Origin: Thermodesulfobacteriota bacterium | Lineage (GTDB): Bacteria; Desulfobacterota_D; UBA1144; Nemesobacterales; Nemesobacteraceae | Assembly (NCBI GenBank): GCA_965209225.1 | Contig: OZ242379.1 | Coordinates: forward strand, 934,762 to 998,761 | Length of the DNA stretch: 64,000 nt | Reading direction: 5' to 3' | Shown here: piece after piece, positions 1 through 64,000 of the stretch | How the letters are laid out: each line of letters begins with the position of its first letter | How positions within the stretch are numbered: position 1 is the first letter of the stretch | Notes under the pieces: model-generated | Databases searched by the model: none | The model's input: only the letters and a program-made list of their open reading frames with translations | Told to the model about the DNA's origin: nothing | Program-made: the position numbers and the translations under genes

Positions 1-10220: not shown

Positions 10221-11237
10221 TTGCGGATGAGAACGGATCAATTCGACTACGATCTTCCAAGCCGGCTGATCGCCCAGTATCCGCTTGCTGATCGCAGTTC
10301 CTCAAAACTCCTTGTGGTTGACAGGAAAACCCAGGGGTTCTCCCACGCCAGATTCTCTGATCTGAGGGATCTGCTCCGCCCGGGCGACCTCATGGTTCTT
10401 AACAACACCCGGGTTATTCCCGCGAGGCTTTCGGGACACGTGGAACGAAGGGGAGTCATCGAGTTTCTCCTTACGGAGAAAAAGGATGAGACCCGGTGGA
10501 GCGTGCTTTTCAGGAATCCGGCCGAGGGTCTCAGGGTTTTCCTTGACGGAGGGGTCTCAGGTGTCCTTCGGAAGGAACCTGACAAAAGCTGGGCGATAAG
10601 ATTCAGTGAACCCGTCGAGCGGGTAATCAGCAGCGCGGGACGGATGCCGCTTCCGCCCTACATATCAAGAGAACCCGAGCCTTCGGATAAAAAGACCTAT
10701 CAGACCGTTTACGCGACCGAGGAGGGAGCGGTCGCCGCTCCGACGGCCGGGCTTCATTTCGACCCTGAACTTATCTCGGACCTTTGCGAAAAGGGCGTTA
10801 CGATGAAATATGTCACTCTGCATGTGGGAGAGGGAACTTTCAGGCCTGTAAAGGATGAGCTTATCGATAACCACGCAATGCATTCAGAACGCGTTTCTGT
10901 TCCACAGGAGACTGCGACGGCGATAAACGAGGCCAAGGCGGAGGGAAGAAGGATTGTTTCCGTGGGAACCACGGTTACAAGAGCCCTTGAGTCGGCAGGG
11001 GGTACCACAGGGGAGATGCGGCCTTTTTCCGGAAGGACGGATCTTTTTATAAGACCTCCTTACGAATTCAGGTTTGTAGATGTTCTTATAACCAATTTCC
11101 ATATGCCCCGCTCAACTCTTCTTATGCTTGTCTCCGCGTTCTGCGGCACAAGGGAACTTGCCCTTGCCGCTTATGAGGAGGCGAAATCGCACGATTACAG
11201 ATTCCTCAGCTACGGCGACTCGATGATGATAGTGTGA
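10221..11237 (+). CDS. queA: S-adenosylmethionine:tRNA ribosyltransferase-isomerase
   Basis: FDYDLPSRLIAQYP N-terminus and length typical of QueA. Confidence 0.95.
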   Translation: MRMRTDQFDYDLPSRLIAQYPLADRSSSKLLVVDRKTQGFSHARFSDLRDLLRPGDLMVLNNTRVIPARLSGHVERRGVIEFLLTEKKDETRWSVLFRNPAEGLRVFLDGGVSGVLRKEPDKSWAIRFSEPVERVISSAGRMPLPPYISREPEPSDKKTYQTVYATEEGAVAAPTAGLHFDPELISDLCEKGVTMKYVTLHVGEGTFRPVKDELIDNHAMHSERVSVPQETATAINEAKAEGRRIVSVGTTVTRALESAGGTTGEMRPFSGRTDLFIRPPYEFRFVDVLITNFHMPRSTLLMLVSAFCGTRELALAAYEEAKSHDYRFLSYGDSMMIV

Positions 11238-11308
11238 GGTCTTTAGCCGGGTGCGCTTTTTCCATGGAAACGCAGAGAGAGCGCGTCGGGAATCTCGTCA
11301 TGCTCAGA

Positions 11309-11635
11309 TCATCCCGGGCAGTAATAATCAGGTTGATTTTTCATTAATACTATATACAGGTTAGGGAGTATATGTTCGCAAAAATGGAGAAAGGATGAAA
11401 ACGGTAGCGACCGACCCACATGACTGGACCGCCGTTTGATGATTGTCTTGAACAGGTCCCACGCTCCCTCTATGCTGTTAATGTGAACATCATATACAAC
11501 CCACTGTTCTTCGGAATGGGTTGACAGTTTTATGGCGGGCATCTTGGTCTGCAATGCCAATATATAGGATTGAAGCTCATCCATGTAGATAGCCTCGGTT
11601 TTATCCTTTACGGCTCTTTTGATGAAGTCATGCAA
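11309..11635 (-). CDS. hypothetical protein at left edge of AT-rich defense islet
   Basis: 108-aa ORF, no motif recognised. Confidence 0.3.
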   Translation of the reverse strand: MHDFIKRAVKDKTEAIYMDELQSYILALQTKMPAIKLSTHSEEQWVVYDVHINSIEGAWDLFKTIIKRRSSHVGRSLPFSSFLHFCEHILPNLYIVLMKNQPDYYCPG

Positions 11636-11764
11636 AGTCTTTTCTTGACGTTCGGAATCTTGATACGGACTTTCCCTCGTTTGGTAGCACCCGCAAACCG
11701 AGCCTTATTGTCCTTATAAGCACAGTTCTTGCCCTATATAATGAAACTTTTTATTCTTAGCGAT

Positions 11765-12232
11765 TTACGATTTGTCTGATGATAGCGCTAACGTTATTTC
11801 TTTTAATACCTGTTTACGATTTTTCTTGATTTCATGTTCCCAAAACCGGAGAACTGTCCATCCGTTTCGTTTTAGATAAGCTGTGTTTCTTCTGTCTCGC
11901 TTGCGGTTGTTTTCTATTTTTTCCCTCCAGAAGTCATTTTTCAGCAAATGCTTCCATTTGGGATAATACCAACCATGCCAAAAATCGCTGTCTAAAAATA
12001 CGCAAACTTTATACTTTTGGAAAACTATGTCTGGTCTACCTCTAATTGAAATGACATTTGTCTGGAATTTCTTTCTCGTGATTTTTTTTAGTGCGTGCAC
12101 AATTTCTTGTTCAAATTTCGTTTCTTTTGAGCGAATCTTTGCCATTAATTCTGAGCGCTTTTCCGTTGAAAGCGAGTCATTGCTTCGTTCTTTTTTGAAG
12201 TTGCGATTCAAATAATTTTTTGTTCTTTTCAT
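11765..12232 (-). CDS. vsr: very short patch repair endonuclease
   Basis: RSELMAKIRSKETKFE, RGRPDIVF, VFLDSDFWHG and WEHE motifs of Vsr. Confidence 0.9.
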   Translation of the reverse strand: MKRTKNYLNRNFKKERSNDSLSTEKRSELMAKIRSKETKFEQEIVHALKKITRKKFQTNVISIRGRPDIVFQKYKVCVFLDSDFWHGWYYPKWKHLLKNDFWREKIENNRKRDRRNTAYLKRNGWTVLRFWEHEIKKNRKQVLKEITLALSSDKS

Positions 12233-13260
12233 GAAGTTCCAGAATCAAAGATATCCGAAGCTTTAACACCGTGTTTTGAGAAATTAAAATTCTCATCTAA
12301 CAACTTCTTCCACTGGTTTAGACGATTTTTTTTGGCGTTTTGTCGCCAATAATGATTTAGTTTTTCTTTGTCCATTGTTTTTATCTCACATCTGATCATA
12401 TTAGCTTTGGAGTGGAGATTATAGGCGATTCGCGGAACCAAGACGGATTTTTCTTTGATTGTTAGTTTTTTTCTTCCTCCTGCAGTGAACAAGTCTCTCA
12501 GGTTGGAAGCTATGACTCCATGCTCAGTCATGAGATAAGCGGAGACTCGTTGGAATTTCATCAAGCTCTCGCCAAAAATTTCTGGGAAAAGAATCATTAT
12601 CTCCGCTTTAATTTTTTCTTGTTTCTCCCTACGTAATCCTCTGTAAGGTTTAATTATGAAGTCAGAAGATTTGTCATCATTTTTGTCGATCCACCATAAT
12701 TCTTCTCCATCTTTTAGTATGCTTCTGTAGTAATCTTTTATTTTTCCTATTTTCTCATCGTCTTTTCGCAGTTTGTCGTAATCAACACCGATTTTGTCGA
12801 AAATAGATTCCCCTCTGGGTAAATTCATGTCTATACGGTAACGGGGCGAGTGAGTGACGCTCACGCCGGGTAGACATTCTTGGTATGGTCGATATCGAAC
12901 ATCCGGTGCGCCGCCAAGTTTCCCAAACATTATGTAAATTCGCTCAACATCCTCTCTGGATGATTCGAGGACACTGTTGCCGGTGGAAATCCAATGATCC
13001 TTTGAAGTCATTTTTACCTCGACGCCAAAGTATTTTTTAGCAACTATATCAGGGAAGGAGCGGGAATCTGTTTGTTGAATCTCTCCTTCGAAGCCGATTT
13101 CTTTGGCTTCTTTGCGCATTTTTTCATATACGAAGTTCTCAAAATCAATTGGTGAAATATTTTCCTCTTCAGGTAGAAAGTCGATCAGTAGTCTTCGAGT
13201 TTCTTCGAGAAGAGTTATAAATTCTTCTTCATCAAGGTCTGGGTTATTCACATAGATCAT
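12229..13260 (-). CDS. putative type II restriction endonuclease (PD-(D/E)xK), located between dcm and vsr
   Basis: FPDIVAKKYFGVEVK fits PD-x9-ExK. Its start ATG overlaps the dcm stop (ATGA coupling) when started at the internal Met (ORF track 12229-13311). Synteny M-R-V. Confidence 0.5.
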   Translation of the reverse strand: MIYVNNPDLDEEEFITLLEETRRLLIDFLPEEENISPIDFENFVYEKMRKEAKEIGFEGEIQQTDSRSFPDIVAKKYFGVEVKMTSKDHWISTGNSVLESSREDVERIYIMFGKLGGAPDVRYRPYQECLPGVSVTHSPRYRIDMNLPRGESIFDKIGVDYDKLRKDDEKIGKIKDYYRSILKDGEELWWIDKNDDKSSDFIIKPYRGLRREKQEKIKAEIMILFPEIFGESLMKFQRVSAYLMTEHGVIASNLRDLFTAGGRKKLTIKEKSVLVPRIAYNLHSKANMIRCEIKTMDKEKLNHYWRQNAKKNRLNQWKKLLDENFNFSKHGVKASDIFDSGTS

Positions 13261-14051
13261 GAATGCAGGTTCACGTTTATAAATTCTTCGATTGATGTTG
13301 CGAGATACCACGCAAGTACGGGAGGAACTGCGTTACCAATTTGCTTGTAGGCTTGCGATGTTGAAGGATAAAAAATAAAATCGTCAGGGAACGACTGTAT
13401 TCTTGCAGCTTCTCTGGCGGATAATCGCCGTTTGCCATTCCAGTGGAATTCAATGTTCCCGTGATGTTCTGTTCTCATAGTGGGACCAGGCTTATCAGGA
13501 TCTAAAATGTTATTCCCCTGTCCTTTGTTTTTTTTCGCTTTGGACCAATAATGATTAGGTAATTCTCCCTCCCTAACGGTTTCTAAATCACCAATAGCTT
13601 CCCTTAAGGTAATCCATTTGTTTTTATTTGGGGGTTTCGGGTATTCAAATGGAGGCAATTTGCTTCTCTTGGTGCCGATTATAAAAATTCGTTTTCTAGT
13701 CTGTGGGACGCCATAATCCGCTGCGATAAGTAGTTTGTAAACAACGTGATAACCTAAGTCTTCAAAATTATTGATTATGGTTTTTATCGCTTCACCGCGG
13801 TCTATAGTGAGAAGCCCTTGCACATTTTCTGCTACGAACACCAGAGGATTAGTCAACTGGACAACTTTGGCCATGCTTCTGTACAATGCACCCCGCTCGC
13901 TTTTTAAGCCTTTTCGTCTTCCAGCATGGCTAAAGTCTTGGCAGGGAAATCCCCCTAGAACAATATCTGTATTTATCTGGTGGTGATTATTGAAGGGAAA
14001 CAGACTTGGGTCTTTGCTGTTGCATATCTCCGTGATATCAGCATTTACCAA
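13257..14051 (-). CDS. dcm: DNA (cytosine-5)-methyltransferase, C-terminal part (motifs IV-X), lacks motif I because of an inversion
   Basis: GGFPCQDFSHAG (IV), ENV (VI), QTRKRIFIIG (VIII), REAARIQSFPDDF (IX), GNAVPPVLA (X); begins with TTG right at the inversion junction, stop codon immediately upstream. Confidence 0.85.
   Translation of the reverse strand: MVNADITEICNSKDPSLFPFNNHHQINTDIVLGGFPCQDFSHAGRRKGLKSERGALYRSMAKVVQLTNPLVFVAENVQGLLTIDRGEAIKTIINNFEDLGYHVVYKLLIAADYGVPQTRKRIFIIGTKRSKLPPFEYPKPPNKNKWITLREAIGDLETVREGELPNHYWSKAKKNKGQGNNILDPDKPGPTMRTEHHGNIEFHWNGKRRLSAREAARIQSFPDDFIFYPSTSQAYKQIGNAVPPVLAWYLATSIEEFINVNLHS
14036..14048. repeat. left 13-bp inverted repeat (tatcagcatttac) at inversion junction
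   Basis: Perfect reverse complement of 14298-14310. Confidence 0.85.
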
Positions 14052-14081
14052 GTATCAACAACCAAGTAAACTTACAATCAG

Positions 14082-14342
14082 TTGAAGAAAAGTACTTCTT
14101 TTGATGACACGGTTATGGAAGATAGGTTTTCTGTAGTTTCCCTTTTCACTGGTTGTGGAGGTCTTGATTTGGGGTTTGTGGGTGGTTTTACCTTTCTCGG
14201 ACAAAAATACGAAAAAAGAAGATTCAAGATCATCTGGGCCAATGACATAGACAAGTCTTCGTGTAAAACTTTTAGAAGCTATTTCAGTCACAACATAGTA
14301 AATGCTGATACTGCAAGTTTTAAATGTCCTGATCTTTCCTAA
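14082..14342 (+). CDS. dcm: N-terminal fragment of the same C5-methyltransferase (motifs I-II) encoded on the opposite strand
   Basis: SLFTGCGGLDLGF (motif I) and IIWANDIDKSSCKTF (motif II); ends ...HNIVNAD then diverges, whereas the minus-strand part starts VNADITEI. Confidence 0.8.
   Translation: MKKSTSFDDTVMEDRFSVVSLFTGCGGLDLGFVGGFTFLGQKYEKRRFKIIWANDIDKSSCKTFRSYFSHNIVNADTASFKCPDLS
14298..14310. repeat. right 13-bp inverted repeat (gtaaatgctgata) at inversion junction
   Basis: Perfect reverse complement of 14036-14048; the 249-bp segment 14049-14297 between them is inverted relative to the rest of dcm. Confidence 0.85.
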
Positions 14343-14427
14343 GGCTGCGAACAATAGAGTCTGACACCTCACGGCTTTAAACAGAACGGTTTAAGCGGAG
14401 GAAAATGGACACGGGAGCACAGAACGC

Positions 14428-15303
14428 ATGGAAAGCGAACAGATCCCCAGTTACGACGACTTGCTCTGGCCGACTCTAAAAGCACTGGAAGCAAGAGGTG
14501 GTTCTGCTTCCATTCAGGAGATTTCGGAACAGATAGCTTTTGATCTGGATTTGTCCGAATCAATTCTGAGCATTCCACACAAGCAGGGTTATCGTTCAGA
14601 GGTTGATTACCGTGCTGCGTGGGCACGTACTATGCTGAAGCGTATAGGTGCGGTTAAGAACTCTTTGCGAGGAATCTGGGCGATCACGGAAGCAGGACGA
14701 GATATCTCTACGGAAGAAGAAGTACGGAAGCGGGTTAGCAAATGGAGGCGTCAAGATACCGTCGCACGCCGTAAAGTGGGTAAGACCAAACACGGAGAAG
14801 GTGATTCTTCAACAAGTTCTTACGCTCAGACTAATGAAGATGAACAGGACTGGGTAGATGAGCTTCTTGAAAATATTCGCAGTATTAAGCCCGAGGCATT
14901 TGAACGTCTTTGTCAGCGCATTTTGCGGGAAGCGGGATTCATCAAAGTAGAAGTAACAGGCCGTTCCGGTGATGGAGGGATTGATGGTGCCGGGATACTC
15001 AGGGTCAACCTTCTTTCGTTCCATATCAGATTTCAGTGCAAGAGGTATTCTGGTTCGGTCAGCGCAAGTGAAATCCGCAATTTCAGGGGGGCTCTGGTCG
15101 GTCGTGCGGACAAAGGCCTTTTTATTACCACGGGAAGATTCACCAAGGATGCAGAACGAGAAGCTGTCAGATATGGGGCCCCTGCTATTGACTTGATCAA
15201 CGGTGTTGATTTTTGTTATTTGCTGAAGAAATTCGGTCTGGGAGTAAGGAGTGAACCTGCTGAGATCGTCAAACCTCAGCCAGAATTTTTCGAGAATTTC
15301 TGA
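14428..15303 (+). CDS. Mrr-like restriction endonuclease (Mrr_N winged helix + Mrr_cat), putative Type IV modification-dependent enzyme
   Basis: N-terminal YDDLLWPTLKAL (Mrr_N) and GRSGDGGIDGAGI...FQCKRY...GLFITTGRFT catalytic-core pattern. Confidence 0.8.
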   Translation: MESEQIPSYDDLLWPTLKALEARGGSASIQEISEQIAFDLDLSESILSIPHKQGYRSEVDYRAAWARTMLKRIGAVKNSLRGIWAITEAGRDISTEEEVRKRVSKWRRQDTVARRKVGKTKHGEGDSSTSSYAQTNEDEQDWVDELLENIRSIKPEAFERLCQRILREAGFIKVEVTGRSGDGGIDGAGILRVNLLSFHIRFQCKRYSGSVSASEIRNFRGALVGRADKGLFITTGRFTKDAEREAVRYGAPAIDLINGVDFCYLLKKFGLGVRSEPAEIVKPQPEFFENF

Positions 15304-15470
15304 TGGGCAATCCAAGTGTAGTTGCCTTAGCTCGAGTTCGTCAAATGATAAAAGGTTTTGAACTCACTGATGGTAAGCACTTTTAGCGGAACACACTTTT
15401 TCGCTTGGCACTACTGTTTTGTGAAGTTTCCTGTTTTCGGGTTTTTACATCAGGACGACTGTACTGACAA

Positions 15471-15498
15471 GTGTTCCAACCATGGTGTTCCAACCATG
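15471..15498. repeat. tandem 14-bp direct repeat (gtgttccaaccatg x2) upstream of recombinase gene
   Basis: Exact adjacent duplication; each copy is mostly palindromic around ccatgg. Confidence 0.6.
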
Positions 15499-15699
15499 TC
15501 CTTGTTAACCTACTGTATCTTGGCACCTATCCTCACCCAACTGTGCATACGCCTACGTATAGAATTTTACCTAAGCTTAAGAAGTCCCATTTTTTAAATA
15601 GCTTTTTTCTTCCGACCAACCTCCAGTATGTCTGTAGTTATAGAAGCCTTGAAAACAAATCGGATTTTCTCCATTAAAATCAAAATTAAGGAGGAAAAA

Positions 15700-16659
15700 A
15701 TGAAAGCAGAAAGAAAGGTTTTCTATAACAAGGTAGTTTCTTCTGCGTTGGCGCAGAACACCCACATAGCGTATGAAAAGGGTTGGCGGTGTTTTGAGGG
15801 TTACTGCTTTTCCCGGAATATAGATCCGTTTTCCATAACGCCGGAACAAACTGCCGATTTCATCATTGACTTGGCAACCAATCCTCGTCCTAAGAGTGGA
15901 AAAACTCTTTCGATTAGAACGGTTACCCTCTATAGGAGTGGAATAAATAAAAAATACGTCGAGGCCGAAAAAAACTCTCCGATGAATCATCCCAAGGTGA
16001 TGGCCGTGTTCAAAGGATTGGCAAGAATCAAAGGGACAGCGCCACGCCGTGTAAATGCGCTGAGAGAACATGAGGTCAAAAGAATGCTAGACCAATGTAC
16101 GGATACGCTTATCGGCAAGCGCAATGCGGCGATTCTGGCCGTCGGATTTGCTGGAGCCCTGAGACGTTCTGAAATCTGTGCGCTCACAACGAACGATGTT
16201 GAGTTCATAGAACCGCAGAACGCAAAGGACCCTTGGAAGATGTTCATTTATATACGAAAATCTAAGACCGACCAGGAAGGCAGGGGGCATAAGATTGCGA
16301 TACCGGAAGGAAGGTACGTAAAACCGATAAAGAGGCTTCAGGACTGGCTGGAAGCATCAGGAATTACGGAAGGTCCTCTTTTTCAGACGATGAAACGGGG
16401 AGGTCATATTAGGGGTTTTCCGATGCACCATTCGGATATTCCGAGACTGGTAAAACATTACGCGGCCCTTATCGGGCTGGATCCGAAACAGGTGTCAGGA
16501 CATTCACTCCGCGCGGGGTTTGTTACAAGCGCGGCCGTTCACCACGCGCGTCTTGACAAGATAATGGAAGTCACAAGACACTCAAACCCATCTACAGTGA
16601 TGAGATATATAAGGGATGTTGGCTATTTCGTGGATCATGCCGGAGAAAAGTTTTTATGA
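15700..16659 (+). CDS. site-specific tyrosine recombinase (phage integrase family)
   Basis: GHSLRAGF (HxxR) and RHSNPSTVMRYIR (catalytic Tyr) boxes; start at ATG 15700 preceded by aaggagg RBS (ORF track starts 15628). Confidence 0.85.
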   Translation: MKAERKVFYNKVVSSALAQNTHIAYEKGWRCFEGYCFSRNIDPFSITPEQTADFIIDLATNPRPKSGKTLSIRTVTLYRSGINKKYVEAEKNSPMNHPKVMAVFKGLARIKGTAPRRVNALREHEVKRMLDQCTDTLIGKRNAAILAVGFAGALRRSEICALTTNDVEFIEPQNAKDPWKMFIYIRKSKTDQEGRGHKIAIPEGRYVKPIKRLQDWLEASGITEGPLFQTMKRGGHIRGFPMHHSDIPRLVKHYAALIGLDPKQVSGHSLRAGFVTSAAVHHARLDKIMEVTRHSNPSTVMRYIRDVGYFVDHAGEKFL

Positions 16660-16832
16660 TACGACTAAACCAAGGATAACCGAGTTAGTCTTTTGACTTG
16701 AGACTTCTATTTGGTGCTTGCGAAAAGAGACCCTGAACAAGCACGTCTGTTTTTGTACATTGTCAAGATGAATTGTTATACTCTTGGGGAAAATCTTTTT
16801 CTTCAATCAATTTCCCCGGAGGAACATAGCAG

Positions 16833-17819
16833 ATGGCGACAGTAGTTACGGGAGCGACCGGATTTATAGGATCGCACATAACCAGAAAGCTGGTTGAGAG
16901 AGGAGACAGGGTCAAGGTTCTTGTCAGAAAGACGAGCAATACTAAGAACATAGATTCTCTCGATGTTGAGAAGGTCTACGGGGATGTTGGAGATCCGGAT
17001 TCCCTTAAGGCCGCTTTCTCCGGATGCGACACACTTTTCCATACGGCTGGGTTCGTGTCGTTTAAGAAATCGGACCACCAGAAAATGCTGGATATAAACG
17101 TGCGCGGTGCCGCGAACGTTCTTTCCGCCGCTATGGATGTGGGCGTATCCAAGGTTGTTTTCACAAGCAGCGTAGCCGCCATCGGGGTTGAACGGGACGG
17201 TTCCCCGGTAACCGAATCTACCCAGTACGATCTTTACTCCGAGGGAATCGGGTACATGAACTGCAAGTACCTCGCGGAAAGAGAGGCAAAAAGCTTCAGT
17301 GAAAAGGGGCTTCCGGTGGTTATAACAAATCCTTCGGTGGTTCTCGGCGCGGGGGACATCTATCTTTCAAGCTCGGGATCGGTTCTGTGGTTCTGCAAGA
17401 AAAGGTTCCCTGGTTACATGGACGGCACTTTTAACGTTGTTGATGTTGAAGACGTTGCGAACGGACATCTGCTTGCCGAGAAGAACGGAAAGCCCGGAGA
17501 GCGCTACATACTCGCAAACGAGAACGTCAATGTGCAAGGTTATTTCGCTCTTCTGGAAGAGATAACCGGCATCTCTGCTCCCAAAATCAAGATTCCCTAC
17601 GTATTCGCTTACACCACCGCGTTTCTCCTTGAGAGGGTTCTGGGACTCGGATTTCCGAATTATTCCACGCTAGACATCGATTCCATAAAGCTTTCAAGGC
17701 ATAACTGGCACGCTGACAATTCAAAGGCCGTAAGCGAACTCGGATTCACTGTGACTCCGATCGAGCAGACTATACGCAAGACCGTTGAGTGGTTCAGGGA
17801 AAACGGCTATCTGAAGTAA
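16833..17819 (+). CDS. NAD-dependent epimerase/dehydratase family protein (extended SDR)
   Basis: VTGATGFIGSHI Rossmann motif and ~330 aa length. Confidence 0.8.
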   Translation: MATVVTGATGFIGSHITRKLVERGDRVKVLVRKTSNTKNIDSLDVEKVYGDVGDPDSLKAAFSGCDTLFHTAGFVSFKKSDHQKMLDINVRGAANVLSAAMDVGVSKVVFTSSVAAIGVERDGSPVTESTQYDLYSEGIGYMNCKYLAEREAKSFSEKGLPVVITNPSVVLGAGDIYLSSSGSVLWFCKKRFPGYMDGTFNVVDVEDVANGHLLAEKNGKPGERYILANENVNVQGYFALLEEITGISAPKIKIPYVFAYTTAFLLERVLGLGFPNYSTLDIDSIKLSRHNWHADNSKAVSELGFTVTPIEQTIRKTVEWFRENGYLK

Positions 17820-17832
17820 GAAAGGGAGTAAA

Positions 17833-18903
17833 GTGGCGGGAAACAGTTTCGGAAGATTTTTCAGAATTACCACCTGGGGGGAATCCCACGGCCCAGCCAT
17901 GGGAGTCGTGGTTGACGGCTGTCCCGCGGGACTCGAGATATCTCCCGAGGACATACAGTACGAACTTGACAGAAGGCGTCCGGGGCAGAGTAGGATCACG
18001 ACCCAGAGAAAGGAAGCCGACGCGATCGAGATACTCTCGGGCGTTTTCGAGGGCAAGACCCTCGGAACCCCCATATCCATGATGGTCAGAAACACAGACG
18101 CCATATCGAAATCCTACGAGGATATAAAGGACATCTACCGCCCCGGCCACGCCGATTTCACCTACGACGAGAAGTACGGGCGCAGGGACCACCGGGGGGG
18201 AGGCCGTTCTTCCGCGCGGGAGACAGTCGGCAGGGTGGCGGCCGCCGCGATAGCGAAGAAAATCCTTAACTCCCACGGAGTGACTACCACCGGATTCGTA
18301 AAACAGGTGGGAGACATAGTTGCCGAGGACATTGATTTTGCCCGGATCGAGGAAAATCCCGTCCGCTGCCCCGACCCGCGGGCTGCGGAGAGAATGATCG
18401 ATCTTATAGAGTCGGTCAGAAAAGAAGGAGATTCCGTCGGAGGAACGGTCGAGGTAGTGTCCCGGGGGCTTCCTTCGGGTCTCGGCGAGCCCGTGTTTAA
18501 CAAGCTTGACGCGGATTTGGCCCGGTCCCTCATGAGCATAGGGGGAATAAGGGGTTTTGAAATGGGGATGGGTTTCGGGGTTGTCGAGAAAAAGGGCTCG
18601 CAGGTAAATGATCTTATGTACAAAAAGGAGGACGGGACCTTGGGTTTCAGGACGAACAACTCGGGCGGTCTTCTGGGCGGAATAACAAGCGGGGCGGATC
18701 TGGTCGTAAGAATCGCCATAAAACCCACTTCTTCCATATCCCAGGTGCAGGATACGGTGGATAAAGAGGGAGAAAAAACCCAGTTGCGGGTAAAGGGAAG
18801 ACACGACCCGTGTCTTTGCCCGAGAGCTGTTCCGATAGCGGAGGCCATGGTCAATCTCGTTCTGGTCGATCACCTGCTGATCTCGAAACTGTCAACGATC
18901 TGA
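17833..18903 (+). CDS. aroC: chorismate synthase
   Basis: GNSFGRFFRITTWGESHGPAMGVVVDGCP N-terminus. Confidence 0.95.
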   Translation: MAGNSFGRFFRITTWGESHGPAMGVVVDGCPAGLEISPEDIQYELDRRRPGQSRITTQRKEADAIEILSGVFEGKTLGTPISMMVRNTDAISKSYEDIKDIYRPGHADFTYDEKYGRRDHRGGGRSSARETVGRVAAAAIAKKILNSHGVTTTGFVKQVGDIVAEDIDFARIEENPVRCPDPRAAERMIDLIESVRKEGDSVGGTVEVVSRGLPSGLGEPVFNKLDADLARSLMSIGGIRGFEMGMGFGVVEKKGSQVNDLMYKKEDGTLGFRTNNSGGLLGGITSGADLVVRIAIKPTSSISQVQDTVDKEGEKTQLRVKGRHDPCLCPRAVPIAEAMVNLVLVDHLLISKLSTI

Positions 18904-18913
18904 TTTTGCAGCC

Positions 18914-19258
18914 ATGTCGGAACTATTCAGAATTTACGTAGGAGAGGAAGAGATATACTCGGGCCACTTGGAGGATATCCCCGATTACTACCGCAGCAAC
19001 CTAGTCGAGGCGATTTCCGAGTGGGGGGACTGTCTCAGCAAAAGCGGGTTCAGGGAACTTCTCTATTCCTCTTTACATTGGTATAACCTGAAGACATATT
19101 ACTGCGGGGACTGCGAGAAGGAATCTGAAGAGGGAGGCGTATGCGGGGATTGCGACGGAGAGTTCTCGGAAGCTTTCGTTCACAAAAGGGATCCGGGCAT
19201 AGACAAGATAATGATGTGCATCGGTCTGATAGACCGCGTGGAGATGGAGGTTCTTTAG
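18914..19258 (+). CDS. hypothetical zinc-ribbon protein
   Basis: CGDCx8CGDC CxxC pair. Confidence 0.4.
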   Translation: MSELFRIYVGEEEIYSGHLEDIPDYYRSNLVEAISEWGDCLSKSGFRELLYSSLHWYNLKTYYCGDCEKESEEGGVCGDCDGEFSEAFVHKRDPGIDKIMMCIGLIDRVEMEVL

Positions 19259-19272
19259 TTCTTCGGGCTACA

Positions 19273-19554
19273 ATGAAATTTCTCGTTAAAGGACATATAT
19301 ATCCAAAAGCCTGGGAGATCGCGAAAAGCGTCAAGAGGCTAAGGGAAGAGCGGAAAAAGGTTAACATAGGAAGCGGAACGGTCGGCTACACGGTGTACGA
19401 GGTCGATCTTCCTGAGCAGACCGTAAAAACGGGAAACTACCTTACTACTCCTCAGGGAATAAGGCTCTACCACAACTCGGGCGACTATTACGGGATCGGC
19501 TATCTGATCTCGGAAATAGACAATGATCCGCTTGTCTCAAAGCACTTCTCCTGA
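19273..19554 (+). CDS. hypothetical protein
   Basis: In-frame Met within ORF 19141-19554; no motif recognised. Confidence 0.35.
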   Translation: MKFLVKGHIYPKAWEIAKSVKRLREERKKVNIGSGTVGYTVYEVDLPEQTVKTGNYLTTPQGIRLYHNSGDYYGIGYLISEIDNDPLVSKHFS

Positions 19555-19560
19555 TTTAAA

Positions 19561-19968
19561 ATGCCGCCAATCGAAATAACACTTCTTTACTCATGCCTTC
19601 TGGCGATATTTCTTGTAATTCTGAGCATGAGAGTCATATATCTGAGGGGAAGTCCGTTTACCGATTTTCTGCGTAAGAAGGGCGACACAGTTTCACAGGA
19701 AACTCTTAACAGAGCTGTAAGGGGACATGGAAATTTAATCGAATACGCACCGGTGTTTCTGATTCTGATGCTTGTTGCGGAACTTAATCAACTGTCCTCA
19801 GCATACCTGCACTTTGCGGGTATAGCTTTTCTGATCGGCAGACTAATGCATGGGATTCTTTTCAGTTTCATGAAACAGAGAAGCATGTTCATGAGAGTTG
19901 GAGGGATGGTCCTGACGTTTCTGGGCTACGGTATCGTCGTGGCGATCAATCTGGGCCCCGTGTTTTAG
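19561..19968 (+). CDS. MAPEG family membrane protein (YecN-like)
   Basis: Three to four TM helices, RAVRGHGNLIEYAPVFL pattern. Confidence 0.7.
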   Translation: MPPIEITLLYSCLLAIFLVILSMRVIYLRGSPFTDFLRKKGDTVSQETLNRAVRGHGNLIEYAPVFLILMLVAELNQLSSAYLHFAGIAFLIGRLMHGILFSFMKQRSMFMRVGGMVLTFLGYGIVVAINLGPVF

Positions 19969-20073
19969 CTGAATGGGCAAGGTAAGCGAATTACACAAGA
20001 AATGGAGCAGGGGTCCGGAGTATATGTCTGCGTATGACGAGCTTGGACCGGAATTTGAAATCGCACGCTTGTC

Positions 20074-20259
20074 TTGCTTATTGGGGCTCGCACTCAGGCA
20101 GGGCTGACTCAAGCACAATTAGCCAAGAGAATGCAAACAACACAGTCTGCTGTGGCCAGATTCGAGGGTGGAAGGATTCATCCTTCCATAAGTACACTAA
20201 AGAAGATTGCGCAGGCAACCGGTACACGGCTCAAAATCAGTTTTGAAGCAATCAAGTAA
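20074..20259 (+). CDS. XRE-family helix-turn-helix protein (TTG start)
   Basis: GLTQAQLAKRMQTTQSAVARFEGG HTH_3 pattern; upstream in-frame stop limits the ORF. Confidence 0.6.
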   Translation: MLIGARTQAGLTQAQLAKRMQTTQSAVARFEGGRIHPSISTLKKIAQATGTRLKISFEAIK

Positions 20260-20324
20260 GAAACGCCTGTAACGATCTATACTGCGAATAAAGCGGAATA
20301 GTAACAACCGAAATGGTAAACAAG

Positions 20325-21002
20325 CTAAATTTGTCCTGTCGCTCCTGAGTAGAGTTTCCAGAGAGGAACGAGTCGCACTAACAAGTCTCGTGTTTCACGG
20401 ATAAAAGGGACGGGGTTGTTTGCGACCTCGCCTGGTTCACATGTCTGCAAGGCGCAAAGATGCGGTCCTTCAAGGAAGCTCTCTGCTTTTGCAGGGTCAA
20501 GCGTCCGGTCAATTTCACCATATTTTTCGCACGCGACCAGATCGATGTCAGATCCAAGGCCAATGTCTTGCGCAAGGTTGACGACGGCCCGTGAATCGTT
20601 TTCAATTTCTCCGGCCATCGGGGCGTCGGGGGAGAGCAGCGGAGTGGGTACGTAAAGTCCCCGCCATACGCCTTCCGGCTGAAAACCCAGAAACAATTGA
20701 GCATCAAGTCTTTTGCGCCCTTCTCTGTAAAAAAGAGCGAGCATGTTGTCTTTGTAAGGACTTTGCCCCTTGGCAAAACGCATGTCCCGGTTTATCCGGG
20801 TAATCGTTTTATTAACGGCGGGGCGGATCTCACAGTCTTTGATCAATTCGCGGAGATCGGGACCTATGTCTGTAACAGCTTGGCGTAGCGGGCCAAGCAG
20901 GTTTTTCTCGTAGCGCTCGCGATTTTCCTCAAACCATGTCTTGTCGCGCGGACTGCCGAGATCCTTTAGAAAACGGAAAGTTTCTGAGGAGAAGCGCTTC
21001 AT
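20325..21002 (-). CDS. DUF2461 (TIGR02453) family protein
   Basis: MKRFSSETFRFLKDLGSPRDKTWFEENRERY N-terminus typical of the family; the upstream ORF extension overlapping the aminotransferase was ignored. Confidence 0.75.
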   Translation of the reverse strand: MKRFSSETFRFLKDLGSPRDKTWFEENRERYEKNLLGPLRQAVTDIGPDLRELIKDCEIRPAVNKTITRINRDMRFAKGQSPYKDNMLALFYREGRKRLDAQLFLGFQPEGVWRGLYVPTPLLSPDAPMAGEIENDSRAVVNLAQDIGLGSDIDLVACEKYGEIDRTLDPAKAESFLEGPHLCALQTCEPGEVANNPVPFIRETRDLLVRLVPLWKLYSGATGQI

Positions 21003-21060
21003 GGATGTGTTATCCGATTTCAGTCCGCTTGAATAGCGGACGTCACATAAGTAAGGGTGT

Positions 21061-22200
21061 CTATGCCGTTCCCAGCATTTCCGATACTTTGGCAACACCA
21101 GCTCCGCTCGTGAAGTCGTGTCCCAAGGATCCCAGAATGGATTCAAGGGCCGAGACAAACGCCACCATGTCGTTTCGGTCGACATCTCCTATGTGGGATA
21201 CCCTGAAGATTTTTCCCTTGGCGTGGTCCTGTCCGCCCGCGACGGTCATACCGAATTTTGCCTGAAGCTCGGAGATGATCTTCCCCGCCCCTATCTCTTC
21301 AGGAGCTACTCCCACGGTAAGAGCCGGGCTCGCCGCGTCAGTGGTGAAAAGATCTATGTTGATCGCTTGTAGCGCCTCTCGGGTCGCAAGCGACATCAGT
21401 TCGCGTTTTCTGTAAATATTGTCCATTCCCTCTTCCATGAACCCTTCTATAACCTTGCCGAGGCCGATTATCAGAGTGACGGCGGGAGTCCATGGCGTCG
21501 TGTTTTTCTGGGCGCTTTTCTGGTAGTCGGCAAAGTTGAGATAGAACTTCGGGAGATCCGAGGTTTTGCTGAATTCCCAGGCTTTCTCGCTCATCGCCGC
21601 GAATGAAAGTCCCGGAGGAAGCATGAAAGCCTTCTGCGAGCCGCCAACTAGAACATCTATTCCCAGCTTGTCAAACGGGAGAGGAAACACCCCGACGGCG
21701 GTTATGCCGTCAACTATGAGCAGCACGTCGTCTCTTTTTGATGTAATTGCCGCGACTTGGTCGGTGGGATGCTTGACCCCTGTGGAGGTCTCGCTTGCCT
21801 GCATCAGAACAGCCCTTATCGAGGGGTCGCTATCGAGTTTTTCCTCTATCACTGCCGGGGAAACCGCCTCGCCCCAAGCAACCTCTATTTCATCCACCTC
21901 TAGTCCGTAGGCCCTCGCGATTTTCCCCCATCTCTCTCCGAACTTTCCGCCGTTTACCGTGATCACCTTGTCGCCCGCGCGAAGGGTGTTTACCACGGCT
22001 CCTTCCATTGCGCCGGTTCCCGAAGCCGCAAGTATGAAAACTTCGGTTTCTGTCTGAAAAATCTGTTTCAAACCTTCTCTTGCCTTCTCGAATACGGCTT
22101 CAAATTCCTTGGTTCTGTGATGGATGAGCGGTCTTGCCATCTCAACCATTATTTCGCTTGGGACCGCCACGGGGCCGGGGGTCAGCAGCAATCTTTTCAT
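21061..22200 (-). CDS. class V aminotransferase (alanine-glyoxylate / serine-pyruvate aminotransferase family)
   Basis: LLTPGP start, GGSQKA PLP-lysine motif. Confidence 0.85.
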   Translation of the reverse strand: MKRLLLTPGPVAVPSEIMVEMARPLIHHRTKEFEAVFEKAREGLKQIFQTETEVFILAASGTGAMEGAVVNTLRAGDKVITVNGGKFGERWGKIARAYGLEVDEIEVAWGEAVSPAVIEEKLDSDPSIRAVLMQASETSTGVKHPTDQVAAITSKRDDVLLIVDGITAVGVFPLPFDKLGIDVLVGGSQKAFMLPPGLSFAAMSEKAWEFSKTSDLPKFYLNFADYQKSAQKNTTPWTPAVTLIIGLGKVIEGFMEEGMDNIYRKRELMSLATREALQAINIDLFTTDAASPALTVGVAPEEIGAGKIISELQAKFGMTVAGGQDHAKGKIFRVSHIGDVDRNDMVAFVSALESILGSLGHDFTSGAGVAKVSEMLGTA

Positions 22201-22523
22201 TTTGATTTATCTCCTGTAGTGCTAGGAATTGGATAAAAACCGATAAACTACCCTAACATTCCTACTATTTCAATTGTGTTGTCGGTGCTTGTCGGTGCTC
22301 CGTTTAGTAATGAGTCAATTTGATCAGCGCAGTAAACTTTGGGAAAGAATTGACAAAATATCTTAGCATCTAAAAGGGGATTGGGCATATGATTCCCATT
22401 TCCTTTATATTTCCATTATCCGAGGCACGAAAAGATCAAGAAACGATCAAAGATTGGTTTACAATACCCGCTGATTCTAGGGTGCTTACTGTAAACACCT
22501 GACTTAGTGAACTGGAACAACTC

Positions 22524-22913
22524 ATGGCAATAATATACTCGGACGAGGAGATTAGATCGTTGGTTCAAGAACATAAGCCTTTGCCTGTTGATTGGCGTAA
22601 ACAGTCTGGTCTGAGACCCAAACGAGGTCACGATGAGCAGCAACTGGAATTTGTTGGTAGCGCAAACAGCAAATTCCGTATTATTTTCAGACGGAGCCAT
22701 ATTAATCCACTTGATTTTTCGATCATTCTTGCTGTTCATGTCCCTCAATCAAATCAAGTTTTTCGCCTTCGTCGTTACAATGGTAGAAGCCACGAGCACA
22801 CAAACCATATTGAAGATGTGACTTTCTACGATTTCCATATTCACTTTGCTACGGAGCGATATCAGGGGATTGGGGCACGGGAAGATGCCTATGCTCAACC
22901 GACCGATCGCTAG
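22524..22913 (+). CDS. hypothetical protein in AT-rich region flanking IS unit
   Basis: 129-aa ORF, no motif recognised. Confidence 0.3.
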   Translation: MAIIYSDEEIRSLVQEHKPLPVDWRKQSGLRPKRGHDEQQLEFVGSANSKFRIIFRRSHINPLDFSIILAVHVPQSNQVFRLRRYNGRSHEHTNHIEDVTFYDFHIHFATERYQGIGAREDAYAQPTDR

Positions 22914-22934
22914 AGCGATCTCTACGGAGCTCTT

Positions 22935-22942
22935 AAATGTTT
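22935..22942. repeat. left target-site duplication AAATGTTT
   Basis: Identical 8-mer directly abuts both IS termini, same strand. Confidence 0.7.
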
Positions 22943-23019
22943 GGGAATTATGTATTTGACTTGACAAGACATAACACAGGATATAGAATTGTGCCTAATC
23001 CCCTGAAAGGGCGCAATTC

Positions 23020-23388
23020 ATGGACTCTTGGAAGTTTGCTTGCACTGAAACCGCTATTTTCCTCTTCGGAGTTTGGGTAAGTTCTATGTTTCCAGATTTT
23101 TCCCATTGGATTTGGCCTGTTGTAGCCTTAATGCTTTTTCTTTTTGGAATGGGAAAGTTCGACACGCCTACAAATTGGATTTTCCGAAGAGAAAAAAAAC
23201 CTGCTGATGACAATATCCATGCAGAATTAGTTGCTCTTGCGAGAAGAGTTCAGCGAGGCGAAGCTACTTTCGAGCAGGAAAAACGATATCATACAATTCT
23301 TGCACGGCATCCCCTTTATTGGCATGATAACCCTGAAGATTACGAGAAGATAATACAGAAAGCACGTTCATTGGCCAGATTTGCATAA
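23020..23388 (+). CDS. cargo: hypothetical membrane protein
   Basis: Two predicted TM helices, inside IS unit. Confidence 0.4.
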   Translation: MDSWKFACTETAIFLFGVWVSSMFPDFSHWIWPVVALMLFLFGMGKFDTPTNWIFRREKKPADDNIHAELVALARRVQRGEATFEQEKRYHTILARHPLYWHDNPEDYEKIIQKARSLARFA

Positions 23389-23607
23389 TTGTTGATATTG
23401 TTCAGTCGCTTTCTTCGTCTTCGTAAATAGTAATTTCTTCCCCTTCCGGTGGAACCCCCATCAGAACTCGGACTACATCGTCAAACTCCAACTGCGACAT
23501 GTCGGGAATCTGTGGTTCGGTTTCTTTCTTGTCTGGCATTACTGGGCACCCCTAAGCTTTTCAGAATGGGTACAGTCTACCTGATTCCGAAGATTTTTCA
23601 ACGTCAT

Positions 23608-23979
23608 CTAATGTCTCTGCTCTCCCATTATCCCTAACTGTTCTCGGATTTTTCTTTCCTGTTCACTTAACCCTTGTTTCTCCTTCTTTTTCATTCCCAA
23701 TTGCCTTCTGAACTCATCCCCGCTGTCGTCCATAGAGAGAAAAGAACCCATTTTGGAAGCAACGCTTCTTCTTGGTTTTCTTTCGGGCAACTCTATGCCA
23801 TGCTTGATGGCTATTTTCCGTAATATCTCCAGTTCTTCCTCTTGTGCCTCGGCTCTTTTTGCTTCTTGGTGGCTTGAGGCTATCTTAAAGGCTGCATTAG
23901 TCGTAGTGTTGAAAACACCGAGCACAAGCATAAAAAACATAAAAACACCACCAATCAGAATCCATATCAGAAACAACAT
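23608..23979 (-). CDS. cargo: hypothetical membrane-anchored protein
   Basis: N-terminal TM helix then charged coiled region. Confidence 0.4.
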   Translation of the reverse strand: MLFLIWILIGGVFMFFMLVLGVFNTTTNAAFKIASSHQEAKRAEAQEEELEILRKIAIKHGIELPERKPRRSVASKMGSFLSMDDSGDEFRRQLGMKKKEKQGLSEQERKIREQLGIMGEQRH

Positions 23980-23992
23980 TCTTCAAACCTCC

Positions 23993-24142
23993 TTAGTCAT
24001 TCGGGCAATGGCACTCGATTGCGTTCCCTGCTGTGTCCACGACCTTGGTTTCGCAGTTCACGGGGCAATCCTCCAAGTCGAACAGGTCGCAAGCTGCGAC
24101 GAGCAGAAAAAGCAAAACGCACAACCCCCAAACAACTTTCAT
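23993..24142 (-). CDS. cargo: small Cys-rich lipoprotein (about 49 aa; mature peptide about 31 aa with 5 Cys)
   Basis: MKVVWGLCVLLFLLVAAC lipobox signal followed by CPVNC...CHC. Confidence 0.4.
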   Translation of the reverse strand: MKVVWGLCVLLFLLVAACDLFDLEDCPVNCETKVVDTAGNAIECHCPND

Positions 24143-24155
24143 TTTCTCAAGCCCC

Positions 24156-24446
24156 CTAATCGGGTAAGACCCGGTAATCTCCGTACTCATTTATAATCAC
24201 TTCATAGGAATATGTTGAGCGATTACATTTCACCTTGAATCCTGTTTTCCCCCACAGTTTTCGCACTATCGTTACACTGTTGCATGGATAGCCAGATGCG
24301 TGAATAGTGGCAACCAGTGTACCAACATAGCTGGATAAGCCTGAACCGATATACCCATCGGGTTCTATAGTTACGGTCTTTGCGTCCCAGGAAAAGAACA
24401 CAACAGAGGCAACGAAAATGACGCTAAACAGCAGAACCTTCTTCAT
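24156..24446 (-). CDS. cargo: small secreted hypothetical protein
   Basis: N-terminal signal peptide MKKVLLFSVIFVASVVF. Confidence 0.45.
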   Translation of the reverse strand: MKKVLLFSVIFVASVVFFSWDAKTVTIEPDGYIGSGLSSYVGTLVATIHASGYPCNSVTIVRKLWGKTGFKVKCNRSTYSYEVIINEYGDYRVLPD

Positions 24447-24787
24447 GAGTCACCTCCTGTTTTCTTCAGCAGTTCCTTCATCCTGTCGAAATCTGTTACC
24501 AGCCGGGGTTCTCCAGCGAAACAGTCCTTATCGTAAGAAACCATCGTATAAGCGGACTTCTCGCCTATTGACGCAAAGACATACATGTCCTTGGTTTTCG
24601 GGTCGCATCCGATAACTTCAACCTCGTCAAAGTCACCTGCATCCTTTAACTCTTTATAGGCTTCCTCAAGGGCGACCGTCATCGCCCGGCATGAAAGGTG
24701 ACAGATTTCTTCTCCCCGTGCCTGATTGACGGCACAAGCCACCCCCATGACCCCAAACAGGGTCATAAAGACCAACAATGTTCTCAT
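24443..24787 (-). CDS. cargo: small secreted/lipoprotein hypothetical protein with 4 Cys
   Basis: Signal peptide MRTLLVFMTLFGVMGVACA; 4-bp overlap with downstream gene. Confidence 0.45.
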   Translation of the reverse strand: MRTLLVFMTLFGVMGVACAVNQARGEEICHLSCRAMTVALEEAYKELKDAGDFDEVEVIGCDPKTKDMYVFASIGEKSAYTMVSYDKDCFAGEPRLVTDFDRMKELLKKTGGDS

Positions 24788-25052
24788 AGTAATCTCCTAC
24801 GTGTTTGGGGTTAACAGAGGTGGCACGGGGTGCCTCGGCATAAATTGGTGCCGGGTCTTGTCGACACCAGATAGAATCTGAAGTTGCGTGTATTCCCCGA
24901 GACCGGGTCTTGTATTGGACGCAAACCCGGCGGAGCGGGTTCTATCCAGTGTCGACATTCTAACTATATCACACCGAGGAAGGGTAATCTATGAGAATTT
25001 CGTAATCTTGAGAAACGGGTATAATTCCCGCAAGCAAAATTAGGAGGTTGTT

Positions 25053-25298
25053 GTGACGGAAGACCTGCTTAAGGATGTAAAAGGGGATTTTGAAAACATA
25101 GAAGAGGTAGAAAAACACGACGAAAGAGGAAGCGATTTCTTGTTTGTTAAAGATGTACGCTTTAGAAAATCAAAAGACCCAGAAGGCAATACTTTGGTGA
25201 TTTTTGAATTTCAAGGTCTTACGAAGCTTAGGGCCGTAAAAATATCTGCTGAAAATCTCAAACGACTTGAGAAGCAGATTCAGATTTATCGCAGTTGA
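25053..25298 (+). CDS. cargo: hypothetical protein (GTG start, ggagg RBS)
   Basis: 81-aa ORF. Confidence 0.35.
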   Translation: MTEDLLKDVKGDFENIEEVEKHDERGSDFLFVKDVRFRKSKDPEGNTLVIFEFQGLTKLRAVKISAENLKRLEKQIQIYRS

Positions 25299-25503
25299 CG
25301 AAGATGTTTATATCCCAGCCGTTGACATTAAACCACAGTATAGAATCTCTGTAATTTCCGCTTGAAGAGAATCCTTCCTCCGCTATTTTGCCAGCCAAAT
25401 CTCGAAGTTTGACTATCGTTTCCTCAAATTCCCTGATTAACGGCCTTTCATAATCCGAATGGCTATCGGCAGTTTTTTCTACAAGTTCCGGCAATGCTTC
25501 CAT
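25258..25503 (-). CDS. cargo: hypothetical protein
   Basis: 81-aa ORF convergent with previous. Confidence 0.3.
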   Translation of the reverse strand: MEALPELVEKTADSHSDYERPLIREFEETIVKLRDLAGKIAEEGFSSSGNYRDSILWFNVNGWDINIFVNCDKSESASQVV

Positions 25504-25537
25504 TTCCCATCTTACTACTGGGGAAATGGGTAAGTTG

Positions 25538-26476
25538 TCAAGAGATAAGTTCTTTGTAAGTCAGCCTTTTCCCCACAAGTCCGTTTATCGTGGCGTTTAT
25601 CTGGTCCATGGTGTCCATGGGGCGGACATTGTTGCGGTTTGAAAACTCGTCAATGTACTTCTGAAGGTGCTTGACGCTCATCTTGTGGTAAATGCCGTAG
25701 TATCCACGCTTCAGTAATGCCCAAAAGCTTTCTACGCCGTTAGTGTGGGCTTCCCCTTTAACGTATTCTCCGACCGAGTGATGAACCGTTGCGTGTTCAT
25801 ATCCCTTTTCCTTCAGTCCCGAGTAGCTTTTGTAGTCATCGGTAAATATCACGCTTCCCTTTTCCACATGACTGAGGATGATCCAGTGAAGGGTTTGAGC
25901 ATCAGTGCTTTCCACCCGCAGAGCTCTTACCTTTTTGCTTTCCCTATCCTTGATTCCCACAACCGGAGTTTTGCCTACAGCGCCACGTCCCTTTTTGAGC
26001 TTCTTTTTCTCGTGCTTGTTCTTTTCCAGTCCTCCGAGGTAAGCCTCGTCAACCTCTACGATCCTTCCGAAAAGACGGGAAGCGTTGTTGGCCCAGCCCT
26101 GGCGGATTCTGTGAGCAAGGAACCACGCTGACCTCTGCTGTATTCCGAGATCGTTTCCGAGCTTGGTACTGGATACACCCTTTAAGGAAGTGGACATAAG
26201 GTAGATAGCCATCAACCATTTCCGGTAGGAGAGGGGGCTTTCTTCCATTAAAGTTCCGGTCTTGGCACTGAAATACTTGCGGCAGGGCTTGCACCAGTAA
26301 GGCATTTCCTTGTGGCTTGCTTCCCTGGTTTCTTCGGAACCGCAACGAGGGCAGCTCCTTCCGTCCGCCCATCTCATTTTCTCAAAATGCTTCCTGGCTT
26401 TCTCTTCCGTGTTGAAGAGTTCCATAAAGTCATAAAAACTGATTCTTTCTCTTGCTGACTTGGGTTTCTGTCCCAT
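25538..26476 (-). CDS. IS1595-family transposase (N-terminal zinc ribbon + ISXO2-like DDE domain)
   Basis: CPRCGSEET...CKPCRKYF zinc ribbon; DDE region with HTNGVESFWALLKRG. Confidence 0.9.
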   Translation of the reverse strand: MGQKPKSARERISFYDFMELFNTEEKARKHFEKMRWADGRSCPRCGSEETREASHKEMPYWCKPCRKYFSAKTGTLMEESPLSYRKWLMAIYLMSTSLKGVSSTKLGNDLGIQQRSAWFLAHRIRQGWANNASRLFGRIVEVDEAYLGGLEKNKHEKKKLKKGRGAVGKTPVVGIKDRESKKVRALRVESTDAQTLHWIILSHVEKGSVIFTDDYKSYSGLKEKGYEHATVHHSVGEYVKGEAHTNGVESFWALLKRGYYGIYHKMSVKHLQKYIDEFSNRNNVRPMDTMDQINATINGLVGKRLTYKELIS

Positions 26477-26549
26477 TGAACTGACCTCCTTAACTGTGTA
26501 AAATTCTACACGATTTAAAAAGGTTTGTCAAGTCAAATACATAATTCCC

Positions 26550-26557
26550 AAATGTTT
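26550..26557. repeat. right target-site duplication AAATGTTT
   Basis: Identical to 22935-22942; 8-bp TSD is the size expected for the IS1595 family. Confidence 0.7.
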
Positions 26558-26623
26558 GATTGAGGATGTAAATCTTGAAGTTCCGCATGAACTGCAAGGC
26601 AATCTTTTTTAGGAGGTTGAACA

Positions 26624-27409
26624 GTGTCCATTGAAGCCATAGAGCGAGATTTTCGTGAGAAAATTTCGACCAAGATTCGTCTCGAGGCAGAAGGTGTGGA
26701 GCGCTTCCGCGTGTTTACCCCTTTTTTGTTCGAGGATGGAGATCATTTAGCAATCGTTCTCAAAAGAGAGGGAGCGCGATGGTTGCTCTCCGATGAGGCT
26801 CATACATATATGCACCTTACCTACGATATCAATGAACGGGATCTTCACAGTGGTACGCGCCAGAAAATAATCTCCAACACATTGTCTACATTCAAGGTGG
26901 AGGATCGCCATGGAGAGTTGGTGCTTGATGTGCCGGATCAGCGTTACGGTGACGCGTTATATTCTTTTATACAGGCGCTCCTGAAGATTTCTTACGTATC
27001 ATATCTGTCGCGAGGCCGTATCCAGTCCACTTTCGCAGAGGATTTTCGAACATTCCTGAAAGAAGTTGTTCCGCGAGAGCGCATGAGTTTTGACTGGAGC
27101 GACAAAGAGCGTGATAACCTTGGGATTTACACGGTGGATTGCCGAATCAACAGCATGCCCCGACCGCTTTTTGTACATGCTCTTTCCAATGACGGTAAGA
27201 CCCGCGATGCCACAATTGCGTTGCTTCAGTTTGAAAGATGGGGGATTCAGTTTCGTTCTCTGGCTGTTTTTGAGGATCAGGAGTCGATCAATCGAAAGGT
27301 ACTGGCACGTTTCAGCGATGTATGCGAGAAGCAGTTCTCAAGCCTGACCGCGAACCGCGAGAGAATCACACGTTTTCTGGAGGAAAATATTTCCTCCATC
27401 TCCGGTTAG
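26624..27409 (+). CDS. hypothetical protein (IS inserted just upstream)
   Basis: 261-aa ORF, no confident family assignment. Confidence 0.45.
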
Positions 27410-27490
27410 CGCTCAATATCCTCTCCGTCATTTTTTCTTGAATTAGCAGGCAGTTTCTATACTATTAAGCGGAAACAGGAGGGGACTCAG

Positions 27491-28613
27491 ATGAAAGAAG
27501 AACTCAGCGCTCTGATGGAAAGTCTTGGGGAAAGAATCCAGAAAATGGGAGACTATCTTTGACCTGCCTTCCAAGACTGAAAGGCTCAGAGAGCTTGAAG
27601 AAATTACCGCGGGTCCCGGTTTCTGGGATAACTCCGAGCTAGCGCGCAGGACGCTTCAGGAACAGTCCGAAATCAAAGAGTCCGTTTCGGGATTCGAGAA
27701 GCTCCGTTCCGACATGGAGGACGCGGCGTGTCTTCTCGAACTTGCGGTCGGTGAAGACGATCAGGATTCGATTGAAGAGGCGGGCACCATGCTTGTGTCC
27801 TTAGAAGTCAGAGTCAACGAACTTGAGTTCGCGCGGATTCTTGGCGGTCCTGACGACGCTCGAAACGCCATAATATCGGTAAACGCCGGAGCGGGGGGAA
27901 CTGAAGCCCAGGACTGGGCCGAGATGCTTCTCCGCATGTACCTTAGGTATATCGAGAGAAAGGGATTTTCCGCAGACCTGATTGAGACTCAGGACGGAGA
28001 TGAGGCCGGGATAAAAAGCGCCACAATTCTTGCCCAGGGGAAATTTGCCTTCGGTTATCTAAAGGCGGAGACAGGGGTTCACAGACTGGTGAGGATATCT
28101 CCTTTTGACTCGAACAAAAGGAGGCACACTTCGTTTGCCTCTGTTTTCGTTTCTCCAGAGATAGATGATTCAATAGAGGTGAACATAGAGGAAAAGGATC
28201 TGCGGGTTGACACTTACCGCGCGAGCGGAGCGGGCGGACAGCACGTTAACAAGACGGATTCCGCGGTACGCATCACCCACCTGCCAACCGGGGTCGCGGT
28301 CAGCTGCCAGAACGAGAGATCGCAGCGCCAGAACAGGGAAAGCGCCATGAAGATACTCAAGGCGAGGCTTTACGAACTGCGCAGGATGGAGGAGAAACAG
28401 AAAGAAGAGGAGCTTAATTCCTCGAAAAAGGAAATCGGCTGGGGAAGCCAGATAAGATCGTATGTCATGCATCCCTATCGCATGGTGAAGGATCACCGCA
28501 CCAGTTTCGAGTCCTCGGGAGTTGATGCGATACTTGACGGAGAGATAGATGATTTTATAGAATCGTATCTTCTGCATGATTCAACTGGAGACTCAAGGGA
28601 GGGACCGACTTGA
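27491..28613 (+). CDS. prfB: peptide chain release factor 2, requires programmed +1 frameshift at CTT TGA C (27557-27563)
   Basis: Frame 0 gives MKEELSALMESLGERIQKMGDYL then TGA; the +1 frame continues DLPSKTERL... to the GGQ motif and SPF-type RF2 body; aggagg RBS before 27491. Confidence 0.9.
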
Positions 28614-29476
28614 AATTCGGTATAACGGGCAAGAAGGACAGCACGGAAGTCTATGAGATTGCCAGGCGCTTGTGCGGATGGCTTCATGAAAGAGACGTAG
28701 AGTTCTTTGTTGAGGAGAACCTCGGGCGGAGCATAGACGCCGAGAACTTGCTTGCGGAGTCAGACCTGGCTGCGACCGTCGACATAATAGTGGTGTTCGG
28801 GGGTGACGGTTCTTTTATCTGGGTTTCAAGAATGGCGCAGGGACACAATGTCTCGATACTGGGGTGCAATCTCGGCAGCCTCGGGTTTCTCACCGAGTTC
28901 ACGGTGGATGAGTTTTTTCCGATGATGGAAAGAGTGCTTGCCGGAGATTACGAGATTGAGAAAAGGGACATGATATCGTGCTGCGTAGACAGAAAGGACG
29001 GAGAGCGGGAAGAATTCACGGTACTGAACGACGTAGTTATAAACAACGGTCCAATTTCCAAGGTTGTGGATCTCTCCATATATATAAACGAAAAATACGT
29101 TACGACCTTTAAGGCTGACGGAATTATCTTTGCGACCCCTACCGGCTCAACCGCCTACTCTCTTTCTGCGGGCGGGCCGATAATTTATCCGACGCTGCCC
29201 GTGATAACCGTCACTCCAATATGTCCGCATATCCTTACCAACAGGCCTATAGTGGTTCCCTACACGAAAAAGATAAGGACAAGGGTGCTTACCGACATAC
29301 AGAACACTTACCTTACGCTTGATGGGCAGGTGGGAGTACCTCTTTATCTCGGCGACGAAGTTGTTCTTGAAGGTTCGGAGAGTTACGTGAATATCATAAA
29401 ATCTCCTTTTAGGGATTATTTCAACATTCTTAAGACAAAGCTTATGTGGAGCGGGAGATATGAAAATTCCGAGTGA
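28610..29476 (+). CDS. nadK: NAD kinase
   Basis: VVFGGDGSF and NDVVINNG motifs. Confidence 0.9.
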   Translation: MKFGITGKKDSTEVYEIARRLCGWLHERDVEFFVEENLGRSIDAENLLAESDLAATVDIIVVFGGDGSFIWVSRMAQGHNVSILGCNLGSLGFLTEFTVDEFFPMMERVLAGDYEIEKRDMISCCVDRKDGEREEFTVLNDVVINNGPISKVVDLSIYINEKYVTTFKADGIIFATPTGSTAYSLSAGGPIIYPTLPVITVTPICPHILTNRPIVVPYTKKIRTRVLTDIQNTYLTLDGQVGVPLYLGDEVVLEGSESYVNIIKSPFRDYFNILKTKLMWSGRYENSE

Positions 29477-29828
29477 GGAGAGGTTGATTCATGACTGGGT
29501 AATAGGGCAGGTGGAGCAGAAGTACTCCTCGCTTTATAACGAGATACGTACCAACCCAGGCGAAGAGCAACTCTTTGAGTTCGAGGGTTTTTTCCCCGAC
29601 GTGATTCTCGGTTCATACGGGCAGGTCGTGCAGATTATTGAGGTTGAGACCGAAGCCACTATCGACGAAAAAAGAAGCGAGTACTGGAAAACCCTCTCGG
29701 AGCTTTCGGTTCAGCTCATTCTGCTTGTTCCCGCAAAGTCAAAGACTCATGCTACAGACCTTTGCTGGAAATGCGGACTTGCCGGCAAAGTGAAAATAGG
29801 AACATTCGAGGTCTCAATCAGGATATAG
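29460..29828 (+). CDS. hypothetical protein
   Basis: 122-aa ORF overlapping nadK end by 17 bp. Confidence 0.35.
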   Translation: MKIPSEERLIHDWVIGQVEQKYSSLYNEIRTNPGEEQLFEFEGFFPDVILGSYGQVVQIIEVETEATIDEKRSEYWKTLSELSVQLILLVPAKSKTHATDLCWKCGLAGKVKIGTFEVSIRI

Positions 29829-29843
29829 ATGTTCCCCGAGCGT

Positions 29844-30770
29844 TTATACCATGAACTGTCCTTCCCGAAGATCTTTTCTGCCCCGCTTGAATTCAGGAGC
29901 GTCCATTTTTCTTCCGCCCTCAATCTGAAGAGAGAGTATCTGCAAGATCCCATTACCCGTTGCGACGTCCAGGCTTTCTCCCCTGAGCGATACTATTTCT
30001 CCGGGTCTTCCTTCCCCCGGGCCCGAAAGTGCCCTTAATATCTTGAGGTTTTCCCCCCCGAGCGTGGTGTGGGCGGACGGCCACGGAGTCATCGCCCTTA
30101 CCAGGTTTTTTATCTCCTCTGCGTTTCGGCTCCAGTCCACCCGGCCGTCTTTTCTCGAGAGAAGAGGCGCGTAGGTTACCAAGGCCGAGTCCTGCTTTAC
30201 GGGAGATATTTCATTTTTTGCGATGCGGTCGATCGTTTGCAAAAGAAGCTGTGCTCCCTCAAGCGAAAGTCTTTTCGAAAGTTCTTCGGCGGTTTCCTCA
30301 TCTCCTATCCGTACTTCCCTTTGAGCGAGAATGTCTCCCGTGTCCATTTCCTCGTCAATCTGCATGATCGTAACTCCCGTTTTTTTCTCTCCTTTTGCTA
30401 TGGCCCAGTTAATCGGGGCTGCTCCCCTGTAACTGGGAAGCAGCGATGCGTGAACGTTTACACAGCCAAAGGGGGGCGCGTCAAGCATGGCGGTGGGGAG
30501 CATCTTTCCGTAGGCCGCGACCGCTATGAGATCGGGTGAAAGGGCCTTCAGTGTCTCTTGGAACTCGGGTGTTTTTAAGTCCTGGGGCTGAAAAACGGGC
30601 ACTCCTCGCTCCGCGGCAACTTTTTTTGTTTCCGGCCATACGGGTTTTCGGCTCCTCCCCCTTGGCCTGTCCGGCCTTGAGAGGAGCGCGATTACCTCGT
30701 GGGGAGAATCGCAAAGTGCCTCGAGCGATGGTACGGCGAATCCTGGTGTTCCGGCGAAGAGAACTCTCAT
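29844..30770 (-). CDS. fmt: methionyl-tRNA formyltransferase
   Basis: MRVLFAGTPGFAVPSLEAL N-terminus; start refined to internal Met. Confidence 0.9.
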   Translation of the reverse strand: MRVLFAGTPGFAVPSLEALCDSPHEVIALLSRPDRPRGRSRKPVWPETKKVAAERGVPVFQPQDLKTPEFQETLKALSPDLIAVAAYGKMLPTAMLDAPPFGCVNVHASLLPSYRGAAPINWAIAKGEKKTGVTIMQIDEEMDTGDILAQREVRIGDEETAEELSKRLSLEGAQLLLQTIDRIAKNEISPVKQDSALVTYAPLLSRKDGRVDWSRNAEEIKNLVRAMTPWPSAHTTLGGENLKILRALSGPGEGRPGEIVSLRGESLDVATGNGILQILSLQIEGGRKMDAPEFKRGRKDLREGQFMV

Positions 30771-30962
30771 TACGGTTTTTTCGGTGCACACTGTGCACAT
30801 TTTTTAGGCATGGTTTGCAGTCTCTAAGTCTACTTGAAAATCCCGGACCGTTGAGGATTTATTTTTTTCTAATTATTTCAAAGAGTTAGAACGAACACTC
30901 TCTGTCCTCTGTTTTTATGGCCCCTTAATTGCAAAAGGTATTGAGAAGAAAATTGTCCAAAC

Positions 30963-32324
30963 ATGGAGGAGTTGGTTATGAATATCGCAGATTTTTTAAG
31001 AAAACCCTTCGGATGCAGCCGCGTGCTGTTTCTTTCGGTTTTTGCTTTTGTTGTTCTGGGGGGCTATTCAGCTTTTGCGTCAGAAGGTGCGGCCCATTCT
31101 GTTTTCGTGGCGAACAACGTGTGGATGCTGCTTGCGACTTTTCTTGTCTTTATAATGCATCTCGGATTTGCCAGTCTCGAGACCGGACTTACCAGATCGA
31201 AGAACACGGTAAACATACTGTTTAAAAACACATTTATCATCTCGGCGGGCATTCTCACTTACGCCCTTATGGGTTTTAACCTTATGTACCCAGGAGATTT
31301 CATAGGTGGTGGCATCTTCGGGTTTGCCGGTTTCGGTATTTCAGCACCGGCCGGGGCTGAAGGGCTTATAGAGTATGCGGACGGCGGCTACACCTACTAC
31401 ACCGATTTCATATTCCAGGCAATGTTTGCCGCGACAGCGGCCACGATTGTCTCCGGAGCTGTTGCCGAACGTATAAAGCTTTCGAGCTTTCTTATTTTCG
31501 CAACCATATTCGTCGCCATAGTGTATCCCATAGCTGGATCCTGGAAGTGGGGCGGCGGATGGCTTGATCAGATGGGTTTTTACGATTTCGCCGGTTCCAC
31601 GCTCGTTCACAGCGTAGGAGGATGGGGAGGACTTGTCGGAGCCTATCTTCTTGGCCCGCGCATAGGGAAATATCTCGCCTCGGGAGCAATGAGGCCGATT
31701 CCGGGTCACTCTCTTCCGCTTCTTGCAGTCGGTGTGTTTCTGCTCTGGATGGGATGGTTCGGTTTTAACGGCGGTTCGGTGCTGAGCGCGGATCCGGAAC
31801 TGATTTCACTGGTCATAGTCACGACTTCGCTTGCGGCTGCCGCAGGTGCTTTAGGAGCGGCCTTCACGTCTTGGGGAACTTTCAAGTACCCTGACCTCTC
31901 CATGGCTCTAAACGGTGTGCTTGCGGGTCTTGTGGGAATCACGGCCGGGGCCGATGTGGTCTCTCCGGGAGAGGCGGTCATCATAGGGCTTGTGGCCGGA
32001 GTGATAGTGGTTTTCGCGGTCAGTTTCTTCGACAAGATAAGGATAGACGATCCGGTGGGAGCGATTTCCGTTCACTTGGTCTGCGGTATATGGGGAACGC
32101 TTGCCGTGGGAATTTTCGGAGGACCCGATTTCAGCTTTATGGTTCAGCTTATCGGGGTTCTGGCATACGGTGTCTTCACGGTCGTCTGCGCCTTCATCAT
32201 CTTCTACGCCATAAAGATGTCTATTGGCATAAGAGTGAGCGAGGAAGAGGAAAGAAGAGGACTGGATATAACCGAGCACGGAATGGAATCCTATCCGGAT
32301 TTTCAGGCCGCAACGCAGGTTTGA
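30963..32324 (+). CDS. amt: ammonium transporter (Amt family)
   Basis: About 11 TM helices, NVWMLLATFLVFIMHLGFASLETG signature region. Confidence 0.9.
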   Translation: MEELVMNIADFLRKPFGCSRVLFLSVFAFVVLGGYSAFASEGAAHSVFVANNVWMLLATFLVFIMHLGFASLETGLTRSKNTVNILFKNTFIISAGILTYALMGFNLMYPGDFIGGGIFGFAGFGISAPAGAEGLIEYADGGYTYYTDFIFQAMFAATAATIVSGAVAERIKLSSFLIFATIFVAIVYPIAGSWKWGGGWLDQMGFYDFAGSTLVHSVGGWGGLVGAYLLGPRIGKYLASGAMRPIPGHSLPLLAVGVFLLWMGWFGFNGGSVLSADPELISLVIVTTSLAAAAGALGAAFTSWGTFKYPDLSMALNGVLAGLVGITAGADVVSPGEAVIIGLVAGVIVVFAVSFFDKIRIDDPVGAISVHLVCGIWGTLAVGIFGGPDFSFMVQLIGVLAYGVFTVVCAFIIFYAIKMSIGIRVSEEEERRGLDITEHGMESYPDFQAATQV

Positions 32325-32378
32325 TAGCGTGAGAACAGGGAAAAAAGAAAATAATAACTCTTATTTAGGAGGAGAAAA

Positions 32379-33515
32379 ATGAGAAGTACAGTTTCTAAAC
32401 TTTCATTGATGATGATTGCGGCGGCTTTGCTGCTCGGGATCCAGTTCGGGGCCCCGAGGGCAAAGGCCCTCGACCTCGGAAATCTTGAGTCGGTTGGACT
32501 CGGCTTTTCACTTGACACGACTTACCAGTATGTTTCGAACGGAGAAGTCGGGGAGGGTATCGCTGAGAGGGGTCTTTATCCCGAACACAACGATTTTTCG
32601 ATAGACGCCTTCACTCTTTCGCTTGAAAAGGTTCCGACCATCGGCGATGGAGCAATGGATCAGGTGGGTTTCAGGGCGGATGTTCTTTTCGGCGAACAGG
32701 CTGAACGTCTCGGCTTCGGTTTTAACACCGACGGCGACGGCGCGGTGAGCCCTTATCAGGCTTACATAAACGTGCTTGTTCCGTCAGGCACAGGCGGTCT
32801 TAACATCTACGCCGGTCAGTTCACCACGCTTGCGGGCTGGGAACTTATAGAGGCCAAGGACAACGCCAACATAACGAGGTCCCTGCTTTTTTACAGGATT
32901 CCGTTTGCGCACAGCGGCGTTCGGGCCACCTTCAGTGCCGGATCGCTTGATTTCGCTCTCGGCTTAAGCAACGACTGGGACGCGGTTGATGACGTGAATG
33001 ATGGCAAGACGTTTGAAAGCCAGATCGCGCTTAATTTCGCGAACGACGGCTGGCTAGGCGTTACCGGGTACTTCGGCAATACTCAGACTCCAGACGGAGA
33101 GGAAAGTAACAGGACTCTCGTTACGGTCGTTGGAAGCATGACCCTTATGGAGAAGCTAACCTTGATAGCTGATTTTGAGTATACGTCGTATGACGCCGGG
33201 GGAGACCGCTGGGGATTTGCGGGTTACGCGATAGTAAGTCTTGCGGATTCCGTGTCACTTGCTCTCAGGGGTGAATATGTTGATGATGAGGAAATAAGGG
33301 AGTTCGATGACGACGGAATGTTCACAGGTCTAGCTGGCCTCAAGCTCTACGAGTTTACCTCGACTCTCATACTGACTCCTTTCGAGTCCGTGGGGAATTT
33401 CGAGACGAGGCTTGAGTACAGGTATGACATGGCGGACGGCGACGACGCTTATTTTGCCGGCGAAGATAATCAGCACGGATTCGCCGTACAGCTTCTTTAC
33501 TGGCTTGACATATAG
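32379..33515 (+). CDS. putative outer-membrane beta-barrel porin (amt-associated)
   Basis: Signal peptide ending AKA, alternating amphipathic beta-strand pattern, aromatic C-terminal region. Confidence 0.5.
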   Translation: MRSTVSKLSLMMIAAALLLGIQFGAPRAKALDLGNLESVGLGFSLDTTYQYVSNGEVGEGIAERGLYPEHNDFSIDAFTLSLEKVPTIGDGAMDQVGFRADVLFGEQAERLGFGFNTDGDGAVSPYQAYINVLVPSGTGGLNIYAGQFTTLAGWELIEAKDNANITRSLLFYRIPFAHSGVRATFSAGSLDFALGLSNDWDAVDDVNDGKTFESQIALNFANDGWLGVTGYFGNTQTPDGEESNRTLVTVVGSMTLMEKLTLIADFEYTSYDAGGDRWGFAGYAIVSLADSVSLALRGEYVDDEEIREFDDDGMFTGLAGLKLYEFTSTLILTPFESVGNFETRLEYRYDMADGDDAYFAGEDNQHGFAVQLLYWLDI

Positions 33516-33609
33516 ATAGATAAAGGAAACCAAACACAACGCAGAAGAAAAAAAACCATCTCTCCATACCTCTTTTCTCTGTGTTCGAGGGGGCTTCGGT
33601 TCTTTAGAA

Positions 33610-33632
33610 AAGGGCCGGGGCCCCTTTGTTTA
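33610..33632 (+). terminator. rho-independent terminator candidate after porin gene
   Basis: GGGCCGGGGCCC hairpin followed by CTTTGTTT. Confidence 0.45.
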
Positions 33633-33701
33633 TGAACGGGGAAACTTCGTTCCTTGAAACAAAATATTTTCTTCGGGTAGAATTAAAGCCCGTTTGTTCC
33701 T

Positions 33702-33774
<73 letters not shown>

Positions 33775-33843
33775 CACAATTTCTGCAGTGTTTTCGCGGG
33801 GAGAACGGAATTTTCGCATCTCTGCGCCTAAGCGAGGAAGTTT

Positions 33844-34287
33844 ATGCTGAAGCCCCTTAATCAAACAGTTGGCGTGCTAGTCACTGTCGCGGCCCTTGCC
33901 GCTTGTGCTTTTATCCTTTCATGTTCTTCCGAGGCACAGACAAACCCGTGTCCAGACGGTACCGAGTCTTATACCGAATATAGACTTTTTTTCGGGCGTG
34001 GGAATGCGGATAACCGACAAGTGGTTAGTGATCAGCAGTGGGACGAGTTTGTCGAAGACACCATAACCGTTGAGTTTCCTGAAGGTCTTACCATTCTGGA
34101 TGCCTATGGACAGTACACCAATTCCGACGGAATACTTATAGAAGAGGACACTAAGATCCTTATAATCCTTGTCCCGCCAAATGCCAATTCTGCTCCCGGA
34201 ATAAACAGGATTATTGAGGGGTACAAAAGCAGGTTTGCTCAGCAGGGGGTTTTGCGCCAGATAATAAACACCTGTGCGTCGTTCTGA
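33844..34287 (+). CDS. DUF3574-like lipoprotein
   Basis: Lipobox ILSC, YRLFFGRGN...VSDQQWDEFVEDTITVEFPEGLTILDAYGQY pattern. Confidence 0.55.
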   Translation: MLKPLNQTVGVLVTVAALAACAFILSCSSEAQTNPCPDGTESYTEYRLFFGRGNADNRQVVSDQQWDEFVEDTITVEFPEGLTILDAYGQYTNSDGILIEEDTKILIILVPPNANSAPGINRIIEGYKSRFAQQGVLRQIINTCASF

Positions 34288-34439
34288 CTCTGTCTTATCG
34301 TCTGGGTTTTGTTGCCGCCCTCTGGAGCTTTTGTTCCCGTAGGTCTCCTTTTATTAGAAAAAGCCATCCGTGTTTAGAACAATTTGAAAAAAGGAAGGAA
34401 TTTGCTATTATTGATGGCAAATATATAAGGAGTTGTTCT

Positions 34440-34679
34440 ATGCCCGCAAACCTGCATGTTCGAAATGTTGACGATGATCTTATAATTCGTCTCAAACGTC
34501 GCGCGGCCCGCCACGGACGTTCTGCGGAGGCTGAACACCGGGAAATCTTACGCCAGGCGCTTTCCGCCGAAGCTGAACCCGCGTTTGAGGAGATTGCGGC
34601 AAAGCTCCGCCAGATGACTGGAGGCCGCAAGCATACTCCGGCAGAATATCTTTTGCGCGAAGGGCGTAACAAACGGTGA
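34440..34679 (+). CDS. vapB: ribbon-helix-helix antitoxin (FitA/VapB-like)
   Basis: MPANLHVRNVDDDLIIRLKRRAARHGRSAEAEHREIL Arc/RHH pattern; 4-bp overlap with PIN toxin gene. Confidence 0.8.
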   Translation: MPANLHVRNVDDDLIIRLKRRAARHGRSAEAEHREILRQALSAEAEPAFEEIAAKLRQMTGGRKHTPAEYLLREGRNKR

Positions 34680-35122
34680 ACAGTTACGTTATTGATGCTA
34701 GTGTCGCGGTCAAGTGGATTGTGGAGGAGGAAGGGACTGCCGAAGCTCTGACTGTTCTGGGAAATGCCCAATTATCTGCGCCCGACCTTTTAATCGCGGA
34801 ATGTGCCAACATCCTATGGAAAAAAGTCCGGCTTGATGAATTCTCCAAGGACGAAGCTATGGTCGGAGCGCAGTTTCTTGAACAGGCGGAAGTTGAACTT
34901 CTTCCGACCCGGCACTTGCTTGGTTCCGCTACTGCTCTTGCGGTTGAGCTTGATCATCCCGCATACGACTGTCTTTATCTGGCGACAGCACTGGAGAGAA
35001 ACTGCCAATTTGTAACCGCGGACAAACATTTTAAGCGCAAAGTCTCGGAGCATCCGTCAGAACGATTTTCAGACGTGATATTATCTCTTTCTGAGGCCGC
35101 GGTGGCCCTTGCTGAAGACTGA
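34676..35122 (+). CDS. vapC: PIN-domain toxin (VapC/FitB-like)
   Basis: IDASVAVKW...acidic PIN residues; 148 aa. Confidence 0.85.
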   Translation: MNSYVIDASVAVKWIVEEEGTAEALTVLGNAQLSAPDLLIAECANILWKKVRLDEFSKDEAMVGAQFLEQAEVELLPTRHLLGSATALAVELDHPAYDCLYLATALERNCQFVTADKHFKRKVSEHPSERFSDVILSLSEAAVALAED

Positions 35123-35285
35123 GTTATGCATGCGTCTGGGACAGCAGAGGCCATAGATCAAAGACCCCTATCCACTCCCCTCGTTTTTAAACCGTGGTCT
35201 TAAGATGTGTCAGACTGGATTGTTTTGTTGTGTACCTTAAGTTAAACTTGGCACACAGGACTATTTTATTCTCGGAGGGTTTTGA

Positions 35286-35699
35286 ATGAAGTTTGGAGAC
35301 TATCTAAAGGGGATAAGGAAAAGAAGAAAGATTACCCAGGAAAACCTCGCTCGATCTCTTGAGGTCTCGAGCGTGTACATACATCAGCTTGAAACCGGAA
35401 AGGTTGATGCGCCCTCTTTTGACCGCTGCCAGCAGATATCTTCAATTCTGGGGGTGAAGGTTGAGGAAATCTGGAGCGTCTCAAGGACGGAAAGACTCAA
35501 AAGATTCATCGAAAAAGAGGCCATATCAGAACAGGAGCTCGAGGTTCTCACAAAGGAGGAGAAGATGCTCCTTAAGCTTTACAGAAATCTAGACGGGGAA
35601 ATAAAAAAGGATTTTGCCGGAATGGTATTCATGCTTCTCCGACATTCACAGGACAAGAATCTACGCAAGATACTTGAAGAGTTTGTAAAATGCGCCTGA
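35286..35699 (+). CDS. XRE-family HTH transcriptional regulator with C-terminal extension
   Basis: ITQENLARSLEVSSVYIHQLETGK HTH_3 pattern. Confidence 0.7.
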   Translation: MKFGDYLKGIRKRRKITQENLARSLEVSSVYIHQLETGKVDAPSFDRCQQISSILGVKVEEIWSVSRTERLKRFIEKEAISEQELEVLTKEEKMLLKLYRNLDGEIKKDFAGMVFMLLRHSQDKNLRKILEEFVKCA

Positions 35700-36451
35700 A
35701 CCAGAAATTTGGACTGCTGTTCAAAATATCAATGGTTGAGCTGGGCATCATAGCCCTTATAGGTGTGGTGTTCTATTTTCAGTTTGATAACGCGAAAAAA
35801 GACTTTGTCACCAGAACCAAAGCCATAGCCGAGACTATAGGAGACCAGGCGACCAGTTTCTATCGGGATCACGGAGAGGGGTCTACAAGCGACGAGTTTT
35901 ATCTTTTTCTTGACCAGAGGCTGGGCAGAGAGAAGCTGTTTAACACTTTCGGGGTCTCTCCCAAATTTTTCAGCGTTACTTTTATGAAACAGCCGGAAGA
36001 CGAAATGGCTTCCGGACACTTTCTGGAGAACACTTATCCGCCCGAGGGATACTCGGTTGAAAGATACGCAGGAAAGATTTCCGTTTCCGTTCCGTTTCTC
36101 TCCCCGCAGGTCAATGGGCCGCTCGGCATAGTCAAGATCGATTCCGACACGAAAACATTGATGAAAAAGGTTTTCGCCGACAACTTTCTGCTCTACGTAG
36201 CTATTTTAGTGGTGCTAAACAATCAGGCCTTTATTCTTCATCTGTTCTTAAGAAGGAGAAAGGAGGAGATCCCCTTCAGCGAGGGTTATCTCAGGGAACA
36301 CTCCATAAGCGCGCTTAAGCTGATGCACAAGGTGCTTGGAGACATAATAGAAGATCACGCTTCTGAAGATAAAAAGACTGCGGAAAAGAAAACTGCGGAT
36401 CCAGCGAACGTAATTTCGATTTTAAACGTGGGCACTAAACCGGAAAAATGA
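35690..36451 (+). CDS. hypothetical bitopic membrane protein (TM-periplasmic domain-TM)
   Basis: Two hydrophobic helices flanking a 140-aa region; overlaps neighbours. Confidence 0.5.
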   Translation: MRLNQKFGLLFKISMVELGIIALIGVVFYFQFDNAKKDFVTRTKAIAETIGDQATSFYRDHGEGSTSDEFYLFLDQRLGREKLFNTFGVSPKFFSVTFMKQPEDEMASGHFLENTYPPEGYSVERYAGKISVSVPFLSPQVNGPLGIVKIDSDTKTLMKKVFADNFLLYVAILVVLNNQAFILHLFLRRRKEEIPFSEGYLREHSISALKLMHKVLGDIIEDHASEDKKTAEKKTADPANVISILNVGTKPEK

Positions 36452-36813
36452 AAAAGAGCTTCCTGATTACGTCATTATTTGTCCTCGCGGCCTTTGTTCT
36501 TGCGGCCTGCACCGCGGAGGAATCCGCCGTTGAACTCGACGGGCCGGTTCTCCAGACCGAGAATTTTGACGGAAGCGTGGATTTTAACGGCGCCGTGGTG
36601 AACACGGCGAATTTCCCGGTACAGTCAGTTTACGTCGTCATATTCGTAAAGGATTCGGATGGAGATGCCCTTGCCGCGACCTCCGCGCTTGTTGAGGAAG
36701 GGGAAAGACTTGATCCGACGGAAAGCTTTTTCTTCACAGCCAGTTTCGATAGCCTTCCCCCGGAAGCCCATTCAAGGGAAGTGCAAATTTACTACGATCT
36801 TGTGGAAGAGTAG
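36448..36813 (+). CDS. hypothetical lipoprotein
   Basis: LAAC lipobox signal peptide. Confidence 0.5.
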   Translation: MKKSFLITSLFVLAAFVLAACTAEESAVELDGPVLQTENFDGSVDFNGAVVNTANFPVQSVYVVIFVKDSDGDALAATSALVEEGERLDPTESFFFTASFDSLPPEAHSREVQIYYDLVEE

Positions 36814-36831
36814 TTTTCAATCCCCGGTTCG

Positions 36832-37914
36832 TTGATTTCTCCTTTTAAAAAATTGGCTTTCGGTAAACTTCGTCGCCCAGATTCCCTTCTTGAGGGGAAA
36901 GATGCCATGGTTGGGATAGATATAGGTTCAAGTTCCGTCAAGATTGTGGAACTTTCCTACGGGGGTGGGAACTACCGGCTTGAGAATATGGGAGAGGCTA
37001 TGTTTCCCAGAGATGCAATAGTCCGCAAGTCAATTTCAAGGGGCGACATAGTTTCAGGGGTTGTATCAAGTCTCGTTTCCAGACTCGGCGTGAGAACGAA
37101 AAAGGCGGTTATAGGAGTTTCCGGCGAAGCCGTTGCTTTAAAAGTCGTAAATGTTCCCAGAATTTTTCTCGGAGAGGACATGGAAAAACTTGTTCCGGAC
37201 CTCGTGAGAACCACTCTTCGCAAAGAGGTTAAGGGGGTTAATTACAGCTACACTCCGCTTTTCCGCCGCAACGGGGAATCCGAGGAGACCCAGGTGCTGG
37301 TTGCGGCCGTTTCGAAAAAAACGGCGCGGGAGTATAAAAATTCGCTTTTCTCGGCGGGACTCCGCGCCCAGATAATTGATGTTGACGCCATGGCCCTTTC
37401 AAACTCCTATACAGCTTTTTGCCGAGGTCGCGGAGAGAATGTGGCGCTTGTGAATATCGGAGCTTCAGGGACTAACTTGAGCGTTTTGGATGGTACAGTG
37501 CCTTTTTTACTGAAGGATATTTCGCTTGGGGGACAATGGATTACGCTTCGTTTGATGGAGGAATTCAAAATCACTTACGAGGAGGCGGAGAGAATAAAGT
37601 TCAGCCTTAAAGGTTATGGAAGATATGACGAGATAGAAAGTGTTTTCACTGATTTCGTTGCTCGTGCCACCGATGAGATAAAGACGGTTCTTGATGAAGC
37701 AGGAGACGTAATCGACCGGATAATTCTTTCCGGGGGATCTTCAAGAATAGCAACTCTCGCCGGTGCACTTGGAGAGGCCACCGGGGTTCAGGTCGAGATT
37801 TCGAATCCTTTTCGGAATATCACCGTTTCGGATTCGCGTTTTGATCCTGAATACATTGAACATCTGGCCCCGAAGATGACGGTTGCGGCGGGACTTGCGC
37901 TGAGGGGTTTGTGA
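36832..37914 (+). CDS. pilM: PilM-like actin-fold ATPase (type IV pilus assembly PilM family), orphan
   Basis: FKKLAFGK...MVGIDIGSSSVKIVEL N-terminus and actin-like fold length; TTG start at 36832 or ATG at 36907. Confidence 0.75.
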   Translation: MISPFKKLAFGKLRRPDSLLEGKDAMVGIDIGSSSVKIVELSYGGGNYRLENMGEAMFPRDAIVRKSISRGDIVSGVVSSLVSRLGVRTKKAVIGVSGEAVALKVVNVPRIFLGEDMEKLVPDLVRTTLRKEVKGVNYSYTPLFRRNGESEETQVLVAAVSKKTAREYKNSLFSAGLRAQIIDVDAMALSNSYTAFCRGRGENVALVNIGASGTNLSVLDGTVPFLLKDISLGGQWITLRLMEEFKITYEEAERIKFSLKGYGRYDEIESVFTDFVARATDEIKTVLDEAGDVIDRIILSGGSSRIATLAGALGEATGVQVEISNPFRNITVSDSRFDPEYIEHLAPKMTVAAGLALRGL

Positions 37915-37952
37915 ATAGAAGAAAAAACTGGTAAGAAATTCCGCATACCGGA

Positions 37953-38186
37953 TTAGTTTCTTGAAGGTATAAGGTGGACTATCAGAGAAACCGCAAGCGC
38001 GACCGCGCCGACTACCGAGAGAACCTTAAAGTAAAAAGACCAGTCGAGTGAGAATTTGAGGGAAATTCCGAAACCTACTATAAAAAGGACAAGGGCGGTT
38101 ATGAGAATCCCTCCGAGAATGTTTGTTCTAAGCATGAAAAAACTCCAGAAAGCAGAATTAATAAGAAACGGCACTATTGTATACAA
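37953..38186 (-). CDS. hypothetical small membrane protein
   Basis: Two TM helices. Confidence 0.3.
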   Translation of the reverse strand: MYTIVPFLINSAFWSFFMLRTNILGGILITALVLFIVGFGISLKFSLDWSFYFKVLSVVGAVALAVSLIVHLIPSRN

Positions 38187-38250
38187 GACCTCGTAAATTT
38201 CAATCCTTAAAACAGGGAAGTTCCTGCGGCTGAGAAGCCGGGTTTATATC

Positions 38251-40203
38251 ATGTCAAGCAAAAGGGAATCGCGGATTCTGAAACTGCTCAGCGAAGACAA
38301 GGGGAAAAGCCTCTCCGAGGGCAATATCCTCAGGGGGCTTGATATGCCCGAGAGAAAAAGAGAGAAACTCCGGGCTACGCTGAAGAGTATGGCCCTCGAG
38401 GGGAAGCTTAAAAGAACTTCCAAGGGTCTCTACCGTCTTCGAAAACATCGGAAAAAGGGTGTTGCCAAAAACAGTCGGCATCTGGATTTCCCCGTATCTC
38501 TTCTTAACGGGAACCGCAGGAAAATCGTTCCAGCCGGCATCTCAAACGGTAGCACCCTGAGGGCTCTGGCCGACTTGAGAGAAAACACGGGGGGATTTGT
38601 TGCCTGTCCCAGAAAAGCGGAACTCTTCGAGTATGAGATTGAAACCGGAGGGTGGAAAAAGAATTTTTCCGGCGGGGAACTCGTAGTCATAGAGATTAAG
38701 CCCGGGAAACAGTCTGCAAGAGTGACCGAGCGCCTAGGGATATCCGGAGAAATCGAAACTGAAAAAAGGGGGATTATCTCCGAGTATGGTCTCGCGAAGG
38801 GTTTTTCGCGCAACGTGATAAAAGAAGTCGCGGGTCTGAGCGCGGAGTTATCAAACGGGAACCTTTCTTCGAGAGTGAATCTTGAAAAAGAGACTATTTT
38901 CACCATAGACGGGGATGACGCGAAGGATTTTGACGATGCGGTAGGCATAACAAAAATCCGCAGGGGGTACAGACTCCGGGTAAGTATAGCGGACGTTTCT
39001 CATTACGTGGCTTGCGGAAGCGCGTGTGACGAGGAGGCCGCCCGCAGGGCCACCAGCACCTACCTTTCAGACAGGGTGATTCCTATGCTTCCCAAGAGAC
39101 TTTCAAACGATCTCTGCAGCCTGCGCCCCGGAAGAAGACGGCTTACCAAGACGGTCGAGATGGATTTCGATTTTTCGGGAAAGCTCAGGGATTCTAGGAT
39201 ATACAACAGCGTGATAAAAAGCTGCGCGAGGCTTACGTACTCCGAAGCCGCGGCCGTTTTGGAGGGAAGCGGCACTGCTTCATCCCCCCGCGGCAAAAAC
39301 ATCGTTTCTTCCCTGCTTCTGATGAAAGAGCTTTACCGCAAGCTCAGGGAGCTTAGGATCGGCAAAGGCGGTCTTGACTTTGATTTTCCCGAGGCCGTGC
39401 TGCTTCGCGATTCCAAGGGAGAAGTAAGCGACGTCGACAGGCTTAAACGGAATGTCGCCCACGAGATAATAGAAGAGTTCATGATCATGGCCAACTCCGT
39501 CGTCGCGGAGTTTGTTTTCAGAAACGGTTTCGAATCGATTTACAGGATTCACGAACCCCCGGACCCGGATTCCATAGAGCAACTGCGCGAAAGCCTTCTC
39601 AAAACAGGTATCAAGGCAAACTTCGGAGGCCGGGTCAGGCAGCAGGACATCCAGGCGGTGATGAAAGCTGCTTCGGGAAGAAAGGACCGGGAGCAGATAA
39701 ATTTTATGATTCTGCGTGCGCTCAAAAAAGCCGTTTACTCAACAAAGCATGTTCCCCACTTCGGTCTCGCTATAGACGATTACACCCACTTCACTTCCCC
39801 CATAAGAAGGTATCCTGACCTTGTTGTTCACAGAATTATCGACGAAATACTGCAGAAAAGAACCCCTTCGTACGACTCCGCCCGTCTCAAGCGGATAGCC
39901 GAACGCTGCTCGATTCTGGAGAAAACGGCCGAGGATGCGGAGCGCCAGTTTATGAACCTTGAGACGGCGAATTTCATGAAAAGCCGAATCGGTGACATAT
40001 TCCACGGGAAAGTGCTGAGCATACATTCCTTCGGGATTTTCATAGAAATAGAAGAGCACTTCGTCGAGGGGCTTATCCCCGAGCGCTTTTACAAGATCAG
40101 GGGCAGAAAAAGAAAGTGGTTCGAACTCGGGGAGGAAGTTCGCGTGGAGCTTGTATCAGCGGACATGGAGAGAAGAAGGCTTACTTTCAATCTGGCATCC
40201 TGA
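38251..40203 (+). CDS. rnr: ribonuclease R
   Basis: RNB domain (TIDGDDAKDFDDAVG) plus C-terminal S1 domain. Confidence 0.95.
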   Translation: MSSKRESRILKLLSEDKGKSLSEGNILRGLDMPERKREKLRATLKSMALEGKLKRTSKGLYRLRKHRKKGVAKNSRHLDFPVSLLNGNRRKIVPAGISNGSTLRALADLRENTGGFVACPRKAELFEYEIETGGWKKNFSGGELVVIEIKPGKQSARVTERLGISGEIETEKRGIISEYGLAKGFSRNVIKEVAGLSAELSNGNLSSRVNLEKETIFTIDGDDAKDFDDAVGITKIRRGYRLRVSIADVSHYVACGSACDEEAARRATSTYLSDRVIPMLPKRLSNDLCSLRPGRRRLTKTVEMDFDFSGKLRDSRIYNSVIKSCARLTYSEAAAVLEGSGTASSPRGKNIVSSLLLMKELYRKLRELRIGKGGLDFDFPEAVLLRDSKGEVSDVDRLKRNVAHEIIEEFMIMANSVVAEFVFRNGFESIYRIHEPPDPDSIEQLRESLLKTGIKANFGGRVRQQDIQAVMKAASGRKDREQINFMILRALKKAVYSTKHVPHFGLAIDDYTHFTSPIRRYPDLVVHRIIDEILQKRTPSYDSARLKRIAERCSILEKTAEDAERQFMNLETANFMKSRIGDIFHGKVLSIHSFGIFIEIEEHFVEGLIPERFYKIRGRKRKWFELGEEVRVELVSADMERRRLTFNLAS

Positions 40204-40212
40204 CCGTCTTTT

Positions 40213-41331
40213 TCAGTTAACGGTATCCGGCAAGCGGTAGCTTGTGCTTCGTCCGCCGCCGGGGTTCTGAATAAAAATGCCGCGTGACTTTAAGTGCTGA
40301 ATGTCCCGTAATGCCGTATCTGTGGAGCACTTGGCCAGTTTTGCATATTTTGAGGTGTTCATGTGTCCCTTAAAATCATCCTCGAGCATACGGTTAATAA
40401 TCAGACGCTGACGCTTGTTGACAGGCTGCCGATTAATCTTTTCCCATAACTGCGATTTAAACAAGACGGTGCTCAGCGTATCTTCAGCGCTGGCAATTGC
40501 GCGACCAAGGCAATCCAGAAACCATTCAAGCCAACCCGTTACCTCCGGCGTGCCGCGTTGCTGGTTTTCCAACTGGTCATAATAATCCTTGCGCTCAGAT
40601 TCAAATTGCGATGAAAGGCTGTAAAAGCGGTCTACCATGCCGTCAGCGCGCGCCAGGGCCATATCGGCAATCGCCCTTGCAATACGTCCATTACCGTCTT
40701 CAAATGGATGAATCGTCACAAACCACAGATGGGCAATACCGGCTCTGAGCACGGGGTCAGTATCATCTTTGCTCTCAAACCATACCAGAAACCTCGTCAT
40801 CTCACGTTCAAGGTGCTCTGCGTTCGGAGCCTCGAAATGAACTTTTTCACGTCCTGCAGGACCTGAAACCACTTGCATGGGATCGGATTCGACGGAGCGC
40901 CAGCCGCCGACTGTGATGCGACGCATGCCGCTGCGACTTGTTGGAAACAGTGCCGCATGCCAGTCAAACAATCTGTCTTTTGTTAAGGGCCTGGCAGATT
41001 GCTGGGTCGCATCCAGCATCATTTCAACAATACCCTCAACATCTTGGTTCACTGACGTAATGCCGGCGATATCAATGCCTAGTCGGCGAGCGATTGATGA
41101 GCGAACCTCTTGCGGGTTCAGATTTTCTCCCTCGATGGCTGATGATTTAACAACATCGCTTGTCAGTGTTCCGAGACTTGCTTCTTGCTTGAGTTCGAAA
41201 CCTAATCCTTCCATTCTGCCTAACAGACGACCCTGACGGTGTCGAATATCTGCAAGCTTGGAAGCGAGTTTTTTGAGATTCCAAGTGAAGTCCGGCCAGT
41301 TATGATGCTCATGTATCCACATATCATTCAC
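40213..41331 (-). CDS. Fic family protein with DUF4172-type N-terminus and C-terminal wHTH; compositionally foreign
   Basis: HPFEDGNGRIARAIAD Fic motif, SSAIEGE inhibitory motif; codon usage (CTG/CGT/GCG-rich) differs from neighbours. Confidence 0.9.
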   Translation of the reverse strand: MNDMWIHEHHNWPDFTWNLKKLASKLADIRHRQGRLLGRMEGLGFELKQEASLGTLTSDVVKSSAIEGENLNPQEVRSSIARRLGIDIAGITSVNQDVEGIVEMMLDATQQSARPLTKDRLFDWHAALFPTSRSGMRRITVGGWRSVESDPMQVVSGPAGREKVHFEAPNAEHLEREMTRFLVWFESKDDTDPVLRAGIAHLWFVTIHPFEDGNGRIARAIADMALARADGMVDRFYSLSSQFESERKDYYDQLENQQRGTPEVTGWLEWFLDCLGRAIASAEDTLSTVLFKSQLWEKINRQPVNKRQRLIINRMLEDDFKGHMNTSKYAKLAKCSTDTALRDIQHLKSRGIFIQNPGGGRSTSYRLPDTVN

Positions 41332-41396
41332 CGCGTTGTTTGCAGTGATTGTATCTTGTATTAATCACGCAAGCAAGAAAATCGCCGCAAAATATA

Positions 41397-41421
41397 CGGT
41401 GAATAAATGTGCTATTCACCG
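41397..41421. promoter_or_regulatory. perfect 9-bp-arm palindrome CGGTGAATA-n7-TATTCACCG upstream of foreign Fic gene (operator candidate)
   Basis: Inverted repeat within the 266-bp Fic-tRNA intergenic region. Confidence 0.4.
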
Positions 41422-41597
41422 CATAACAGCATGGATGGCTTTTTTCGGTTCTTCGTATATATGACGATTACCTAAGCTTGGATTAGGCGTATATGTTTCG
41501 ATACGGTTTGCTTTTTCCAAGAATAAGGTTCGGCCGGCAATACTTGGCTTCCGACGGAGTTTGCTGTCTCTGGATAGAATAACTCGGGGTGAGCTGA

Positions 41598-41688
41598 TGG
41601 CGGAGGGAGTGGGATTCGAACCCACGAGGGCCAAAAAGACCCCACTGGTTTTCGAGACCAGCGCCTTAAACCGCTCGGCCATCCCTCC
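41598..41688 (-). tRNA. tRNA-Ser (CGA), long variable arm, CCA encoded
   Basis: Reverse complement reads GGAGGGATGGCCGAGCGGTTTAAGGCG...CTCGAAA anticodon loop...GGTTCGAATCCCACTCCCTCCGCCA. Confidence 0.9.
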
Positions 41689-41783
41689 TCCGACACGCAA
41701 AACAGGCTACCGAAGCCCGAGGGGCAAGGCAACATCTCCCGGAAAGTTTTGTTATTAACGCCTCTGTGTAAACTTAAGCGGAT

Positions 41784-44288
41784 ATGATTGAAAGCTACTT
41801 TACCCCTGAGGCTGCAGAGTTCATCAGGGAGGCAATAACTGAGGCCTATGGAAACGAGGTCTTTTTAGTCGGCAGGGTAAATGAAAATTCTCTGGTCTGC
41901 GATATAAAAGTCCTTGCGCGCGGCAACCGCCAGGCGGTTCCGGCCATCCTTGACGCGGCGAAAACGGGGAACGTGGTTGTGCATAATCATCCCTCGGGCA
42001 ACCTCGAACCTTCACCCCAGGACGTGGCAGTCGCTTCGGCTTTCGGAAACAAGGGCGTCGGTTTCTACATAGTGGACAGCGAGGTCGAGAAGGTGTACGT
42101 AGTTGTTGAGCCTTTTGTTCCGGGGGAGAAGGTACGTGTTGACAATGAATCCGCGAGGGAATATCTTCTGCCCGCAGGTCCCGTGGCCCGCGTCCTGGGA
42201 GAGAAATACGAGCACAGGGAGGAGCAGCTGGAAGTCCTCTCAAACGTAATTGACGCATTCAACGAGGAACACCTCTCAATGATAGAGGCCGGCACGGGCA
42301 CCGGAAAAACTCTTTCCTACCTCATCCCTTCCATTCTCTGGTCAATTGGCAACAGTGAGAGGGTTCTGGTCTCAACAAACACCATCAATCTTCAGGAACA
42401 GCTGATAAACAAGGATCTTCCCCTTCTTCGGGATCTTTTCCCGAGGAAATTTGATTACGCTCTCGTTAAGGGAATGAGAAACTACTTCTGTCTTCTCCGC
42501 GGCGAAGCCGTCGGGCAGGATCTTTTCGATTTTATAGACGACGGGGAAAGAGGTTCCATGAAGGATATTCTTGAGTGGGCCAGGACCACCTCGGACGGCT
42601 CACTTTCCGATCTTGCGCTCACGCCCCCTGACGATGTGTGGGACAGGGTGTCTGCGGAAAGCGAAAGCTGCCCGGGGACCAAGTGCCCCCACTATTCGAG
42701 CTGCTTTTTCTTCAAGTCGCGGAGGGATCTCTCGAGGGCCTCGGTGCTGGTTGCCAACCACCACATGCTTTTCTCCGATATTGCTATAAAAGGGACTGCG
42801 GGACCCGATTCGGATTTCGGGATAATTCCCCGCTACGCGAAGGTCGTTTTCGACGAGGCGCACAATATCGCCGAGGCGGCCACTTCGCACTTCAGTCTGA
42901 AACTTAGCAAGCACGGAATTGCGAAGACGCTTTCAAAGCTTCGTTCCCGGAAAAACAGGGACAAGGGGCTTGTATCCTACATCTCGCACCTCGCGCAGAA
43001 AGAAAAGGATTCCGCCCTCAGGGAGGTTTTCGAGCGCTCGGCCGGCGGGCTTGCGAGGGCCGTTGAGCGCATAGAGACGGTAAGCGAAGAGGTCTTTAAT
43101 TCGCTTTACGGTTTTGGGGCGGATCTCTCGGGCGAAACGTCGATAAGCCTGAGGCTCACAGAAGAGGTTATGCGGCACGAGAAGTGGCCTGCCGTTGAGG
43201 AGCGGTTCGGGGCGCTTGAGAAAACTCTCTTTTCGCTTGAAAACGAGATTGCCCATCTGCTCGGAGTAGTCGAGGGATCACCTCACGCGGATTCCCACAT
43301 AAAACTCACCGCTGAGCTTGGAGGCATCGCTAAGAGGTCCCTTGCTTTCCGCGAAGCCATAGGAAGGTTTTTTGGCGAGCAGGACGAGAGCTATATAAGA
43401 TGGTTTGAAGGGAACCGCAGAAGGGCGGCGATTTTCTGCTCCATCAACCTCTCCCCGCTTGATGTATCCAAGGAGCTTTCGGAAAAGCTCTACTCGAAAA
43501 CCAAAACCGTCGTTATGACTTCCGCGTCGCTTGCCGTGGATAAGAATTTCGATTTCCAGAGGAAAAACATCGGGCTTTCGGATAATGAAAGATTCAGGGG
43601 GCTTATTGTTGATTCACCGTTTGATTTCCGAACGCAGTCCCTGCTGCTGGTCCCGTCGGATATGCCCGAGCCCGGGCGCGAGGACTACGAAGATTCCCTC
43701 GCGCGGATACTCTCGGACTCGATCTCCGTAACGAACGGAAACGCCCTCGTGCTTTTCACCTCTTATTCCTCGCTTAACAGGGTTTATGAAAAGACGGGGA
43801 AAATTCTTGAGACCATCGGGGCCGTCCCGGTCAGTCTTTTCAGGCAGGGGGAAATGCCCAGGGGTCTGCTGCTTGAAAAATTCAAAACGCTTGGGAACTC
43901 GGTGCTTTTCGCGACCGACAGCTTCTGGGAAGGAGTAGACATTCCCGGGGACTCCCTGAAGATGGTCGTTATATGCAGACTTCCCTTCAAGGTTCCCACG
44001 GATCCGGTTACGGAGGCGAAAATCGAGTACATGGAAAAACAGGATATGGATTCGTTTCGCGAATACATACTTCCCCACGCGGTACTCAGGTTCAAGCAGG
44101 GCTTCGGAAGACTCATACGCACCAAGACGGACCGCGGTGTTGTTATGGTTCTTGACAGGCGCATCGTGTCGAAGTACTACGGGAAATTCTTTATCAACTC
44201 CGTTGCGGGGAGCGGCTTCTTCTGCGCGAAGACGGAACAGGTACTCGGACGGATGCGGGATTTTTTCTCTGAGGAGCGAGAGCACTGA
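41784..44288 (+). CDS. dinG: RadC-like JAB/MPN domain fused to DinG-family (Rad3/XPD-like) ATP-dependent DNA helicase
   Basis: N-terminal HNHPSGNLEPSPQD JAMM/RadC motif (aa ~60-75); then Walker A AGTGTGKT, DEAH box VVFDEAHN and C-terminal helicase motifs. Confidence 0.8.
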   Translation: MIESYFTPEAAEFIREAITEAYGNEVFLVGRVNENSLVCDIKVLARGNRQAVPAILDAAKTGNVVVHNHPSGNLEPSPQDVAVASAFGNKGVGFYIVDSEVEKVYVVVEPFVPGEKVRVDNESAREYLLPAGPVARVLGEKYEHREEQLEVLSNVIDAFNEEHLSMIEAGTGTGKTLSYLIPSILWSIGNSERVLVSTNTINLQEQLINKDLPLLRDLFPRKFDYALVKGMRNYFCLLRGEAVGQDLFDFIDDGERGSMKDILEWARTTSDGSLSDLALTPPDDVWDRVSAESESCPGTKCPHYSSCFFFKSRRDLSRASVLVANHHMLFSDIAIKGTAGPDSDFGIIPRYAKVVFDEAHNIAEAATSHFSLKLSKHGIAKTLSKLRSRKNRDKGLVSYISHLAQKEKDSALREVFERSAGGLARAVERIETVSEEVFNSLYGFGADLSGETSISLRLTEEVMRHEKWPAVEERFGALEKTLFSLENEIAHLLGVVEGSPHADSHIKLTAELGGIAKRSLAFREAIGRFFGEQDESYIRWFEGNRRRAAIFCSINLSPLDVSKELSEKLYSKTKTVVMTSASLAVDKNFDFQRKNIGLSDNERFRGLIVDSPFDFRTQSLLLVPSDMPEPGREDYEDSLARILSDSISVTNGNALVLFTSYSSLNRVYEKTGKILETIGAVPVSLFRQGEMPRGLLLEKFKTLGNSVLFATDSFWEGVDIPGDSLKMVVICRLPFKVPTDPVTEAKIEYMEKQDMDSFREYILPHAVLRFKQGFGRLIRTKTDRGVVMVLDRRIVSKYYGKFFINSVAGSGFFCAKTEQVLGRMRDFFSEEREH

Positions 44289-44297
44289 ATTTCTTAG

Positions 44298-44684
44298 ATG
44301 CGTAGAGCGAAAAACGGCGAAAAGCAGCGGCTGGAGAATGTTTTCAGAAAACTAGGCAGATCCCGGTTCCGTTCCGGGTTCAGGCTGAATGCCAAGGAGA
44401 CGTCTTATCTCAGGCAAAAAGGGCTCCCCGAAGTGCTTTCGCACGGAAGGGATTTCCTTCTCAAAAGGCTTGCCCCCGCTTTGCCCCCTGACGACGGGAA
44501 GCAGACTCCGTGGGGCGGACATCCCGTGTTTCGCGCCCAGCATGCCACGGCCACATGTTGTCGGAGCTGCCTGCTGAAGTGGCACGGCATCCCTAAGAAA
44601 AGAAAGCTCACGGAACAGGAAATTGATTATATTCTTCTGGCAATTGAGATGTGGCTTTCGGCTCAGGGAGTTCCGCAGGAGTGA
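44298..44684 (+). CDS. DUF4186 family protein
   Basis: RLAPALPPDDGKQTPWGGHPVFRAQHATATCCRSCLLKWHGI conserved core. Confidence 0.7.
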   Translation: MRRAKNGEKQRLENVFRKLGRSRFRSGFRLNAKETSYLRQKGLPEVLSHGRDFLLKRLAPALPPDDGKQTPWGGHPVFRAQHATATCCRSCLLKWHGIPKKRKLTEQEIDYILLAIEMWLSAQGVPQE

Positions 44685-44757
44685 TTTCCAAAAAAATTTT
44701 GTTTTATGTTAAAATATCGGGAGATATAGAAAGTTTTATGTTACGGAGCTAGAAAAC

Positions 44758-46884
44758 ATGGATGAAGAAACGCCGGCGCTGCCCGAGCTTGTAGCGGATG
44801 AGATCGACGAATTCGAACAGCAGGTCTCCGACTACATGAACGGGAAGATAAGCGAGGTGAAATTCCAGAAGATAAGACTCCAGCTGGGGGTGTACGCGCA
44901 GCGCCAGGAAGGAGTCCAGATGCAGAGGATAAAGATTCCCTACGGGAAACTGAGTTCCGCTCAACTGAGAAAACTTGCGGACGTTTCAGACAAGTACGCA
45001 AGTGGCTTCTTTCACCTTACGACCCGTCAGGACGCTCAGCTTTACTACGTCAACCTCAAAACTGTTCCCGACATGATGAGGGATCTTGCAAGTGCGGGGA
45101 TCACAACTCGCGAAGCCTGCGGCAACACAATAAGAAACGTCACGGCTTCCCCGGTAACCGGGGCTTCGCCTACGGAAACCTTTGACGTGACTCCTTACGC
45201 CGAGGCGTTTAAGCAGTTTATGCTCCGAAACCCCATATGCCAGAACATGGGAAGGAAATTCAAGGTCTGCTTTGAGAGCAACCCGGACGTCGACAACGCG
45301 GGAATCCGCATCCATGATCTGGGTTTTCGCGCCAGAGTAAGGGAAGAGGATGGAAAGCACGGCTTTCAGGTCTACGTCGGCGGGGGGCTCGGCGCTTCGC
45401 CTTCGCTCGGACATCTCTGGACGGAATTCATGCCGGTTGAGGAGATGATACCTTTTTCGGCTTCGGTCGTCAGGATCTTTGACAGGTACGGCGAGAGAAA
45501 GGTTAGGATGAAGGCCAGAATGAAGTTTCTTGTGAGGAAACTTGGCTTTGAGAAGTTCAGAGAGGTAGTCGAGCAGGAAAGGGCTTCGCTTGAGGTCGAT
45601 CCTTCGTGGAACGACTATCTTGAGGCAATCGACCGGGAGCACGAAACCCCCGGGCCGAACGGACACGACCTTCCGGACGCTCCTGTCTGGGTGGAGGATG
45701 ACCCGGGTTTTACGGAGTGGCGGCGAAAGAACGTTTCTCCGGCGGGGGTCGAGGGATATTCGATCGTTAACGTGAGAGTGCTTCTGGGAGACGTTCCGGC
45801 CGATACCGCAAGAGCGCTTGCGGACATGATAGACACTTACGCGGACGGTTCCATACGGATAACTATCCAGCAGAATTTCGTGATCAGATGGGTTCCCGAC
45901 CAGTCCATCCCCTCGCTTTACGCCGACCTTAAAGAGACGGGCATTTCTGATTCGGGCGCGGACACTTTCGAAGATGTAACCGCCTGCCCGGGTGCCGACA
46001 CCTGCCGTCTGGGCATCACTTCGGCCAAGGGCCTTGCGACGAAGCTTACCAGCATGATGGATAACGGTCTTGGAAAATACAAGGAGACTCTCGGGGATCT
46101 CAGGATCAAGATATCCGGCTGCCCCAACGCTTGCGCTCAGCATGTTTCGGCCAGCATAGGGTTCCAGGGAGCGTCCATAACCAGAGAAGGCAGAAGCGTT
46201 CCTGCCGAGATGCTTTTCCTCGGCGGAGGACTTTACGGAGACGACTCGCGCCTTGCTATGCCGGTCACCAAGATTCCGACCAGAAACGCTCCCAAGGTTG
46301 TCCAGAGACTGCTTGAGATATACGAGAGGGAAAAAGAGGATGGCGAGCATTTTGACCTCACGATGAAAAGGCTCGGCGCCAAGTACATCAAGGAAGCGGT
46401 CTCCGAGTTCAACGAGATTCCCTCGTACGAGGATGATCCCGATTTTTACACCGACTGGGGACACGAAGAGAAGAAATTCGCCGTTCAGCAGGGAGTGAGA
46501 GGAGAGTGCGCGGGGGTTACCGTCGAGGAGAAGATCCCGGTTTTCTCAGACGCGGAAAAGCGTCTTGAGCGGGCCCAGGCCCTTTTCCTGCACGGCGACT
46601 ACGAGGCATGCATAAACGAGCTTTACCTTGCGTGTTCCGAGAGCGCCCATGTACCTCTCTACACCAAGCTTGTCGACCCGTTCACTCCGGAGCAGACGAT
46701 CTGGGAGTTTGAGAACCTTATCGTGAGAACCGGGGAAACCGATGAGAAATGGTTTGACGTCTCGCGCAGACTGGGCGAATATAGGAATGGAGAGGCGTCG
46801 GCGTCAAAAGCCATAGAGTTTCTTGAAGTTGCCAAGGGTTTTCACTCCGACTGCGAGAGGGTTCAGGAGCAACTGATTGCGTAG
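44758..46884 (+). CDS. nitrite/sulfite reductase family hemoprotein (siroheme/4Fe-4S, ferredoxin-dependent type) with C-terminal extension
   Basis: CPGADTCRLG and SGCPNACAQH cluster-binding motifs, duplicated NiR/SiR ferredoxin-like halves. Confidence 0.85.
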   Translation: MDEETPALPELVADEIDEFEQQVSDYMNGKISEVKFQKIRLQLGVYAQRQEGVQMQRIKIPYGKLSSAQLRKLADVSDKYASGFFHLTTRQDAQLYYVNLKTVPDMMRDLASAGITTREACGNTIRNVTASPVTGASPTETFDVTPYAEAFKQFMLRNPICQNMGRKFKVCFESNPDVDNAGIRIHDLGFRARVREEDGKHGFQVYVGGGLGASPSLGHLWTEFMPVEEMIPFSASVVRIFDRYGERKVRMKARMKFLVRKLGFEKFREVVEQERASLEVDPSWNDYLEAIDREHETPGPNGHDLPDAPVWVEDDPGFTEWRRKNVSPAGVEGYSIVNVRVLLGDVPADTARALADMIDTYADGSIRITIQQNFVIRWVPDQSIPSLYADLKETGISDSGADTFEDVTACPGADTCRLGITSAKGLATKLTSMMDNGLGKYKETLGDLRIKISGCPNACAQHVSASIGFQGASITREGRSVPAEMLFLGGGLYGDDSRLAMPVTKIPTRNAPKVVQRLLEIYEREKEDGEHFDLTMKRLGAKYIKEAVSEFNEIPSYEDDPDFYTDWGHEEKKFAVQQGVRGECAGVTVEEKIPVFSDAEKRLERAQALFLHGDYEACINELYLACSESAHVPLYTKLVDPFTPEQTIWEFENLIVRTGETDEKWFDVSRRLGEYRNGEASASKAIEFLEVAKGFHSDCERVQEQLIA

Positions 46885-46898
46885 GGGCCGGAAAAGAC

Positions 46899-47333
46899 TC
46901 AATAACCTCCGGTTATATATTTCTTGAGCGCCTCGATCTCGAATTTCTGACGGGAGATAATGTGGTTTATGATGTCGCCGCTTGTCACCATCCCGCAAAG
47001 CTTGCCGTCCTCTATTACCGGAATGTGTCTTATCTTGTTCGCCGTCATAACGGCCATGCTTTCCTGGATCGGGTCGTCGGGCGAACCGTAGATCACATCT
47101 CTGATCATGAGTTCGCTTATTTTCGTGTTCGCAGAAGACCTTCCCTGAAGAATAACCTTCCTCGCGTAGTCTCGCTCGGAGAATATTCCGACGACCTTTT
47201 CCCCCTCAAGCACGAGCAGAGCGCCTATCTCCTTTTCCGCCATCATCTGGAGAGCGCTGTATACCGTCTCATCCGGCCCTATCGACCACACGCTTGAGCC
47301 CTTGTGTTTAAGTATGTGTCTTAGATTCTCCAT
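46899..47333 (-). CDS. CBS domain pair protein
   Basis: Two CBS repeats (GIFSERD, GMVTSGDI). Confidence 0.8.
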   Translation of the reverse strand: MENLRHILKHKGSSVWSIGPDETVYSALQMMAEKEIGALLVLEGEKVVGIFSERDYARKVILQGRSSANTKISELMIRDVIYGSPDDPIQESMAVMTANKIRHIPVIEDGKLCGMVTSGDIINHIISRQKFEIEALKKYITGGY

Positions 47334-47576
47334 GATGCACTCTGTCTCTTACGTTTCGCGACCTCTGTTATCAAGTATATAAGTTTTTCGCGGCAAAACA
47401 AACGGCATACGTCCCGAAGGTGGGGGCGGCGAAGCGGGCTCAGGATATCGGGAACTGGCACTTGCTTTCCGCGGCTGCCTTCAGGATATTTCATCTCTTT
47501 GGGAATTGCTCGTATAGTATTATATCTGTGTTAATTGTCCGGGTATGCGGAATGACTTTACTGATTCTTTTTCGAA

Positions 47577-48272
47577 ATGGACAAGACCGAAGAACTTAAA
47601 AAAGCCGCGGGCGTAAAAGCCGTTGACTTCCTGCGTGCGGGCATGCTTGTCGGACTCGGCACCGGGTCGACTGCGGAGTTTGCCATCAAAGAGATCTCAA
47701 GGCGTGCAAGAGACGGCCGGCTTTCGGGCATATACTGCGTTCCAAGTTCCGAAAGAACAAGGAATTTTGCAGAGTCTCTGGGTCTTGATCTTGTTGAACT
47801 CGATATGGGGAAGATGATTGACGTGACCATTGACGGAGCGGATGAAATCGACTCCGATTTCAACCTTATAAAGGGGGGAGGAGGAGCGCTTCTCAGGGAA
47901 AAGGTGCTTGCCCAAAACAGCAGGAGAAACATAGTCGTCGCAGACGAATCAAAGCTCTCTCAGCACCTTGGCACTCATTTCCCCGTTCCCGTAGAAGTGC
48001 TTCGATTTGCCCTTGAAGCTGAAAAAAACTACCTTGAGACACTCGGCGGAGAAACGGAACTGCGACTTGCACAAGACGGTTCTCCTTTCCTGACTGACCA
48101 GCGCAACTTTATAGTTGACTGGAGTTGCGGGGAGATTGAAGACCCGTCCTGTTTTGCGAACCGGCTGTCGGAGAGAGCGGGAATAATTGAGCATGGCATT
48201 TTTGTAGGAACCGCAACTGATTTAGTAATAGGGTTTTCGCGAGGGGTGAAACATTTTATCCCGGGCGAATAA
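47577..48272 (+). CDS. rpiA: ribose-5-phosphate isomerase A
   Basis: KKAAGVKAVDFLRAGMLVGLGTGSTA N-terminus, DGADE motif. Confidence 0.9.
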   Translation: MDKTEELKKAAGVKAVDFLRAGMLVGLGTGSTAEFAIKEISRRARDGRLSGIYCVPSSERTRNFAESLGLDLVELDMGKMIDVTIDGADEIDSDFNLIKGGGGALLREKVLAQNSRRNIVVADESKLSQHLGTHFPVPVEVLRFALEAEKNYLETLGGETELRLAQDGSPFLTDQRNFIVDWSCGEIEDPSCFANRLSERAGIIEHGIFVGTATDLVIGFSRGVKHFIPGE

Positions 48273-48339
48273 ACTGGATTAAATACTTCTCGGCTTTGAA
48301 AATGCAGATCGCAGTTATGTACAAGATTGCAGGTAAAGA

Positions 48340-50889
48340 CTAACGTTCCCGAGAGTCGGATACAGCCTGTTTTCCCCTCGGGCGTTTTTTCCACAAAGCC
48401 GCGGAGAACAACAGGGAGACTACAAGAAGCGAGTCAAACAAAACTCCCCCGGCCCTGGCGGAAGTTGCGGCGACCGCGCACCCTCCATCGTCGTCGCTTG
48501 TTTCAGGATGATATCCGGAACCGACTATAAGGGTCTGGCCATCGAGAAATCCGGGGAAATCCACTCTCTCCACGTAGCTAAGCTTCGGCACATCGCCCGG
48601 GGCCGTGCCTTCTCCAGAAAAAGCGGGAGTGGAATCAGTCGGATCATCCCAGAGGTACTCGACAAAGCCCTCCGCGTCCCCGGGCAGCAGCCCCAGGTCC
48701 CCGCACTGCCTCGGCTCACCATTTGCCACCTTTGCCACCTCGTCACCGACATTACATCCGTTGTCGTCCACAACATCGAGAGTCCCGTTTTCAAGCGCCG
48801 GGGAATTCCCGTTAAAAAACACAAGCCGGTCTCTCTCCGTCATCACAAACAGGTATACGGCCCCGTGTTTCCACGGAAGCGCTCTCCAGCAGTTGCGCAC
48901 AGAAGCCAGACTGGCGGGAGTCTGCCCGGCTTGTTCTACCTGCTCCGTGAAATGCTTCACGAATTCTTTCACGAAGCTCCTAAGCGTGTCACTGTCTGTA
49001 ACCTTGTTGGCAGTTGTCCCCTGCTTGAAATAGGGTTCTTCATCAATGATCTCACTTATGAAATAAGGACATCTTATATTGTCAAAACTTACGTCATCGG
49101 ACTCACGGTGAAGCCCGCCGAGGAGTATGAGTCCGCTTTTCCATATCGGATGCTCGAACCTGACGGCACATGCCTCCCTGTTTTCACTGTTCCGAACGCA
49201 GCCGCCGCCTTCATCGGCTTTTGCTTCTGCTATGAGTTCCGCAGCATCCAAGGTTCCGTTCTGCGCCTCAGGGTCGTGCGCGTGAGTATAGATCGTTCCG
49301 TTTTCATCTATCACCATGAGGTATATGGTGCCGTTTTTCCAGTCCCCTCCGTCCACGGTCAGGCTTTTCTCGAATCTTATGTTTTCGTTGGGACCCTCTA
49401 TGGCTTCCCAGTGAGCTTTCGCGTGCCGAACGAATTCGAGCATATCATCCCGGTCCGAAGCATCCACATCTCCGGCAGTTACGCTATGGGTGTGTTCGCC
49501 CTCGTGGGCCGAAGCCGTTTCGGGACCCGAGAGAAAAACAAGTGTCGCCAACGCACAGACGACGAAGGCTGCCGGTCCGCTTCGCGAAAAGACCCTCTTT
49601 GCTCCCGAGAGTTTTTCAAGGAAAACCGCTGGGAGCAAAAACAGAACTGTCATGAAGAAACTTAGCAGAGCGTTTCCGGGCGCGTCCGCTCCTCCCGCGA
49701 TAGCGCAGCCATTGTCGTCACCTGTTTCGGGATAGATGCCCGAACCCCAGATAATCCGACCCTCCCCATCGGTTGACGGAATCCATGTAACATAGGTTGT
49801 CTTGGGAGAATTGCCGGGGGCCTTGCCGGGTATCAGATTTCCTTCGGAATCGCGTATATCGTCATCAGGCGTAGTCGGGTCGTCCCAGAGATACTTGACA
49901 AACGCTCCTTCGCCGGAATCCAAATCCCTTACGGCTTCCACCAGTAAATCCCCGACATTGGTTCCGTTGTCGTCTTCAACATCCAGGCTTTTGTTCTCAA
50001 AACTGGGCGTGTTGCCGTTTAGCACGACCAGCCGGGTATCCGCGGTCATTGCGAAAAGGTAGATGGAATCGTTTTTCCATGGCGAGACCCTGAAACAGCT
50101 AACCGAGTTGATAAGCTCAAGCAAGCCTGCCCTCTCCCGCCAGTCAACATAGAATTGAGCAAATTCATCTACAAACTTCCTGAGCGTATCCCTGTCCACC
50201 ACGGCGGCGGCGCTTGTTTCGGGAACATAATGAGGGCATTTCAGATTGGAAAAGGATACATCTGAGAAATTATGGTGAAGCCCTCCGACCAGAATGGTCG
50301 GAAGCGGAAATGAAAGACTGTCGAGGCGCAGGTTGAATTTAACGGCGCATGCCGCTCTGTCTTCATTCCCGAAAGTGTAATTGCGACAAGCCGCTCCATC
50401 TTCTTTTTCCCGTAACTCGTCCATGAGCCCTTTCATAACGTCATTCTTGTGTGACAGGATTCCGCCTTGCGCGGGAGGATAATACGGGTGAGGTTGCTGT
50501 ATCACGCCATCTCCGCTCGTCCGGAAGATATATATGCTGTCTTTGCGCCAGTCACCTCCTTCCACTTCGAGGAGCTGCAGGAAGGGCGCGAGGCCGGTGT
50601 TGTAGTCTGTTAGCTGCTCCATGTGAGCCCTTGCGTGCAGCATGAAGGCTTTCATCTCTTCCATGTCCCCGGCTGTGACGTCTCTTGCTGTTATGCTGTC
50701 GGGGCTGTGGTTGTCTCTTGTGCCTGCACGGCTCGGGATATCAGGGATTTCATGGGCCTGAAGCGGACCCTCATGGGAAAAGAAGACAAGCAACGCCAGC
50801 ACGCAGAGAAAAAAGACCGGATTTTGTGTTTTTATAACGGCGCTGGAATTAATGGAACTTCCCGGTTTCCGTAAGAATGCGGTACTCAT
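48340..50889 (-). CDS. large membrane protein with two paralogous ~350-aa periplasmic Cys-containing domains (internal tandem duplication), 4 predicted TM helices
   Basis: Repeat 1 and repeat 2 align (HE..., GDW..IY, CRNYTFGNEDRAACAVKF vs CVRNSENREACAVRF, LKCPHYVPE vs IRCPYFISE, YLWDDPT in both). Each repeat is followed by GC-small-residues plus a TM segment, and the C-terminal tail is basic. Confidence 0.6.
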   Translation of the reverse strand: MSTAFLRKPGSSINSSAVIKTQNPVFFLCVLALLVFFSHEGPLQAHEIPDIPSRAGTRDNHSPDSITARDVTAGDMEEMKAFMLHARAHMEQLTDYNTGLAPFLQLLEVEGGDWRKDSIYIFRTSGDGVIQQPHPYYPPAQGGILSHKNDVMKGLMDELREKEDGAACRNYTFGNEDRAACAVKFNLRLDSLSFPLPTILVGGLHHNFSDVSFSNLKCPHYVPETSAAAVVDRDTLRKFVDEFAQFYVDWRERAGLLELINSVSCFRVSPWKNDSIYLFAMTADTRLVVLNGNTPSFENKSLDVEDDNGTNVGDLLVEAVRDLDSGEGAFVKYLWDDPTTPDDDIRDSEGNLIPGKAPGNSPKTTYVTWIPSTDGEGRIIWGSGIYPETGDDNGCAIAGGADAPGNALLSFFMTVLFLLPAVFLEKLSGAKRVFSRSGPAAFVVCALATLVFLSGPETASAHEGEHTHSVTAGDVDASDRDDMLEFVRHAKAHWEAIEGPNENIRFEKSLTVDGGDWKNGTIYLMVIDENGTIYTHAHDPEAQNGTLDAAELIAEAKADEGGGCVRNSENREACAVRFEHPIWKSGLILLGGLHRESDDVSFDNIRCPYFISEIIDEEPYFKQGTTANKVTDSDTLRSFVKEFVKHFTEQVEQAGQTPASLASVRNCWRALPWKHGAVYLFVMTERDRLVFFNGNSPALENGTLDVVDDNGCNVGDEVAKVANGEPRQCGDLGLLPGDAEGFVEYLWDDPTDSTPAFSGEGTAPGDVPKLSYVERVDFPGFLDGQTLIVGSGYHPETSDDDGGCAVAATSARAGGVLFDSLLVVSLLFSAALWKKRPRGKQAVSDSRER

Positions 50890-51101
50890 TTTTAACCCCC
50901 CTTGCGTGTTTTACATAGACAGTTACCTCACGTTAGTCTTCAGGTCAAACCTGCCACCTAGAATCAGCTTGGCTTTGCAACCTGAATCCCAACGACATGA
51001 ATGTGATTATCCCATATTGGAGCAATGATTTCAACCTGATAAAGTGCCCTGTGCAGGCGGATTGCTTGACTTGGTGTTGTTTCTGCCGCGCGTGGGACGG
51101 G

Positions 51102-52832
51102 TCAGGCGAAAATCCGGGCGATTTTCCGTACGCCTTGCGGGATGTCAGGCGGTATCCTGATTCTTGCAATCCCCCTTCCGGTTTCGTCAAGAGACCTGAA
51201 GTCTCCGGTGGCCTGGGCTGTTTTGAGTACCTGGAAAGAGAATGCCGATTCCGCAGAACCGACATCATCAGGTATGGGCAGATCGTTTTCATTATCGCTT
51301 ACGATCTGAATGAAGAATCCTTCTCCCGAGTCTCCTTTGTGAAGCTGACCTGTTGAGTGGAGGAATCTCGGGCCGAACCCCAAGGTTACGGGTACGGATG
51401 ATATGCTTTCAATCTGTGCGCGAAGGGAAAGAAGCTCTTTTGAATTTTCTTCTGCGGGGTCTACGTAAGCCTGAATCGATACGTACCCTTTTTTCTTTGA
51501 AGAGATGATATCTTTTAGCTGCTCCGGGGATTCTATGTTCCTGTTACTTGAGAAAGCAAGACCGTTTCTGGAAAAATCGGGCTCTTCTGGCTCAAGTTCG
51601 CCCGTTTCCCCGTAGAGTCTGAGAAAACTTCTTGCGAAGGCCTTCGCGGATTCGACGTCGGGCTGGTCAAAGGGATTTATTCCCATTATGCTTCCGGCAA
51701 GCGCCACGGCAAACTCGAAGCGGAAGAGTTCCGCGGCTATCTGGTCGGGACTGTCAACTACTATTTTCACGAAGGGAATCTTGGAGTTCCTGATGCGCGA
51801 GGCGGCCGTATCCACAGTTCCGTCCCCCCTCAGGGAAAGGAGAATGTATGCCCTGTCGTCTCCCGGCCGTGGGCAGTCCGGGACCTCTTCGTCAAGCAGC
51901 GGAAGGATGCCCGCGCCGTTTTTCCCGGTGCTTTCGGCGATCAGTTGCTCCACCCAGCAGCCGAAAGGAAAAAGCTTTTCGGAAAAGACAAAGCCCATCT
52001 TGTCTCTTCCCTGTTCGGCCATGACCCCGAGAAACGTCCCCAGGCGAAAGGAGGGGCTCTCGCGGCATTTTCCTCCGACCGAGTTTTCAAGTTCAAGCAG
52101 CACTGAAAAGGCCGACTGAAGTATCTCGCGTATATCGACTCCCGCAAGGGATGCGGGAACGAGGCCGAAGTAGGAAAGCGCGCTGAACCTCCCGCCGACG
52201 TTCGGGTCGTTGATGAACACCCTTCTGAAACCATGCTTGTCGGCCGTTTTGATCAGTCCTGAGCCAGGATCCGTTATGCAGATGAAATGTTCTCCCGGGG
52301 CCCCGGTTTTTCTCTCGAGTTCGCCGTAAAAGTATTTCATGAGGGAAACGGTTTCCACGGTCGAACCTGATTTTGAGGAGACTACGAAGAGGGTTCTAAG
52401 GAGGTCTACGCTCTCCCGGGTCTTAAGAATGAAGTCGGGGTCCGTAGTGTCAAGAAGAGTGAGGCGCAAAAAGCCGTTGCGGAGGGTGAATATGTTTCTG
52501 AACACCTCGGAGGAGAGACTTGAGCCCCCCATGCCTAAAACAACAACTTCGGTGAACCCTTTTTTCCTTATCGATTCTGAGAAGTCGTCTATTTCATTTA
52601 TTACCGCGAGCATCTGCTTCGGAAGATGGACCCAGCCGAGGCGATTCGTGATCTCGGAAGGATCATCCGCCCAGAGCAGGTGATCGTATTCGAAGAATCT
52701 TTCGGCAAAGCGGTTTTTCTCAAGTTCGAGGAGCTGGGATTGGATTATGCTTCCGTAATCGCCCGCGTATTCGGTGTAGTTTGGTGACTCCGAACCGGCT
52801 TTGTTTTCAGTGGACACGGTACTAGTTACCAA
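51102..52832 (-). CDS. pgi: glucose-6-phosphate isomerase
   Basis: VVLGMGGSSLSSEVF and FVVSSKSGSTVET SIS motifs. Confidence 0.9.
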   Translation of the reverse strand: MVTSTVSTENKAGSESPNYTEYAGDYGSIIQSQLLELEKNRFAERFFEYDHLLWADDPSEITNRLGWVHLPKQMLAVINEIDDFSESIRKKGFTEVVVLGMGGSSLSSEVFRNIFTLRNGFLRLTLLDTTDPDFILKTRESVDLLRTLFVVSSKSGSTVETVSLMKYFYGELERKTGAPGEHFICITDPGSGLIKTADKHGFRRVFINDPNVGGRFSALSYFGLVPASLAGVDIREILQSAFSVLLELENSVGGKCRESPSFRLGTFLGVMAEQGRDKMGFVFSEKLFPFGCWVEQLIAESTGKNGAGILPLLDEEVPDCPRPGDDRAYILLSLRGDGTVDTAASRIRNSKIPFVKIVVDSPDQIAAELFRFEFAVALAGSIMGINPFDQPDVESAKAFARSFLRLYGETGELEPEEPDFSRNGLAFSSNRNIESPEQLKDIISSKKKGYVSIQAYVDPAEENSKELLSLRAQIESISSVPVTLGFGPRFLHSTGQLHKGDSGEGFFIQIVSDNENDLPIPDDVGSAESAFSFQVLKTAQATGDFRSLDETGRGIARIRIPPDIPQGVRKIARIFA

Positions 52833-54852
52833 GCAGCTTGAGGCATTCCTTCAGGATGGTGTCCGCGTTAAAACCGAAGTTGTTCATCACGTCCTGGTAT
52901 GGCGCGGACTCTCCGAAGCGGTCTATTCCGTAGACCTTGGCAGCGGGGCCCGACCCAGTGAATTTTTCCCATCCGAACGTTGCTCCGGCCTCGACACTTA
53001 GCCTCGTGCCGGCAGAAGGCGGCAGGACGCTGTCTTTGTACTTCTGGGACTGAGCTTCGAAAAGACTCCAGCACGGGAGGCTCACAACTCTCGGATTTTT
53101 CTCCATCTCGCGCAGCTTTTCATAAACTTCGAGACAGACGTGAACCTCAGAGCCCGTGGATATCAGTATGATGTCAGGCGTGCCGTCTGAGTCCGCAAGC
53201 ACATAACCCCCCGCGAGCGCTCCATCGGCCGCGGCGTAGCGGTCCCTGTCTATTATCGGAACGTTCTGTCTTGTGAGAACGAGCGCGGCGGGACGGTCGG
53301 AAAGTCCCATCACGTGTTTCCAAAGAATCGCGAGCTCGTTCGCGTCGCAGGGACGGATGACATCGATGTTGGGTGTGACCCTGAGGGCCGCCAGATGCTC
53401 TATGGGCTGATGGGTGGGTCCGTCCTCGCCGACTCCTATGCTGTCATGAGTGAAAATGTAGATTACGGGAAGTTTCATCAGGGCCGCGAGTCTTATCGAG
53501 GGCTTCATGTAATCGGCAAACACGAAGTAAGTCGAGGCGTATGCCCTGAGTCCGCTGAGACACATGCCGCTTGCTATCGCGGCCATTGAATGTTCCCTGA
53601 CTCCGAAATGAAAGTTTCTTCCCTCGCGGTCCCCGGCGGAAAAGCTCGTCGTACACTTAATATAGGTTTTAGTAGAGGAGCCTACATCCGCGGCACCGCC
53701 CATGAACCACGGCACTCTTTCCCCTATGGCGTTAATTATGCTTGAGTTCGCGGAACGTGTAGCAATCGGATCTGCGGGATAGGGAAAAGACGGGATATCG
53801 CCGTCCCATCCCTCGGGCAGCTTCCTTTTATCAAGCATCTCAAAGTCGTGAGCAAGTTCCGGATATTCGTTTGAATACTTCCTGAAGTTCTCCTTCCAGG
53901 CCGCTTCGGCATCGTTTCCTCTGGCGACCGCTTCTTTCATGTAGGAGAGAATCTCTTCGGGGACGTGAAAGTTTCCCGGGGAGTCCCATCCGTAGAATTC
54001 CTTCGTAAGCCTTACTTCCTCCTCTCCAAGCGGCGCCCCATGGGCCTCGCACGTGTTCTGCTTGTTGGGGCTTCCGTAAGCTATCTGGCTTTTCAATATT
54101 ACAATGGAAGGTCTTTTGGTTTCGGATCGCGCGCGATCCAGGGCTTTTTCAATTTCCCCAAGATTGTTTGCGTCCGAGACTTTCTCCACGTGCCAGTTGT
54201 AGGAACCGAACCGCATTTCCGTGTCCTCGGAATACGCAAGCGAGGTGCTGCCCTCGATTGTTATGCTGTTGCTGTCGTATATCCAGATCAGGTTTCCAAG
54301 CCCGAGATGACCCGCTATTGATGCGGCTTCTGAGGAAATTCCCTCCATCATGTCTCCGTCGCTGCAGATTGAATACACGTGATGATTTATTATAGCGTAG
54401 CCGGGACGGTTAAAGTGCTCCGAAAGCCATTTGCCCGCTATGGCCATTCCGACCGAATTCGATACTCCTTGACCCAGAGGCCCTGTGGTGGTCTCGACTC
54501 CAGCCGTGATTCCCACTTCGGGGTGACCGGGACAGAGACTGTGAAGGCTTCTGAATTTCTTCATGTCGTCAATCGAGATGTCGTATCCGTTCACGTAAAG
54601 GGCGGCGTAGAGGAGCATGGAAGCGTGACCTGCGGAAAGTACGAAGCGGTCGCGGTTGGGCCAACTCGGGTTCTCAGGATTGTGTTTTAAGAACTTGTCG
54701 AAAAGTACGAAAGCCGTGGGAGCGAGAGCCATCGGGGTCCCCGGATGACCGGATTTCGCTTTCTGGACAGCGTCCATGGCGAGTGTTCTTATACAGTTAA
54801 TTACAAGGTTCTCCAATTCTTCATCCTCGGGGAGAAATCCGTACGCAAACAT
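52822..54852 (-). CDS. tkt: transketolase
   Basis: SGHPGTPMALAP and full-length TK similarity; 11-bp overlap with pgi. Confidence 0.95.
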   Translation of the reverse strand: MFAYGFLPEDEELENLVINCIRTLAMDAVQKAKSGHPGTPMALAPTAFVLFDKFLKHNPENPSWPNRDRFVLSAGHASMLLYAALYVNGYDISIDDMKKFRSLHSLCPGHPEVGITAGVETTTGPLGQGVSNSVGMAIAGKWLSEHFNRPGYAIINHHVYSICSDGDMMEGISSEAASIAGHLGLGNLIWIYDSNSITIEGSTSLAYSEDTEMRFGSYNWHVEKVSDANNLGEIEKALDRARSETKRPSIVILKSQIAYGSPNKQNTCEAHGAPLGEEEVRLTKEFYGWDSPGNFHVPEEILSYMKEAVARGNDAEAAWKENFRKYSNEYPELAHDFEMLDKRKLPEGWDGDIPSFPYPADPIATRSANSSIINAIGERVPWFMGGAADVGSSTKTYIKCTTSFSAGDREGRNFHFGVREHSMAAIASGMCLSGLRAYASTYFVFADYMKPSIRLAALMKLPVIYIFTHDSIGVGEDGPTHQPIEHLAALRVTPNIDVIRPCDANELAILWKHVMGLSDRPAALVLTRQNVPIIDRDRYAAADGALAGGYVLADSDGTPDIILISTGSEVHVCLEVYEKLREMEKNPRVVSLPCWSLFEAQSQKYKDSVLPPSAGTRLSVEAGATFGWEKFTGSGPAAKVYGIDRFGESAPYQDVMNNFGFNADTILKECLKLLGN

Positions 54853-55026
54853 TAAAGATCCGCGGCAACGCGCGTCGGATTCATATGAAACGACGGCCGG
54901 GGTTTCGCTTTCGCGGGCAGCTTTTAAATTTACTTATAATAAACAATGGGAATAATATATTCAACATATACCTAAAGGCGGTTTTTGCACGCGTGCCACA
55001 TGAAAACCGTCGTTTCCCATGTGAAA

Positions 55027-55739
55027 TGAAAAAGGCGGCTTTAGTTACAGGCGGGGCGGTGAGAATAGGAAAGGAGATATCCCTGAATCTCGCCCGGAAG
55101 GGCTACTGTATCGCCCTTCACTACAATTCCTCCGAAAAAGAGGCCATGGCTGCAAGGGAACTCATTCTCAGTACCGGTGTTGAATGCGAGCTTTTCAGGT
55201 GTGACCTCTCATCACCTGATGACGCAAAAGAGCTTGTCCCGAAAGTCACGGAAAGCTTCGGGGGACTATGTGTTCTTGTTAACAACGCCTCAATTTTCGA
55301 GAACGTCGGATTCCGTGACGTGACTCCCGAATTTCTTGAAACCGATATGGCTATAAACTTCAAGGCGCCTTTTTTCCTCTCCCAGTCTTTTTCCACCGAG
55401 GCAAGCGGGGGGCTTATAGTTAATTTCCTTGACACGAGAGTCAGAAAAAATCCCGTTGAGCATTTTTGCTACAACCTGAGCAAGAAGTGCCTTTATCACT
55501 TGACGAAAATGCTTGCAAGGGAACTCGCTCCCGATTTTCGGGTAAACGCCGTGTGCCCGGGGGCCGTTCTCGCTCCCCCGGGGTTCGGGGATGACTATCT
55601 TCACAAGACGGCGCGGGGAGCTCCGATGAAGCGTCCGGGCTCTGTTGAGGATATAATTAACGCGCTTAACTATCTTCTGGAGAATAATTACGTCACCGGA
55701 GAGTGTCTTTTCGTTGACGGAGGCATGAGCCTTACCTGA
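55027..55739 (+). CDS. folM: pteridine reductase-like SDR (FolM/PTR1-like), upstream of folB
   Basis: MKKAALVTGGAVRIGKEI, Y/K catalytic pair; start refined from ORF 54885. Confidence 0.7.
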
Positions 55740-55743
55740 TAAG

Positions 55744-56091
55744 ATGATAATAAAGATCGAAAACCTGAGGCTTCGCACTATAATAGGAGTCTATGACTGG
55801 GAGAAGGAGAACCGCCAGGACCTGGTCATAAACGTCACCATCGATTTTGACGGACGCAAGGCCGCCGAGAGCGACGACATAGACGATACTTTGGACTACA
55901 AGGCCATAAATAAAAAGATCATAAGCTTTGTGGAGACAAACGATTTTAACCTGCTTGAGAGAGTTGCCGGGGGTATATGCGATATAGTTTTTGAGGATCC
56001 GGCGGTGAGGTGGGCGTCGGTTAAGGTGGAAAAGCCCGGGGCGCTTCGCTTTGCTGATTCCGTTTCGGTGACCGAAGCGAGGGAGAGATAG
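55744..56091 (+). CDS. folB: dihydroneopterin aldolase
   Basis: IKIENLRLRTIIGVYDWEKENRQDLVINV...DYKAINKKI pattern. Confidence 0.85.
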   Translation: MIIKIENLRLRTIIGVYDWEKENRQDLVINVTIDFDGRKAAESDDIDDTLDYKAINKKIISFVETNDFNLLERVAGGICDIVFEDPAVRWASVKVEKPGALRFADSVSVTEARER

Positions 56092-56342
56092 ACGGGACGG
56101 GTTATTGGGAGGATATGGATTGCGGAATCCGCCGGGACTCCGGCGTCACGTGGCGGCTTTTATGATTTTACGAGGGTTTTGAAAGCGTAGTGCCCGCCCG
56201 GGATTCTTCTCCTTTCGGCCGAAACCGAAATCTCTTGGAGGTACCGCAGTTCCCCGAGATATTACTGACGAGTTCCAAGGGGCCTCTACGTTCGGAACCA
56301 TCTCGAATGGTTTTATGCGCGACCTAGGCATGCGGAACTGAA

Positions 56343-58090
56343 TGGTCCGGCGGCCAGGAATTCCCACTATCGGCAGATTGATCTTTGATTTTTGAGTGTC
56401 CGGGAGGTTTCCCTATCGTCCGAGCTTAATCAGCTCCATTATAACACCGCTTTTTCTGCATCACACTTGATTTTCTGCGCACGTCTCCATGCTTTGGACA
56501 AACCTCTCCTCCCCACGCAAAGCAGACCCCGTTGAACCCTACCACTTATTATCATCAACATACCTACGAAGTGTTCGGTATGAGATGAGACTCGTGACCA
56601 TACGCTATACTCTGGTAAAGAACTTCCCAATCCGCAATAACCAAAACCGTAAAAAAACTCCTTATCGTCTCTCTCAGATACTTGAGCCTTCCCACCTTCC
56701 CCAAAGCCGCCTGAAACAACTTGCAGCAATGCGCCTCTATCTGATCAATAAGAAACGCAAGTACCATCAGATTGGCGAACACACTCGAGAGATTCCTGTT
56801 GCCGTGTCCGAAGTTGTGCTCAAAATGATAACCCTGATTCTTAAGCGTATTGAACGTCTCGTTCTCTATTCTCCACCTCGCTCTCCCCGCCCTCATTACC
56901 TTCATCAGATTATTGCGGTTCAACTGTATGTCCGTAACCCAAGAAAAACGCGTGGTCCTGCTCTCGGGCTTCTTCTTTGTCCCCGGCTTTGTCTCGTGAT
57001 ACTCAAGGAAGTTCACCTTCAATTCCCTGTTCGACTCGTTAAGAGACATGTTGTTTACGTATCTGAACCTGTGCCGTATTCCCCCTTCTCCCTCTATCTC
57101 CACTTCCTCCGTGTCAGGACTGCCGTCCACCTGTTCAAATAAATACTCGTGGTCTCCTTGCTTTGCTCCAAGTATAAATCTCAGATCATTGTTCATCAGG
57201 TGCCTTATATGGGGAGCGTTTGAAGCAAGCCCGTCTTCAAGCGCTATGAGCTTCAGATGGGGATGCTCCCTCCTTAAATCCTTTATGAATCTCTTCGCCG
57301 CGTTTCTCTCGCAGTCATTCTTCACCGCCCCGTCCGTCTTCAGTATCGGCTCGGGAGCAAGGGGAAACACCTCTTTGTGTTCGGGATGCACTATGGCTCC
57401 GCACAGCATGTGATGATAATACGTAACGCTGCCGTTGCGGTGATGCTTCTCGCAGCAGTTATCGCAGTGTACGCTCGGGGAGGAGAAAAACCCCGTGCCG
57501 TCCACTGAAAGCAGATAATGACCGTCTATATACTCATAGCCTTCAAGCCCCTTGCCCCTTTGCAGTTTCCCAAACAGCTTCCTGAAAGCGCCGCGTATAT
57601 CTCTTGGGTCAAGCTCATCAAGACGCTTTCTCATCCCCGAATCTGAAGGAACATTCGAAACTCTGTACAGACTTTCGAGATTCGAGCATACCCTGTCCTT
57701 GTCCTCATCATGCGCGGCCTCGTCAAAAGCAAGCAGGGAAGGGTATTTCAGGGAAAACACGGCAAGCGCCGACATCAGGTAATCAGGCAGAGTGAAACTG
57801 CGGCCTGAGACGGCGTCATCTATTTTTTTAAAACTGTTGTGGGCAACGTGGAGCAGCCCCGGTTTGCTCAGCGTTTTACGCAAACGTTCCTTCATAGTCC
57901 ACCTCCGGCAGTAAACTATAGTTGTTGTTCCAGACAATCAGTGTACCATATCGGGAGAGGGAACGCTGGAAAAAGCGGGAGTTTCTGCTTGAAATCGGCT
58001 TGAAAGTTTACGAAAACAAAATCCTGAACCCCTTTGTTTTAAGGGGTTTTAGGACTTAGTGGGAATTGCTGTCCGGCGGCCAGCCGGACA
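56343..58090. mobile_element. IS4-like insertion sequence (approximate ends) carrying one DDE transposase
   Basis: Imperfect terminal inverted repeats TGGTCCGGCGGCCAGGAATTCCCACTA (56343-56369) versus reverse complement of TAGTGGGAATTGCTGTCCGGCGGCCAGCCGGACA (58057-58090); exact termini and TSD not resolved. Confidence 0.5.
56564..57895 (-). CDS. IS4/ISNCY-type DDE transposase
   Basis: DDE_Tnp_1-like core with RWRIENETFNTLKNQGYHFEHNFGHG; start at MKERL after ggagg RBS. Confidence 0.85.
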   Translation of the reverse strand: MKERLRKTLSKPGLLHVAHNSFKKIDDAVSGRSFTLPDYLMSALAVFSLKYPSLLAFDEAAHDEDKDRVCSNLESLYRVSNVPSDSGMRKRLDELDPRDIRGAFRKLFGKLQRGKGLEGYEYIDGHYLLSVDGTGFFSSPSVHCDNCCEKHHRNGSVTYYHHMLCGAIVHPEHKEVFPLAPEPILKTDGAVKNDCERNAAKRFIKDLRREHPHLKLIALEDGLASNAPHIRHLMNNDLRFILGAKQGDHEYLFEQVDGSPDTEEVEIEGEGGIRHRFRYVNNMSLNESNRELKVNFLEYHETKPGTKKKPESRTTRFSWVTDIQLNRNNLMKVMRAGRARWRIENETFNTLKNQGYHFEHNFGHGNRNLSSVFANLMVLAFLIDQIEAHCCKLFQAALGKVGRLKYLRETIRSFFTVLVIADWEVLYQSIAYGHESHLIPNTS

Positions 58091-58109
58091 TGGAGCATGA
58101 TCGATGATT

Positions 58110-58352
58110 ATGACCGGACGGGAATACTGGCTGAAGCGGCAGATTTGAAAACGTGATTGACTTTTAGTCGTCCAGATATAAAATACAGTTATGACTGGAC
58201 GGGAATACTGGCTGAAGCGGCAGATTTGAAAACGTGATTGACTTTTAGTCGTCCAGATATAAAATACAGTTATGACTGGACGGGAATACTGGCTGAAGCG
58301 GCAGATTTGAAAACGTGATTGACTTTTAGTCGTCCAGATATAAAATACAGTT
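58110..58352. repeat. three tandem 81-bp repeats, each = first 31 nt of the downstream ATPase ORF + its 50-bp promoter (TTGACT-16-TAAAAT)
   Basis: Copies start at 58110, 58191, 58272; the gene itself starts at 58353 with the near-identical atgatcagacgggaatactggctgaagcggc. Confidence 0.95.

Positions 58353-64000: not shown

What the first reader, a model, noticed from the sequence alone, without database searches (positions are those of the whole stretch)
11300..16700. Compact AT-rich defense islet: vsr, putative PD-(D/E)xK restriction endonuclease, dcm, an Mrr-like Type IV enzyme and a tyrosine recombinase inserted between queA and an epimerase gene
Codon usage and GC drop sharply between queA (ends 11237) and the epimerase (starts 16833). 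The islet carries a classic M-R-V module (dcm, an ATGA-coupled downstream ORF with FPDIVAKKYFGVEVK, vsr). Divergently transcribed from it is an Mrr_N + Mrr_cat protein, which would be expected to restrict modified DNA, plus an integrase-type recombinase at the edge. Co-residence of an m5C methyltransferase and a modification-dependent nuclease implies non-overlapping specificities or regulated alternation, which ties in with the inversion switch.
Basis: partly seen in the sequence, partly recalled or inferred. Interest (0 to 1): 0.6.

Follow-up and report, generated by a model that had tools for sequence, protein, structure and literature searches.

The report
Flip-switch between two restriction systems
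A 5.5-kb mobile defence islet in an uncultured Dadabacteria genome carries a small invertible DNA piece, holding the promoter and first 65 codons of a cytosine methyltransferase gene, that seems to point transcription either at a methylase/restriction/repair operon or at an opposing Mrr nuclease that cuts modified DNA.

Summary
Window ~11255-16745 is a low-GC insertion (0.43 vs 0.51) between queA and an epimerase gene. The site is empty in 24 of 26 related Dadabacteria genomes. It encodes Vsr, an EcoRV-like PD-(D/E)xK Type II nuclease, a C5 methyltransferase, an Mrr_N+Mrr_cat enzyme and a tyrosine recombinase.

One correction: dcm is not intact here. Its first 65 codons and its promoter lie on the opposite strand, between perfect 13-bp inverted repeats (14036-14048 / 14298-14310). 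Flipping this 275-bp segment in silico restores an in-frame 324-aa Dcm.

- The same split cassette occurs in three lineages at three chromosomal sites, always with the recombinase.
- Both repeat arms carry the same substitution in the other lineages.
- Both dcm pieces are under purifying selection (dN/dS ~0.1).
- In one sample, assembly-graph contigs end exactly where a mixture of orientations would break them.
- In one lineage the partner gene starts 15 nt from the repeat, so it has no room for its own promoter.

Best reading: a fimS-like promoter flip that alternates dcm-R-vsr with mrr, caught here facing mrr. The intact-dcm orientation was never seen directly. I found no published precedent, so I rate it a new variant of programmed inversion.

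The parts
11255..16745 (.). Inserted defence islet (about 5.49 kb) between queA (10221-11237) and the epimerase gene (16833-17819)
   Evidence: blastn against empty-site genomes L016, L017, L031 and L041: homology ends at 11237-11255 and resumes at 16745-16748. In 24 of 26 relatives the epimerase gene directly follows queA. GC is 0.426 against 0.507.
11309..11635 (-). Relic of an IS1595-family transposase (C-terminal fragment)
   Evidence: NCBIfam NF033547, E=2.9e-6, below cut-off, profile positions 125-197 of 215. Pfam DDE_Tnp_IS1595 E=0.014. This stretch differs between the window and L008/L009.
11765..12232 (-). vsr, very-short-patch T:G mismatch endonuclease, last gene of the operon
   Evidence: PF03852, TIGR00632 and PADLOC Vsr. 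ATGA overlap with the R stop codon. dN/dS 0.06.
12229..13260 (-). Type II restriction endonuclease candidate, 343 aa, EcoRV-like PD-(D/E)xK; its start overlaps the dcm stop (ATGA)
13257..14036 (-). dcm body: codons 66-324 plus stop (motifs IV to X); lacks motif I and any promoter in this orientation
   Evidence: Translation and PF00145. dN/dS 0.07-0.08 between the invertible lineages.
14036..14048 (.). Left inverted-repeat core TATCAGCATTTAC, the presumed crossover site; on the minus strand it reads V-N-A-D-(I) of Dcm
   Evidence: These are the only two copies in 64 kb even when 2 mismatches are allowed. The breakpoint relative to fixed dcm loci falls exactly here.
14044..14072 (+). Candidate dcm promoter carried by the invertible segment: -35 TTTACC (14044-14049, overlapping the repeat core), 17-nt spacer, -10 TAAACT (14067-14072); currently points towards mrr
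   Evidence: The hexamers and their spacing are conserved, with a variable spacer sequence, in 3 invertible and 3 fixed dcm loci. This is an 8/12 consensus match, below the threshold of the promoter scan. Inferred, not measured.
14049..14297 (.). Interior of the invertible segment (249 bp; 275 bp with both cores)
   Evidence: Inverted relative to the intact dcm of L005-7, L012 and L013, with breakpoints at the repeat cores. The in-silico flip restores the reading frame.
14115..14342 (+). dcm 5' fragment ORF: codons 1-65 (motif I, FTGCGG) followed by 10 unrelated codons and a stop
   Evidence: dN/dS 0.08-0.11.
14298..14310 (.). Right inverted-repeat core GTAAATGCTGATA
   Evidence: Homology between the window and L014 ends at 14311, the outer edge of this core.
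14311..14427 (+). mrr leader; no terminator and no promoter-like site detected
   Evidence: One search found no site here. RNA folding is not significant (z = -1.25). The equivalent leader in L014 is only 15 nt.
14428..15303 (+). mrr, Type IV modification-dependent restriction enzyme (Mrr_N winged helix plus Mrr_cat)
   Evidence: PF14338, PF04471 and PADLOC mREase_IV E=7.5e-28. dN/dS 0.20.
15700..16659 (+). Tyrosine recombinase (319 aa from this ATG; an upstream ATG at 15628 gives 343 aa); proposed invertase and possibly also the islet integrase
   Evidence: PF00589. The residues R (ALRRSE), HxxR (GHSLRAG), H (TRHSN) and Y (MRYIRD) are invariant in alignment A2. Distant full-length similarity to Cre and XerD. 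dN/dS 0.07-0.08.

Best explanation
The islet is a mobile defence cassette built around a recombinase-driven invertible switch of the fimS type.

The 275-bp segment 14036-14310 carries the only recognisable promoter of the dcm-R-vsr operon and the first 65 codons of dcm. One 13-bp repeat arm overlaps the -35 box. The other arm lies in codons 62-66.

- Orientation A (not seen directly): the promoter and 5' coding part join the dcm body. Dcm (m5C methyltransferase), the translationally coupled Type II nuclease and Vsr are then made.
- Orientation B (the one in this window and in every spanning assembly): dcm is split and loses its promoter. R and vsr lose their promoter too. Transcription from the flipped promoter runs through the short dcm 5' fragment into the divergent mrr gene.

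The adjacent tyrosine recombinase is inferred to catalyse the inversion by crossing over within the identical 13-bp cores. The result would be a population mixing 'methylate self and cut unmethylated DNA' cells with 'do not methylate and cut modified DNA' cells.

Shown from sequence: the split gene, the repeats, the in-frame restoration, conservation of the cassette and selection on it, mobility of the cassette, and the position of the conserved promoter-like motif.

Inferred: that inversion is ongoing, that the recombinase does it, and that mrr depends on the flipped promoter.
For: 1. Flipping 14036-14310 restores a 324-aa Dcm with all motifs (PF00145 E=1.7e-74). It becomes colinear with the intact dcm of fixed modules L005-7, L012 and L013. 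The breakpoints fall exactly at the repeat cores.

2. The same arrangement (recombinase, partner nuclease, inverted 5' segment, dcm body, R, vsr) occurs in three lineages at 80-85% nucleotide identity and at three different chromosomal sites: the window with L008 and L009; L002 and L003; and L014.

3. Both repeat arms carry the same A-to-C change in the L002 lineage. L014 has that change too, with one arm partly degraded (11 of 13).

4. Both dcm pieces, R and vsr are under purifying selection between these lineages (dN/dS 0.06-0.11 at dS 0.6-1.15). A gene that had been dead since their common ancestor would not show this.

5. The motif TTTACC-N17-TA(A/G)A(C/T)T lies at a fixed distance upstream of the dcm ATG in 3 invertible and 3 fixed loci. 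It sits inside the invertible segment.

6. In L014 the partner gene (an N6_N4 methyltransferase fused to Mrr_cat) starts 15 nt beyond the repeat. That gap holds only a Shine-Dalgarno sequence, and the stop of the dcm-fragment ORF overlaps the partner's ATG (ATGA). The partner can therefore only be transcribed through the flipped segment.

7. Logan contigs are built with k=31 (PMC12424806). In sample SRR16090826, contig L056 begins exactly with the 13-nt core followed by the mrr leader. Contig L004 begins with 17 nt of the segment plus the core, which is a 30-mer, or k-1. L010, from another lineage and sample, shows the same 17-nt offset. These are the break points expected if reads joining the promoter end of the segment to the mrr leader (orientation A) coexist with orientation B.

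8. Fixed dcm-R-vsr modules lack the recombinase. An 87%-identical recombinase sits beside a Type IIG enzyme with a 155-nt inverted repeat, a specificity-domain inverton.

9. Orientation B cells are evidently viable, so R must be silent when Dcm is split. That fits one promoter serving the whole operon.
Against: - Orientation A was never observed directly. All six spanning contigs are in orientation B, and no full-length Dcm of 90% identity or more exists among 5.8 billion proteins.
- The contig-end argument is indirect.
- The promoter is only an 8/12 consensus match, below the scan threshold, and nothing is known about Dadabacteria promoters.
- In the window the mrr leader is 117 nt and could hide a promoter of its own, so mrr need not depend on the switch here.
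- Switching from A to B would expose a freshly m5C-methylated chromosome to Mrr. Either Mrr ignores this methylation pattern or switching has a cost. Neither specificity is known.
- The recombinase could be only an integrase. It lies at the islet edge, and close homologues occupy the same chromosomal site with other cargo.
Confidence: 0.6

Rival explanations
1. The inversion is a plain ON/OFF phase switch for the Type II dcm-R-vsr operon. mrr is a constitutively expressed neighbour with its own promoter, and the two nucleases have non-overlapping specificities. There is no alternation.
For: In the window and in L002 the mrr leader is 106-117 nt, long enough for a promoter. Part of it (GGCTTTAA.CAGAACGGTTTAA.CGGAG) is conserved between lineages. 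This model avoids the problem of Mrr meeting a methylated chromosome after a switch.
Against: In L014 the partner gene has only 15 nt and a translationally coupled start, so it depends on the flipped segment. No promoter-like site was detected in the mrr leader. The partner is always a restriction-type gene placed head-to-head with the switch.
Confidence: 0.25
2. The inversion is a one-off, fixed rearrangement that killed the methyltransferase, leaving a decaying R-M module. The recombinase serves only to integrate the islet at the queA/epimerase hotspot.
For: Every spanning assembly shows the same split orientation, and no intact form was found. Recombinases 87% identical sit at the same site with unrelated cargo. 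An IS-disrupted copy of the module exists elsewhere (L013).
Against: dN/dS is 0.07-0.11 for both dcm pieces, R and vsr across dS of about 0.6-1.15, with all reading frames intact in three lineages. The repeat cores co-vary. Contig ends fall exactly at the positions expected for mixed orientation. No att direct repeats flank the islet.
Confidence: 0.1
3. The split dcm is an assembly artefact at a short inverted repeat.
For: Inverted repeats can mislead assemblers.
Against: The same structure appears in at least six independent assemblies made with different methods and from different samples: a 2.28-Mb contig, NCBI MAGs, ENA scaffolds and Logan contigs. A 13-bp repeat is shorter than any assembly k-mer used.
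Confidence: 0.02

Closest known systems
E. coli fimS switch (FimB/FimE tyrosine recombinases)
   Same: A small invertible element (314 bp there, 275 bp here), bounded by very short inverted repeats (9 bp there, 13 bp here), that carries a promoter. Dedicated tyrosine recombinase(s) are encoded alongside. (fimS facts are from established knowledge; window facts are.)
   Different: Here one repeat lies inside the coding sequence, so the element also carries 65 codons of the target gene. Inversion breaks the gene as well as removing its promoter. The flipped promoter faces a second functional gene. The cargo is restriction enzymes, not fimbriae.
Type I R-M hsdS invertons (for example the pneumococcal SpnD39III/cod locus with PsrA/CreX; PMC7672463, PMC7096588)
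   Same: A tyrosine recombinase gene sits next to a restriction-modification locus. Programmed inversion creates subpopulations that differ in methylation and restriction.
   Different: Those swap specificity-domain cassettes between hsdS copies and keep the system expressed. Here a whole Type IIP M-R-V operon is disconnected and a different enzyme (Type IV Mrr, or a methyltransferase-nuclease fusion in L014) is connected instead.
Gene-altering programmed inversions in Type IIG, BREX PglX and DISARM DrmMI genes (Milman et al. 2023, PMC9881135)
   Same: Inversions inside restriction or methyltransferase genes with a recombinase nearby. L053 in this study, which carries an 87%-identical recombinase, belongs to their class 'Cj0031 homologue with an upstream PLD-SNF2 gene'.
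   Different: Those exchange 3' specificity parts with a pseudogene cassette through long repeats. The paper mentions neither cytosine methyltransferases nor Mrr. Here the 5' end plus the promoter flips, with no alternative cassette.
Salmonella Hin H-segment and Campylobacter fetus sapA promoter inversion
   Same: The logic is shared: one invertible promoter decides which of two mutually exclusive products is made. In C. fetus the promoter flips between two oppositely oriented genes. (From established knowledge.)
   Different: Hin is a serine invertase and acts through a repressor. The C. fetus element is several kb and depends on RecA. Neither concerns restriction systems.
Dcm/Vsr-linked Type II R-M modules (for example EcoRII-Dcm-Vsr and HpaII R-M-V)
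   Same: A C5 methyltransferase, a PD-(D/E)xK nuclease and a Vsr that repairs T:G mismatches from m5C deamination, arranged as one operon with overlapping stop/start codons.
   Different: The nuclease family is uncharacterised. It has no Pfam model, and all 1198 homologues are named hypothetical. The recognition site is unknown. The operon is placed under an inversion switch.

Membership tests
Vsr very-short-patch repair endonuclease | Match to the Vsr profile above the curated cut-off | tested here: met
   PF03852 scores 62.3 bits (cut-off 27). TIGR00632 scores 106.3 bits (cut-off 97.85).
C5 cytosine DNA methyltransferase (Dcm type) | One polypeptide with motifs I (FxGxG), IV (PCQ), VI (ENV), VIII (QxRxR) and X (GN) | tested here: not met
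   As the sequence stands, motif I is on the plus strand (14115-14309) and motifs IV-X are on the minus strand (13257-14036). After the in-silico flip all motifs lie in one 324-aa protein: FTGCGG, GFPCQ, ENV, QTRKR, GNAVPP; PF00145 E=1.7e-74.
PD-(D/E)xK Type II restriction endonuclease | Catalytic motif (E)...PD...(D/E)xK on the restriction-nuclease fold | tested here: met
PD-(D/E)xK Type II restriction endonuclease | Sequence-specific cleavage blocked by the cognate methylation | not testable with these tools
   Needs enzyme assays. The recognition site is unknown.
Mrr-type Type IV restriction enzyme | N-terminal Mrr_N winged-helix domain plus C-terminal Mrr_cat nuclease domain | tested here: met
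   PF14338 E=2.6e-18 (residues 9-93). PF04471 E=2.4e-28, covering all 115 profile positions. PADLOC mREase_IV E=7.5e-28.
Mrr-type Type IV restriction enzyme | Cleaves only modified DNA | not testable with these tools
Whether it recognises the m5C made by the neighbouring Dcm is unknown.
Tyrosine site-specific recombinase | Catalytic R...HxxR...H/W...Y residues in a Phage_integrase domain | tested here: met
   PF00589 E=8e-16. R in ALRRSE, GHSLRAG, TRHSN and MRYIRD are invariant in A2. Aligns with Cre over residues 30-307.
Programmed DNA inversion switch (inverton) | Inverted repeats flanking the segment, with a recombinase gene nearby | tested here: met
   Perfect 13-bp repeats, 249 bp apart. 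The recombinase gene lies 1.4 kb away. The arrangement is conserved in three lineages.
Programmed DNA inversion switch (inverton) | Both orientations present within one population | tested here: inconclusive
   No contig or protein in the intact orientation was found. Logan contigs L004, L010 and L056 end exactly at the k-1 nodes expected for mixed orientation. Reads could not be examined.
Integrated genomic island | Absent from close relatives at the same site, and of deviant composition | tested here: met
   24 of 26 relatives have the empty site. GC is 0.426 against 0.507. The same cassette occurs elsewhere in the genome of the L002 MAG, whose own queA site (L026) is empty.
Integrated genomic island | Flanking att direct repeats | tested here: not met
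   No shared word of 7 nt or more between 11226-11330 and 16661-16800.

The most novel reading that the evidence does not exclude
One invertible promoter acts as a true toggle between two opposite immune logics. Cells in one state methylate their DNA and restrict unmethylated invaders (Dcm-R-Vsr). Cells in the other state stay unmethylated and restrict modified invaders (Mrr, or another restriction enzyme as in L014). Phage progeny epigenetically imprinted in one subpopulation would then be cut by the other. That would give population-level immunity that methylation escape cannot defeat. The cassette would also be a portable 'switch plus two restriction modules' unit that moves between chromosomal sites.
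Probability: 0.3. Interest if true: 0.85.

Novelty: new variant of a known kind. Interest (0 to 1): 0.66.

Why it matters
Phase-variable restriction is known mainly from two mechanisms. One is specificity shuffling in Type I and Type IIG enzymes. The other is repeat slippage in Type III enzymes.

A classical Type IIP methylase/nuclease/Vsr operon placed under a promoter-plus-5'-coding flip would be a different design, especially if the flip at the same time feeds a modification-dependent nuclease.

- It offers a concrete answer to how a cell can carry both an m5C methyltransferase and an Mrr enzyme.
- It raises testable questions about how cells survive turning a Type II system on and off.
- It suggests a bet-hedging strategy against phages that escape restriction by acquiring host methylation.
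- It shows how such a switch can arise from native sequence: a chance match between the -35 region and codons 62-66, extended to 13 bp.
- Public long-read metagenomes could test it directly, by linking orientation and 5mC on single molecules.

Tried and rejected
- Exact-protein look-ups of the window's Mrr and R found nothing on record, so relatives were used instead.
- A JGI metagenome scan with a recombinase alignment gave only one distant locus (31% identity), which was not informative.
- A search for a full-length Dcm from the intact orientation returned only truncated forms (264-279 aa), or intact proteins of 80% identity or less that proved to come from a fixed module (L012) where checked.
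- Pfam, NCBIfam and a PDB sequence search gave nothing for the middle ORF. Only PADLOC and the fold comparison identified it.
- A tblastn search against plasmids found homologues of 30-40% identity, one annotated 'restriction endonuclease', and no named enzyme.
- No att-like direct repeats were found at the islet ends.
- The sigma-70 scan found no site in the switch or in the mrr leader at its 9/12 threshold.
- The mrr leader showed no significant RNA structure and no terminator.
- No further copies of the 13-bp core occur in the window, so this is not a multi-site shufflon.
- Literature searches for an inversion-controlled dcm/Mrr pair found no precedent.
- Assembly artefact was rejected because the structure appears in six independent assemblies.
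- Pseudogene decay was rejected on dN/dS.


Full report
**1. What is in the sequence**

Window 11255-16745 is a low-GC block. Its GC is 0.426 against 0.507 for the rest of the window. GC3 is 0.37-0.48 for the islet genes against 0.58-0.67 for the flanking argG, queA, epimerase and aroC genes. The block lies between queA (10221-11237) and an NAD-dependent epimerase gene (16833-17819).

Its contents, from left to right:
- An IS1595-family transposase relic, 11309-11635(-).
- vsr, 11765-12232(-): PF03852, and TIGR00632 above its cut-off.
- A 343-aa ORF, 12229-13260(-).
- The body of a C5 methyltransferase gene, 13257-14036(-).
- mrr, 14428-15303(+): Mrr_N plus Mrr_cat, and PADLOC Type IV model E=7.5e-28.
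- A tyrosine recombinase gene, 15700-16659(+): PF00589, with catalytic R, HxxR, H and Y invariant in alignment A2.

The dcm/R and R/vsr junctions are ATGA stop/start overlaps. The organism is a Candidatus Dadabacteria bacterium. Some related records are labelled Thermodesulfobacteriota. The source contig is 2.28 Mb.

**2. The middle ORF is a restriction nuclease**

It has no Pfam, NCBIfam or PDB sequence match. It does match the PADLOC Type II REase model PDLC03508 over its full length at E=1.6e-44.

The family has about 1,200 members, all named hypothetical. Its recognition site is unknown.

**3. The islet is an insertion**

A scan of one genome per species with QueA returned 26 Dadabacteria loci. 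In 24 of them the epimerase gene starts 100-215 nt after queA, with argG upstream and aroC downstream, and none of the islet genes is present.

Homology between the window and these empty sites ends at 11237-11255 and resumes at 16745-16748. I found no direct repeat of 7 nt or more at the two ends.

The spot is a hotspot for insertions:
- L021 has a 1.4-kb insertion there.
- L036 has a larger insertion with a duplicated queA 3' end.
- L053 and L054 carry unrelated defence cargo there, next to a recombinase 87% identical to the window's.

**4. dcm is split by an inversion**

The plus-strand ORF 14082/14115-14342 encodes the Dcm N-terminus with motif I (FTGCGG). The rest of the gene, from motif IV onwards, is on the minus strand.

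The two parts are bounded by a perfect 13-bp inverted repeat: TATCAGCATTTAC at 14036-14048 and its reverse complement at 14298-14310. These are the only two copies in the window, even when two mismatches are allowed.

Inverting 14036-14310 in silico gives one 324-aa ORF that reads ...HNIVNAD|ITEIC... and matches PF00145 at E=1.7e-74. Intact dcm-R-vsr modules at about 80% nucleotide identity (L005-7, L012, and the IS-disrupted L013) align with the window in two blocks of opposite orientation. The boundaries of those blocks are exactly 14048 and 14310.

**5. The split form is a conserved, selected, mobile cassette**

The same order of genes (recombinase, partner nuclease, inverted 5' segment, dcm body, R, vsr) occurs in three lineages:
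- L008 and L009: 96-97% identity to the window, at the same queA/epimerase site.
- L002 and L003: 80% identity, located between a Na+/H+ exchanger/ATP-synthase cluster and DUF6338 genes. The same MAG has an empty queA site (L026).
- L014: 85% identity, located next to parDE and a pyruvate kinase gene.

(Sources.)

In L002 both repeat arms read TATCCGCATTTAC, so the same A-to-C change is present in both arms. In L014 one arm has that sequence and the other retains 11 of 13 positions.

Pairwise dN/dS between the three lineages is 0.08-0.11 for the 65-codon fragment, 0.07-0.08 for the dcm body, 0.10-0.11 for R, 0.06 for vsr and 0.07-0.08 for the recombinase. These values are at dS of about 0.6-1.15, except the window-versus-L002/L014 recombinase comparisons, where dS is saturated; only the L002-L014 pair (0.080 at dS 0.78) falls in that range. 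All reading frames are intact. A gene broken for that long without ever being reassembled would not look like this.

Modules with a fixed, intact dcm have no recombinase or mrr next to them.

**6. The promoter is inside the invertible segment**

Upstream of the dcm ATG, three invertible and three fixed loci share a TTTACC hexamer (ATTACC in L012), a 17-nt spacer of variable sequence, and a second hexamer TA(A/G)A(C/T)T. The motif lies at a nearly constant distance from the ATG.

In the window this corresponds to 14044-14049 and 14067-14072. The first hexamer overlaps the repeat core. In the fixed loci the equivalent sequence is GCGTTTACC or GCATTTACC.

The switch therefore seems to have arisen from a chance complementarity between the -35 region and codons 62-66 (GTAAATGC), later extended to 13 bp. 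In the orientation present here, the motif points towards mrr.

This is an 8/12 consensus match and was not reported by the promoter scan, whose threshold is 9/12. Its status as a promoter is inferred from conservation alone.

**7. The partner gene depends on the flipped segment, at least in L014**

In L014 the gene facing the switch is not mrr. It is a 536-aa fusion of an N6_N4 methyltransferase domain (E=2e-41) and an Mrr_cat domain (E=1.6e-5, above the Pfam cut-off).

Homology with the window stops at the outer edge of the repeat (14311). The partner's ATG lies only 15 nt beyond the repeat. That gap holds an AAGGA Shine-Dalgarno sequence, and the stop codon of the dcm-fragment ORF overlaps the partner's start (AGATGATGG). 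There is no room for a separate promoter.

In the window and in L002 the mrr leader is 117 and 106 nt. No terminator, no significant RNA structure and no promoter-like site were detected there. An mrr-specific promoter cannot be excluded.

**8. Is inversion ongoing?**

It was not observed directly. The window, L002, L003, L008, L009 and L014 all show the mrr-facing orientation. No full-length Dcm of 90% identity or more exists in the protein collection.

There is indirect evidence from assembly graphs. Logan contigs come from a k=31 de Bruijn graph in which all 31-mers are distinct (PMC12424806).
- In sample SRR16090826, contig L056 starts exactly with the 13-nt core followed by the mrr leader.
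- In the same sample, contig L004 starts with 17 nt of the segment's promoter end plus the core. That is a 30-mer, or k-1.
- L010, from the window lineage and sample SRR10996926, starts at the same 17-nt offset.

A 13-bp repeat cannot fork a k=31 graph in a clonal population. These ends are what is expected if reads joining the promoter end of the segment to the mrr leader (the intact-dcm orientation) coexist with the majority form.

In the sister sample SRR16090827 the contig runs straight through the switch. A long-read contig, L001, also ends 11 nt from the core.

**9. Role of the recombinase**

The family is large, with 1,579 hits at E<=1e-40. It is distantly related to Cre and XerD.
- In L053 an 87%-identical copy lies next to a PLD-SNF2 helicase gene and a Type IIG (Eco57I/MmeI-like) gene that has a 155-nt inverted repeat reaching a downstream TaqI_C fragment. 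This is the kind of specificity inverton described by Milman et al. (PMC9881135).
- In L054 another copy lies next to a 1,522-aa helicase gene containing a perfect 15-nt inverted repeat 288 nt apart.

So the association with invertible restriction genes recurs. Because the recombinase gene also sits at the islet edge, it may serve integration as well. I could not separate the two roles.

**10. Most likely mechanism and its rivals**

Best explanation (confidence about 0.6): a fimS-like switch. In one orientation the promoter and the first 65 codons complete dcm, and dcm-R-vsr is expressed. In the other orientation, seen here, the operon is silent and the promoter reads through the 75-codon fragment ORF into mrr.

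R must be silent in the present state, because cells with a split dcm are evidently viable.

Rivals:
- An ON/OFF switch with constitutive mrr (about 0.25).
- A fixed, dead inversion with an integrase-only recombinase (about 0.1). The selection, co-variation and contig-end data argue against it.
- An assembly artefact (about 0.02).

An open problem for the toggle model is the transition itself. Mrr would meet a methylated chromosome after a switch away from dcm, and R would meet an unmethylated chromosome after a switch towards dcm. Either the specificities do not overlap, or switching carries a cost. Neither can be judged from sequence.

**11. Comparison with known systems and novelty**

The closest mechanistic analogue is fimS with FimB/FimE. 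The closest thematic analogues are Type I hsdS invertons (PMC7672463, PMC7096588) and the inversions in Type IIG, BREX and DISARM genes (PMC9881135). All of those swap specificity cassettes.

Full-text searches found no description of an inversion that flips the promoter and 5' end of a Type IIP dcm gene, nor of one that alternates with an Mrr enzyme.

I rate it a new variant of a known kind, with interest 0.66. The corrections are that dcm is split here, that no att repeats were found, and that the recombinase is probably the invertase.

Noticed in passing
window 22935-22990 and 26502-26557; transposase gene at 25538-26476(-): A 56-nt inverted repeat pair (77% complementary) 3.5 kb apart encloses a low-GC stretch (0.43-0.49). 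It contains an intact IS1595-family transposase gene (DDE_Tnp_IS1595 E=1.7e-43) and several small ORFs with no Pfam match. It looks like an IS with passenger genes. Its transposase is only 30% identical to the IS1595 relic in the islet.
   Followed up: partly
L036 10001-14340; L021 11011-12425: In two related genomes the same queA/epimerase spot holds other insertions. L036 has a duplicated queA 3' end (85 aa, 86% identity) about 3 kb downstream of queA, and it shares short pieces with window 11366-11454. L021 has a 1.4-kb insert. The site is a recurrent integration hotspot.
   Followed up: partly
L054 5873-5887 and 6176-6190: A perfect 15-nt inverted repeat (AGGATCTCGCTATCA) flanks 288 nt inside the 3' part of a 1,522-aa DEAD/ResIII helicase gene. 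It lies about 800 nt from a recombinase 87% identical to the window's. This may be another intragenic inverton.
   Followed up: no
L053 4942-5096 and 6789-6943: A 155-nt inverted repeat (80%) links the TaqI_C specificity region of a 1,141-aa Type IIG enzyme to a downstream reverse-strand TaqI_C fragment. It lies next to a PLD-SNF2 helicase gene and the related recombinase, at the same queA/epimerase site.
   Followed up: partly
window 14374-14401 (mrr leader); L002 6871-6898: The block GGCTTTAA(A/G)CAGAACGGTTTAA(G/A)CGGAG is conserved between two lineages in an otherwise diverged leader. It can form a 7-bp AU-rich hairpin in which the two differences between lineages keep the pairing. Its function is unknown. 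A 24-codon upstream ORF starts at 14406, just after a GGAGG.
   Followed up: no
window 15471-15498: A perfect tandem duplication of GTGTTCCAACCATG lies in the poorly conserved 396-nt mrr-recombinase spacer. The terminator scan also flags it as a hairpin.
   Followed up: no
L013 7001-12154: A decayed copy of the dcm-R-vsr module next to uvrB. dcm and R are interrupted by two IS elements (DDE_3 and rve transposases), which shows that these modules are also lost by IS insertion.
   Followed up: no
L026 and L002 (assembly GCA_964429945.1): This MAG is labelled 'uncultured Spirochaetia bacterium'. Its argG, queA, epimerase and aroC proteins are 85-97% identical to those of Dadabacteria, so the label is probably wrong.
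   Followed up: no

What the first reader, a model, noticed from the sequence alone, without database searches (positions are those of the whole stretch)
14036..14310. C5 methyltransferase gene split by a precise 249-bp inversion bounded by perfect 13-bp inverted repeats: candidate recombinase-driven ON/OFF switch of an RM system
Motifs I-II of a Dcm-type methyltransferase are on the plus strand (14082-14342). Motifs IV-X are on the minus strand (13257-14051). The two fragments share the peptide junction ...HNIV|NADITEI.... If the segment 14049-14297 is re-inverted, one continuous methyltransferase ORF is restored in frame (...FSHNI-VNADITEICNS...). The segment is flanked by tatcagcatttac / gtaaatgctgata, exact reverse complements. 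A tyrosine recombinase gene lies 1.4 kb away (15700-16659), with a 14-bp tandem repeat in front of it. In the present orientation the methyltransferase would be OFF while vsr and the putative restriction endonuclease remain downstream. This is the architecture expected for a site-specific-inversion phase switch acting inside the coding sequence of a Type II methyltransferase. To my knowledge that is not a commonly described mechanism, since Type II/III methyltransferases usually phase-vary by simple sequence repeats and Type I systems by hsdS shufflons.
Basis: partly seen in the sequence, partly recalled or inferred. Interest (0 to 1): 0.85.

Follow-up and report, generated by a model that had tools for sequence, protein, structure and literature searches.

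The report
Invertible switch inside a methyltransferase gene
A 249-bp DNA segment carrying the start (and probably the promoter) of a cytosine-methyltransferase gene is flipped between two exact 13-bp inverted repeats; close relatives carry the same cassette in both orientations, so this is a real recombinational on/off switch of a restriction-modification system, not a dead gene or an assembly error.

Summary
Perfect 13-bp inverted repeats (14036-14048 and 14298-14310) bound a 249-bp segment. Re-inverting it in silico restores an intact 324-aa Dcm-type methyltransferase, followed by a Type II endonuclease and vsr.

- The same cassette occurs in four further lineages: tyrosine recombinase, mrr or another restriction gene, split methyltransferase, endonuclease, vsr.
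- Three lineages are inverted as in the window. One (L179) is in the restored ON orientation. All differ only by a precise inversion at the arms.
- The ON locus is sister to an OFF locus (about 5% nucleotide divergence), so inversion has recurred.
- One base differs between lineages, and it differs in both arms.
- Both gene halves are under purifying selection (dN/dS about 0.1 at dS about 1).
- Relatives without the recombinase have degenerate arms (8-9 of 13) and decaying genes.
- Five contigs from independent assemblies end exactly at an arm, as expected if the reads held both orientations.

Inferred, not shown: the segment carries the promoter. In the present orientation it would drive the neighbouring Type IV mrr gene instead of the Type II operon.

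This is a new variant of a known kind (programmed inversion). Direct read-level and enzymatic proof is still missing.

The parts
14036..14048 (.). Left arm of the inverted repeat (TATCAGCATTTAC). On the minus strand it encodes V-N-A-D-I of methyltransferase motif III.
   Evidence: Conserved as an exact arm in L002, L008 and L179, and 12 of 13 in L001.
14298..14310 (.). Right arm of the inverted repeat (GTAAATGCTGATA). In the present orientation it forms the VNAD tail of the N-terminal fragment ORF. In the ON orientation it would be intergenic, next to mrr.
   Evidence: Four contigs from other assemblies start exactly at the first base of the homologous arm.
14049..14297 (+). Invertible segment (249 bp). 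It holds a conserved non-coding leader and the first 61 codons of the methyltransferase (motifs I-II). It is currently in the OFF orientation relative to the rest of the gene.
   Evidence: In-silico re-inversion restores the ORF. blastn of ON locus L179 against L008, L001 and the window shows only this block reversed.
14044..14072 (+). Putative sigma-70-like promoter carried by the segment: -35 TTTACC (last 5 nt of the arm plus 1), 17-nt spacer, -10 TAAACT. This is inferred.
   Evidence: Read from the sequence. The block is conserved in L001, L008, L004, L005 and L179. It matches only 8 of 12 consensus positions and was not called by the scan.
14115..14342 (+). N-terminal fragment ORF as it reads now: M1-I61, then arm-encoded VNAD, then an 11-codon tail and a stop.
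   Evidence: dN/dS is 0.08-0.11 against L001 and L008.
13257..14048 (-). C-terminal 263 codons of the methyltransferase (motifs III-X: PCQ, ENV, QxRxR, GNAVPP) plus the stop codon. There is no ATG and no Shine-Dalgarno of its own.
   Evidence: dN/dS is 0.07-0.08.
12229..13260 (-). Type II restriction endonuclease (343 aa). Its ATG overlaps the methyltransferase stop codon (ATGA).
   Evidence: PADLOC REase_II, 1.6e-44, full length. There is no Pfam hit. It is conserved in all relatives.
11765..12232 (-). vsr (very-short-patch repair endonuclease), the last gene of the operon.
   Evidence: PF03852 and TIGR00632; PADLOC Vsr.
14428..15303 (+). mrr, a Type IV methylation-dependent restriction endonuclease. 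It lies downstream of the flipped segment in the present orientation.
   Evidence: Mrr_N plus Mrr_cat; PADLOC mREase_IV, 7.5e-28. No terminator is predicted between the arm and mrr.
15471..15498 (+). 14-bp x2 tandem repeat that forms the hairpin CATGGTGTTCCAACCATG followed by a T-rich tail. It is a terminator-like site after mrr.
15700..16659 (+). Tyrosine recombinase (319 aa from the ATG behind AAGGAGG; the ORF is open from 15628). It is the candidate invertase.
   Evidence: PF00589. R, HxxR, H and Y align to XerD, and there is a weak full-length match to Cre. Orthologues at 74-99% identity lie next to every locus with exact or near-exact (12-13 of 13) arms.

Best explanation
This is a programmed, reversible DNA inversion (an inverton) that switches a classical Type II m5C restriction-modification operon on and off. 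One 13-bp arm lies inside the methyltransferase gene, in the codons for V-N-A-D-I of motif III. The other arm lies in the intergenic region towards mrr. Recombination between the arms flips 249 bp that carry the gene's leader and first 61 codons. In the ON orientation one mRNA would encode the methyltransferase, the endonuclease (coupled by an ATGA overlap) and Vsr. In the orientation present in the window the methyltransferase is split, and the endonuclease and vsr are expected to be silent with it. The adjacent Cre/Xer-like tyrosine recombinase is the most likely catalyst. The shared 13 bp would contain the strand-exchange (overlap) region, which would explain why a substitution appears in both arms at once. 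Shown here: the anatomy, both orientations in nature, recurrence of the inversion, concerted arms, purifying selection, and linkage to the recombinase. Inferred: catalysis by this recombinase, coexistence of both states within one clone, and the position of the promoter.
For: (1) Re-inversion restores an intact, in-frame PF00145 gene. (2) Independent assemblies of four lineages carry the inverted state: the window, L002, L001/L172 and L008/L176/L178. This excludes misassembly. (3) L179 carries the same cassette (integrase, mrr, methyltransferase, REase, vsr) in the restored ON state with perfect 13 of 13 arms. blastn shows that the only structural difference from L008, L001 and the window is the reversal of the arm-to-arm block. 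(4) In the NJ tree, L179 (ON) is sister to L001 (OFF) at 5.5% divergence, nested among OFF loci with ON outgroups. This requires at least two inversions at the same arms. (5) The arms read GCTGA in the window and L002 and GCGGA in L001, L008 and L179, in both arms each time. (6) dN/dS is 0.08-0.11 for the N part and 0.07-0.08 for the C part at dS 0.7-1.1, with no stop codons or frameshifts. (7) The orthologous recombinase (74-99% identity) is adjacent in all five arm-bearing lineages, although the gene between it and the switch differs in L001. (8) Relatives without the recombinase (L004, L005) are contiguous but have degenerate arms (8 and 9 of 13) and disrupted genes. Among about 150 other family loci, none has a repeat of 12 nt or more at this position. 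(9) Contigs L173, L174, L175 and L177 start at the first base of an arm, and L003 starts exactly k-1 = 30 nt from an arm's outer end. These are the branch points expected if the reads held both orientations. (10) An 87%-identical recombinase in the same chromosomal slot (L167) sits beside a Type IIG enzyme with a 155-nt inverted repeat and an inverted TRD cassette. That locus type has been validated as a programmed inversion (PMC9881135).
Against: No reads were examined, so coexistence of both orientations in one population is inferred only from where contigs end. Those ends could also reflect another arm-bounded structural variant. Consensus assemblies are OFF in four lineages and ON in one, so switching may be strongly biased or rare. 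No recombinase binding-site architecture (dyad half-sites around a spacer) could be recognised. The 13-bp arms bear no resemblance to the long repeat in L167. For a Type II system with a free-standing endonuclease, ON-to-OFF switching should risk post-segregational self-restriction. This makes a frequent reversible switch biologically awkward.
Confidence: 0.8

Rival explanations
1. The arms are genuine recombination sites and the segment does invert, but the adjacent tyrosine recombinase is not the invertase. It would only integrate or exchange the defence-island cargo. Inversion would be done by another enzyme, or by RecA-independent template switching between the short repeats.
For: The recombinase sits at the border between conserved housekeeping genes and variable defence cargo (window, L167, L008/L170, L179), like an island integrase. 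The cargo differs between genomes at the same slot. No recombinase binding motif shared with L167 was found.
Against: The orthologue is adjacent in 5 of 5 lineages with exact or near-exact (12-13 of 13) arms and absent from 2 of 2 with degenerate arms. In L167, L168 and L170 the same family abuts an inverted-repeat cassette of a locus type with validated inversions (PMC9881135). A 13-bp repeat is too short for efficient homologous recombination (established knowledge). Maintenance of perfect, co-varying arms implies a selected site.
Confidence: 0.12
2. This is a fixed split gene. The inversion is an old, stable rearrangement, and the two fragments are made as separate polypeptides that assemble into an active methyltransferase, as in M.AquI or M.EcoHK31I.
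For: Both fragments are under purifying selection. Four lineages share the split state. Two-subunit and fragment-complementing C5-methyltransferases exist (PMC3404938).
Against: A contiguous ON version with identical arms exists as sister to a split one. The C fragment has only a TTG, no Shine-Dalgarno, and no predicted promoter upstream. Natural splits lie in the variable region between motifs VIII and IX, not at motif III (PMC3404938). A fixed split would not keep 13 of 13 co-varying arms.
Confidence: 0.05
3. This is a one-off accidental inversion that killed the gene (a pseudogene in decay).
For: In the window alone this cannot be distinguished from a switch. A 13-bp inverted repeat within 500 bp occurs by chance at about 0.7 per window.
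Against: There are no frameshifts or stop codons in either half in any arm-bearing lineage. dN/dS is about 0.1 at dS about 1. The inversion has recurred and is reversed in L179. The arms are maintained.
Confidence: 0.02
4. This is an assembly artefact (a chimeric join at a short repeat).
For: None beyond the general possibility in metagenome assemblies.
Against: The same structure appears in NCBI, ENA and Logan assemblies of different samples and lineages, and in a 2.28-Mb contig carrying a 100%-identical recombinase. A 13-nt repeat is shorter than any assembler k-mer.
Confidence: 0.01

Closest known systems
Gene-altering programmed inversions / partial-intergenic invertons (Milman et al. 2023, PMC9881135; Chanin et al. 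2023, 10.1101/2023.03.11.532203; Ni et al. 2025, PMC11741434)
   Same: An inverted-repeat pair has one arm inside a coding sequence and one outside. A recombinase gene is nearby. Restriction-modification genes are preferred targets. The result is heterogeneity in methylation or defence.
   Different: The described RM cases swap alternative specificity (TRD) cassettes of Type I hsdS, Type IIG (Eco57I/Cj0031-like), BREX PglX or DISARM enzymes, using long repeats and a silent partial gene copy. Here there is no alternative cassette. A 249-bp segment with the 5' end of a classical Type II m5C methyltransferase is flipped between 13-bp arms, giving plain ON/OFF of a methyltransferase-REase-Vsr operon. 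My literature searches found no such case.
fimS-type invertible promoter switches with tyrosine recombinases (E. coli FimB/FimE; own knowledge)
   Same: Both have a small invertible element of about 300 bp, very short arms (9 bp in fimS), tyrosine recombinases encoded next to the switch, a promoter probably carried on the element, and ON/OFF output with possible directional bias.
   Different: fimS is wholly intergenic. Here one arm is embedded in conserved motif III codons, and the element carries 61 codons, so OFF also truncates the protein. The recombinase is only distantly related (Xer/Cre-like).
Campylobacter fetus sap promoter inversion (own knowledge)
   Same: A single invertible promoter would alternately serve oppositely oriented genes on either side, as proposed here for the methyltransferase-REase-vsr operon versus mrr.
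   Different: The sap inversion uses long homologous 5' regions and is RecA-dependent, and its output is antigenic variation of S-layer proteins. The two-way output proposed here is inferred, not shown.
Phasevarions: SSR-driven phase-variable Type III/Type I/IIG methyltransferases (reviewed in references cited in PMC11741434)
   Same: Both give stochastic ON/OFF switching of a DNA methyltransferase, with potential genome-wide epigenetic and defence consequences.
   Different: Phasevarions work by slippage in simple sequence repeats. No such repeat is present in these genes. In phasevarions the restriction activity depends on the Mod or S subunit, whereas here the REase is free-standing.
Natural two-subunit C5 methyltransferases M.AquI and M.EcoHK31I (PMC3404938)
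   Same: The conserved motifs of one C5 methyltransferase are distributed over two ORFs.
   Different: In those enzymes the split lies in or around the variable region, and both ORFs have expression signals. Here the split is at motif III, is caused by an inversion, is reversible, and the C part lacks translation signals.

Membership tests
Programmed DNA inversion switch (inverton) | A pair of inverted repeats exactly bounds the segment. | tested here: met
   13 of 13 arms at 14036-14048 and 14298-14310. The same holds in L002, L008 and L179; L001 has 12 of 13.
Programmed DNA inversion switch (inverton) | Both orientations occur, with breakpoints at the repeats. | tested here: met
   L179 is ON; L001, L008 and the window are OFF. 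blastn shows only the arm-to-arm block reversed. At least two events are needed on the tree.
Programmed DNA inversion switch (inverton) | Both orientations coexist within one population or clone. | tested here: inconclusive
   Five contigs from independent assemblies end exactly at an arm, or k-1 from it. This is consistent with graph branching, but no reads were available.
Programmed DNA inversion switch (inverton) | A site-specific recombinase is encoded nearby and catalyses the inversion. | tested here: inconclusive
   Presence and conserved linkage are met. The catalytic residues R, HxxR, H and Y align to XerD. Catalysis cannot be tested with these tools.
Programmed DNA inversion switch (inverton) | Orientation changes the gene product or its expression. 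| tested here: met
   Intact 324-aa ORF in one orientation, versus 86-aa and 264-aa fragments on opposite strands in the other.
Shufflon / TRD-swapping gene-altering inversion | Alternative, homologous coding cassettes (silent partial copies) are exchanged by the inversion. | tested here: not met
   There is no second copy of the N-terminal region or any methyltransferase fragment in the locus. The sibling locus L167 does have such a cassette, with a 155-nt inverted repeat.
Type II restriction-modification system with Vsr | A C5 methyltransferase with all conserved motifs, a separate REase, and Vsr, in one operon. | tested here: met
   PF00145 1.7e-74 and TIGR00675 on the restored protein; PADLOC REase_II 1.6e-44; Vsr TIGR00632. 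Gene overlaps are visible. Enzymatic activity and the recognition site are not testable here.
Tyrosine recombinase (Xer/Cre-like, simple two-domain) | A Phage_integrase catalytic domain with the R...HxxR...H...Y residues. | tested here: met
   PF00589 8.2e-16. The alignment to XerD shows R, HxxR, H and Y. There is a weak full-length match to Cre. No named NCBIfam equivalog reaches its cut-off.
Type IV (Mrr) methylation-dependent restriction | Mrr_N winged-helix domain plus Mrr_cat PD-(D/E)xK domain; cleavage only of modified DNA. | tested here: inconclusive
   The domain architecture is met. Methyl-dependence, and whether it attacks this methyltransferase's product, are not testable.
Two-subunit C5 methyltransferase (M.AquI type) | A split in the variable region, with both parts independently expressed and active together. 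| tested here: not met
   The split is at motif III. The C part has a TTG start, no Shine-Dalgarno, and no predicted promoter. A contiguous form exists. The comparison rests on PMC3404938.
SSR phasevarion | A simple sequence repeat tract in the mod gene or its promoter. | tested here: not met
   TRF finds only the 14-bp x2 repeat at 15471-15498 in 11700-16700.

The most novel reading that the evidence does not exclude
The flipped segment carries the only promoter and works as a two-way toggle. In one orientation it drives the Type II m5C methyltransferase-REase-Vsr operon. In the other it drives the methylation-dependent Type IV enzyme Mrr, or in L001 an N6/N4-methyltransferase-nuclease fusion. 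A lineage would then alternate between a defence that writes m5C and one that attacks modified DNA, two modes that may be incompatible in one cell. Support: a conserved promoter-like block straddles the arm boundary. No terminator is predicted between the segment and mrr, and a terminator-like hairpin follows mrr. In L001 the N-fragment ORF stop overlaps the ATG of the neighbouring gene (AGATGATGG), only 13 nt beyond the arm, which leaves no room for another promoter.
Probability: 0.4. Interest if true: 0.8.

Novelty: new variant of a known kind. Interest (0 to 1): 0.66.

Why it matters
Classical Type II systems with a free-standing endonuclease are generally thought not to phase-vary. Losing the methyltransferase while the endonuclease persists should kill the cell. 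This locus shows a natural design that may get round that problem. The inversion removes the promoter and 5' end of the first gene of a translationally coupled methyltransferase-REase-vsr operon, so all three genes would go silent together. It also places a short recombination site inside a conserved catalytic-domain motif; the clade reads V-N-A-D-I where relatives read V-C-G-D-I. If the toggle to Mrr is real, it would be a compact solution to the conflict between methylating and methylation-dependent defences. It would also be a source of heritable epigenetic and defence heterogeneity in uncultured Dadabacteria-like symbionts. The 275-bp element plus a 319-aa recombinase is small enough to test, and possibly reuse, as a genetic switch.

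Tried and rejected
- **Chance.** A 13-bp inverted repeat alone is not significant: 3 pairs in the window against 0.67 expected, and the other two lie in ispH/pyrF. The case therefore rests on the other evidence.
- **Misassembly and dead pseudogene.** Both are rejected by recurrence in independent assemblies and by dN/dS.
- **Metagenome scan.** The JGI metagenome scan gave no relatives at 80% identity or above. The genome scan gave one (L008).
- **Wider family.** About 150 other family loci have no repeat of 12 nt or more at the equivalent position.
- **Shared recombinase site.** I searched L167 for the arm sequence to find a shared site; nothing exceeded chance.
- **Dyad symmetry.** I looked by eye for half-sites around the arms and found no convincing architecture.
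- **Promoter scan.** The consensus scan does not call the proposed promoter (8 of 12, below the 9 of 12 threshold). It calls a 9 of 12 site inside the C part (13741-13713, minus strand) that lies in conserved motif VIII codons and may be coincidental.
- **Leader RNA.** The RNA between the arm and mrr has no significant fold (z = -1.24).
- **The 14-bp tandem repeat.** I considered it as a recombination or attachment site. It fits a terminator hairpin better and is absent upstream of the orthologous recombinases in L001, L008 and L167.
- **tRNA.** There is no tRNA at the island borders.
- **Literature.** Searches found no inversion-controlled classical Type II m5C methyltransferase and no Mrr toggle.
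Full report
**1. Observation**

The window contains TATCAGCATTTAC at 14036-14048 and its exact reverse complement at 14298-14310. Identity ends at 13 nt.

ORF 14082-14342 (+) carries motifs I-II of a C5 methyltransferase. ORF 13257-14051 (-) carries the remaining motifs.

Reverse-complementing 14049-14297 yields one uninterrupted minus-strand ORF of 324 aa, MEDRF...FSHNI|VNADITEIC...NLHS. It scores 1.7e-74 on PF00145 and 2e-73 on TIGR00675.

The surrounding genes are:
- Downstream on the minus strand, a 343-aa Type II endonuclease whose ATG overlaps the methyltransferase stop (PADLOC REase_II, 1.6e-44), followed by vsr.
- On the other side, on the plus strand, mrr (Mrr_N plus Mrr_cat; PADLOC mREase_IV), a terminator-like hairpin formed by the 14-bp x2 repeat, and a tyrosine recombinase.

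A perfect 13-bp inverted repeat within 500 bp is not unusual on its own. There are three in this window against 0.67 expected, and the other two lie in ispH/pyrF. So the repeat alone proves nothing.

**2. The same cassette elsewhere, in the inverted state**

A search with the restored protein returned truncated 264-aa hits at 98% and 88% identity. Their contigs, plus one genome-collection hit, show the same architecture in three other lineages:

| Locus | Source | Identity | Arms |
|---|---|---|---|
| L002 | Candidatus Dadabacteria MAG; same synteny aroC-epimerase-recombinase-mrr-switch | 98% | same as the window |
| L001/L172 | ENA | 88% | TTTCCGCATTTAC / GTAAATGCGGATA |
| L008/L176/L178 | MAG labelled Spirochaetia | 83% | TATCCGCATTTAC / GTAAATGCGGATA |

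- All three have the N-terminal block on the opposite strand.
- The recombinase is orthologous in all three (74-99% identity). In L001, however, the gene between it and the switch is an N6/N4-methyltransferase-Mrr_cat fusion rather than mrr.
- The one base that differs between lineages (T or G) differs in both arms.

**3. The restored state also exists**

The 90%-identity cluster of the L001-type protein contains a 324-aa member, P0242. Its contig, L179, encodes recombinase, mrr, a full-length methyltransferase, REase and vsr. It has perfect arms at 8923-8935 and 9184-9196.

blastn shows that L179 is collinear with L008, L001 and the window, except that the arm-to-arm block matches in reverse:

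| Compared with | Reversed block | Flank(s) |
|---|---|---|
| L008 | 90.9% | 87% and 84% |
| L001 | 92.6% | 93.2% |
| window | 78% | 85.8% |

In neighbour-joining trees of both gene parts, L179 (ON) is sister to L001 (OFF) at about 5% divergence. It is nested among OFF loci, and all outgroups are contiguous. At least two inversions at the same 13 bp are therefore required.

**4. Selection and the arms**

Between the window, L001 and L008, dS is 0.7-1.1. dN/dS values are:

| Gene or part | dN/dS |
|---|---|
| N part of methyltransferase | 0.08-0.11 |
| C part of methyltransferase | 0.07-0.08 |
| REase | 0.10 |
| vsr | 0.065 |
| recombinase | 0.07 |

Neither half is decaying.

Two related loci lack the recombinase (L004, L005). 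Both are contiguous, but their arms match at only 8 and 9 of 13 positions. Their systems are broken: IS elements interrupt the methyltransferase and REase in L005, and L004 has frameshifts, although that contig has only 2x coverage.

Among about 150 more distant family loci, none has an inverted repeat of 12 nt or more between the upstream region and this part of the gene.

The arm-encoded peptide is V-N-A-D-I in this clade and V-C-G-D-I in the outgroups. The motif III codons therefore appear to have been adapted to the site.

**5. Indirect evidence for mixed populations**

Four contigs from different samples begin at the very first base of an arm. L173 is an ENA scaffold, and L174, L175 and L177 are Logan assemblies. 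A fifth, L003, begins 17 nt inside the segment, which is exactly 30 = k-1 nt from the arm's outer end for Logan's k = 31 (the k value is from my own knowledge).

A 13-nt repeat cannot break a de Bruijn graph by itself. Ends at these positions are what is expected if the reads support two continuations at the arm. I could not inspect reads, so another arm-bounded variant is not excluded.

**6. The recombinase**

- It has the Phage_integrase domain, with R, HxxR, H and Y aligned to XerD, and a weak full-length match to Cre. No named equivalog reaches its cut-off.
- The family is large, with members at 60-88% identity in many Dadabacteria-like and other symbiont assemblies.
- In L167 (87% identity, same chromosomal slot) it abuts a PLD/SNF2 gene, an Eco57I/MmeI-type enzyme, and an inverted TaqI_C cassette with a 155-nt inverted repeat. 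Milman et al. validated this locus type as a programmed inversion (PMC9881135).
- L168 and L170/L171 carry the same repeat arm about 100 nt upstream of the recombinase. Contigs L170 and L171 start inside it.

This supports an invertase role. The gene's position at the edge of variable cargo equally fits a role in island exchange.

**7. Mechanism**

Best supported is a reversible, recombinase-mediated inversion that switches the Type II operon ON and OFF. The window is in the OFF state.

The following points are inferred:
- **Overlap region.** For a tyrosine recombinase, the identical 13 bp would include the overlap region, where partner sites must match and where heteroduplex repair spreads a mutation to both sites. 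That would explain the concerted T/G change.
- **Promoter.** A conserved block straddling the arm boundary reads TTTACC-17 nt-TAAACT (14044-14072). It is conserved in every relative, including the contiguous ones. It matches only 8 of 12 consensus positions and was not called by the scan.
- **Toggle.** If that block is the promoter, it travels with the segment. ON would transcribe methyltransferase-REase-vsr. OFF would transcribe the N-fragment ORF and then mrr.
  - No terminator is predicted between the segment and mrr, and the leader has no significant fold. The first terminator-like site lies after mrr.
  - In L001 the N-fragment ORF stop overlaps the start of the neighbouring methyltransferase-nuclease gene (AGATGATGG), 13 nt beyond the arm. 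This leaves no room for a separate promoter.
  - I put this toggle at about 0.4.
- **REase silencing.** The ATGA coupling of REase to the methyltransferase, and the lack of a Shine-Dalgarno or ATG on the C part, would keep the endonuclease silent in OFF. This is necessary, because OFF is the consensus state of four living lineages.

**8. Comparison with known systems**

The principle is known from gene-altering and partial-intergenic invertons (PMC9881135; 10.1101/2023.03.11.532203), from inverted repeats in methyltransferase or specificity genes with a neighbouring invertase (PMC11741434), and from fimS-like promoter switches.

This case differs in four ways:
- The target is a classical Type II m5C methyltransferase with a free-standing REase and Vsr.
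- There is no alternative cassette, so the output is ON/OFF rather than a change of specificity.
- The arm is very short and embedded in motif III.
- The segment possibly acts as a two-way promoter facing a Type IV enzyme.

Natural two-subunit C5 methyltransferases are split in the variable region, not here (PMC3404938). My searches found no equivalent case, but absence from the held library is not proof of absence.

**9. Verdict**

It is a new variant of a known kind. Confidence is 0.8 that this is a genuine programmed inversion switch, about 0.65 that the adjacent recombinase catalyses it, and about 0.4 for the mrr toggle. Read-level evidence and enzymology are the missing steps.

Noticed in passing
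L167:2283-7966 (JGI 3300012932, Ga0157522_1000300): An 87%-identical recombinase in the same chromosomal slot (next to epimerase-aroC) carries different cargo. The cargo is a PLD/SNF2 helicase, a 1141-aa Eco57I/MmeI-type enzyme, and an inverted TaqI_C cassette with a 155-nt inverted repeat (66-nt near-perfect core). This looks like a TRD shufflon. The slot behaves as a defence hot spot with exchangeable, invertible cargo.
   Followed up: partly
L170:1-130, L171:1-130, L168:~700-830, L001 upstream of the integrase: Several recombinase orthologues are preceded, about 100 nt upstream, by the same repeat arm (TTAGTTTCATTATCAAyGATrAAAGC...). Contigs L170 (ENA) and L171 (Logan) both start inside it. 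This suggests further unresolved invertible or variable regions.
   Followed up: partly
L001 vs L008: N part 3463-3645 / 5757-5939; C part 3710-4498 / 6004-6792: The history is mosaic. The invertible segment of L001 and L008 differs by dS 0.23 (5.5% nt), but the adjoining C part differs by dS 0.91 (17.7% nt). The segment or the flank has been exchanged between lineages, with a boundary at the arm.
   Followed up: partly
window 14373-14396: Two copies of G(C/G)TTTAA(A/G)C, separated by AGAAC, lie just upstream of the GGAGG before mrr. They are conserved in L008 and L179, with the A/G swapped between the two copies in L008. This may be a regulator-binding site or a weak hairpin. The region as a whole has no significant fold (z = -1.24).
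   Followed up: partly
window 11309-11635 (-): A fragment of an IS1595-family transposase (NCBIfam NF033547, 2.9e-6, partial) lies at the left edge of the island, between queA and vsr. There is no tRNA at either border.
   Followed up: partly
window 2628-2640/2917-2929 and 3442-3454/3947-3959: Two more perfect 13-bp inverted-repeat pairs lie in or between the housekeeping genes ispH (LytB), pyrF and a metallo-beta-lactamase-fold gene. They are taken as chance matches and serve as a control for how little a 13-bp repeat means alone.
   Followed up: partly
L005:8001-12700 and L004:4264-6260: The recombinase-less relatives are decaying. In L005, IS elements (DDE_3, rve) cut the methyltransferase 3' end and split the REase. 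L004 has a frameshift in the methyltransferase N-terminus and near the REase 3' end, but the contig has only 2x coverage, so sequencing error is possible.
   Followed up: partly
window 13713-13741 (-): A promoter-like site (TTTACA-17-GATTAT, 9 of 12) lies inside the methyltransferase C part and points towards the REase. If it is active, the REase would be expressed in the OFF state. It lies in conserved motif VIII codons and may be coincidental.
   Followed up: no
L001/L172:5294-6904: In this lineage mrr is replaced by a 536-aa N6_N4 methyltransferase fused to an Mrr_cat-type nuclease domain. Its ATG overlaps the stop of the N-fragment ORF, which looks like an operon created by the OFF orientation.
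   Followed up: partly

What the first reader, a model, noticed from the sequence alone, without database searches (positions are those of the whole stretch)
22935..26557. 3.6-kb IS1595-family transposable unit with perfect 25-bp terminal inverted repeats, an 8-bp AAATGTTT target duplication and about 2.5 kb of cargo genes
The sequence gggaattatgtatttgacttgacaa occurs at 22943-22967 and as an exact reverse complement at 26525-26549. The identical 8-mer aaatgttt abuts each terminus on the same strand, a hallmark target-site duplication of the size expected for the IS1595 family. Only the right-hand 1 kb encodes the transposase (25538-26476). An internal, imperfect inverted-repeat-like sequence at 25521-25548 marks where a minimal IS would end. 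The unit therefore moved as a whole with its passenger genes, as a transporter IS.
Basis: seen in the sequence. Interest (0 to 1): 0.7.

Follow-up and report, generated by a model that had tools for sequence, protein, structure and literature searches.

The report
IS1595 transposon carrying passenger genes
This is a 3.6-kb jumping gene of a known type (an IS1595-family "transporter IS") that landed inside another gene and brought along a small operon of secreted proteins led by a structured RNA; it is a well-documented example rather than a new kind of element.

Summary
A perfect 25-bp inverted repeat (22943-22967 / 26525-26549) bounds a 3,607-bp unit. An exact 8-bp direct repeat, AAATGTTT, flanks it. 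One end encodes an intact IS1595-family transposase with a zinc ribbon and a DDE domain.

Deleting the unit plus one repeat copy restores the reading frame of a conserved gene that is uninterrupted in about 70 metagenomic loci. So the whole unit inserted as one piece.

Relatives in Dadabacteria and other phyla have the same GGGAATTAT... ends 2.3-5.6 kb apart, each with its own 8-bp duplication. Several occur as near-identical multi-copy units that include their cargo.

The claimed internal inverted repeat at 25521-25548 is no better than chance, and no relative ends there.

Beyond the finding:
- The cargo is a cassette: an extended -10 promoter, a 130-nt structured leader RNA related to sRNA-Xcc1 (below the Rfam threshold), and four small secreted-protein or lipoprotein genes.
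- The same cassette, 78% identical in DNA, sits in another IS1595 element whose transposase is only 45% identical.
- Most relatives instead carry DNA methyltransferase-nuclease genes.

Verdict: a new member of a known kind (transporter IS). Interest is moderate.

The parts
22935..22942 (.). Left copy of the 8-bp target-site duplication, AAATGTTT
   Evidence: Read directly. It is identical to 26550-26557. Keeping a single copy restores the target gene frame.
22943..22967 (+). Terminal inverted repeat at the end far from the transposase gene (25 bp, perfect)
   Evidence: The identical 25-mer forms both ends of the L001 element.
22961..22989 (+). Inward-facing promoter-like site TTGACA-17-TAGAAT (11 of 12), with its -35 hexamer inside the inverted repeat
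   Evidence: It mirrors the site at the transposase end. Function is inferred.
23020..23388 (+). ORF of 122 aa, a predicted membrane protein; the first gene inward from the distal inverted repeat
   Evidence: No Pfam or NCBIfam match. Weak similarity (28% identity, E 0.018) to the 140-aa ORF next to an inverted repeat in L160.
23402..23539 (-). Small acidic ORF of 45 aa, conserved in the four closest elements (W, L001, L003, L004). It occupies the same position as the small distal ORF of the wider clade.
   Evidence: Homology to the DATPEE-motif family was not demonstrated (HMM no hit; hhalign P 0.02).
23608..23979 (-). Cargo ORF of 123 aa with an N-terminal transmembrane segment; fourth gene of the operon
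   Evidence: Its 5' part lies in the 78%-identical block shared with L160; L160 has a 126-aa ORF at the same position.
23993..24142 (-). Cargo ORF for a small cysteine-rich lipoprotein-like protein. It probably starts at the internal ATG (49 aa, MKVVWGLCVLLFLLVAAC...).
   Evidence: One search lists 23993-24190. The counterparts in L160 and L166 are 49 aa. The start site is inferred.
24156..24446 (-). Cargo ORF of 96 aa, a secreted protein with a signal peptide
   Evidence: Ten homologues at 66-93% identity. The ORF after the L014 RNA leader shares motifs with it by eye (not scored). AF2 model pLDDT 66, and no fold match in the PDB.
24443..24787 (-). Cargo ORF of 114 aa, a secreted protein with a signal peptide; first gene after the RNA leader
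   Evidence: Eight homologues at 64-100% identity. No family match.
24835..24973 (-). Structured leader RNA of about 130 nt with an extended -10 box (TGATATAGT) just upstream. It is related to Rfam sRNA-Xcc1 but scores below that family's threshold.
   Evidence: Rfam 35.8 bits against a gathering score of 53. MFE z-score -6.0. Eight full-length matches to my covariance model (seven distinct sequences; L165 = L166). 13 of 17 outer-stem pairs show compensatory changes.
25053..25503 (.). Two overlapping 81-aa ORFs (25053-25298 on +, 25258-25503 on -). It is uncertain which, if either, is a gene.
   Evidence: No family match. No similarity to the L160 ORFs at the same place.
25538..26476 (-). Transposase of 312 aa, IS1595 family (zinc ribbon plus DDE domain), full length
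   Evidence: Cysteines 42, 45, 62 and 65, and D143 and D213, are conserved in 36-38 of 38 relatives.
26503..26531 (-). Promoter-like site TTGACA-17-TAGAAT (11 of 12) for the transposase gene, with its -35 hexamer inside the inverted repeat
   Evidence: Function is inferred.
26525..26549 (-). Terminal inverted repeat at the transposase end (25 bp, perfect)
26550..26557 (.). Right copy of the 8-bp target-site duplication, AAATGTTT
22524..22934 (+). 5' part of the disrupted target gene. It also has an in-frame TAG at 22911-22913 where homologues have a Tyr codon.
26558..26612 (+). 3' remnant of the disrupted target gene (…IEDVNLEVPHELQGNLF*)

Best explanation
This is a transporter insertion sequence (tIS) of the IS1595 family. 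It is a single 3,607-bp transposable unit bounded by perfect 25-bp inverted repeats.

Its one DDE transposase recognises both ends and moved the whole unit, cargo included, into the 3' part of a conserved roughly 160-aa gene. That gene lies directly upstream of a DUF1828 gene. The insertion duplicated 8 bp of target (AAATGTTT).

Each end carries an inward-facing near-consensus promoter whose -35 hexamer lies inside the inverted repeat. One drives the transposase gene. The other drives a small membrane-protein gene (inferred).

The cargo is not random flanking DNA. It is a self-contained expression cassette: an extended -10 promoter, a structured leader RNA of about 130 nt, and an operon of four small exported proteins. 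The same cassette occurs in other, diverged IS1595-family elements. A small ORF conserved among the closest relatives lies between the cassette and the 122-aa membrane-protein ORF at the distal end.

Shown here: the inverted repeats, the duplication, the transposase family, the reconstructed empty site, relatives with cargo, and multi-copy relatives. Inferred: present-day activity, promoter use, the role of the RNA as a 5' leader, and the function of the exported proteins (unknown).
For: - Perfect inverted repeat, unique in the window, with 0 matches in 100 shuffles, and an exact 8-bp direct repeat.
- Transposase family: Pfam DDE_Tnp_IS1595 1.7e-43, Zn_ribbon_IS1595 3.2e-09, NCBIfam transpos_IS1595 2.4e-57.
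- An 8-bp duplication is the family norm (PMC8101967). IS1595-family elements with passenger genes were defined as tIS by Siguier et al. 2009, as quoted in PMC11891212.
- Empty site: about 70 of 80 metagenomic loci have the upstream gene immediately followed by DUF1828. The window with the unit removed aligns colinearly across the junction and regains the frame.
- Relatives with the same ends: L001 2,958 bp (duplication TATTTTTT), L003 3,296 bp, L004 5,578 bp (TAACAAAT). About 18 further units of 2.3-5.6 kb have GGG(A/G)ATTAT ends and matching 8-bp duplications.
- Multi-copy units identical up to the inverted repeats: L053/56/57, L017/18, L036/37.
- Cargo cassette shared with L160: 78% nt identity over 1.3 kb, while the transposases are 45% identical and the inverted repeats differ. 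A related cassette is in L167.
- The RNA structure is supported by covariation.
Against: - Only one copy is visible in the 64-kb window, and the rest of the source genome could not be read. Present activity is therefore unproven.
- No empty site from the same species was found. The reconstruction relies on homologues about 70% identical in DNA.
- The target gene also carries a nonsense codon, so the order of the two events is unknown.
- The cargo proteins have no recognisable family or fold, so any benefit to element or host is speculative.
- Assignment to a subgroup of the family (ISNwi1-like, judged from the end sequence) rests on memory of ISfinder and was not tested.
Confidence: 0.9

Rival explanations
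1. A minimal IS of about 1.03 kb (25521-26549) sits next to unrelated DNA, and the sequence at 22943 is a solo or remnant inverted repeat. On this view the 3.6-kb 'unit' never moved as one piece.
For: There is an IR-like stretch right after the transposase stop codon (25521-25548), with 12 of 14 matches to the left end.
Against: The match is at chance level: score 18 against a 99th percentile of 17. It overlaps the transposase stop codon. AAATGTTT flanks the outer ends, not 25521. Removing the whole 3,615 bp restores a conserved ORF. All close relatives have distal inverted repeats 2-4.6 kb beyond the transposase gene, each with a duplication (exact in L001 and L004, offset by 1 nt in L003).
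Confidence: 0.03
2. The unit is a fusion of two elements: an ordinary IS and a transposase-less, IR-bounded cargo element (nested or tandem). It now moves by its outermost ends.
For: A third GGGAATTAT 9-mer lies at 25029 (-), 17 bp from the start of the block shared with L160 (25046) and in the orientation of a transposase-end repeat. L001 carries an inverted fragment of a transposase C-terminus inside its cargo, which shows that nested rearrangements do happen in this lineage.
Against: Only 9 bases match. L160 has the motif only at its two termini, so it lacks it at the homologous position. The same 9-mer also occurs elsewhere in the window, at 8505 and 42830. No internal duplication is visible.
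Confidence: 0.08
3. The cargo was acquired by integron-like site-specific recombination. On this view the 17-bp hairpin of the 'RNA' is really a single-stranded DNA recombination site (attC-like).
For: The best Rfam match, sRNA-Xcc1, was described in integron cassettes. The hairpin arms covary while the sequence inside is conserved.
Against: No complementary RYYYAAC core on the far side, and only a near-match (GTTAGAA) to GTTRRRY on the near side in W that L075 lacks (read directly). G.U (G.T) wobble pairs make the stem strand-specific, on the sense strand of the downstream genes. A conserved extended -10 box precedes the stem, and a ribosome-binding site and ATG follow it, in all the instances read directly (W, L160, L075, L076, L014). 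The block shared with L160 starts about 80 bp upstream of the hairpin and ends inside a gene.
Confidence: 0.04
4. The element is a fixed, no longer mobile relic, and its perfect ends merely reflect a recent single insertion.
For: Only one copy is seen. The transposase is a singleton at 90% clustering among 15 billion proteins.
Against: The transposase ORF is intact with conserved zinc-ribbon cysteines and catalytic aspartates. The inverted repeats and the duplication are both perfect. Both promoters are near consensus. Related elements are clearly active, being multi-copy.
Confidence: 0.2

Closest known systems
IS1595-family transporter IS (tIS; the passenger-carrying ISNwi1+, ISPna2+ and ISNha5 groups of ISfinder; Siguier, Gagnevin & Chandler 2009)
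   Same: Single zinc-ribbon plus DDE transposase of the IS1595 family, short terminal inverted repeats starting GG, an 8-bp duplication, and passenger genes inside the inverted repeats. The ends GGGAATTAT fit the ISNwi1-group end consensus as I recall it from ISfinder (from memory, not tested).
   Different: The cargo here is an RNA-led operon of small exported proteins. Reviews cite regulators, methyltransferases or resistance genes. The transposase is at most 43% identical to any match with at least 90% coverage in the plasmid collection, so it is probably an unnamed IS.
Related Dadabacteria/Spirochaetia elements L001, L003, L004 (71-91% transposase identity)
   Same: Identical or near-identical 25-bp ends, 8-bp duplications, the transposase at one end, and a 45-48-aa ORF towards the far end.
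   Different: The cargo is otherwise unrelated. L003 carries a D12 adenine methyltransferase plus a 286-aa partner. L004 carries an Eco57I/MmeI-like 749-aa methyltransferase. L001 carries small membrane proteins.
L160 and L167 elements (ENA metagenome assemblies)
   Same: IS1595-family tIS with GGGAATTATAT... ends, 8-bp duplications (AATACGAT, AATGATAA), and the same RNA leader with an exported-protein operon.
   Different: The L160 transposase is only 45% identical to this one, the inverted repeats differ after the first 10 bases, and the gene order differs (in L160 the membrane-protein ORF lies between the inverted repeat and the transposase gene).
sRNA-Xcc1 (Rfam RF02221)
   Same: Shared core (AAUACAA-ACCC-loop-GGGGAAUA flanked by GCCGGG/CCCGGC). 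It is located on mobile elements directly upstream of a protein gene: symE in Xanthomonas integron cassettes and an ORF6N gene in APSE phages.
   Different: It scores 35.8-39.7 bits, below the gathering score of 53. It has an extra covarying outer stem of 16-17 bp that is not in the Rfam model. The downstream genes here are exported proteins.

Membership tests
IS1595 family (insertion sequences) | Transposase with the IS1595-type DDE catalytic domain | tested here: met
   Pfam PF12762 E 1.7e-43, full profile. NCBIfam NF033547 at 194 bits against a cut-off of 75.
IS1595 family (insertion sequences) | N-terminal zinc-ribbon domain (present in all groups except IS1016) | tested here: met
   PF12760 E 3.2e-09 at residues 23-67. 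The four cysteines are conserved in relatives. The feature itself is stated in PMC8101967.
IS1595 family (insertion sequences) | 8-bp target-site duplication | tested here: met
   AAATGTTT on both sides. Exact 8-bp duplications flank more than 20 related units. The family norm is given in PMC8101967.
IS1595 family (insertion sequences) | Short terminal inverted repeats bounding the element | tested here: met
   25 of 25 bp.
ISNwi1 subgroup of IS1595 (ISfinder) | End consensus ggnnatTAT and the subgroup-specific catalytic signature | not testable with these tools
   The ends GGGAATTAT fit the consensus as I remember it.
Transporter IS (tIS) | Passenger genes unrelated to transposition lie between the inverted repeats of an otherwise IS-like element | tested here: met
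   2.57 kb with at least 6 ORFs and one RNA between the transposase gene and the far inverted repeat. Definition quoted in PMC11891212.
Transporter IS (tIS) | The whole unit, cargo included, is what transposes | tested here: met
   Empty-site reconstruction. Multi-copy relatives are identical up to the inverted repeats. No experiment has been done on this copy.
Compound (composite) transposon | Two IS copies flanking the cargo | tested here: not met
   There is only one transposase gene and no second IS copy. The ends are bare 25-bp inverted repeats.
sRNA-Xcc1 (RF02221) | Score at or above the Rfam gathering threshold (53 bits) | tested here: not met
   35.8 bits in the window and 39.7 bits in L075. 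This makes it a relative or look-alike, not a certified member.
Integron gene cassette | An attC site with R''/R' core sites (RYYYAAC ... GTTRRRY) at the cassette boundary | tested here: not met
   No complementary core pair flanks the hairpin: only a near-match on one side in W, absent in L075 (read). The shared block does not end at the hairpin. The window was not searched for an integron integrase.

The most novel reading that the evidence does not exclude
The cargo is a portable expression cassette that hops between diverged IS1595-family backbones across phyla (Dadabacteria, Thermodesulfobacteriota, Bacteroidota). It consists of an extended -10 promoter, a roughly 130-nt structured leader RNA distantly related to sRNA-Xcc1, and a variable set of small exported proteins or lipoproteins. 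On this reading, sRNA-Xcc1-type RNAs are in general cis-acting 5' leaders (a stabilising or regulatory hairpin) of mobile-element genes rather than only trans-acting sRNAs. This IS clade would also have a defined backbone (transposase ... small distal ORF) with an internal cargo slot. That slot is usually filled by methyltransferase-nuclease fusions.
Probability: 0.4. Interest if true: 0.55.

Novelty: new member of a known kind. Interest (0 to 1): 0.38.

Why it matters
For annotation, it gives a cleanly bounded, probably unnamed IS1595-family transporter IS in Candidatus Dadabacteria. Its insertion site is proven by reconstruction, and it explains a pseudogene in a widespread two-gene module.

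More generally, the relatives show that this clade almost always carries cargo. Usually the cargo is a DNA methyltransferase fused to an HNH or Mrr nuclease, sometimes whole restriction-modification pairs. Here it is an RNA-led operon of exported proteins. The same cargo cassette can sit on backbones whose transposases are only 45% identical.

That makes these elements a tractable system for asking how small transposons acquire and swap passenger genes. It also suggests a cis-acting role for sRNA-Xcc1-like RNAs that could be tested directly.

Tried and rejected
- Exact-sequence look-ups returned nothing for the transposase, both flanking proteins, the aminotransferase and the 100%-identical cargo protein. 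The source genome is not in that index, so no same-species empty site and no count of other copies could be obtained.
- ISfinder subgroup: the FEMS review and the 2009 paper are not held. Searching 'ISNwi1' gave only two irrelevant papers. The plasmid tblastn returned only generic 'IS1595 family transposase' labels at 43% identity or less among matches with at least 90% coverage.
- Cargo function: there were no Pfam or NCBIfam hits for any cargo ORF. The AlphaFold2 model of the 96-aa protein was moderate (pLDDT 66), and Foldseek against the PDB gave nothing below E 0.9.
- Homology of the 45-aa ORF to the DATPEE/AT-hook small-ORF family: the HMM found no hit. hhalign aligned the expected motif but with P 0.02 and probability 2%. 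I treat it as a positional analogue only.
- RNAalifold on MAFFT alignments missed the long stem because the arms were misaligned by one column. This was solved by hand counting and a covariance-model alignment.
- I considered and rejected an attC or integron origin, a composite transposon, and the 25521 'minimal IS' end (see the rival explanations).
- The two 81-aa ORFs at 25053-25503 could not be resolved.

Full report
**1. Observation**

The 25-mer GGGAATTATGTATTTGACTTGACAA is at 22943-22967 on the + strand, and its exact reverse complement is at 26525-26549. With up to three mismatches allowed, these are the only two matches in the 64-kb window. None occurred in 100 dinucleotide-preserving shuffles.

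The octamer AAATGTTT directly abuts both termini on the same strand, at 22935-22942 and 26550-26557. The unit between the duplications is 3,607 bp.

The ORF at 25538-26476 (-) encodes 312 aa. It matches Pfam DDE_Tnp_IS1595 over the whole profile (E 1.7e-43), Zn_ribbon_IS1595 (E 3.2e-09) and NCBIfam transpos_IS1595 (194 bits, cut-off 75). The zinc-ribbon cysteines and the first two catalytic aspartates are conserved in 36-38 of 38 relatives.

**2. Did the whole unit insert?**

I used the single metagenome scan on the gene just right of the unit, a DUF1828 protein at 26624-27409.
- In about 70 of the 80 loci returned, a homologue of the ORF left of the unit (22524-22913) lies immediately upstream of the DUF1828 gene.
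- The window sequence with 22943-26557 deleted aligns colinearly with these loci across the junction, for example 864 columns to L080 without a break.
- In the homologues the upstream gene is about 160 aa and runs up to the DUF1828 start.
- Removing the unit plus one copy of AAATGTTT restores that frame...PTDR*SDLYGALKCL|IEDVNLEVPHELQGNLF*. Homologues read ...PTDRYGDLHQALRCLIEDANLDVPPEAQGRLFEET.

So the unit inserted precisely, as one piece, inside the 3' part of a conserved gene and duplicated 8 bp. The target gene also has TAG where all the homologues examined have a Tyr codon (22911-22913). It is now a pseudogene hit twice, and the order of the two events is unknown.

**3. Relatives**

A genome scan with the transposase returned 79 loci. 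The best were Candidatus Dadabacteria MAGs (91, 79 and 71% identity) and a Spirochaetia MAG (72%). The rest, at 45-55% identity, were mostly Dehalococcoidia, Rhodothermales and Acidobacteriota.

The same terminal sequence bounds units in the closest relatives:

| Locus | Unit length | Duplication |
|---|---|---|
| L001 | 2,958 bp | TATTTTTT |
| L003 | 3,296 bp | TAATTATT (1-nt offset at one end) |
| L004 | 5,578 bp | TAACAAAT |

A general inverted-repeat search found GGG(A/G)ATTAT... ends 2.3-5.6 kb apart, with matching 8-bp duplications, in about 18 further loci. Only one Rhodothermales genome, plus possibly L030 (a bare 12-bp match without a duplication), has short units of about 1.26-1.3 kb.

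By my count, the 21 exact duplications are 85% A+T.

Whole units are multi-copy within single genomes, and identity stops at the inverted repeats:
- L053/L056/L057: 3.41 kb at 99.97%.
- L017/L018: 3,194 bp at 100%.
- L036/L037: 2,488 bp at 100%.
- L070 equals L067 plus 1.77 kb of extra cargo.

**4. The internal inverted-repeat claim**

The stretch at 25521-25548 matches the left end only over TTGTCAAGAGATAA (12 of 14). Part of that match is to sequence beyond the 25-bp repeat. Its score of 18 is about the 99th percentile of random windows from this same sequence.

DNA similarity between this unit and L001, L003 and L004 simply stops at the transposase stop codon.

The shortest relatives end about 250 bp after the stop codon and contain a small second ORF. 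I therefore do not accept 25521 as a vestigial end.

A further GGGAATTAT 9-mer at 25029 (-) lies near the edge of the shared cargo block. It is absent from the homologous position in L160, and the 9-mer also occurs at 8505 and 42830. This is a weak lead for a fusion origin and nothing more.

**5. Anatomy and likely working**

*Ends.* Both ends carry an inward TTGACA-17-TAGAAT site (11 of 12) whose -35 hexamer lies inside the inverted repeat. One precedes the transposase gene. The other precedes a 122-aa membrane-protein ORF (23020-23388). A promoter inside an inverted repeat is a common way for transposase binding to repress its own gene (established knowledge; function here is inferred).

*Small distal ORF.* Towards the far end lies a 45-aa acidic ORF (23402-23539), conserved in the four closest elements. 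In the wider clade a small ORF sits at the same place, with an RGRP (AT-hook-like) motif followed by DATPEE[IV]AKA. An HMM detects it in at least 18 units. Homology between the two was not demonstrated.

*Cargo on the transposase strand, in order:*
- an uncertain 81-aa ORF;
- an extended -10 box (TGATATAGT);
- a structured RNA of about 130 nt (24835-24965);
- after a ribosome-binding site, four ORFs of 114, 96, about 49 and 123 aa. The first two have signal peptides, the third a lipobox, and the fourth an N-terminal transmembrane segment.

None of these ORFs has a Pfam or NCBIfam match. An AlphaFold2 model of the 96-aa protein (pLDDT 66; mature part 74-83) found no PDB fold with E below 0.9. 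The function of the exported proteins remains unknown.

**6. The RNA**

Rfam gives a sub-threshold match to sRNA-Xcc1: 35.8 bits against a gathering score of 53. A second match, at 39.7 bits, lies in the cargo of the Dadabacteria element L075.

The region folds far better than shuffles, with z-scores of -6.0 and -5.3.

A covariance model built from the window and L160 copies finds full-length matches in the window, L160, L165/L166, L076, L075 and L014 (E 6e-36 to 6e-07) and in L167 (E 5e-10).

On the model alignment:
- 95.7% of cells pair, against 34-45% when partners are slid.
- 13 of 17 outer-stem pairs show changes on both sides.
- No shuffle out of 500 reaches the observed score.
- A hand count gives the same picture and shows G.U pairs, which make the stem specific to the sense strand.

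Caveat: the alignment was fitted to the structure and includes two reverse-strand rows.

In all the instances read directly (W, L160, L075, L076, L014), a -10 box precedes the stem by about 8 nt. A ribosome-binding site and the ATG of an exported protein or lipoprotein follow within about 25-45 nt.

In the literature, sRNA-Xcc1 lies upstream of symE in Xanthomonas integron cassettes and upstream of an ORF6N gene in APSE phages.

My reading is that this is a 5' leader that travels with mobile-element genes. The terminal hairpin probably stabilises or regulates the mRNA. This is inferred, not shown.

**7. Cargo is modular**

The block at window 23783-25046 (RNA, the 114-, 96- and 49-aa genes, and the start of the 123-aa gene) is 78% identical over 1.3 kb to L160.

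L160 is a separate IS1595-family tIS of 4,050 bp. Its inverted repeat is GGGAATTATATCGAAAAGTCACATTTG and its duplication is AATACGAT. Its transposase is only 45% identical to the one here.

L167 is a third backbone, 4,733 bp with duplication AATGATAA. It carries the RNA and a 64%-identical homologue of the 114-aa protein.

Other relatives carry different cargo:
- N6_N4 methyltransferase fused to HNH: L053, L048, L006, L025, L075.
- N6_N4 methyltransferase fused to Mrr: L016, L067.
- C5 methylase-HNH: L036.
- D12 methyltransferase with a 286-aa partner: L003.
- An Eco57I/MmeI-like enzyme: L004.

The clade thus looks like a backbone with an internal cargo slot. The slot usually holds restriction-modification-type genes.

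**8. Comparison with what is known, and novelty**

IS1595-family elements with 8-bp duplications and an N-terminal zinc ribbon are well described. Members with passenger genes were named transporter IS in 2009.

Every family-defining feature I could test is met. The subgroup (ISNwi1-like ends, from memory) could not be tested. The element is not a composite transposon, and the RNA is not a certified sRNA-Xcc1 member.

The finding is therefore a new member of a known kind, and it is unusually well supported.

Three things are less expected:
- the RNA-led exported-protein cassette shared by diverged backbones;
- the near-universal cargo in this clade;
- the conserved small distal ORF.

These justify moderate interest (0.38). 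The most novel reading not excluded by the evidence is the portable leader-RNA cassette hypothesis, with probability about 0.4.

Noticed in passing
window 22524-22913 with 26558-26612, and 26624-27409: The insertion target is a two-gene module: a roughly 160-aa protein with no family match, followed directly by a DUF1828 protein. The module is very widespread. 369 metagenomic stretches were confirmed, at 64-79% aa identity among the 80 kept, from many environments. It sits here in a low-GC stretch (0.41-0.44 against about 0.52) between an aminotransferase gene and prfB. It may itself be mobile or defence-related. The upstream gene carries a TAG nonsense codon besides the IS insertion.
   Followed up: partly
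window 24835-24973 (-); L075 9363-9494; L076 5735-5859 (-); L014 3955-4085; L160 5481-5612; L165 4018-4145; L167 5257-5386: A structured RNA like sRNA-Xcc1, with a covarying 16-17-bp outer stem and its own extended -10 box. In the five instances read directly it lies directly upstream of an exported-protein or lipoprotein gene, in IS1595-family element cargo from several phyla. The core contains two copies of AAGACCCGG that could pair alternatively with GCCGGGUUU, which hints at a switch.
   Followed up: partly
window 8481-8505 (-): GGGAATTATATACTATTATCCCGTCTT resembles the end consensus of this IS clade (GGGAATTATATAC...), but no transposase gene is nearby. It lies just after two adjacent ORFs (7395-7814 and 7941-8288). 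The second carries a Fic motif (HPFDDGNGR), so together they look like a split Fic gene. This could be a solo IS end or chance.
   Followed up: no
L053, L048, L006, L025, L016, L067, L036, L075 (cargo ORFs just downstream of the transposase gene): Most 45-55% relatives carry a single ORF fusing a DNA methyltransferase (N6_N4 or C5) to an HNH or Mrr-type nuclease. It is followed by a 40-90-aa ORF with an RGRP AT-hook-like motif and a DATPEE[IV]AKA helix next to the far inverted repeat. I did not find this layout described in the papers I could search.
   Followed up: partly
L001 7950-8138 (unit positions 2031-2219, - strand): The cargo of the closest relative contains an inverted 62-aa fragment of an IS1595 transposase C-terminus. 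This is evidence of a past nested insertion or rearrangement inside the element.
   Followed up: no
L161-L164: The 96-aa exported-protein gene also occurs alone, without the RNA or its operon partners. There it lies next to D12 methyltransferase genes and fragments of ISL3 or Mutator-type transposases, so single cargo genes circulate independently.
   Followed up: no
window 42822-42830 (-) and 38769 (+): Further GGGAATTAT / GGGGATTAT 9-mers. With the other sites, GGGAATTAT occurs five times in the window where about 0.5 is expected by chance. Those outside the element were not examined.
   Followed up: no

Follow-up and report, generated by a model that had tools for sequence, protein, structure and literature searches.

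What does the insertion sequence at this locus carry between its ends, how does that load travel, and what might its products do? The window, the whole 64,000-nt stretch of DNA analyzed here, holds an IS1595-family unit with ~2.5 kb of passenger DNA between its left inverted repeat and its transposase gene, and the passenger genes are unrelated to transposition. The first-pass annotation had read this region as the cargo of an IS unit and had proposed a horizontally mobile module that was either toxin/bacteriocin-like or surface-modifying.

The passenger genes lie within a complete IS1595-family unit

The unit is complete (window positions 22943–26549, 3607 bp). Its terminal inverted repeats (IRs) match perfectly over 25 nt, for which the chance expectation is 0 matches, and the same 8-mer abuts both.

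22935–22942 (left) and 26550–26557 (right): target-site duplication, 8 bp, AAATGTTT, identical at both IRs
22943–22967, plus strand: left terminal inverted repeat GGGAATTATGTATTTGACTTGACAA, a 25/25 match to the right IR
26525–26549, minus strand: right terminal inverted repeat
25538–26476, minus strand: IS1595-family transposase, 312 aa, from Pfam matches
23402–23539, minus strand: c45, 45 aa, very acidic (net charge −12.5), shared with the closest IS units

Because the IRs are perfect and are flanked by an 8-bp duplication, the unit moved as one whole. The transposase matches DDE_Tnp_IS1595 (PF12762; 1.7e-43, 148.7 bits versus a cut-off of 27) and Zn_ribbon_IS1595 (PF12760; 3.2e-9), and Ca. 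Dadabacteria MAGs contain copies that share 91%, 79%, and 71% identity with it. The description of the region as an IS unit is thus borne out by the IRs, the flanking 8-mers, and the transposase. A promoter scan placed inward-facing promoters at both ends, the left one (TTGACA-17-TAGAAT, 22961–22989, scan score 11/12) with its −35 element inside the IR and pointing to the c122 gene, and the right one (26531–26503) serving the transposase gene. The ends of the unit also fit GGnnATTAT, the end consensus of the ISNwi1 subgroup of IS1595.

Related IS units range from 2.3 to 8.7 kb and carry varied cargo, and the same architecture with 8-bp duplications recurs in loci L001, L004, L075, L080, L081, and L084. 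In most sister units the cargo includes a DNA methyltransferase or restriction-like gene, a theme that points more toward defense than toward host interaction and weighs against the host-interface reading favored below. The sole non-transposase gene that the window unit has in common with its closest relatives is c45 (82% identity in L001, 70% in L004, 36% in L003), and a similar ORF of 45–90 aa terminates most of the 33 related IS units. We considered c45 as cargo and rejected this assignment, since sister units with wholly different cargo share it; judged by this distribution, c45 is a backbone gene of the IS lineage. The first-pass annotation overlooked this backbone status, as it did the structured RNA leader described below.

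IS1595-family copies with passenger genes are known as transporter IS (tIS; Siguier, Gagnevin & Chandler 2009, cited in PMC3129680). The window unit resembles a tIS in its DDE_Tnp_IS1595 transposase with an N-terminal zinc ribbon, in IRs that start with GGGAATTAT, in its 8-bp duplication, and in the position of the passenger genes, which lie on the far-IR side of the transposase gene. What sets it apart is that the passengers form an operon for exported proteins, equipped with a promoter of its own and a structured RNA leader, and that a small acidic ORF is conserved close to the far end in this lineage; of that ORF we know of no earlier description.

Three further ORFs flank the operon within the unit.

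23020–23388, plus strand: c122, 122 aa, predicted to have two membrane helices followed by a helical tail in the cytoplasm
25053–25298, plus strand: c81p, candidate ORF of 81 aa behind a strong Shine-Dalgarno sequence (AGGAGGT), oriented divergently to the cassette promoter
25258–25503, minus strand: c81m, candidate ORF of 81 aa, acidic, called as an ORF only

The c122 gene reads inward from the left IR promoter; its product has no Pfam match, and its N-terminal 60 aa are 39–40% identical to the product of its counterpart in the L082 unit, an opposite-strand gene likewise close to the end. The c81p ORF may encode a regulator. A search found no c81p homologues, and in other units its place is taken by unrelated small genes, encoding a DUF2513 protein (L081) and products of 84 aa (L082) and 70 aa (L174). 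The c81m ORF lies just 3′ of the transposase gene, overlaps the 3′ end of c81p, has a weak ribosome-binding site (RBS), and gave no homologues or family matches.

The cargo operon encodes small proteins under purifying selection, predicted to be exported or membrane-anchored

The cargo proper is a tightly packed minus-strand operon in the order c114–c96–lipo49–c123.

24443–24787, minus strand: c114, first operon gene, exported acidic protein of 114 aa with 4 invariant Cys and a predicted signal peptide (MRTLLVFMTLFGVMGVACA/VNQ)
24156–24446, minus strand: c96, exported protein of 96 aa with 2 conserved Cys and a predicted signal peptide or signal anchor
23993–24142, minus strand: lipo49, lipoprotein precursor of 49 aa with lipobox LVAA/C, the lipobox and 5 Cys being invariant in five homologues
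23608–23979, minus strand: c123, N-terminal membrane helix followed by a charged tail, supported by the ORF, the Shine-Dalgarno sequence AAGGAGGT, and homologues

As read from the sequences, c114 has a classical signal peptide cut at MRTLLVFMTLFGVMGVACA/VNQ, and the N-terminus of c96 (MKKVLLFSVIFVASVVFFS/WDA) is a signal peptide or signal anchor. The tail of c123, which has homologues in L084 (56% identity), L081 (34%), and L100, is predicted to be cytoplasmic because the positive charges come after the helix. Shine-Dalgarno sequences of the AGGAG/AGGAGG type precede four genes, c114 and c96 overlap at ATGA, and among homologues the signal peptides vary whereas the mature parts and every Cys are kept. 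Values of dN/dS against homologues were 0.16–0.23 for c114, 0.07–0.14 for c96, 0.18–0.43 for the lipopeptide, and 0.34 for c123. Based on the Shine-Dalgarno sequences, the ATGA overlap, this pattern of conservation, and dN/dS values of 0.07–0.43, the four genes appear to be real and under purifying selection. The ORFs between 23608 and 24787 are where the first-pass annotation had placed them and begin with signal peptides or membrane anchors, and its wording, small secreted or lipoprotein Cys-rich peptides and membrane proteins, is correct.

Mechanical ORF calling extends lipo49 to 23993–24190 (65 aa). Translation most likely begins at the Met at 24142, 13 nt past the c96 stop and with an RBS-like GGGGG lying 11 nt ahead of it, giving a 49-aa precursor (MKVVWGLCVLLFLLVAA/C). 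The N-terminus, M-K-VVWGLCVLLFLL-VAA-C, conforms to the lipobox pattern [LVI][ASTVI][GAS]C behind a positively charged n-region and a hydrophobic h-region, and by reading of the sequences both the Cys and the h-region are kept in the five homologues, which came from tblastn on fetched loci, a word-indexed search having returned identical sequences only. Because the lipobox is conserved, lipo49 should stay membrane-anchored. The mature peptide (CDLFDLEDCPVNCETKVVDTAGNAIECHCPND) follows the pattern C-x7-C-x3-C-x13-C-H-C-P-N and is acidic (pI 4.05, net charge −7); the earlier count of 49 aa and five Cys holds, and the mature length of 31 aa is corrected to 32.

Structure prediction tentatively gave c96 a cystatin-like order of strands and helix (b1-helix-b2-b5) and c114 an alpha+beta core of cystatin/NTF2/VirB8-like type, from shallow AF2 alignments (8 and 11 sequences) with mean pLDDT of 66–70. 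Both proteins model as small cystatin/NTF2-like alpha+beta domains, of a kind present in periplasmic binding, inhibitor, and immunity proteins. The cystatin inhibitory QxVxG loop is absent from c96, c114, and the alignments of both, and a Foldseek comparison of the c96 model with viral structures returned nothing at E ≤1e-3. None of eight cargo ORFs matched Pfam, PHROGs, PADLOC, or NCBIfam above threshold, and a family search found no ankyrin or other eukaryotic-like repeats in the window cargo. The weak c96 signal that did appear was to phrog_33858 (function unknown; 1.3e-4). Exact-sequence queries with c114, P0001, and the transposase matched nothing on record. Remote c96 relatives fall into about 80 clusters, and the neighborhoods inspected among them, which were either variable stretches with genes of unknown function or a CBASS/integrase island, give no functional clue.

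A structured RNA leader related to sRNA-Xcc1 precedes the operon

Between the c81p ORF and c114 lies a conserved block with a promoter and a leader.

25020–25029, minus strand: IR-like internal motif GGGAATTATA, equal to the first 9–10 nt of the IS ends
24963–25014, minus strand: cassette promoter region, read from the sequence
24834–24958, minus strand: structured 5′ leader RNA, ~125 nt, from a covariance model, covariation, and folding

The promoter region contains the direct repeats TTCTCAAGATTAC (25014–25002) and TTCTCATAGATTAC (24997–24984) and an extended −10 element, TGATATAGT (24971–24963), with transcription predicted to start at ~24957; TGTGATATAGT is near-invariant in 7 aligned loci. 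The IR-like motif stands at the upstream edge of the conserved block, where cassette homology to L081–L084 starts (25046–25052), and we speculate that it is a relic of an IS end.

The leader is located between the extended −10 element and c114 and folds as a 17-bp outer helix around two hairpins (conserved loops AAUACAA and GGGGAAUA) followed by a 3′ hairpin. The window leader scored 139.9 bits with our covariance model, R1. Across 11 aligned sequences, 95.6% of cells were paired compared to about 40% in slid controls, and compensatory changes occurred in 23 of 35 pairs; helices 3 and 4 were 94–97% paired, again with compensatory changes. The folding z-score was −4.7. Against Rfam RF02221 (sRNA-Xcc1), the window leader scored 35.8 bits and that of L075 39.7 bits, both short of the gathering score of 53, so we regard the leader as a distant, sub-threshold relative of sRNA-Xcc1. 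In both, the central Xcc1 hairpin and the helix enclosing it are present and aligned at high posterior probability. The third local hairpin of Xcc1 is missing, and its segment forms the 3′ strand of the 17-bp long-range helix, in which 15 of 17 pairs covary.

Two other structures were considered. Pairing of the type of the Xcc1 outer helix P1 (GgCcGGg/CcCCgGcC) is possible in 93% of cells and would compete with consensus helices 2 and 5 and form a pseudoknot with the 17-bp helix; its columns are near-constant and covary no better than shuffles, leaving it sequence-compatible without covariation support. An integron attC-like DNA site was rejected as an account of the conserved palindrome, since its core is more conserved than its stem, its G-U pairs make the structure specific to the sense transcript, and no integrase lies nearby.

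The Rfam family comprises an sRNA on integrons, transposons, and plasmids. In integron cassettes of Xanthomonas it lies upstream of symE (10.1101/2025.06.18.660453), in APSE phage it lies upstream of an ORF6N gene (10.1101/2020.03.17.996009), and a genomic island of Xylella contains it in tandem (PMC12189769). Like sRNA-Xcc1, the leader has the AAUACAA...CCC/GGG...GAAUA central hairpin and could form a GCCGGG/CCCGGC helix, and it lies on mobile DNA directly upstream of a gene in the same sense. Unlike sRNA-Xcc1, it has the long-range helix in place of the third hairpin, with the 5′ strand upstream of the Rfam model, it has an extra 3′ hairpin, and the genes downstream encode exported proteins rather than SymE or ORF6N.

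In related loci the leader precedes other exported proteins, including metzincin-motif lipoproteins and a signal-peptide ankyrin protein. Outside the set used to build it, R1 matched ahead of a lipoprotein in L075, a lipoprotein with the motif HEIMHVLGFSGH in L076, c96 homologues in L014 and L100, and a signal-peptide protein in L013. It matched twice in L174, the first copy ahead of a lipoprotein with HELIHALGFSH and the second ahead of the signal-peptide ankyrin protein, which is followed by a lipo49 homologue. A degenerate DNA pattern of the leader core gave at least 120 matches in metagenomes; among the matches listed, 4 of 80 loci contained the R1 leader, at least two of them (L111 and L174) from the Aplysina aerophoba sponge metagenome, and 20 others had no Rfam Xcc1 match, suggesting that most of those listed are chance matches.

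One cassette travels on several IS1595 backbones

Beyond the window, seven separate contexts contain homologues of c114, c96, and the lipopeptide (64–93% identity). Four of these contexts (L080, L081, L082, and L084) have the cassette within an IR-bounded IS1595 unit, with four different ends, and perfect 8-bp duplications flank three of the four units (L080, L081, and L084). The transposases of L080, L081, and L082 are only 38–51% identical to that of the window, whereas their cargo proteins are 64–82% identical. These sequence comparisons show that one cassette has been carried by at least four different IS1595 backbones, which supports the earlier proposal that it is horizontally mobile. 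Homologues therefore do not occur only as unlinked housekeeping envelope proteins, the pattern that the first-pass annotation had named as refuting its proposal. For the homologous cassettes L092–L099 and L100, no transposase was found within the short contigs.

No c114 relative turned up in a scan of IMG/VR; lipo49 always travels with c114 and is apparently not phage-borne. The A. aerophoba sponge metagenome MKWU (PMC5649159) is the documented source of three of the loci (L095, L111, and L174). From isolate names we infer a sponge origin for the MAGs with transposase relatives, and the window genome is probably that of a sponge symbiont; among the matches listed, the association with sponges reflects the samples that happened to be retrieved.

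Candidate functions of the cassette

The reading that we favor, giving it somewhat less than an even chance, is that a transporter IS with GGGAATTAT ends carries this DNA as its passenger, and that the passenger is a mobile cassette, under the control of its leader, for non-enzymatic proteins of the envelope or host interface. After insertion, the cassette would be transcribed from its own promoter, perhaps controlled by the divergent small ORF acting at the two TTCTCA(A/T)AGATTAC repeats. In cis, the Xcc1-like leader would act on the mRNA, where a short helix could pair with the start of the Shine-Dalgarno sequence. Sec export and disulfide-held folding would turn c114 and c96 into small cystatin/NTF2-like binding domains; lipo49 would be lipidated at Cys18, leaving a 32-residue acidic peptide, probably a hairpin with two disulfides, anchored on a membrane face; and c123 would hold its charged tail at the cytoplasmic side. 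Together, these proteins would bind or shield something rather than kill, and the cassette would be an accessory niche-adaptation module traded among sponge-associated bacteria. Given the fold models of c114 and c96, the surface-modifying half of the earlier proposal is plausible.

An orphan immunity or exclusion cassette spread by the IS, in which the small exported domains and the lipopeptide guard the envelope against periplasm-acting toxins of competitors or block phage receptors, is possible but has a clearly smaller chance. Ross et al. reportedly described, in 2019, acquired interbacterial defense (orphan immunity) clusters on Bacteroidales mobile elements, and the window cargo is like these in comprising small unknown genes, mostly with signal peptides or lipoboxes, that are mobile and shuffled in content between strains. 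The Bacteroidales clusters have tyrosine recombinases and type VI secretion immunity families, whereas the window has an IS1595 transposase and no immunity family match. Small prophage and plasmid exclusion lipoproteins such as T5 Llp, Cor, and TrbK, of which the prophage superinfection-exclusion type blocks phage receptors, are likewise very small, Cys-containing, and on mobile elements; unlike them, lipo49 is always with c114 and apparently not phage-borne, and it lacks sequence similarity to them. Against the immunity reading, PADLOC and Pfam gave no immunity match, homologues had no toxin gene next to them in the roughly nine contexts examined, the resemblance in fold is generic, and the same leader drives an ankyrin-repeat protein and metzincin-motif lipoproteins that are not immunity-like.

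A protease-control module, in which c114 and c96 would be cystatin- or PepSY-like inhibitors of, or chaperones for, the metzincin-type lipoproteins that sister cassettes have behind the same leader, is a reading we consider unlikely.

The toxin or bacteriocin proposal fares worse, and we think it very improbable that the Cys-rich peptide is a secreted disulfide-rich antimicrobial with the membrane proteins as immunity factors. The peptide is small, with four free Cys in a CxxxC...CxC pattern that recalls beta-hairpin peptides, and the membrane proteins c123 and c122 adjoin its gene and could in principle confer immunity. Bacteriocins and secreted peptide toxins are released as mature peptides and are usually cationic or amphipathic, but the conserved lipobox predicts an anchored product, and mature lipo49 (net charge −7, pI 4.05) is unlike cationic disulfide peptides. 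The IS unit contains no exporter, maturation, or immunity genes and encodes neither an ABC exporter nor a leader protease nor a modification enzyme; searches of Pfam, PHROGs, PADLOC, and NCBIfam matched no toxin or bacteriocin family and no PHROG; and the lipopeptide dN/dS of 0.18–0.43 carries no arms-race signature.

Least probable of all is that the ORFs are non-functional or selfishly kept filler hitch-hiking between the IS ends: family search assigned the cargo no function and c81p and c81m lack homologues, but the four operon genes are under purifying selection with every Cys conserved, the promoter is conserved, the leader covaries, and the cassette is kept on different IS backbones.

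Implications for sponge symbionts and the sRNA-Xcc1 family

Sponge symbionts have many transposases and exported 'eukaryotic-like' proteins, and the spread of host-interface genes between unrelated symbionts is poorly documented. Jahn et al. are said to have described, in 2019, exported ankyrin-repeat proteins of this class in sponge symbionts and phages. The window cassette probably shares their habitat, and its L174 sister combines the leader, a signal-peptide ankyrin protein, and a lipo49 homologue; the window cargo itself differs in having no ankyrin repeats. A further source on these ankyrin proteins is PMC8163846.

The locus makes one vehicle concrete: transporter elements of the IS1595 family, intact at their ends and flanked by duplications, with interchangeable exported-protein operons that have a conserved promoter and a covarying RNA leader in common. 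It also defines at least three unannotated protein families (c114, c96, and lipo49) whose small size makes them amenable to direct work on structure and binding. Should their function prove to be ordinary envelope housekeeping, the finding shrinks to a well-documented case of a cargo-carrying IS. The sRNA-Xcc1 family has so far been discussed as a trans-acting Xanthomonas sRNA; a variant that is clearly a cis-located leader, in other phyla, extends the class and argues that mobile gene cassettes in general may have leaders from this family.

A broader proposal, which we rate as rather unlikely, is that the leader and exported genes make up an undescribed class of mobile 'secretome cassette', in which an Xcc1-derived sensor RNA switches on host-interface effectors and IS1595 elements shuttle the whole across phyla. 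The sensor in such a class would be riboswitch-like or protein-binding, and the effectors would be small disulfide domains, the lipopeptide, metzincin-like lipoproteins, and ankyrin proteins. Its vehicles would be IS1595 transporter elements and perhaps transposase-less, IR-bounded derivatives, in Thermodesulfobacteriota/Dadabacteria, Bacteroidota, and Acidobacteriota recovered at least partly from sponge microbiomes. If true, the secretome cassette would be a shared, horizontally traded toolkit for life inside an animal host.

The window unit is an IS1595-family element with exported-protein cargo

The 3607-bp unit at 22943–26549 is an IS1595-family element that was inserted in one piece, given its terminal inverted repeats (IRs), flanking 8-mer, transposase match, and ordinary chromosomal flanks. 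The IRs are perfect over 25 nt (GGGAATTATGTATTTGACTTGACAA, 22943–22967 and 26525–26549; 0 matches expected by chance), the 8-mer AAATGTTT lies directly outside both, a 312-aa ORF matches DDE_Tnp_IS1595 (1.7e-43) and the IS1595 zinc ribbon, and the flanking genes encode a class-V aminotransferase, DUF1828, RF2, and NAD kinase. Transporter ISs of the IS1595 family are an already known kind of vehicle (Siguier et al., 2009, as cited in PMC3129680), and our results show that the window unit is one. The feature is real and well-defined, and all of the ORFs described in the first-pass annotation are load of this unit.

Genes and promoter-like sites of the window unit, in order from the transposase to the left IR
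26531–26503 (−), promoter-like site in the IR, toward the transposase gene
25538–26476 (−), transposase
25503–25258 (−), c81m, 81-aa ORF
25053–25298 (strand opposite to transposase), c81p, 81-aa ORF
265-nt non-coding spacer upstream of c114
24787–24443 (−), c114
24446–24156 (−), c96, ATGA overlap with c114
24142–23993 (−), lipo49, lipopeptide gene
23979–23608 (−), c123
23539–23402 (−), c45
23020–23388 (strand opposite to transposase), c122
22961–22989 (+), promoter-like site in the IR, toward c122

Each IR holds an inward TTGACA-17-TAGAAT promoter-like site (score 11/12), so that the IS end itself may drive expression of c122, a membrane-protein gene close to that end. AGGAG/AGGAGG-type Shine-Dalgarno sequences stand 5–8 nt upstream of c114, c96, c123, and c81p. 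As read from the sequence, the signal peptide of c114 is of textbook form, with the cleavage site ACA|V; the c96 protein begins with MKK and a hydrophobic stretch, lipo49 is a 49-aa peptide with the lipobox VAA|C, and c122 has two hydrophobic helices. The tail of c123 is probably cytoplasmic, because positive charges follow its N-terminal membrane helix. This map, with its signal peptide, lipobox, and helices, bears out the initial description of small exported, lipoprotein, and membrane-protein ORFs at this place. The mature lipo49 peptide has the five cysteines first counted but comprises 32 rather than 31 residues (pI 4.05, net charge −7).

The operon genes are constrained

The window operon (c114-c96-lipo49-c123) consists of constrained, predicted exported-protein genes. 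Database relatives number eight for c114 (64–100% identity) and ten for c96 (66–93% identity), and in each family variation falls in the signal peptide, with the mature part and every cysteine invariant or nearly so. Pairwise dN/dS against homologues was 0.16–0.23 for c114, 0.07–0.14 for c96, 0.18–0.43 for lipo49, and 0.34 for c123. Homologues of lipo49 keep the pattern C-x7-C-x3-C-x13-C-H-C-P-N with slight spacer variation. We found no detectable relatives of c81p or c81m, both of which are predicted ORFs only.

Searches of Pfam, PHROGs, PADLOC, and NCBIfam recognized none of the cargo proteins. A c96 profile search of 1.84 billion representatives returned 81 clusters, mostly of stand-alone proteins of ~95–105 aa with signal peptides and the motif IExDA...R..GYxCDSVS...GF.v.CN..Y.YE..D.GG.W; 0 of ten representatives tested had a Pfam family. 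With its relatives (P0019–P0098), c96 forms a rare, widespread periplasmic-domain family with two conserved cysteines, and the domain is sometimes C-terminal in 160–270-aa membrane-anchored proteins. The three contexts of remote c96 relatives that we examined were all variable regions.

Several IS backbones carry the same cassette

We judged mobility from the fetched genomic contexts of cargo homologues. Two fetched loci (L081 and L084) keep the window's gene order, c114-c96-lipo49-c123-like. In L082, genes for three other signal-peptide proteins come after c114-lipo49, and a c122 homologue lies at the unit end. In L080, a gene for a Cys-rich signal-peptide protein comes first, lipo49 second, and a c114-like gene third, ahead of one for a 311-aa lipoprotein bearing the metzincin motif HELMHVLGFWGH. 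All four cassettes lie within IR-bounded IS1595 units whose ends differ from those of the window (GGGAATTATATACAATAGTGCCG in L080 and L081, GGGAATTATATCGAAAAGTCAC in L084, CGTAATTATATACTTGACAAAG in L082), and perfect 8-bp duplications flank the L080, L081, and L084 units. The transposases of L080, L081, and L082 are merely 38–51% identical to that of the window; the cargo proteins are 64–82% identical. Several IS backbones therefore carry the same cassette. Because homologous cassettes occur in IR-bounded IS1595 units, the homologues are not confined to unlinked housekeeping genes, and the earlier proposal that the cargo is horizontally mobile is supported. In L092–L099 (one element in many samples) and L100, the cassette stands on short contigs with no visible transposase.

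Neighbourhoods rich in defence or counter-defence genes occur at L081 (1029–1745 and surroundings), the L082 flanks, L080 (1–2192), and L090 (810–4834). The defence genes near cassette-bearing units or a remote c96 relative include Acb3-like, Fic, McrBC, AbiEii, SocA/Panacea, and CBASS with HORMA/TRIP13, and these neighbourhoods look like variable islands.

A covarying RNA leader precedes exported-protein genes

Nucleotide conservation in the spacer upstream of c114 is 77–79%, equal to that of coding sequence, and homology to L081–L084 begins abruptly at 25046–25052. Rfam gave a sub-threshold match to sRNA-Xcc1 (RF02221) at 24842–24931 (−) of 35.8 bits (E = 9e-4), compared to a gathering score of 53. 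A seven-locus alignment contains many compensatory changes, and RNAalifold predicts two hairpins within a 17-bp outer helix and two more on its 3′ side. Trained on six sequences, a covariance model matched, outside its training set, L075 (108 bits), L076 (103), L014 (79), L100 (76), and L013 (35); the matches listed also include a pair of copies in L174 and a single one in L179. In an 11-sequence alignment, which was fitted to the model and so favours structure, 95.6% of cells pair versus 33–46% with partners slid, and changes on both sides occur in 23 of 35 pairs, including 15 of 17 outer-helix pairs; no shuffle attains these values. The conclusion of covariation is robust to this fitting, because the outer helix has essentially different sequences across loci. 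The window leader folds at −62.6 kcal/mol (z = −4.7), and the sense-strand specificity of the fold is due to G-U pairs.

As a variant of a known RNA family, the leader falls below that family's score threshold, and a long-range helix takes the place of one sRNA-Xcc1 hairpin. Of the cells in a helix equivalent to Xcc1 P1, 93% could pair, but this helix shows almost no variation and we found no covariation support for it in the leader alignment; if formed, it would either compete with two hairpins or make a pseudoknot together with the outer helix.

All loci have an almost unchanged TGTGATATAGT upstream of the leader. It reads as a predicted extended −10 (TGATATAGT, 24971–24963), from which transcription would start at the base of the outer helix. 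Immediately upstream of this site are two direct repeats, TTCTCA(A/T)AGATTAC. Folding a single sequence gives a short helix in which CCU pairs with the Shine-Dalgarno start; this pairing is tentative, and L092 has one compensatory change there.

At its upstream edge, the conserved cassette block bears GGGAATTATA at 25020–25029 (−) and GGGGATTGTACCC in other loci, with equivalents in L080–L084 (alignment A3, columns 35–50). This motif resembles an IS1595 end orientated like the transposase-proximal IR. An IR-bounded element lacking a transposase may be the ancestor of the cassette, or the cassette may be such an element even now; either could account for its occurrence on different IS backbones. 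Just upstream of the L014 leader, in a Cyclobacteriaceae MAG, a tRNA gene (3463–3561, minus strand; 51.8 bits) has a 28-nt insertion in the anticodon-loop region and may be intron-bearing or an insertion target.

In every case examined, the gene after the leader encodes a predicted exported protein, tying this structured RNA to such genes. The leader precedes c114 operons (window, L081, L082, L084, and L092), c96 operons (L014 and L100), a Cys-rich signal-peptide protein (L080), lipoproteins (L075, and L013 from an Acidobacteriota 'Ca. Multivorans' MAG), and HExxHxxGxxH lipoproteins (L076 and L174 copy 1). The second L174 copy (2186–3203) comprises the leader, a signal-peptide ankyrin protein (Pfam Ank, 9e-9) with a C-terminal membrane segment, and a lipo49 homologue, just outside an IS1595 unit end (IR ending at 1760). 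L174 (MKWU01005299), L095, and L111 are from the Aplysina aerophoba metagenome MKWU (PMC5649159).

Metzincin-type HExxHxxGxxH lipoproteins (~290–330 aa)
L080, 6336–7271
L076, 6737–7717 (−)
L174, 548–1420

These lipoproteins are another unannotated family behind the same leader; in Pfam, two had sub-threshold astacin matches only and that of L076 had none.

Canonical sRNA-Xcc1 lies upstream of symE in integron cassettes (10.1101/2025.06.18.660453) and of an ORF6N gene in APSE phage (10.1101/2020.03.17.996009), and a Xylella island has five tandem copies ~385 nt apart (PMC12189769). From these placements and the exported-protein genes behind the leader here, we infer that the whole sRNA-Xcc1 family looks like a leader of mobile cassettes.

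Sister units share a small terminal ORF

The transposases nearest to that of the window (91%, 79%, and 71% identical) come from Ca. Dadabacteria MAGs, and the remaining relatives (45–55%) are from Dehalococcoidia, Rhodothermales, Bryobacterales, and other MAGs; isolate names suggest that these MAGs come from sponge microbiome projects. Units in which IRs were located are typically 2.3–8.7 kb, so most resolved units carry cargo. A crude ORF survey of 33 units found many with DNA methyltransferase/restriction-like cargo and several with signal-peptide, lipoprotein, or membrane-protein genes. Genes with the DPPFN/DPPY motifs of methyltransferases, some accompanied by a second gene, occur in L003 (9017–11022), L005, L006, L007, L016, L025, L033, L048, L051, L053, L066, and L067, in MAGs whose isolate names likewise suggest sponges, and this lineage of transporter ISs may commonly carry methyltransferase or restriction-modification genes.

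Three units with IRs the same or nearly the same as those of the window carry quite different cargo: small membrane proteins (L001), a 286-aa and 382-aa gene pair that reads as restriction-modification-like (L003), and a 749-aa protein with others (L004). The sole non-transposase gene common to these units and the window is c45, and most surveyed units have a 45–90-aa, usually acidic ORF just inside the transposase-distal IR, whatever the cargo. For these reasons c45 is, on sequence comparison, part of the IS backbone, and the terminal ORF looks like an unrecognized accessory gene of that backbone.

End-proximal small ORFs
Window, 23402–23539 (−)
L001, 10205–10345
L003, 11036–11176
L004, 13071–13217
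L081, 7253–7447
L080, 7723–7914
L174, 1530–1724

Possible functions of the cassette

AlphaFold models from shallow alignments gave a c114 core (residues 31–80, pLDDT 83–88) of one helix, three strands, and a C-terminal helix, and a c96 core (pLDDT 74–83) ordered b1-helix-b2-b5. As modelled, these features would fit small, disulfide-stabilised cell-envelope binding domains. We tentatively read the cassette as a mobile accessory module whose proteins would be non-enzymatic and act at the envelope or host interface, with the leader exerting control in cis. It is rather unlikely to be an orphan immunity or exclusion cassette: such a role would suit the folds and the defence-like cargo of sister units, but we found no toxin partner in about nine contexts examined and no defence-family match in PADLOC or Pfam. 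Protease control, which the cystatin-like fold of the models and the metzincin-like lipoproteins of sister cassettes would suit, is improbable for a window unit that has no protease. The predicted lipid anchor, the acidity, and the absence of accessory genes argue against the toxin or bacteriocin module first proposed; it is very improbable and, barring evidence of activity, should be dropped. Purifying selection makes non-functional filler scarcely credible.

The cargo families are without annotation, and neither the terminal ORF nor the combination described here breaks known principles. What is new is the conserved small ORF at the IS end, the combination of an Xcc1-like leader, an exported-protein operon, and an IS1595 vehicle, and the recurrence of this combination across phyla in sponge-associated bacteria.

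What the first reader, a model, noticed from the sequence alone, without database searches (positions are those of the whole stretch)
35286..37914. Four-gene translationally coupled operon: XRE regulator, bitopic membrane protein, lipoprotein and an orphan PilM-like actin-fold ATPase
The PilM family protein normally precedes pilNOPQ, but here no PilN/O/P/Q follow. The three upstream genes overlap by 10 and 4 bp. An XRE-controlled envelope module built around a solitary PilM/FtsA-like scaffold suggests a non-pilus function such as a signalling or positioning complex.
Basis: partly seen in the sequence, partly recalled or inferred. Interest (0 to 1): 0.5.

Follow-up and report, generated by a model that had tools for sequence, protein, structure and literature searches.

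The report
Orphan pilM left by operon decay
In this Dadabacteria genome a pilus-assembly gene (pilM) has lost its four partner genes but is still kept by selection, next to an unrelated three-gene sensor-regulator unit; it is a case of operon decay, not a newly built four-gene machine.

Summary
The four ORFs are real. The 10-bp and 4-bp overlaps are real. The PilM call passes the curated HMM cut-offs, and no pilNOPQ lies anywhere in the 64 kb. Two details are wrong. The membrane protein has two TM helices around a Cache-like periplasmic domain, so it is not bitopic. pilM is separated from the lipoprotein gene by 18-93 nt, so it is not overlapped.

I compared 76 Dadabacteria loci. XRE regulator, membrane sensor and FxLYD lipoprotein form a phylum-wide trio that occurs with or without pilM. 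In many relatives the trio sits next to a complete pilMNOPQ operon, which in three relatives checked carries a c-di-GMP-I riboswitch leader. The window's clade (32 species-level genomes) lost pilN-pilQ and the genes after them. A second clade did the same independently. Three genomes lost pilM too.

The orphan pilM is not a pseudogene. It is intact in 31 of 32 genomes, dN/dS is 0.23, ATP-binding motifs are kept and the AF2 model is a full PilM fold. The central segment containing subdomain 1C is the most constrained part of canonical PilM (dN/dS 0.02). In the orphan it is the least constrained (0.31).

PilM is therefore a remodelled survivor. Whether pilNOPQ exists elsewhere in these genomes could not be tested.

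The parts
35229..35257 (+). Imperfect inverted repeat (TGTGTACC-N13-GGCACACA) around a -10-like TTAAGTTAAAC, 30-57 nt upstream of the XRE start. It is a candidate promoter/operator of the trio.
   Evidence: Read from the sequence. A GTTAAA(A)TT element at the same position is shared by clade-B relatives, and a related TATAATGTAAAATT by other Dadabacteria. The consensus scan did not flag it. This is inference only.
35286..35699 (+). XRE-family HTH regulator, 137 aa: an N-terminal HTH plus a helical C-terminal half of about 70 aa.
   Evidence: HTH_3 E=1.6e-10 and HTH_31 E=5.6e-9. It is 58-98% identical across the 76 Dadabacteria loci. dN/dS is 0.055 in the window's clade and 0.01-0.02 elsewhere.
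35690..36451 (+). Two-TM membrane protein, 253 aa, with a periplasmic Cache/PDC-like domain and a conserved cytoplasmic helix (GYLxEHSIxALKxMHKxLGDIIEDH). It overlaps the XRE gene by 10 bp.
   Evidence: No Pfam or NCBIfam hit. 177 homologues, all about 250 aa. Only 31 clusters among 1.84 billion representatives. AF2 pLDDT is 69.5, with TM1-alpha/beta-TM2-helix. Foldseek hits are almost all extracytoplasmic sensor domains (WalK, CitA, CqsR, PctA, DcuS), with E from 2e-4 to 0.1.
36448..36813 (+). Lipoprotein, 121 aa, with an FxLYD-type domain. It overlaps the membrane-protein gene by 4 bp.
   Evidence: Invariant lipobox Cys21. The FxLYD_dom model matches 23 of 27 family members, best E=2.7e-9. 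The window member scores 18.6 bits, below the cut-off of 23.
36814..36906 (+). Spacer between the lipoprotein gene and pilM, or an N-terminal extension if a TTG at 36832 or 36853 is the start. No promoter-like or terminator-like site was found in it.
   Evidence: The canonical pilM promoter-like element of relatives (TTGCAA-N17-TGGTTAAAT) and the riboswitch are absent here.
36907..37914 (+). Orphan pilM, 335 aa from ATG 36907. Alternative starts are TTG 36853 (353 aa) and TTG 36832 (360 aa).
   Evidence: PF11104 172.6 bits and TIGR01175 167.7 bits. PDB PilM matches. AF2 pLDDT 90.1. Intact in 31 of 32 clade genomes. dN/dS 0.23. ATP motifs are kept and the central segment containing subdomain 1C is remodelled.
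37915..37952 (.). Deletion scar: 38 nt between the pilM stop and the stop of the convergent miniprotein gene. In relatives this position holds pilN, pilO, pilP, pilQ and one to three further genes.
   Evidence: Compare L038 and L079 (trio-pilMNOPQ-extra genes-miniprotein-RNase) with the window.
37953..38135 (-). Conserved 60-aa two-TM miniprotein (MLRTNILGG...). It is the right-hand boundary of the deletion and not part of the pilus genes.
   Evidence: Present in every arrangement that reaches the RNase gene, including genomes without pilM. dN/dS 0.087.

Best explanation
Two unrelated things lie side by side.

(1) A phylum-wide, translationally coupled trio: an XRE regulator, a two-TM membrane protein with a Cache-like periplasmic domain but no enzymatic output domain, and an FxLYD lipoprotein. 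Its most likely working is a membrane-sensor-controlled transcription switch. The lipoprotein and periplasmic domain would sense an envelope or extracellular cue. The invariant cytoplasmic helix of the membrane protein would hold or release the soluble XRE regulator. This mechanism is inferred, not shown.

(2) pilM is the surviving first gene of an ancestral pilMNOPQ type IVa pilus operon. In the window's clade a deletion removed pilN, pilO, pilP, pilQ and the genes after them, and the long pilM leader seen in most relatives (promoter-like element, and in some a c-di-GMP-I riboswitch) is missing. pilM now abuts the trio and is probably transcribed by read-through from it (inferred). The orphan PilM is still a selected, folded, nucleotide-binding actin-like protein. 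However, the central segment containing subdomain 1C has lost most of its constraint and its canonical motif. From prior knowledge, 1C forms one wall of the PilN-binding cleft. I therefore think PilM no longer works through PilN and serves a residual or new cytoplasmic role whose partner is unknown.
For: Trio is independent of pilM. XRE, membrane protein and lipoprotein are present in all 76 distinct loci. Three genomes have trio-miniprotein-RNase with no pilM. Two have no pilM within the fetched locus (10 kb either side). Remote homologues of the membrane protein are still paired with an XRE gene beside unrelated genes.

Ancestral operon. A full pilMNOPQ lies downstream in 24 loci and divergently upstream in 4. 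L038 and L079 show trio-pilMNOPQ-extra genes-miniprotein-RNase, which is the window's order plus the missing genes. Canonical pilM has a conserved promoter-like element and a TTG start. L049, L052 and L075 have a c-di-GMP-I riboswitch at 59-75 bits, preceded in L049 by TTGACA-17-TATTGT. The window has neither.

Recurrent loss. On an NJ tree the window's 32-genome clade and a separate 6-genome clade each keep pilM alone.

Selection. The ORF is intact in 31 of 32 genomes. About 12 stop codons would be expected at 0.3 neutral substitutions per site. dN/dS is 0.23, against 0.074 for the membrane protein and 0.15 for the RNase.

Remodelling. PilM identity between canonical and orphan clades is 0.36, against 0.64 among canonical ones. 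The membrane protein gives 0.56 against 0.68. Of 124 canonical near-invariant columns, 62 are changed. These are concentrated in residues 69-172: 39 changed and 17 kept there, against 23 and 45 elsewhere, Fisher p=1.3e-4. The canonical motif IPWElEQyiP is replaced. Segment dN/dS is 0.31 in the orphan and 0.022-0.025 in canonical PilM. Subdomain 1C maps to residues 76-136 of the model. ATP motifs, including the Lys equivalent to T. thermophilus K26, are kept (PMC6325625).
Against: Whole genomes could not be searched, so a relocated pilNOPQ is not excluded. The only indication is weak. No clade-B chromosome length appears among the top 120 PilQ or non-orphan PilM hits, and both lists are truncated. 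All genes of this clade have raised dN/dS, so part of the PilM relaxation is genome-wide: the PilM/membrane-protein ratio is 3.1, against 2.0-2.6 in canonical clades. Many changed positions are newly fixed within the clade (S70G, E94K, W98D, D114S, S199P), which fits a new partner as well as it fits drift on the stem branch. The assignment of the diverged segment to the PilN-binding cleft rests on my recollection of the PilM:PilN structures (2YCH, 5EOU), because the papers were not held. The NJ tree uses only about 510 aa and has no support values. The trio's mechanism has no direct evidence, and the Cache-like fold match is weak.
Confidence: 0.7

Rival explanations
1. The four genes are one dedicated XRE-controlled envelope module in which a solitary PilM/FtsA-like scaffold docks onto the membrane protein and lipoprotein, forming a signalling or positioning complex. 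On this reading PilM has been exapted as the cytoplasmic partner of the trio.
For: In the window's clade the spacer has shrunk to 18-93 nt, has no detectable promoter or terminator, and is fairly conserved. Co-transcription with the trio is therefore likely. The orphan has newly fixed residues in the central segment containing subdomain 1C and is under purifying selection. PilM needs a membrane partner to reach the membrane (PMC6325625), and the neighbouring membrane protein has an invariant cytoplasmic helix.
Against: The trio exists unchanged with full pilMNOPQ, with no pilM, and in distant lineages beside other genes. The membrane protein's cytoplasmic helix is essentially the same in clades with and without orphan pilM, so it shows no sign of adapting to a new partner. 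The diverged PilM segment is the least constrained part of the protein (dN/dS 0.31), which looks more like loss of an interface than gain of one. A second orphan clade keeps a 250-300 nt spacer.
Confidence: 0.1
2. pilNOPQ, together with pilB/C/T and pilins, is encoded elsewhere in these genomes. PilM still works in an ordinary type IVa pilus or competence machine. Only the operon was split.
For: The orphan is selected, keeps the full PilM fold and keeps its ATP site. Absence elsewhere could not be tested. Split pilus loci are common in bacteria (general knowledge).
Against: The segment that is most constrained in canonical PilM becomes the least constrained, and its hallmark motif is lost. PilM diverged to 36% identity while its neighbours stayed at 56-65%. 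None of at least 13 clade-B chromosome lengths appears among the top 120 PilQ homologues, although a full-operon chromosome (2,667,483 bp) does. This last point is weak because the list is truncated. Within the second orphan clade one genome has lost pilM as well (L056), and one clade-B genome has a frameshift (L026), so pilM can be dispensed with.
Confidence: 0.15
3. The orphan pilM is a functionless relic on its way to deletion, and it looks intact only because too little time has passed.
For: It is the fastest-evolving of the six local genes. It is frameshifted in L026. It is lost entirely in L056, L048 and L057.
Against: It is intact in 31 of 32 species-level genomes, whose synonymous divergence reaches saturation. 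Neutral evolution would give about 12 stops at 0.3 substitutions per site, P=6e-6 per lineage. dN/dS is 0.23 overall and 0.19 in the nucleotide-binding half. All ATP motifs are invariant.
Confidence: 0.05

Closest known systems
PilM of the type IVa pilus alignment subcomplex (PilMNOP-PilQ); structures 2YCH, 5EOU/5EOX, 3JC8
   Same: Passes the PilM HMM cut-offs. Has the same four-subdomain actin-like fold, TM 0.87-0.90. The phosphate-1, phosphate-2 and adenosine motifs and the ATP-contacting Lys are conserved.
   Different: No pilN, pilO, pilP or pilQ follows it. The canonical 1C-helix motif of Dadabacteria PilM (IPWElEQyiP) is replaced. There is a 6-residue deletion near residue 265. It is only 24-41% identical to canonical PilM of the same phylum. 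The constraint profile is inverted.
pilMNOPQ operons of other Dadabacteria (for example L075/L002, L038, L049, L079)
   Same: Same chromosomal neighbourhood: fmt, amt, porin, tRNA-Phe, trio, pilM, then miniprotein, RNase II/R, DinG-like helicase.
   Different: The window lacks pilN-pilQ, the one to three genes that follow, the pilM promoter-like element and, where relatives have one, the c-di-GMP-I riboswitch.
Extracytoplasmic Cache/PDC sensor domains of histidine kinases and chemoreceptors (WalK, CitA, DcuS, CqsR, PctA)
   Same: The membrane protein has the TM-sensor-TM topology and a similar predicted alpha/beta fold.
   Different: It has no kinase, HAMP or MCP output, only a cytoplasmic helix of about 65 aa. 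No sequence-family match exists. The fold match is weak, with E from 2e-4 to 0.1 and model pLDDT of 69.5.
FtsA, and RodZ-MreB (an HTH protein that tethers an actin homologue to the membrane)
   Same: An actin-like ATPase encoded next to an XRE-type HTH protein and a membrane protein. FtsA shares the 1C subdomain.
   Different: The FtsA model scores 29.6 bits against a cut-off of 175.85. The HTH_25 (RodZ-type) match is 21.9 bits, below its cut-off of 24.6. The HTH protein has no TM segment. The pairing with pilM is secondary.
Pilus proteins reused outside pili (PilM/N/O homologues forming a cage around flagellar motors, PMC10823254)
   Same: A precedent that PilM-family proteins can take non-pilus roles.
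   Different: That case keeps PilN/PilO-like partners. Here PilM is alone and no new partner is identified. I saw only the abstract in the search listing.

Membership tests
PilM (PF11104 / TIGR01175) | Sequence scores above the curated family cut-offs | tested here: met
   PF11104 scores 172.6 bits (cut-off 27). TIGR01175 scores 167.7 bits (cut-off 133).
PilM (PF11104 / TIGR01175) | Actin-like fold with subdomains 1A, 1C, 2A and 2B | tested here: met
   AF2 pLDDT 90.1 and pTM 0.90. Foldseek TMq is 0.87 to 5EOU, 0.90 to 3JC8 and 0.89 to 2YCH. FtsA gives only 0.72-0.75.
PilM (PF11104 / TIGR01175) | Nucleotide-binding motifs, including the Lys next to the ATP phosphates (T. thermophilus K26) | tested here: met
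   GIDIGS..K12, D158xD160, NIGAS, G208-G209 and G276-G277-S278 are at least 90% conserved in the orphan clade. The role of the Lys is from PMC6325625.
PilM (PF11104 / TIGR01175) | Binds the N-terminal INLL(P) peptide of PilN in the 1A/1C cleft | not testable with these tools
   No complex prediction was available. Indirect evidence: the central segment containing 1C has lost its canonical motif and its constraint.
pilMNOPQ operon (type IVa pilus alignment subcomplex plus secretin) | pilM is followed by pilN (PF05137), pilO (PF04350), pilP (PF04351) and pilQ (secretin) | tested here: not met
   The window has a miniprotein gene and an RNase II/R gene after pilM. No such domain was found in the 64 window ORFs scanned. 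Relatives do have them.
   hhalign gives membrane protein vs PilN 1.1%, lipoprotein vs PilO 0.2% and membrane protein vs PilO 4.3%, aligning TM segments only. Both sets coexist in relatives.
XRE / Cro-C1 HTH regulators (PF01381) | HTH_3 domain above cut-off | tested here: met
   41.3 bits (cut-off 23).
FxLYD domain proteins (NF038353) | Domain model above cut-off | tested here: inconclusive
   The window protein scores 18.6 bits (cut-off 23). However, 23 of 27 orthologues match, best E=2.7e-9.
Cache/PDC extracytoplasmic sensor domains | Sequence or fold match to a Cache/PDC domain between two TM helices | tested here: inconclusive
   There is no Pfam hit. Foldseek hits are almost all of this class but weak: best E=2e-4, and TMt 0.52-0.57 to CitA/DcuS.
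FtsA (TIGR01174) | Equivalog score above cut-off | tested here: not met
   29.6 bits against a cut-off of 175.85.
RodZ (HTH_25 plus TM plus periplasmic domain) | RodZ-type HTH fused to a TM anchor | tested here: not met
   HTH_25 scores 21.9 bits, below its cut-off of 24.6. The 137-aa protein has no hydrophobic segment.
Known anti-phage defence systems (PADLOC) | Any component matching a defence-system model other than a generic HTH | tested here: not met
   Only HTH models hit the XRE protein. The membrane protein, lipoprotein and PilM gave no hit.

The most novel reading that the evidence does not exclude
After the pilus was lost, the orphan PilM was exapted as a stand-alone actin-like ATP-binding protein. 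It is now co-transcribed with the XRE / Cache-like sensor / FxLYD lipoprotein module and physically coupled to it. That would give a previously undescribed envelope signalling or positioning complex in marine and sponge-associated Dadabacteria. The same thing would have evolved twice, given the second orphan clade.
Probability: 0.1. Interest if true: 0.65.

Novelty: new variant of a known kind. Interest (0 to 1): 0.33.

Why it matters
PilM is normally regarded as useless without PilN, which tethers it to the membrane and links it to the rest of the pilus machine. Here a PilM has survived alone under purifying selection across a whole clade, and a second time independently. Its ATP site is intact, while the central segment containing subdomain 1C (the PilN-side subdomain) has been freed from constraint. 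This is a natural experiment on which parts of PilM serve PilN and which serve something else. It also flags a small, uncharacterised three-gene sensor-regulator unit that appears in every Dadabacteria locus recovered, by searching with its membrane protein. The practical lesson for annotation is that 'type IV pilus assembly protein PilM' in these MAGs should not be read as evidence for pili. None of this is a new kind of system, and the main result is that the apparent four-gene operon is an accident of gene loss.

Tried and rejected
1. Exact-sequence look-ups of the window's PilM (360-aa and 335-aa forms) found nothing, although P0241 is about 100% identical.

2. The cluster at 58353-62404, with PilM/N/O/Q-like gene sizes, encodes an AAA_14 ATPase, HPPK, a phosphoribosyltransferase and an M3 peptidase.

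3. I tested for pilQ elsewhere in clade-B genomes by matching chromosome lengths in homologue lists. The result is inconclusive because the lists stop at 120 hits and also miss known full-operon chromosomes.

4. The miniprotein's N-terminus (MLRTNILGG) resembles the PilN motif (MIRVNLLG). I rejected it as a PilN surrogate. The same N-terminus occurs in genomes with PilN and in genomes with no PilM, and the motif runs straight into the TM helix.

5. I looked for a shared XRE operator upstream of the trio and of canonical pilM. I saw only generic -10-like similarity (GTTAAATT) and no convincing shared dyad.

6. A literature search on Dadabacteria and pili returned nothing relevant. The PilM:PilN structure papers were not held.

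8. The promoter/terminator scan of the window locus found nothing informative.

9. In-frame read-through from the lipoprotein gene into pilM: the frame is open from 36814 in many relatives, but stops or frameshifts occur in others. I rejected it as a conserved feature.
Full report
**What is at the coordinates**

The window carries four same-strand ORFs.

| ORF | Coordinates | Length |
|---|---|---|
| XRE regulator | 35286-35699 | 137 aa |
| Membrane protein | 35690-36451 | 253 aa |
| Lipoprotein | 36448-36813 | 121 aa |
| pilM | 36832-37914 | 360 aa from TTG |

- **XRE regulator.** It is an XRE-type HTH protein: HTH_3 E=1.6e-10.
- **Overlaps.** The first three genes overlap by 10 bp (ATGCGCCTGA) and 4 bp (ATGA).
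- **PilM.** It passes curated cut-offs: PF11104 172.6 bits and TIGR01175 167.7 bits against 133. Its best solved relative is M. xanthus PilM (3jc8, E=5e-45). An AF2 model built with 34 homologues has pLDDT 90.1. It superposes on PilM structures at TM 0.87-0.90, ahead of FtsA at 0.72-0.75.
- **pilM start.** The start is ambiguous. ATG 36907 has a GAGGGG ribosome-binding site. It is the only available start in several relatives and is the one called in public data (335 aa). NCBI calls a 353-aa form, and two relatives lack a start codon at the ATG position. pilM therefore begins 18-93 nt after the lipoprotein gene and is not overlapped.
- **Downstream.** After pilM come 38 nt, a convergent 60-aa two-TM miniprotein gene (37953-38135) and an RNase II/R gene.
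- **Other pilus genes.** Pfam scans of 64 of the window's larger ORFs found none.

**Corrections to the description**

- **Membrane protein.** It has two hydrophobic helices (about residues 14-33 and 166-187), a periplasmic alpha/beta domain between them, and an almost invariant cytoplasmic helix (GYLxEHSIxALKxMHKxLGDIIEDH).
  - Foldseek hits of its model are almost all extracytoplasmic Cache/PDC sensor domains (WalK, CitA, DcuS, CqsR, PctA). The scores are weak.
- **Lipoprotein.** It has an invariant lipobox cysteine. 23 of 27 orthologues match the FxLYD domain model, best E=2.7e-9.
- **Not PilN or PilO.** Profile-profile probabilities are 1.1%, 0.2% and 4.3%. Genuine PilN and PilO coexist with both proteins in relatives.

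**Whose genome, and what relatives show**

Homologues of the membrane protein are named Candidatus Dadabacteria or Thermodesulfobacteriota MAGs. A genome-collection scan gave 75 distinct loci, one per species-level genome. One further locus came from a PilQ homologue. All of them carry XRE, membrane protein and lipoprotein in that order, and the 10-bp overlap is conserved. What follows the trio varies:

| What follows the trio | Loci |
|---|---|
| Full pilM-N-O-P-Q on the same strand | 24 |
| Full pilMNOPQ, divergent and upstream | 4 |
| pilM only, then miniprotein and RNase | 38 |
| No pilM, then miniprotein and RNase | 3 |
| No pilM within the fetched locus (10 kb either side) | 2 |
| Contig ends too soon to tell | 5 |

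- **Window order plus missing genes.** L038 and L079 show trio-pilMNOPQ-(one to three genes)-miniprotein-RNase. That is exactly the window's order plus the missing genes.
- **Conserved flanks.** The wider neighbourhood is also conserved: formyltransferase, ammonium transporter, porin and tRNA-Phe on the left, and a DinG-like helicase on the right.
- **The trio does not depend on pilM.**
  - The membrane-protein family is tiny, with 31 clusters among 1.84 billion representatives.
  - Its most distant members are still preceded by an XRE gene.
  - They are followed by unrelated genes: a REC-PilZ protein, a SPOR protein or a B12-binding protein.

**pilM belonged to a different transcription unit**

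- In most full-operon relatives, 200-500 nt separate the lipoprotein gene from pilM. The exceptions are L079 at about 100 nt and three loci with 1.7-2.1 kb insertions.
- The stretch just before the TTG start holds a conserved promoter-like element, TTGCAA-N17-TGGTTAAAT.
- In L049, L052 and L075 the spacer contains a c-di-GMP-I riboswitch (RF01051, 59-75 bits against a gathering score of 35). In L049 it is preceded by TTGACA-17-TATTGT.
- By eye, six further loci carry the same aptamer sequence.
- The window has no riboswitch. It has no promoter-like or terminator-like site between the lipoprotein gene and pilM.
- In this clade pilM is therefore probably transcribed by read-through from the trio. 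This is an inference.

**How often it happened**

I built a neighbour-joining tree from the concatenated trio proteins (about 510 aa, no support values).

- The window falls in a monophyletic group of 32 genomes that all have orphan pilM.
- A separate group of six orphan-pilM genomes is sister to full-operon genomes, and it contains one genome that has lost pilM as well.
- Two other pilM-less genomes lie elsewhere on the tree.
- The second orphan clade keeps a Cys-rich gene that the window's clade also lost.
- Loss of pilN-Q with retention of pilM thus seems to have happened at least twice.

**Is the orphan alive?**

Yes.

- The ORF is intact in 31 of 32 genomes of the clade. L026 has a 3' frameshift.
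- About 4% of single-base changes in this gene create stops. Roughly 12 stops would therefore be expected after 0.3 neutral substitutions per site.

Nei-Gojobori dN/dS values:

| Gene | Window's clade | Full-operon clades |
|---|---|---|
| XRE | 0.055 | 0.01-0.02 |
| Membrane protein | 0.074 | 0.03 |
| Lipoprotein | 0.16 | 0.04-0.05 |
| PilM | 0.23 | 0.07 |
| RNase | 0.15 | not computed |

- The whole clade evolves under weaker selection.
- PilM is only modestly more relaxed than expected. The PilM/membrane-protein ratio is 3.1, against 2.0-2.6 in full-operon clades.

**What changed in the protein**

- **Overall divergence.** Mean PilM identity is 0.64 among canonical Dadabacteria but 0.36 between canonical and window-clade proteins. 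For the second orphan clade it is 0.47. The membrane protein gives 0.68, 0.56 and 0.67. In the database the orphan family forms a tight cluster (100-46% identity), followed by a drop to 36% or less for canonical PilMs of any phylum.
- **Where the changes fall.**
  - Of 124 alignment columns at least 90% conserved in 27 canonical PilMs, 62 are no longer kept.
  - They are concentrated in residues 69-172: 39 changed and 17 kept there, against 23 and 45 elsewhere, Fisher p=1.3e-4.
  - In the model, residues 76-136 form subdomain 1C: strand, helix 90-103, two strands.
- **Lost motif.** The canonical motif on that helix, E-s-I-P-W-E-l-E-Q-y-i-P, has become K-L-v-p-D-l-V.
- **Newly fixed residues.** Several substitutions are newly fixed in the clade: S70G, S75A, E94K, W98D, D114S, E165S, S199P and T261V.
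- **ATP motifs kept.** GIDIGS..K, DxD, NIGAS, GG and GGS are retained. That includes the lysine shown to be needed for ATP binding in T. thermophilus PilM (PMC6325625).
- **Inverted constraint.** The central segment has dN/dS 0.022-0.025 in canonical PilM, where it is the most constrained third. In the orphan it has 0.31 and is the least constrained. The C-terminal half rises only from 0.08-0.10 to 0.19.
- **Link to PilN.** From my recollection of the PilM:PilN structures (2YCH, 5EOU), PilN's N-terminal peptide lies between subdomains 1A and 1C. [quoted passage not shown] The pattern fits loss of the PilN interface. The residue-level link is not verified.

**Interpretation**

- **Best-supported account.**
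  - The ancestral pilMNOPQ operon decayed, and its first gene survived as a selected, remodelled, nucleotide-binding protein.
  - It is now physically and probably transcriptionally attached to an unrelated, much older three-gene unit.
  - I put about 0.9 on the remnant origin and the independence of the trio, and about 0.5-0.6 on a PilN-independent role.
- **The trio.**
  - The most likely working is a membrane-sensor-controlled XRE switch: sensor domain plus lipoprotein outside, and sequestration or release of the regulator by the conserved cytoplasmic helix inside.
  - This is an inference from architecture only.
  - A module built around PilM does not fit the trio's distribution.
  - A secondary recruitment of PilM by the trio cannot be excluded (about 0.1).
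- **Relocated pilNOPQ.**
  - This could not be tested, because only about 20-kb loci were available.
  - The homologue lists are truncated.
  - I give it about 0.15.
- **Pure relic.** The selection data contradict it.

**Novelty and score**

- The gene is already annotated as PilM in public MAGs.
- I found nothing in the held literature about pili in Dadabacteria.
- The result is a variant of a known kind: a partner-less PilM with an inverted constraint profile, plus an uncharacterised phylum-specific sensor-regulator trio.
- The apparent four-gene operon is explained by gene loss.
- Interest is modest, at about 0.33.

Noticed in passing
L049:11268-11353, L052:11264-11349, L075:11282-11365 (relatives, not the window): A c-di-GMP-I riboswitch (RF01051, 59-75 bits) lies between the lipoprotein gene and pilM in full-operon Dadabacteria. 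In L049 a TTGACA-17-TATTGT promoter-like site precedes it. By eye, six more loci carry the same aptamer sequence. The pilMNOPQ operon there looks c-di-GMP-controlled.
   Followed up: partly
window 34440-35122 (+): A FitA-like RHH antitoxin (79 aa, E=5e-17) and a PIN-domain toxin (148 aa, E=4e-13) overlap by 4 bp. They sit between the DUF3574 gene and the XRE gene. Close relatives such as L004 have only about 150 bp at this spot, so this is a recent insertion.
   Followed up: partly
window 37953-38135 (-): A 60-aa two-TM miniprotein (MLRTNILGG...) is extremely conserved (dN/dS 0.087). It is present next to the RNase II/R gene in every clade. It has no family match apart from a weak hit to a CARF-TM model (E=1.2e-3). 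Its N-terminus superficially resembles the PilN INLL motif.
   Followed up: partly
window 11765-16659: A low-GC stretch (0.39-0.44) carries a Vsr endonuclease, a 360-aa ORF with no family, a Dcm-type cytosine methylase, an Mrr-type restriction enzyme and a tyrosine integrase. It looks like a mobile restriction-modification/defence island.
   Followed up: no
window 22000-26476: A second low-GC stretch (0.43-0.46) holds several 110-130-aa ORFs without any Pfam match and an IS1595-family transposase (25538-26476). An IS200-like Y1 transposase lies at 62411-63256.
   Followed up: no
window 417-1598 (-), 7941-8288 (+), 40213-41331 (-): There are three Fic-domain genes in 64 kb. One of them (7941-8288) is only the C-terminal part of the domain and looks like a fragment. 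The copy at 40213-41331 (DUF4172+Fic) is present, whole or in part, in many close relatives, and absent or degraded in others.
   Followed up: no
L079:10001-13159: The PilQ secretin of a 1.5-Mb Dadabacteria genome is 1052 aa, against about 600-640 aa in the others. The extra N-terminal region gives faint AMIN and cadherin-like hits.
   Followed up: no
window 36814-36906 and the same region of L004-L014: The reading frame of pilM is open all the way back to the lipoprotein stop codon and is the same frame as the lipoprotein gene. Several differences between close relatives fall on third codon positions, so a TTG-initiated N-terminal extension may be translated in some genomes. Other relatives have stops or frameshifts there.
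   Followed up: partly
L038:18225-18863, L065:12496-13137: A Cys-rich protein of about 212 aa (MKCxxCxKRKPKRYCPAKxASICPVCCGEKRG...) sits between the pilus genes and the miniprotein. The second orphan-pilM clade keeps it, and the window's clade has lost it.
   Followed up: no
window 48340-50889 (-): An 849-aa protein whose only recognised feature is a short Cache-domain match (dCache_2, E=4e-13). No output domain was detected.
   Followed up: no
L081:1479-2174, L083:2458-3543: In distant relatives of the XRE plus membrane-protein pair, the downstream gene encodes a response-regulator-PilZ (c-di-GMP-binding) protein, or, after a short 86-aa ORF, a SPOR-domain protein. This hints that the pair is linked to envelope or c-di-GMP signalling.
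   Followed up: no
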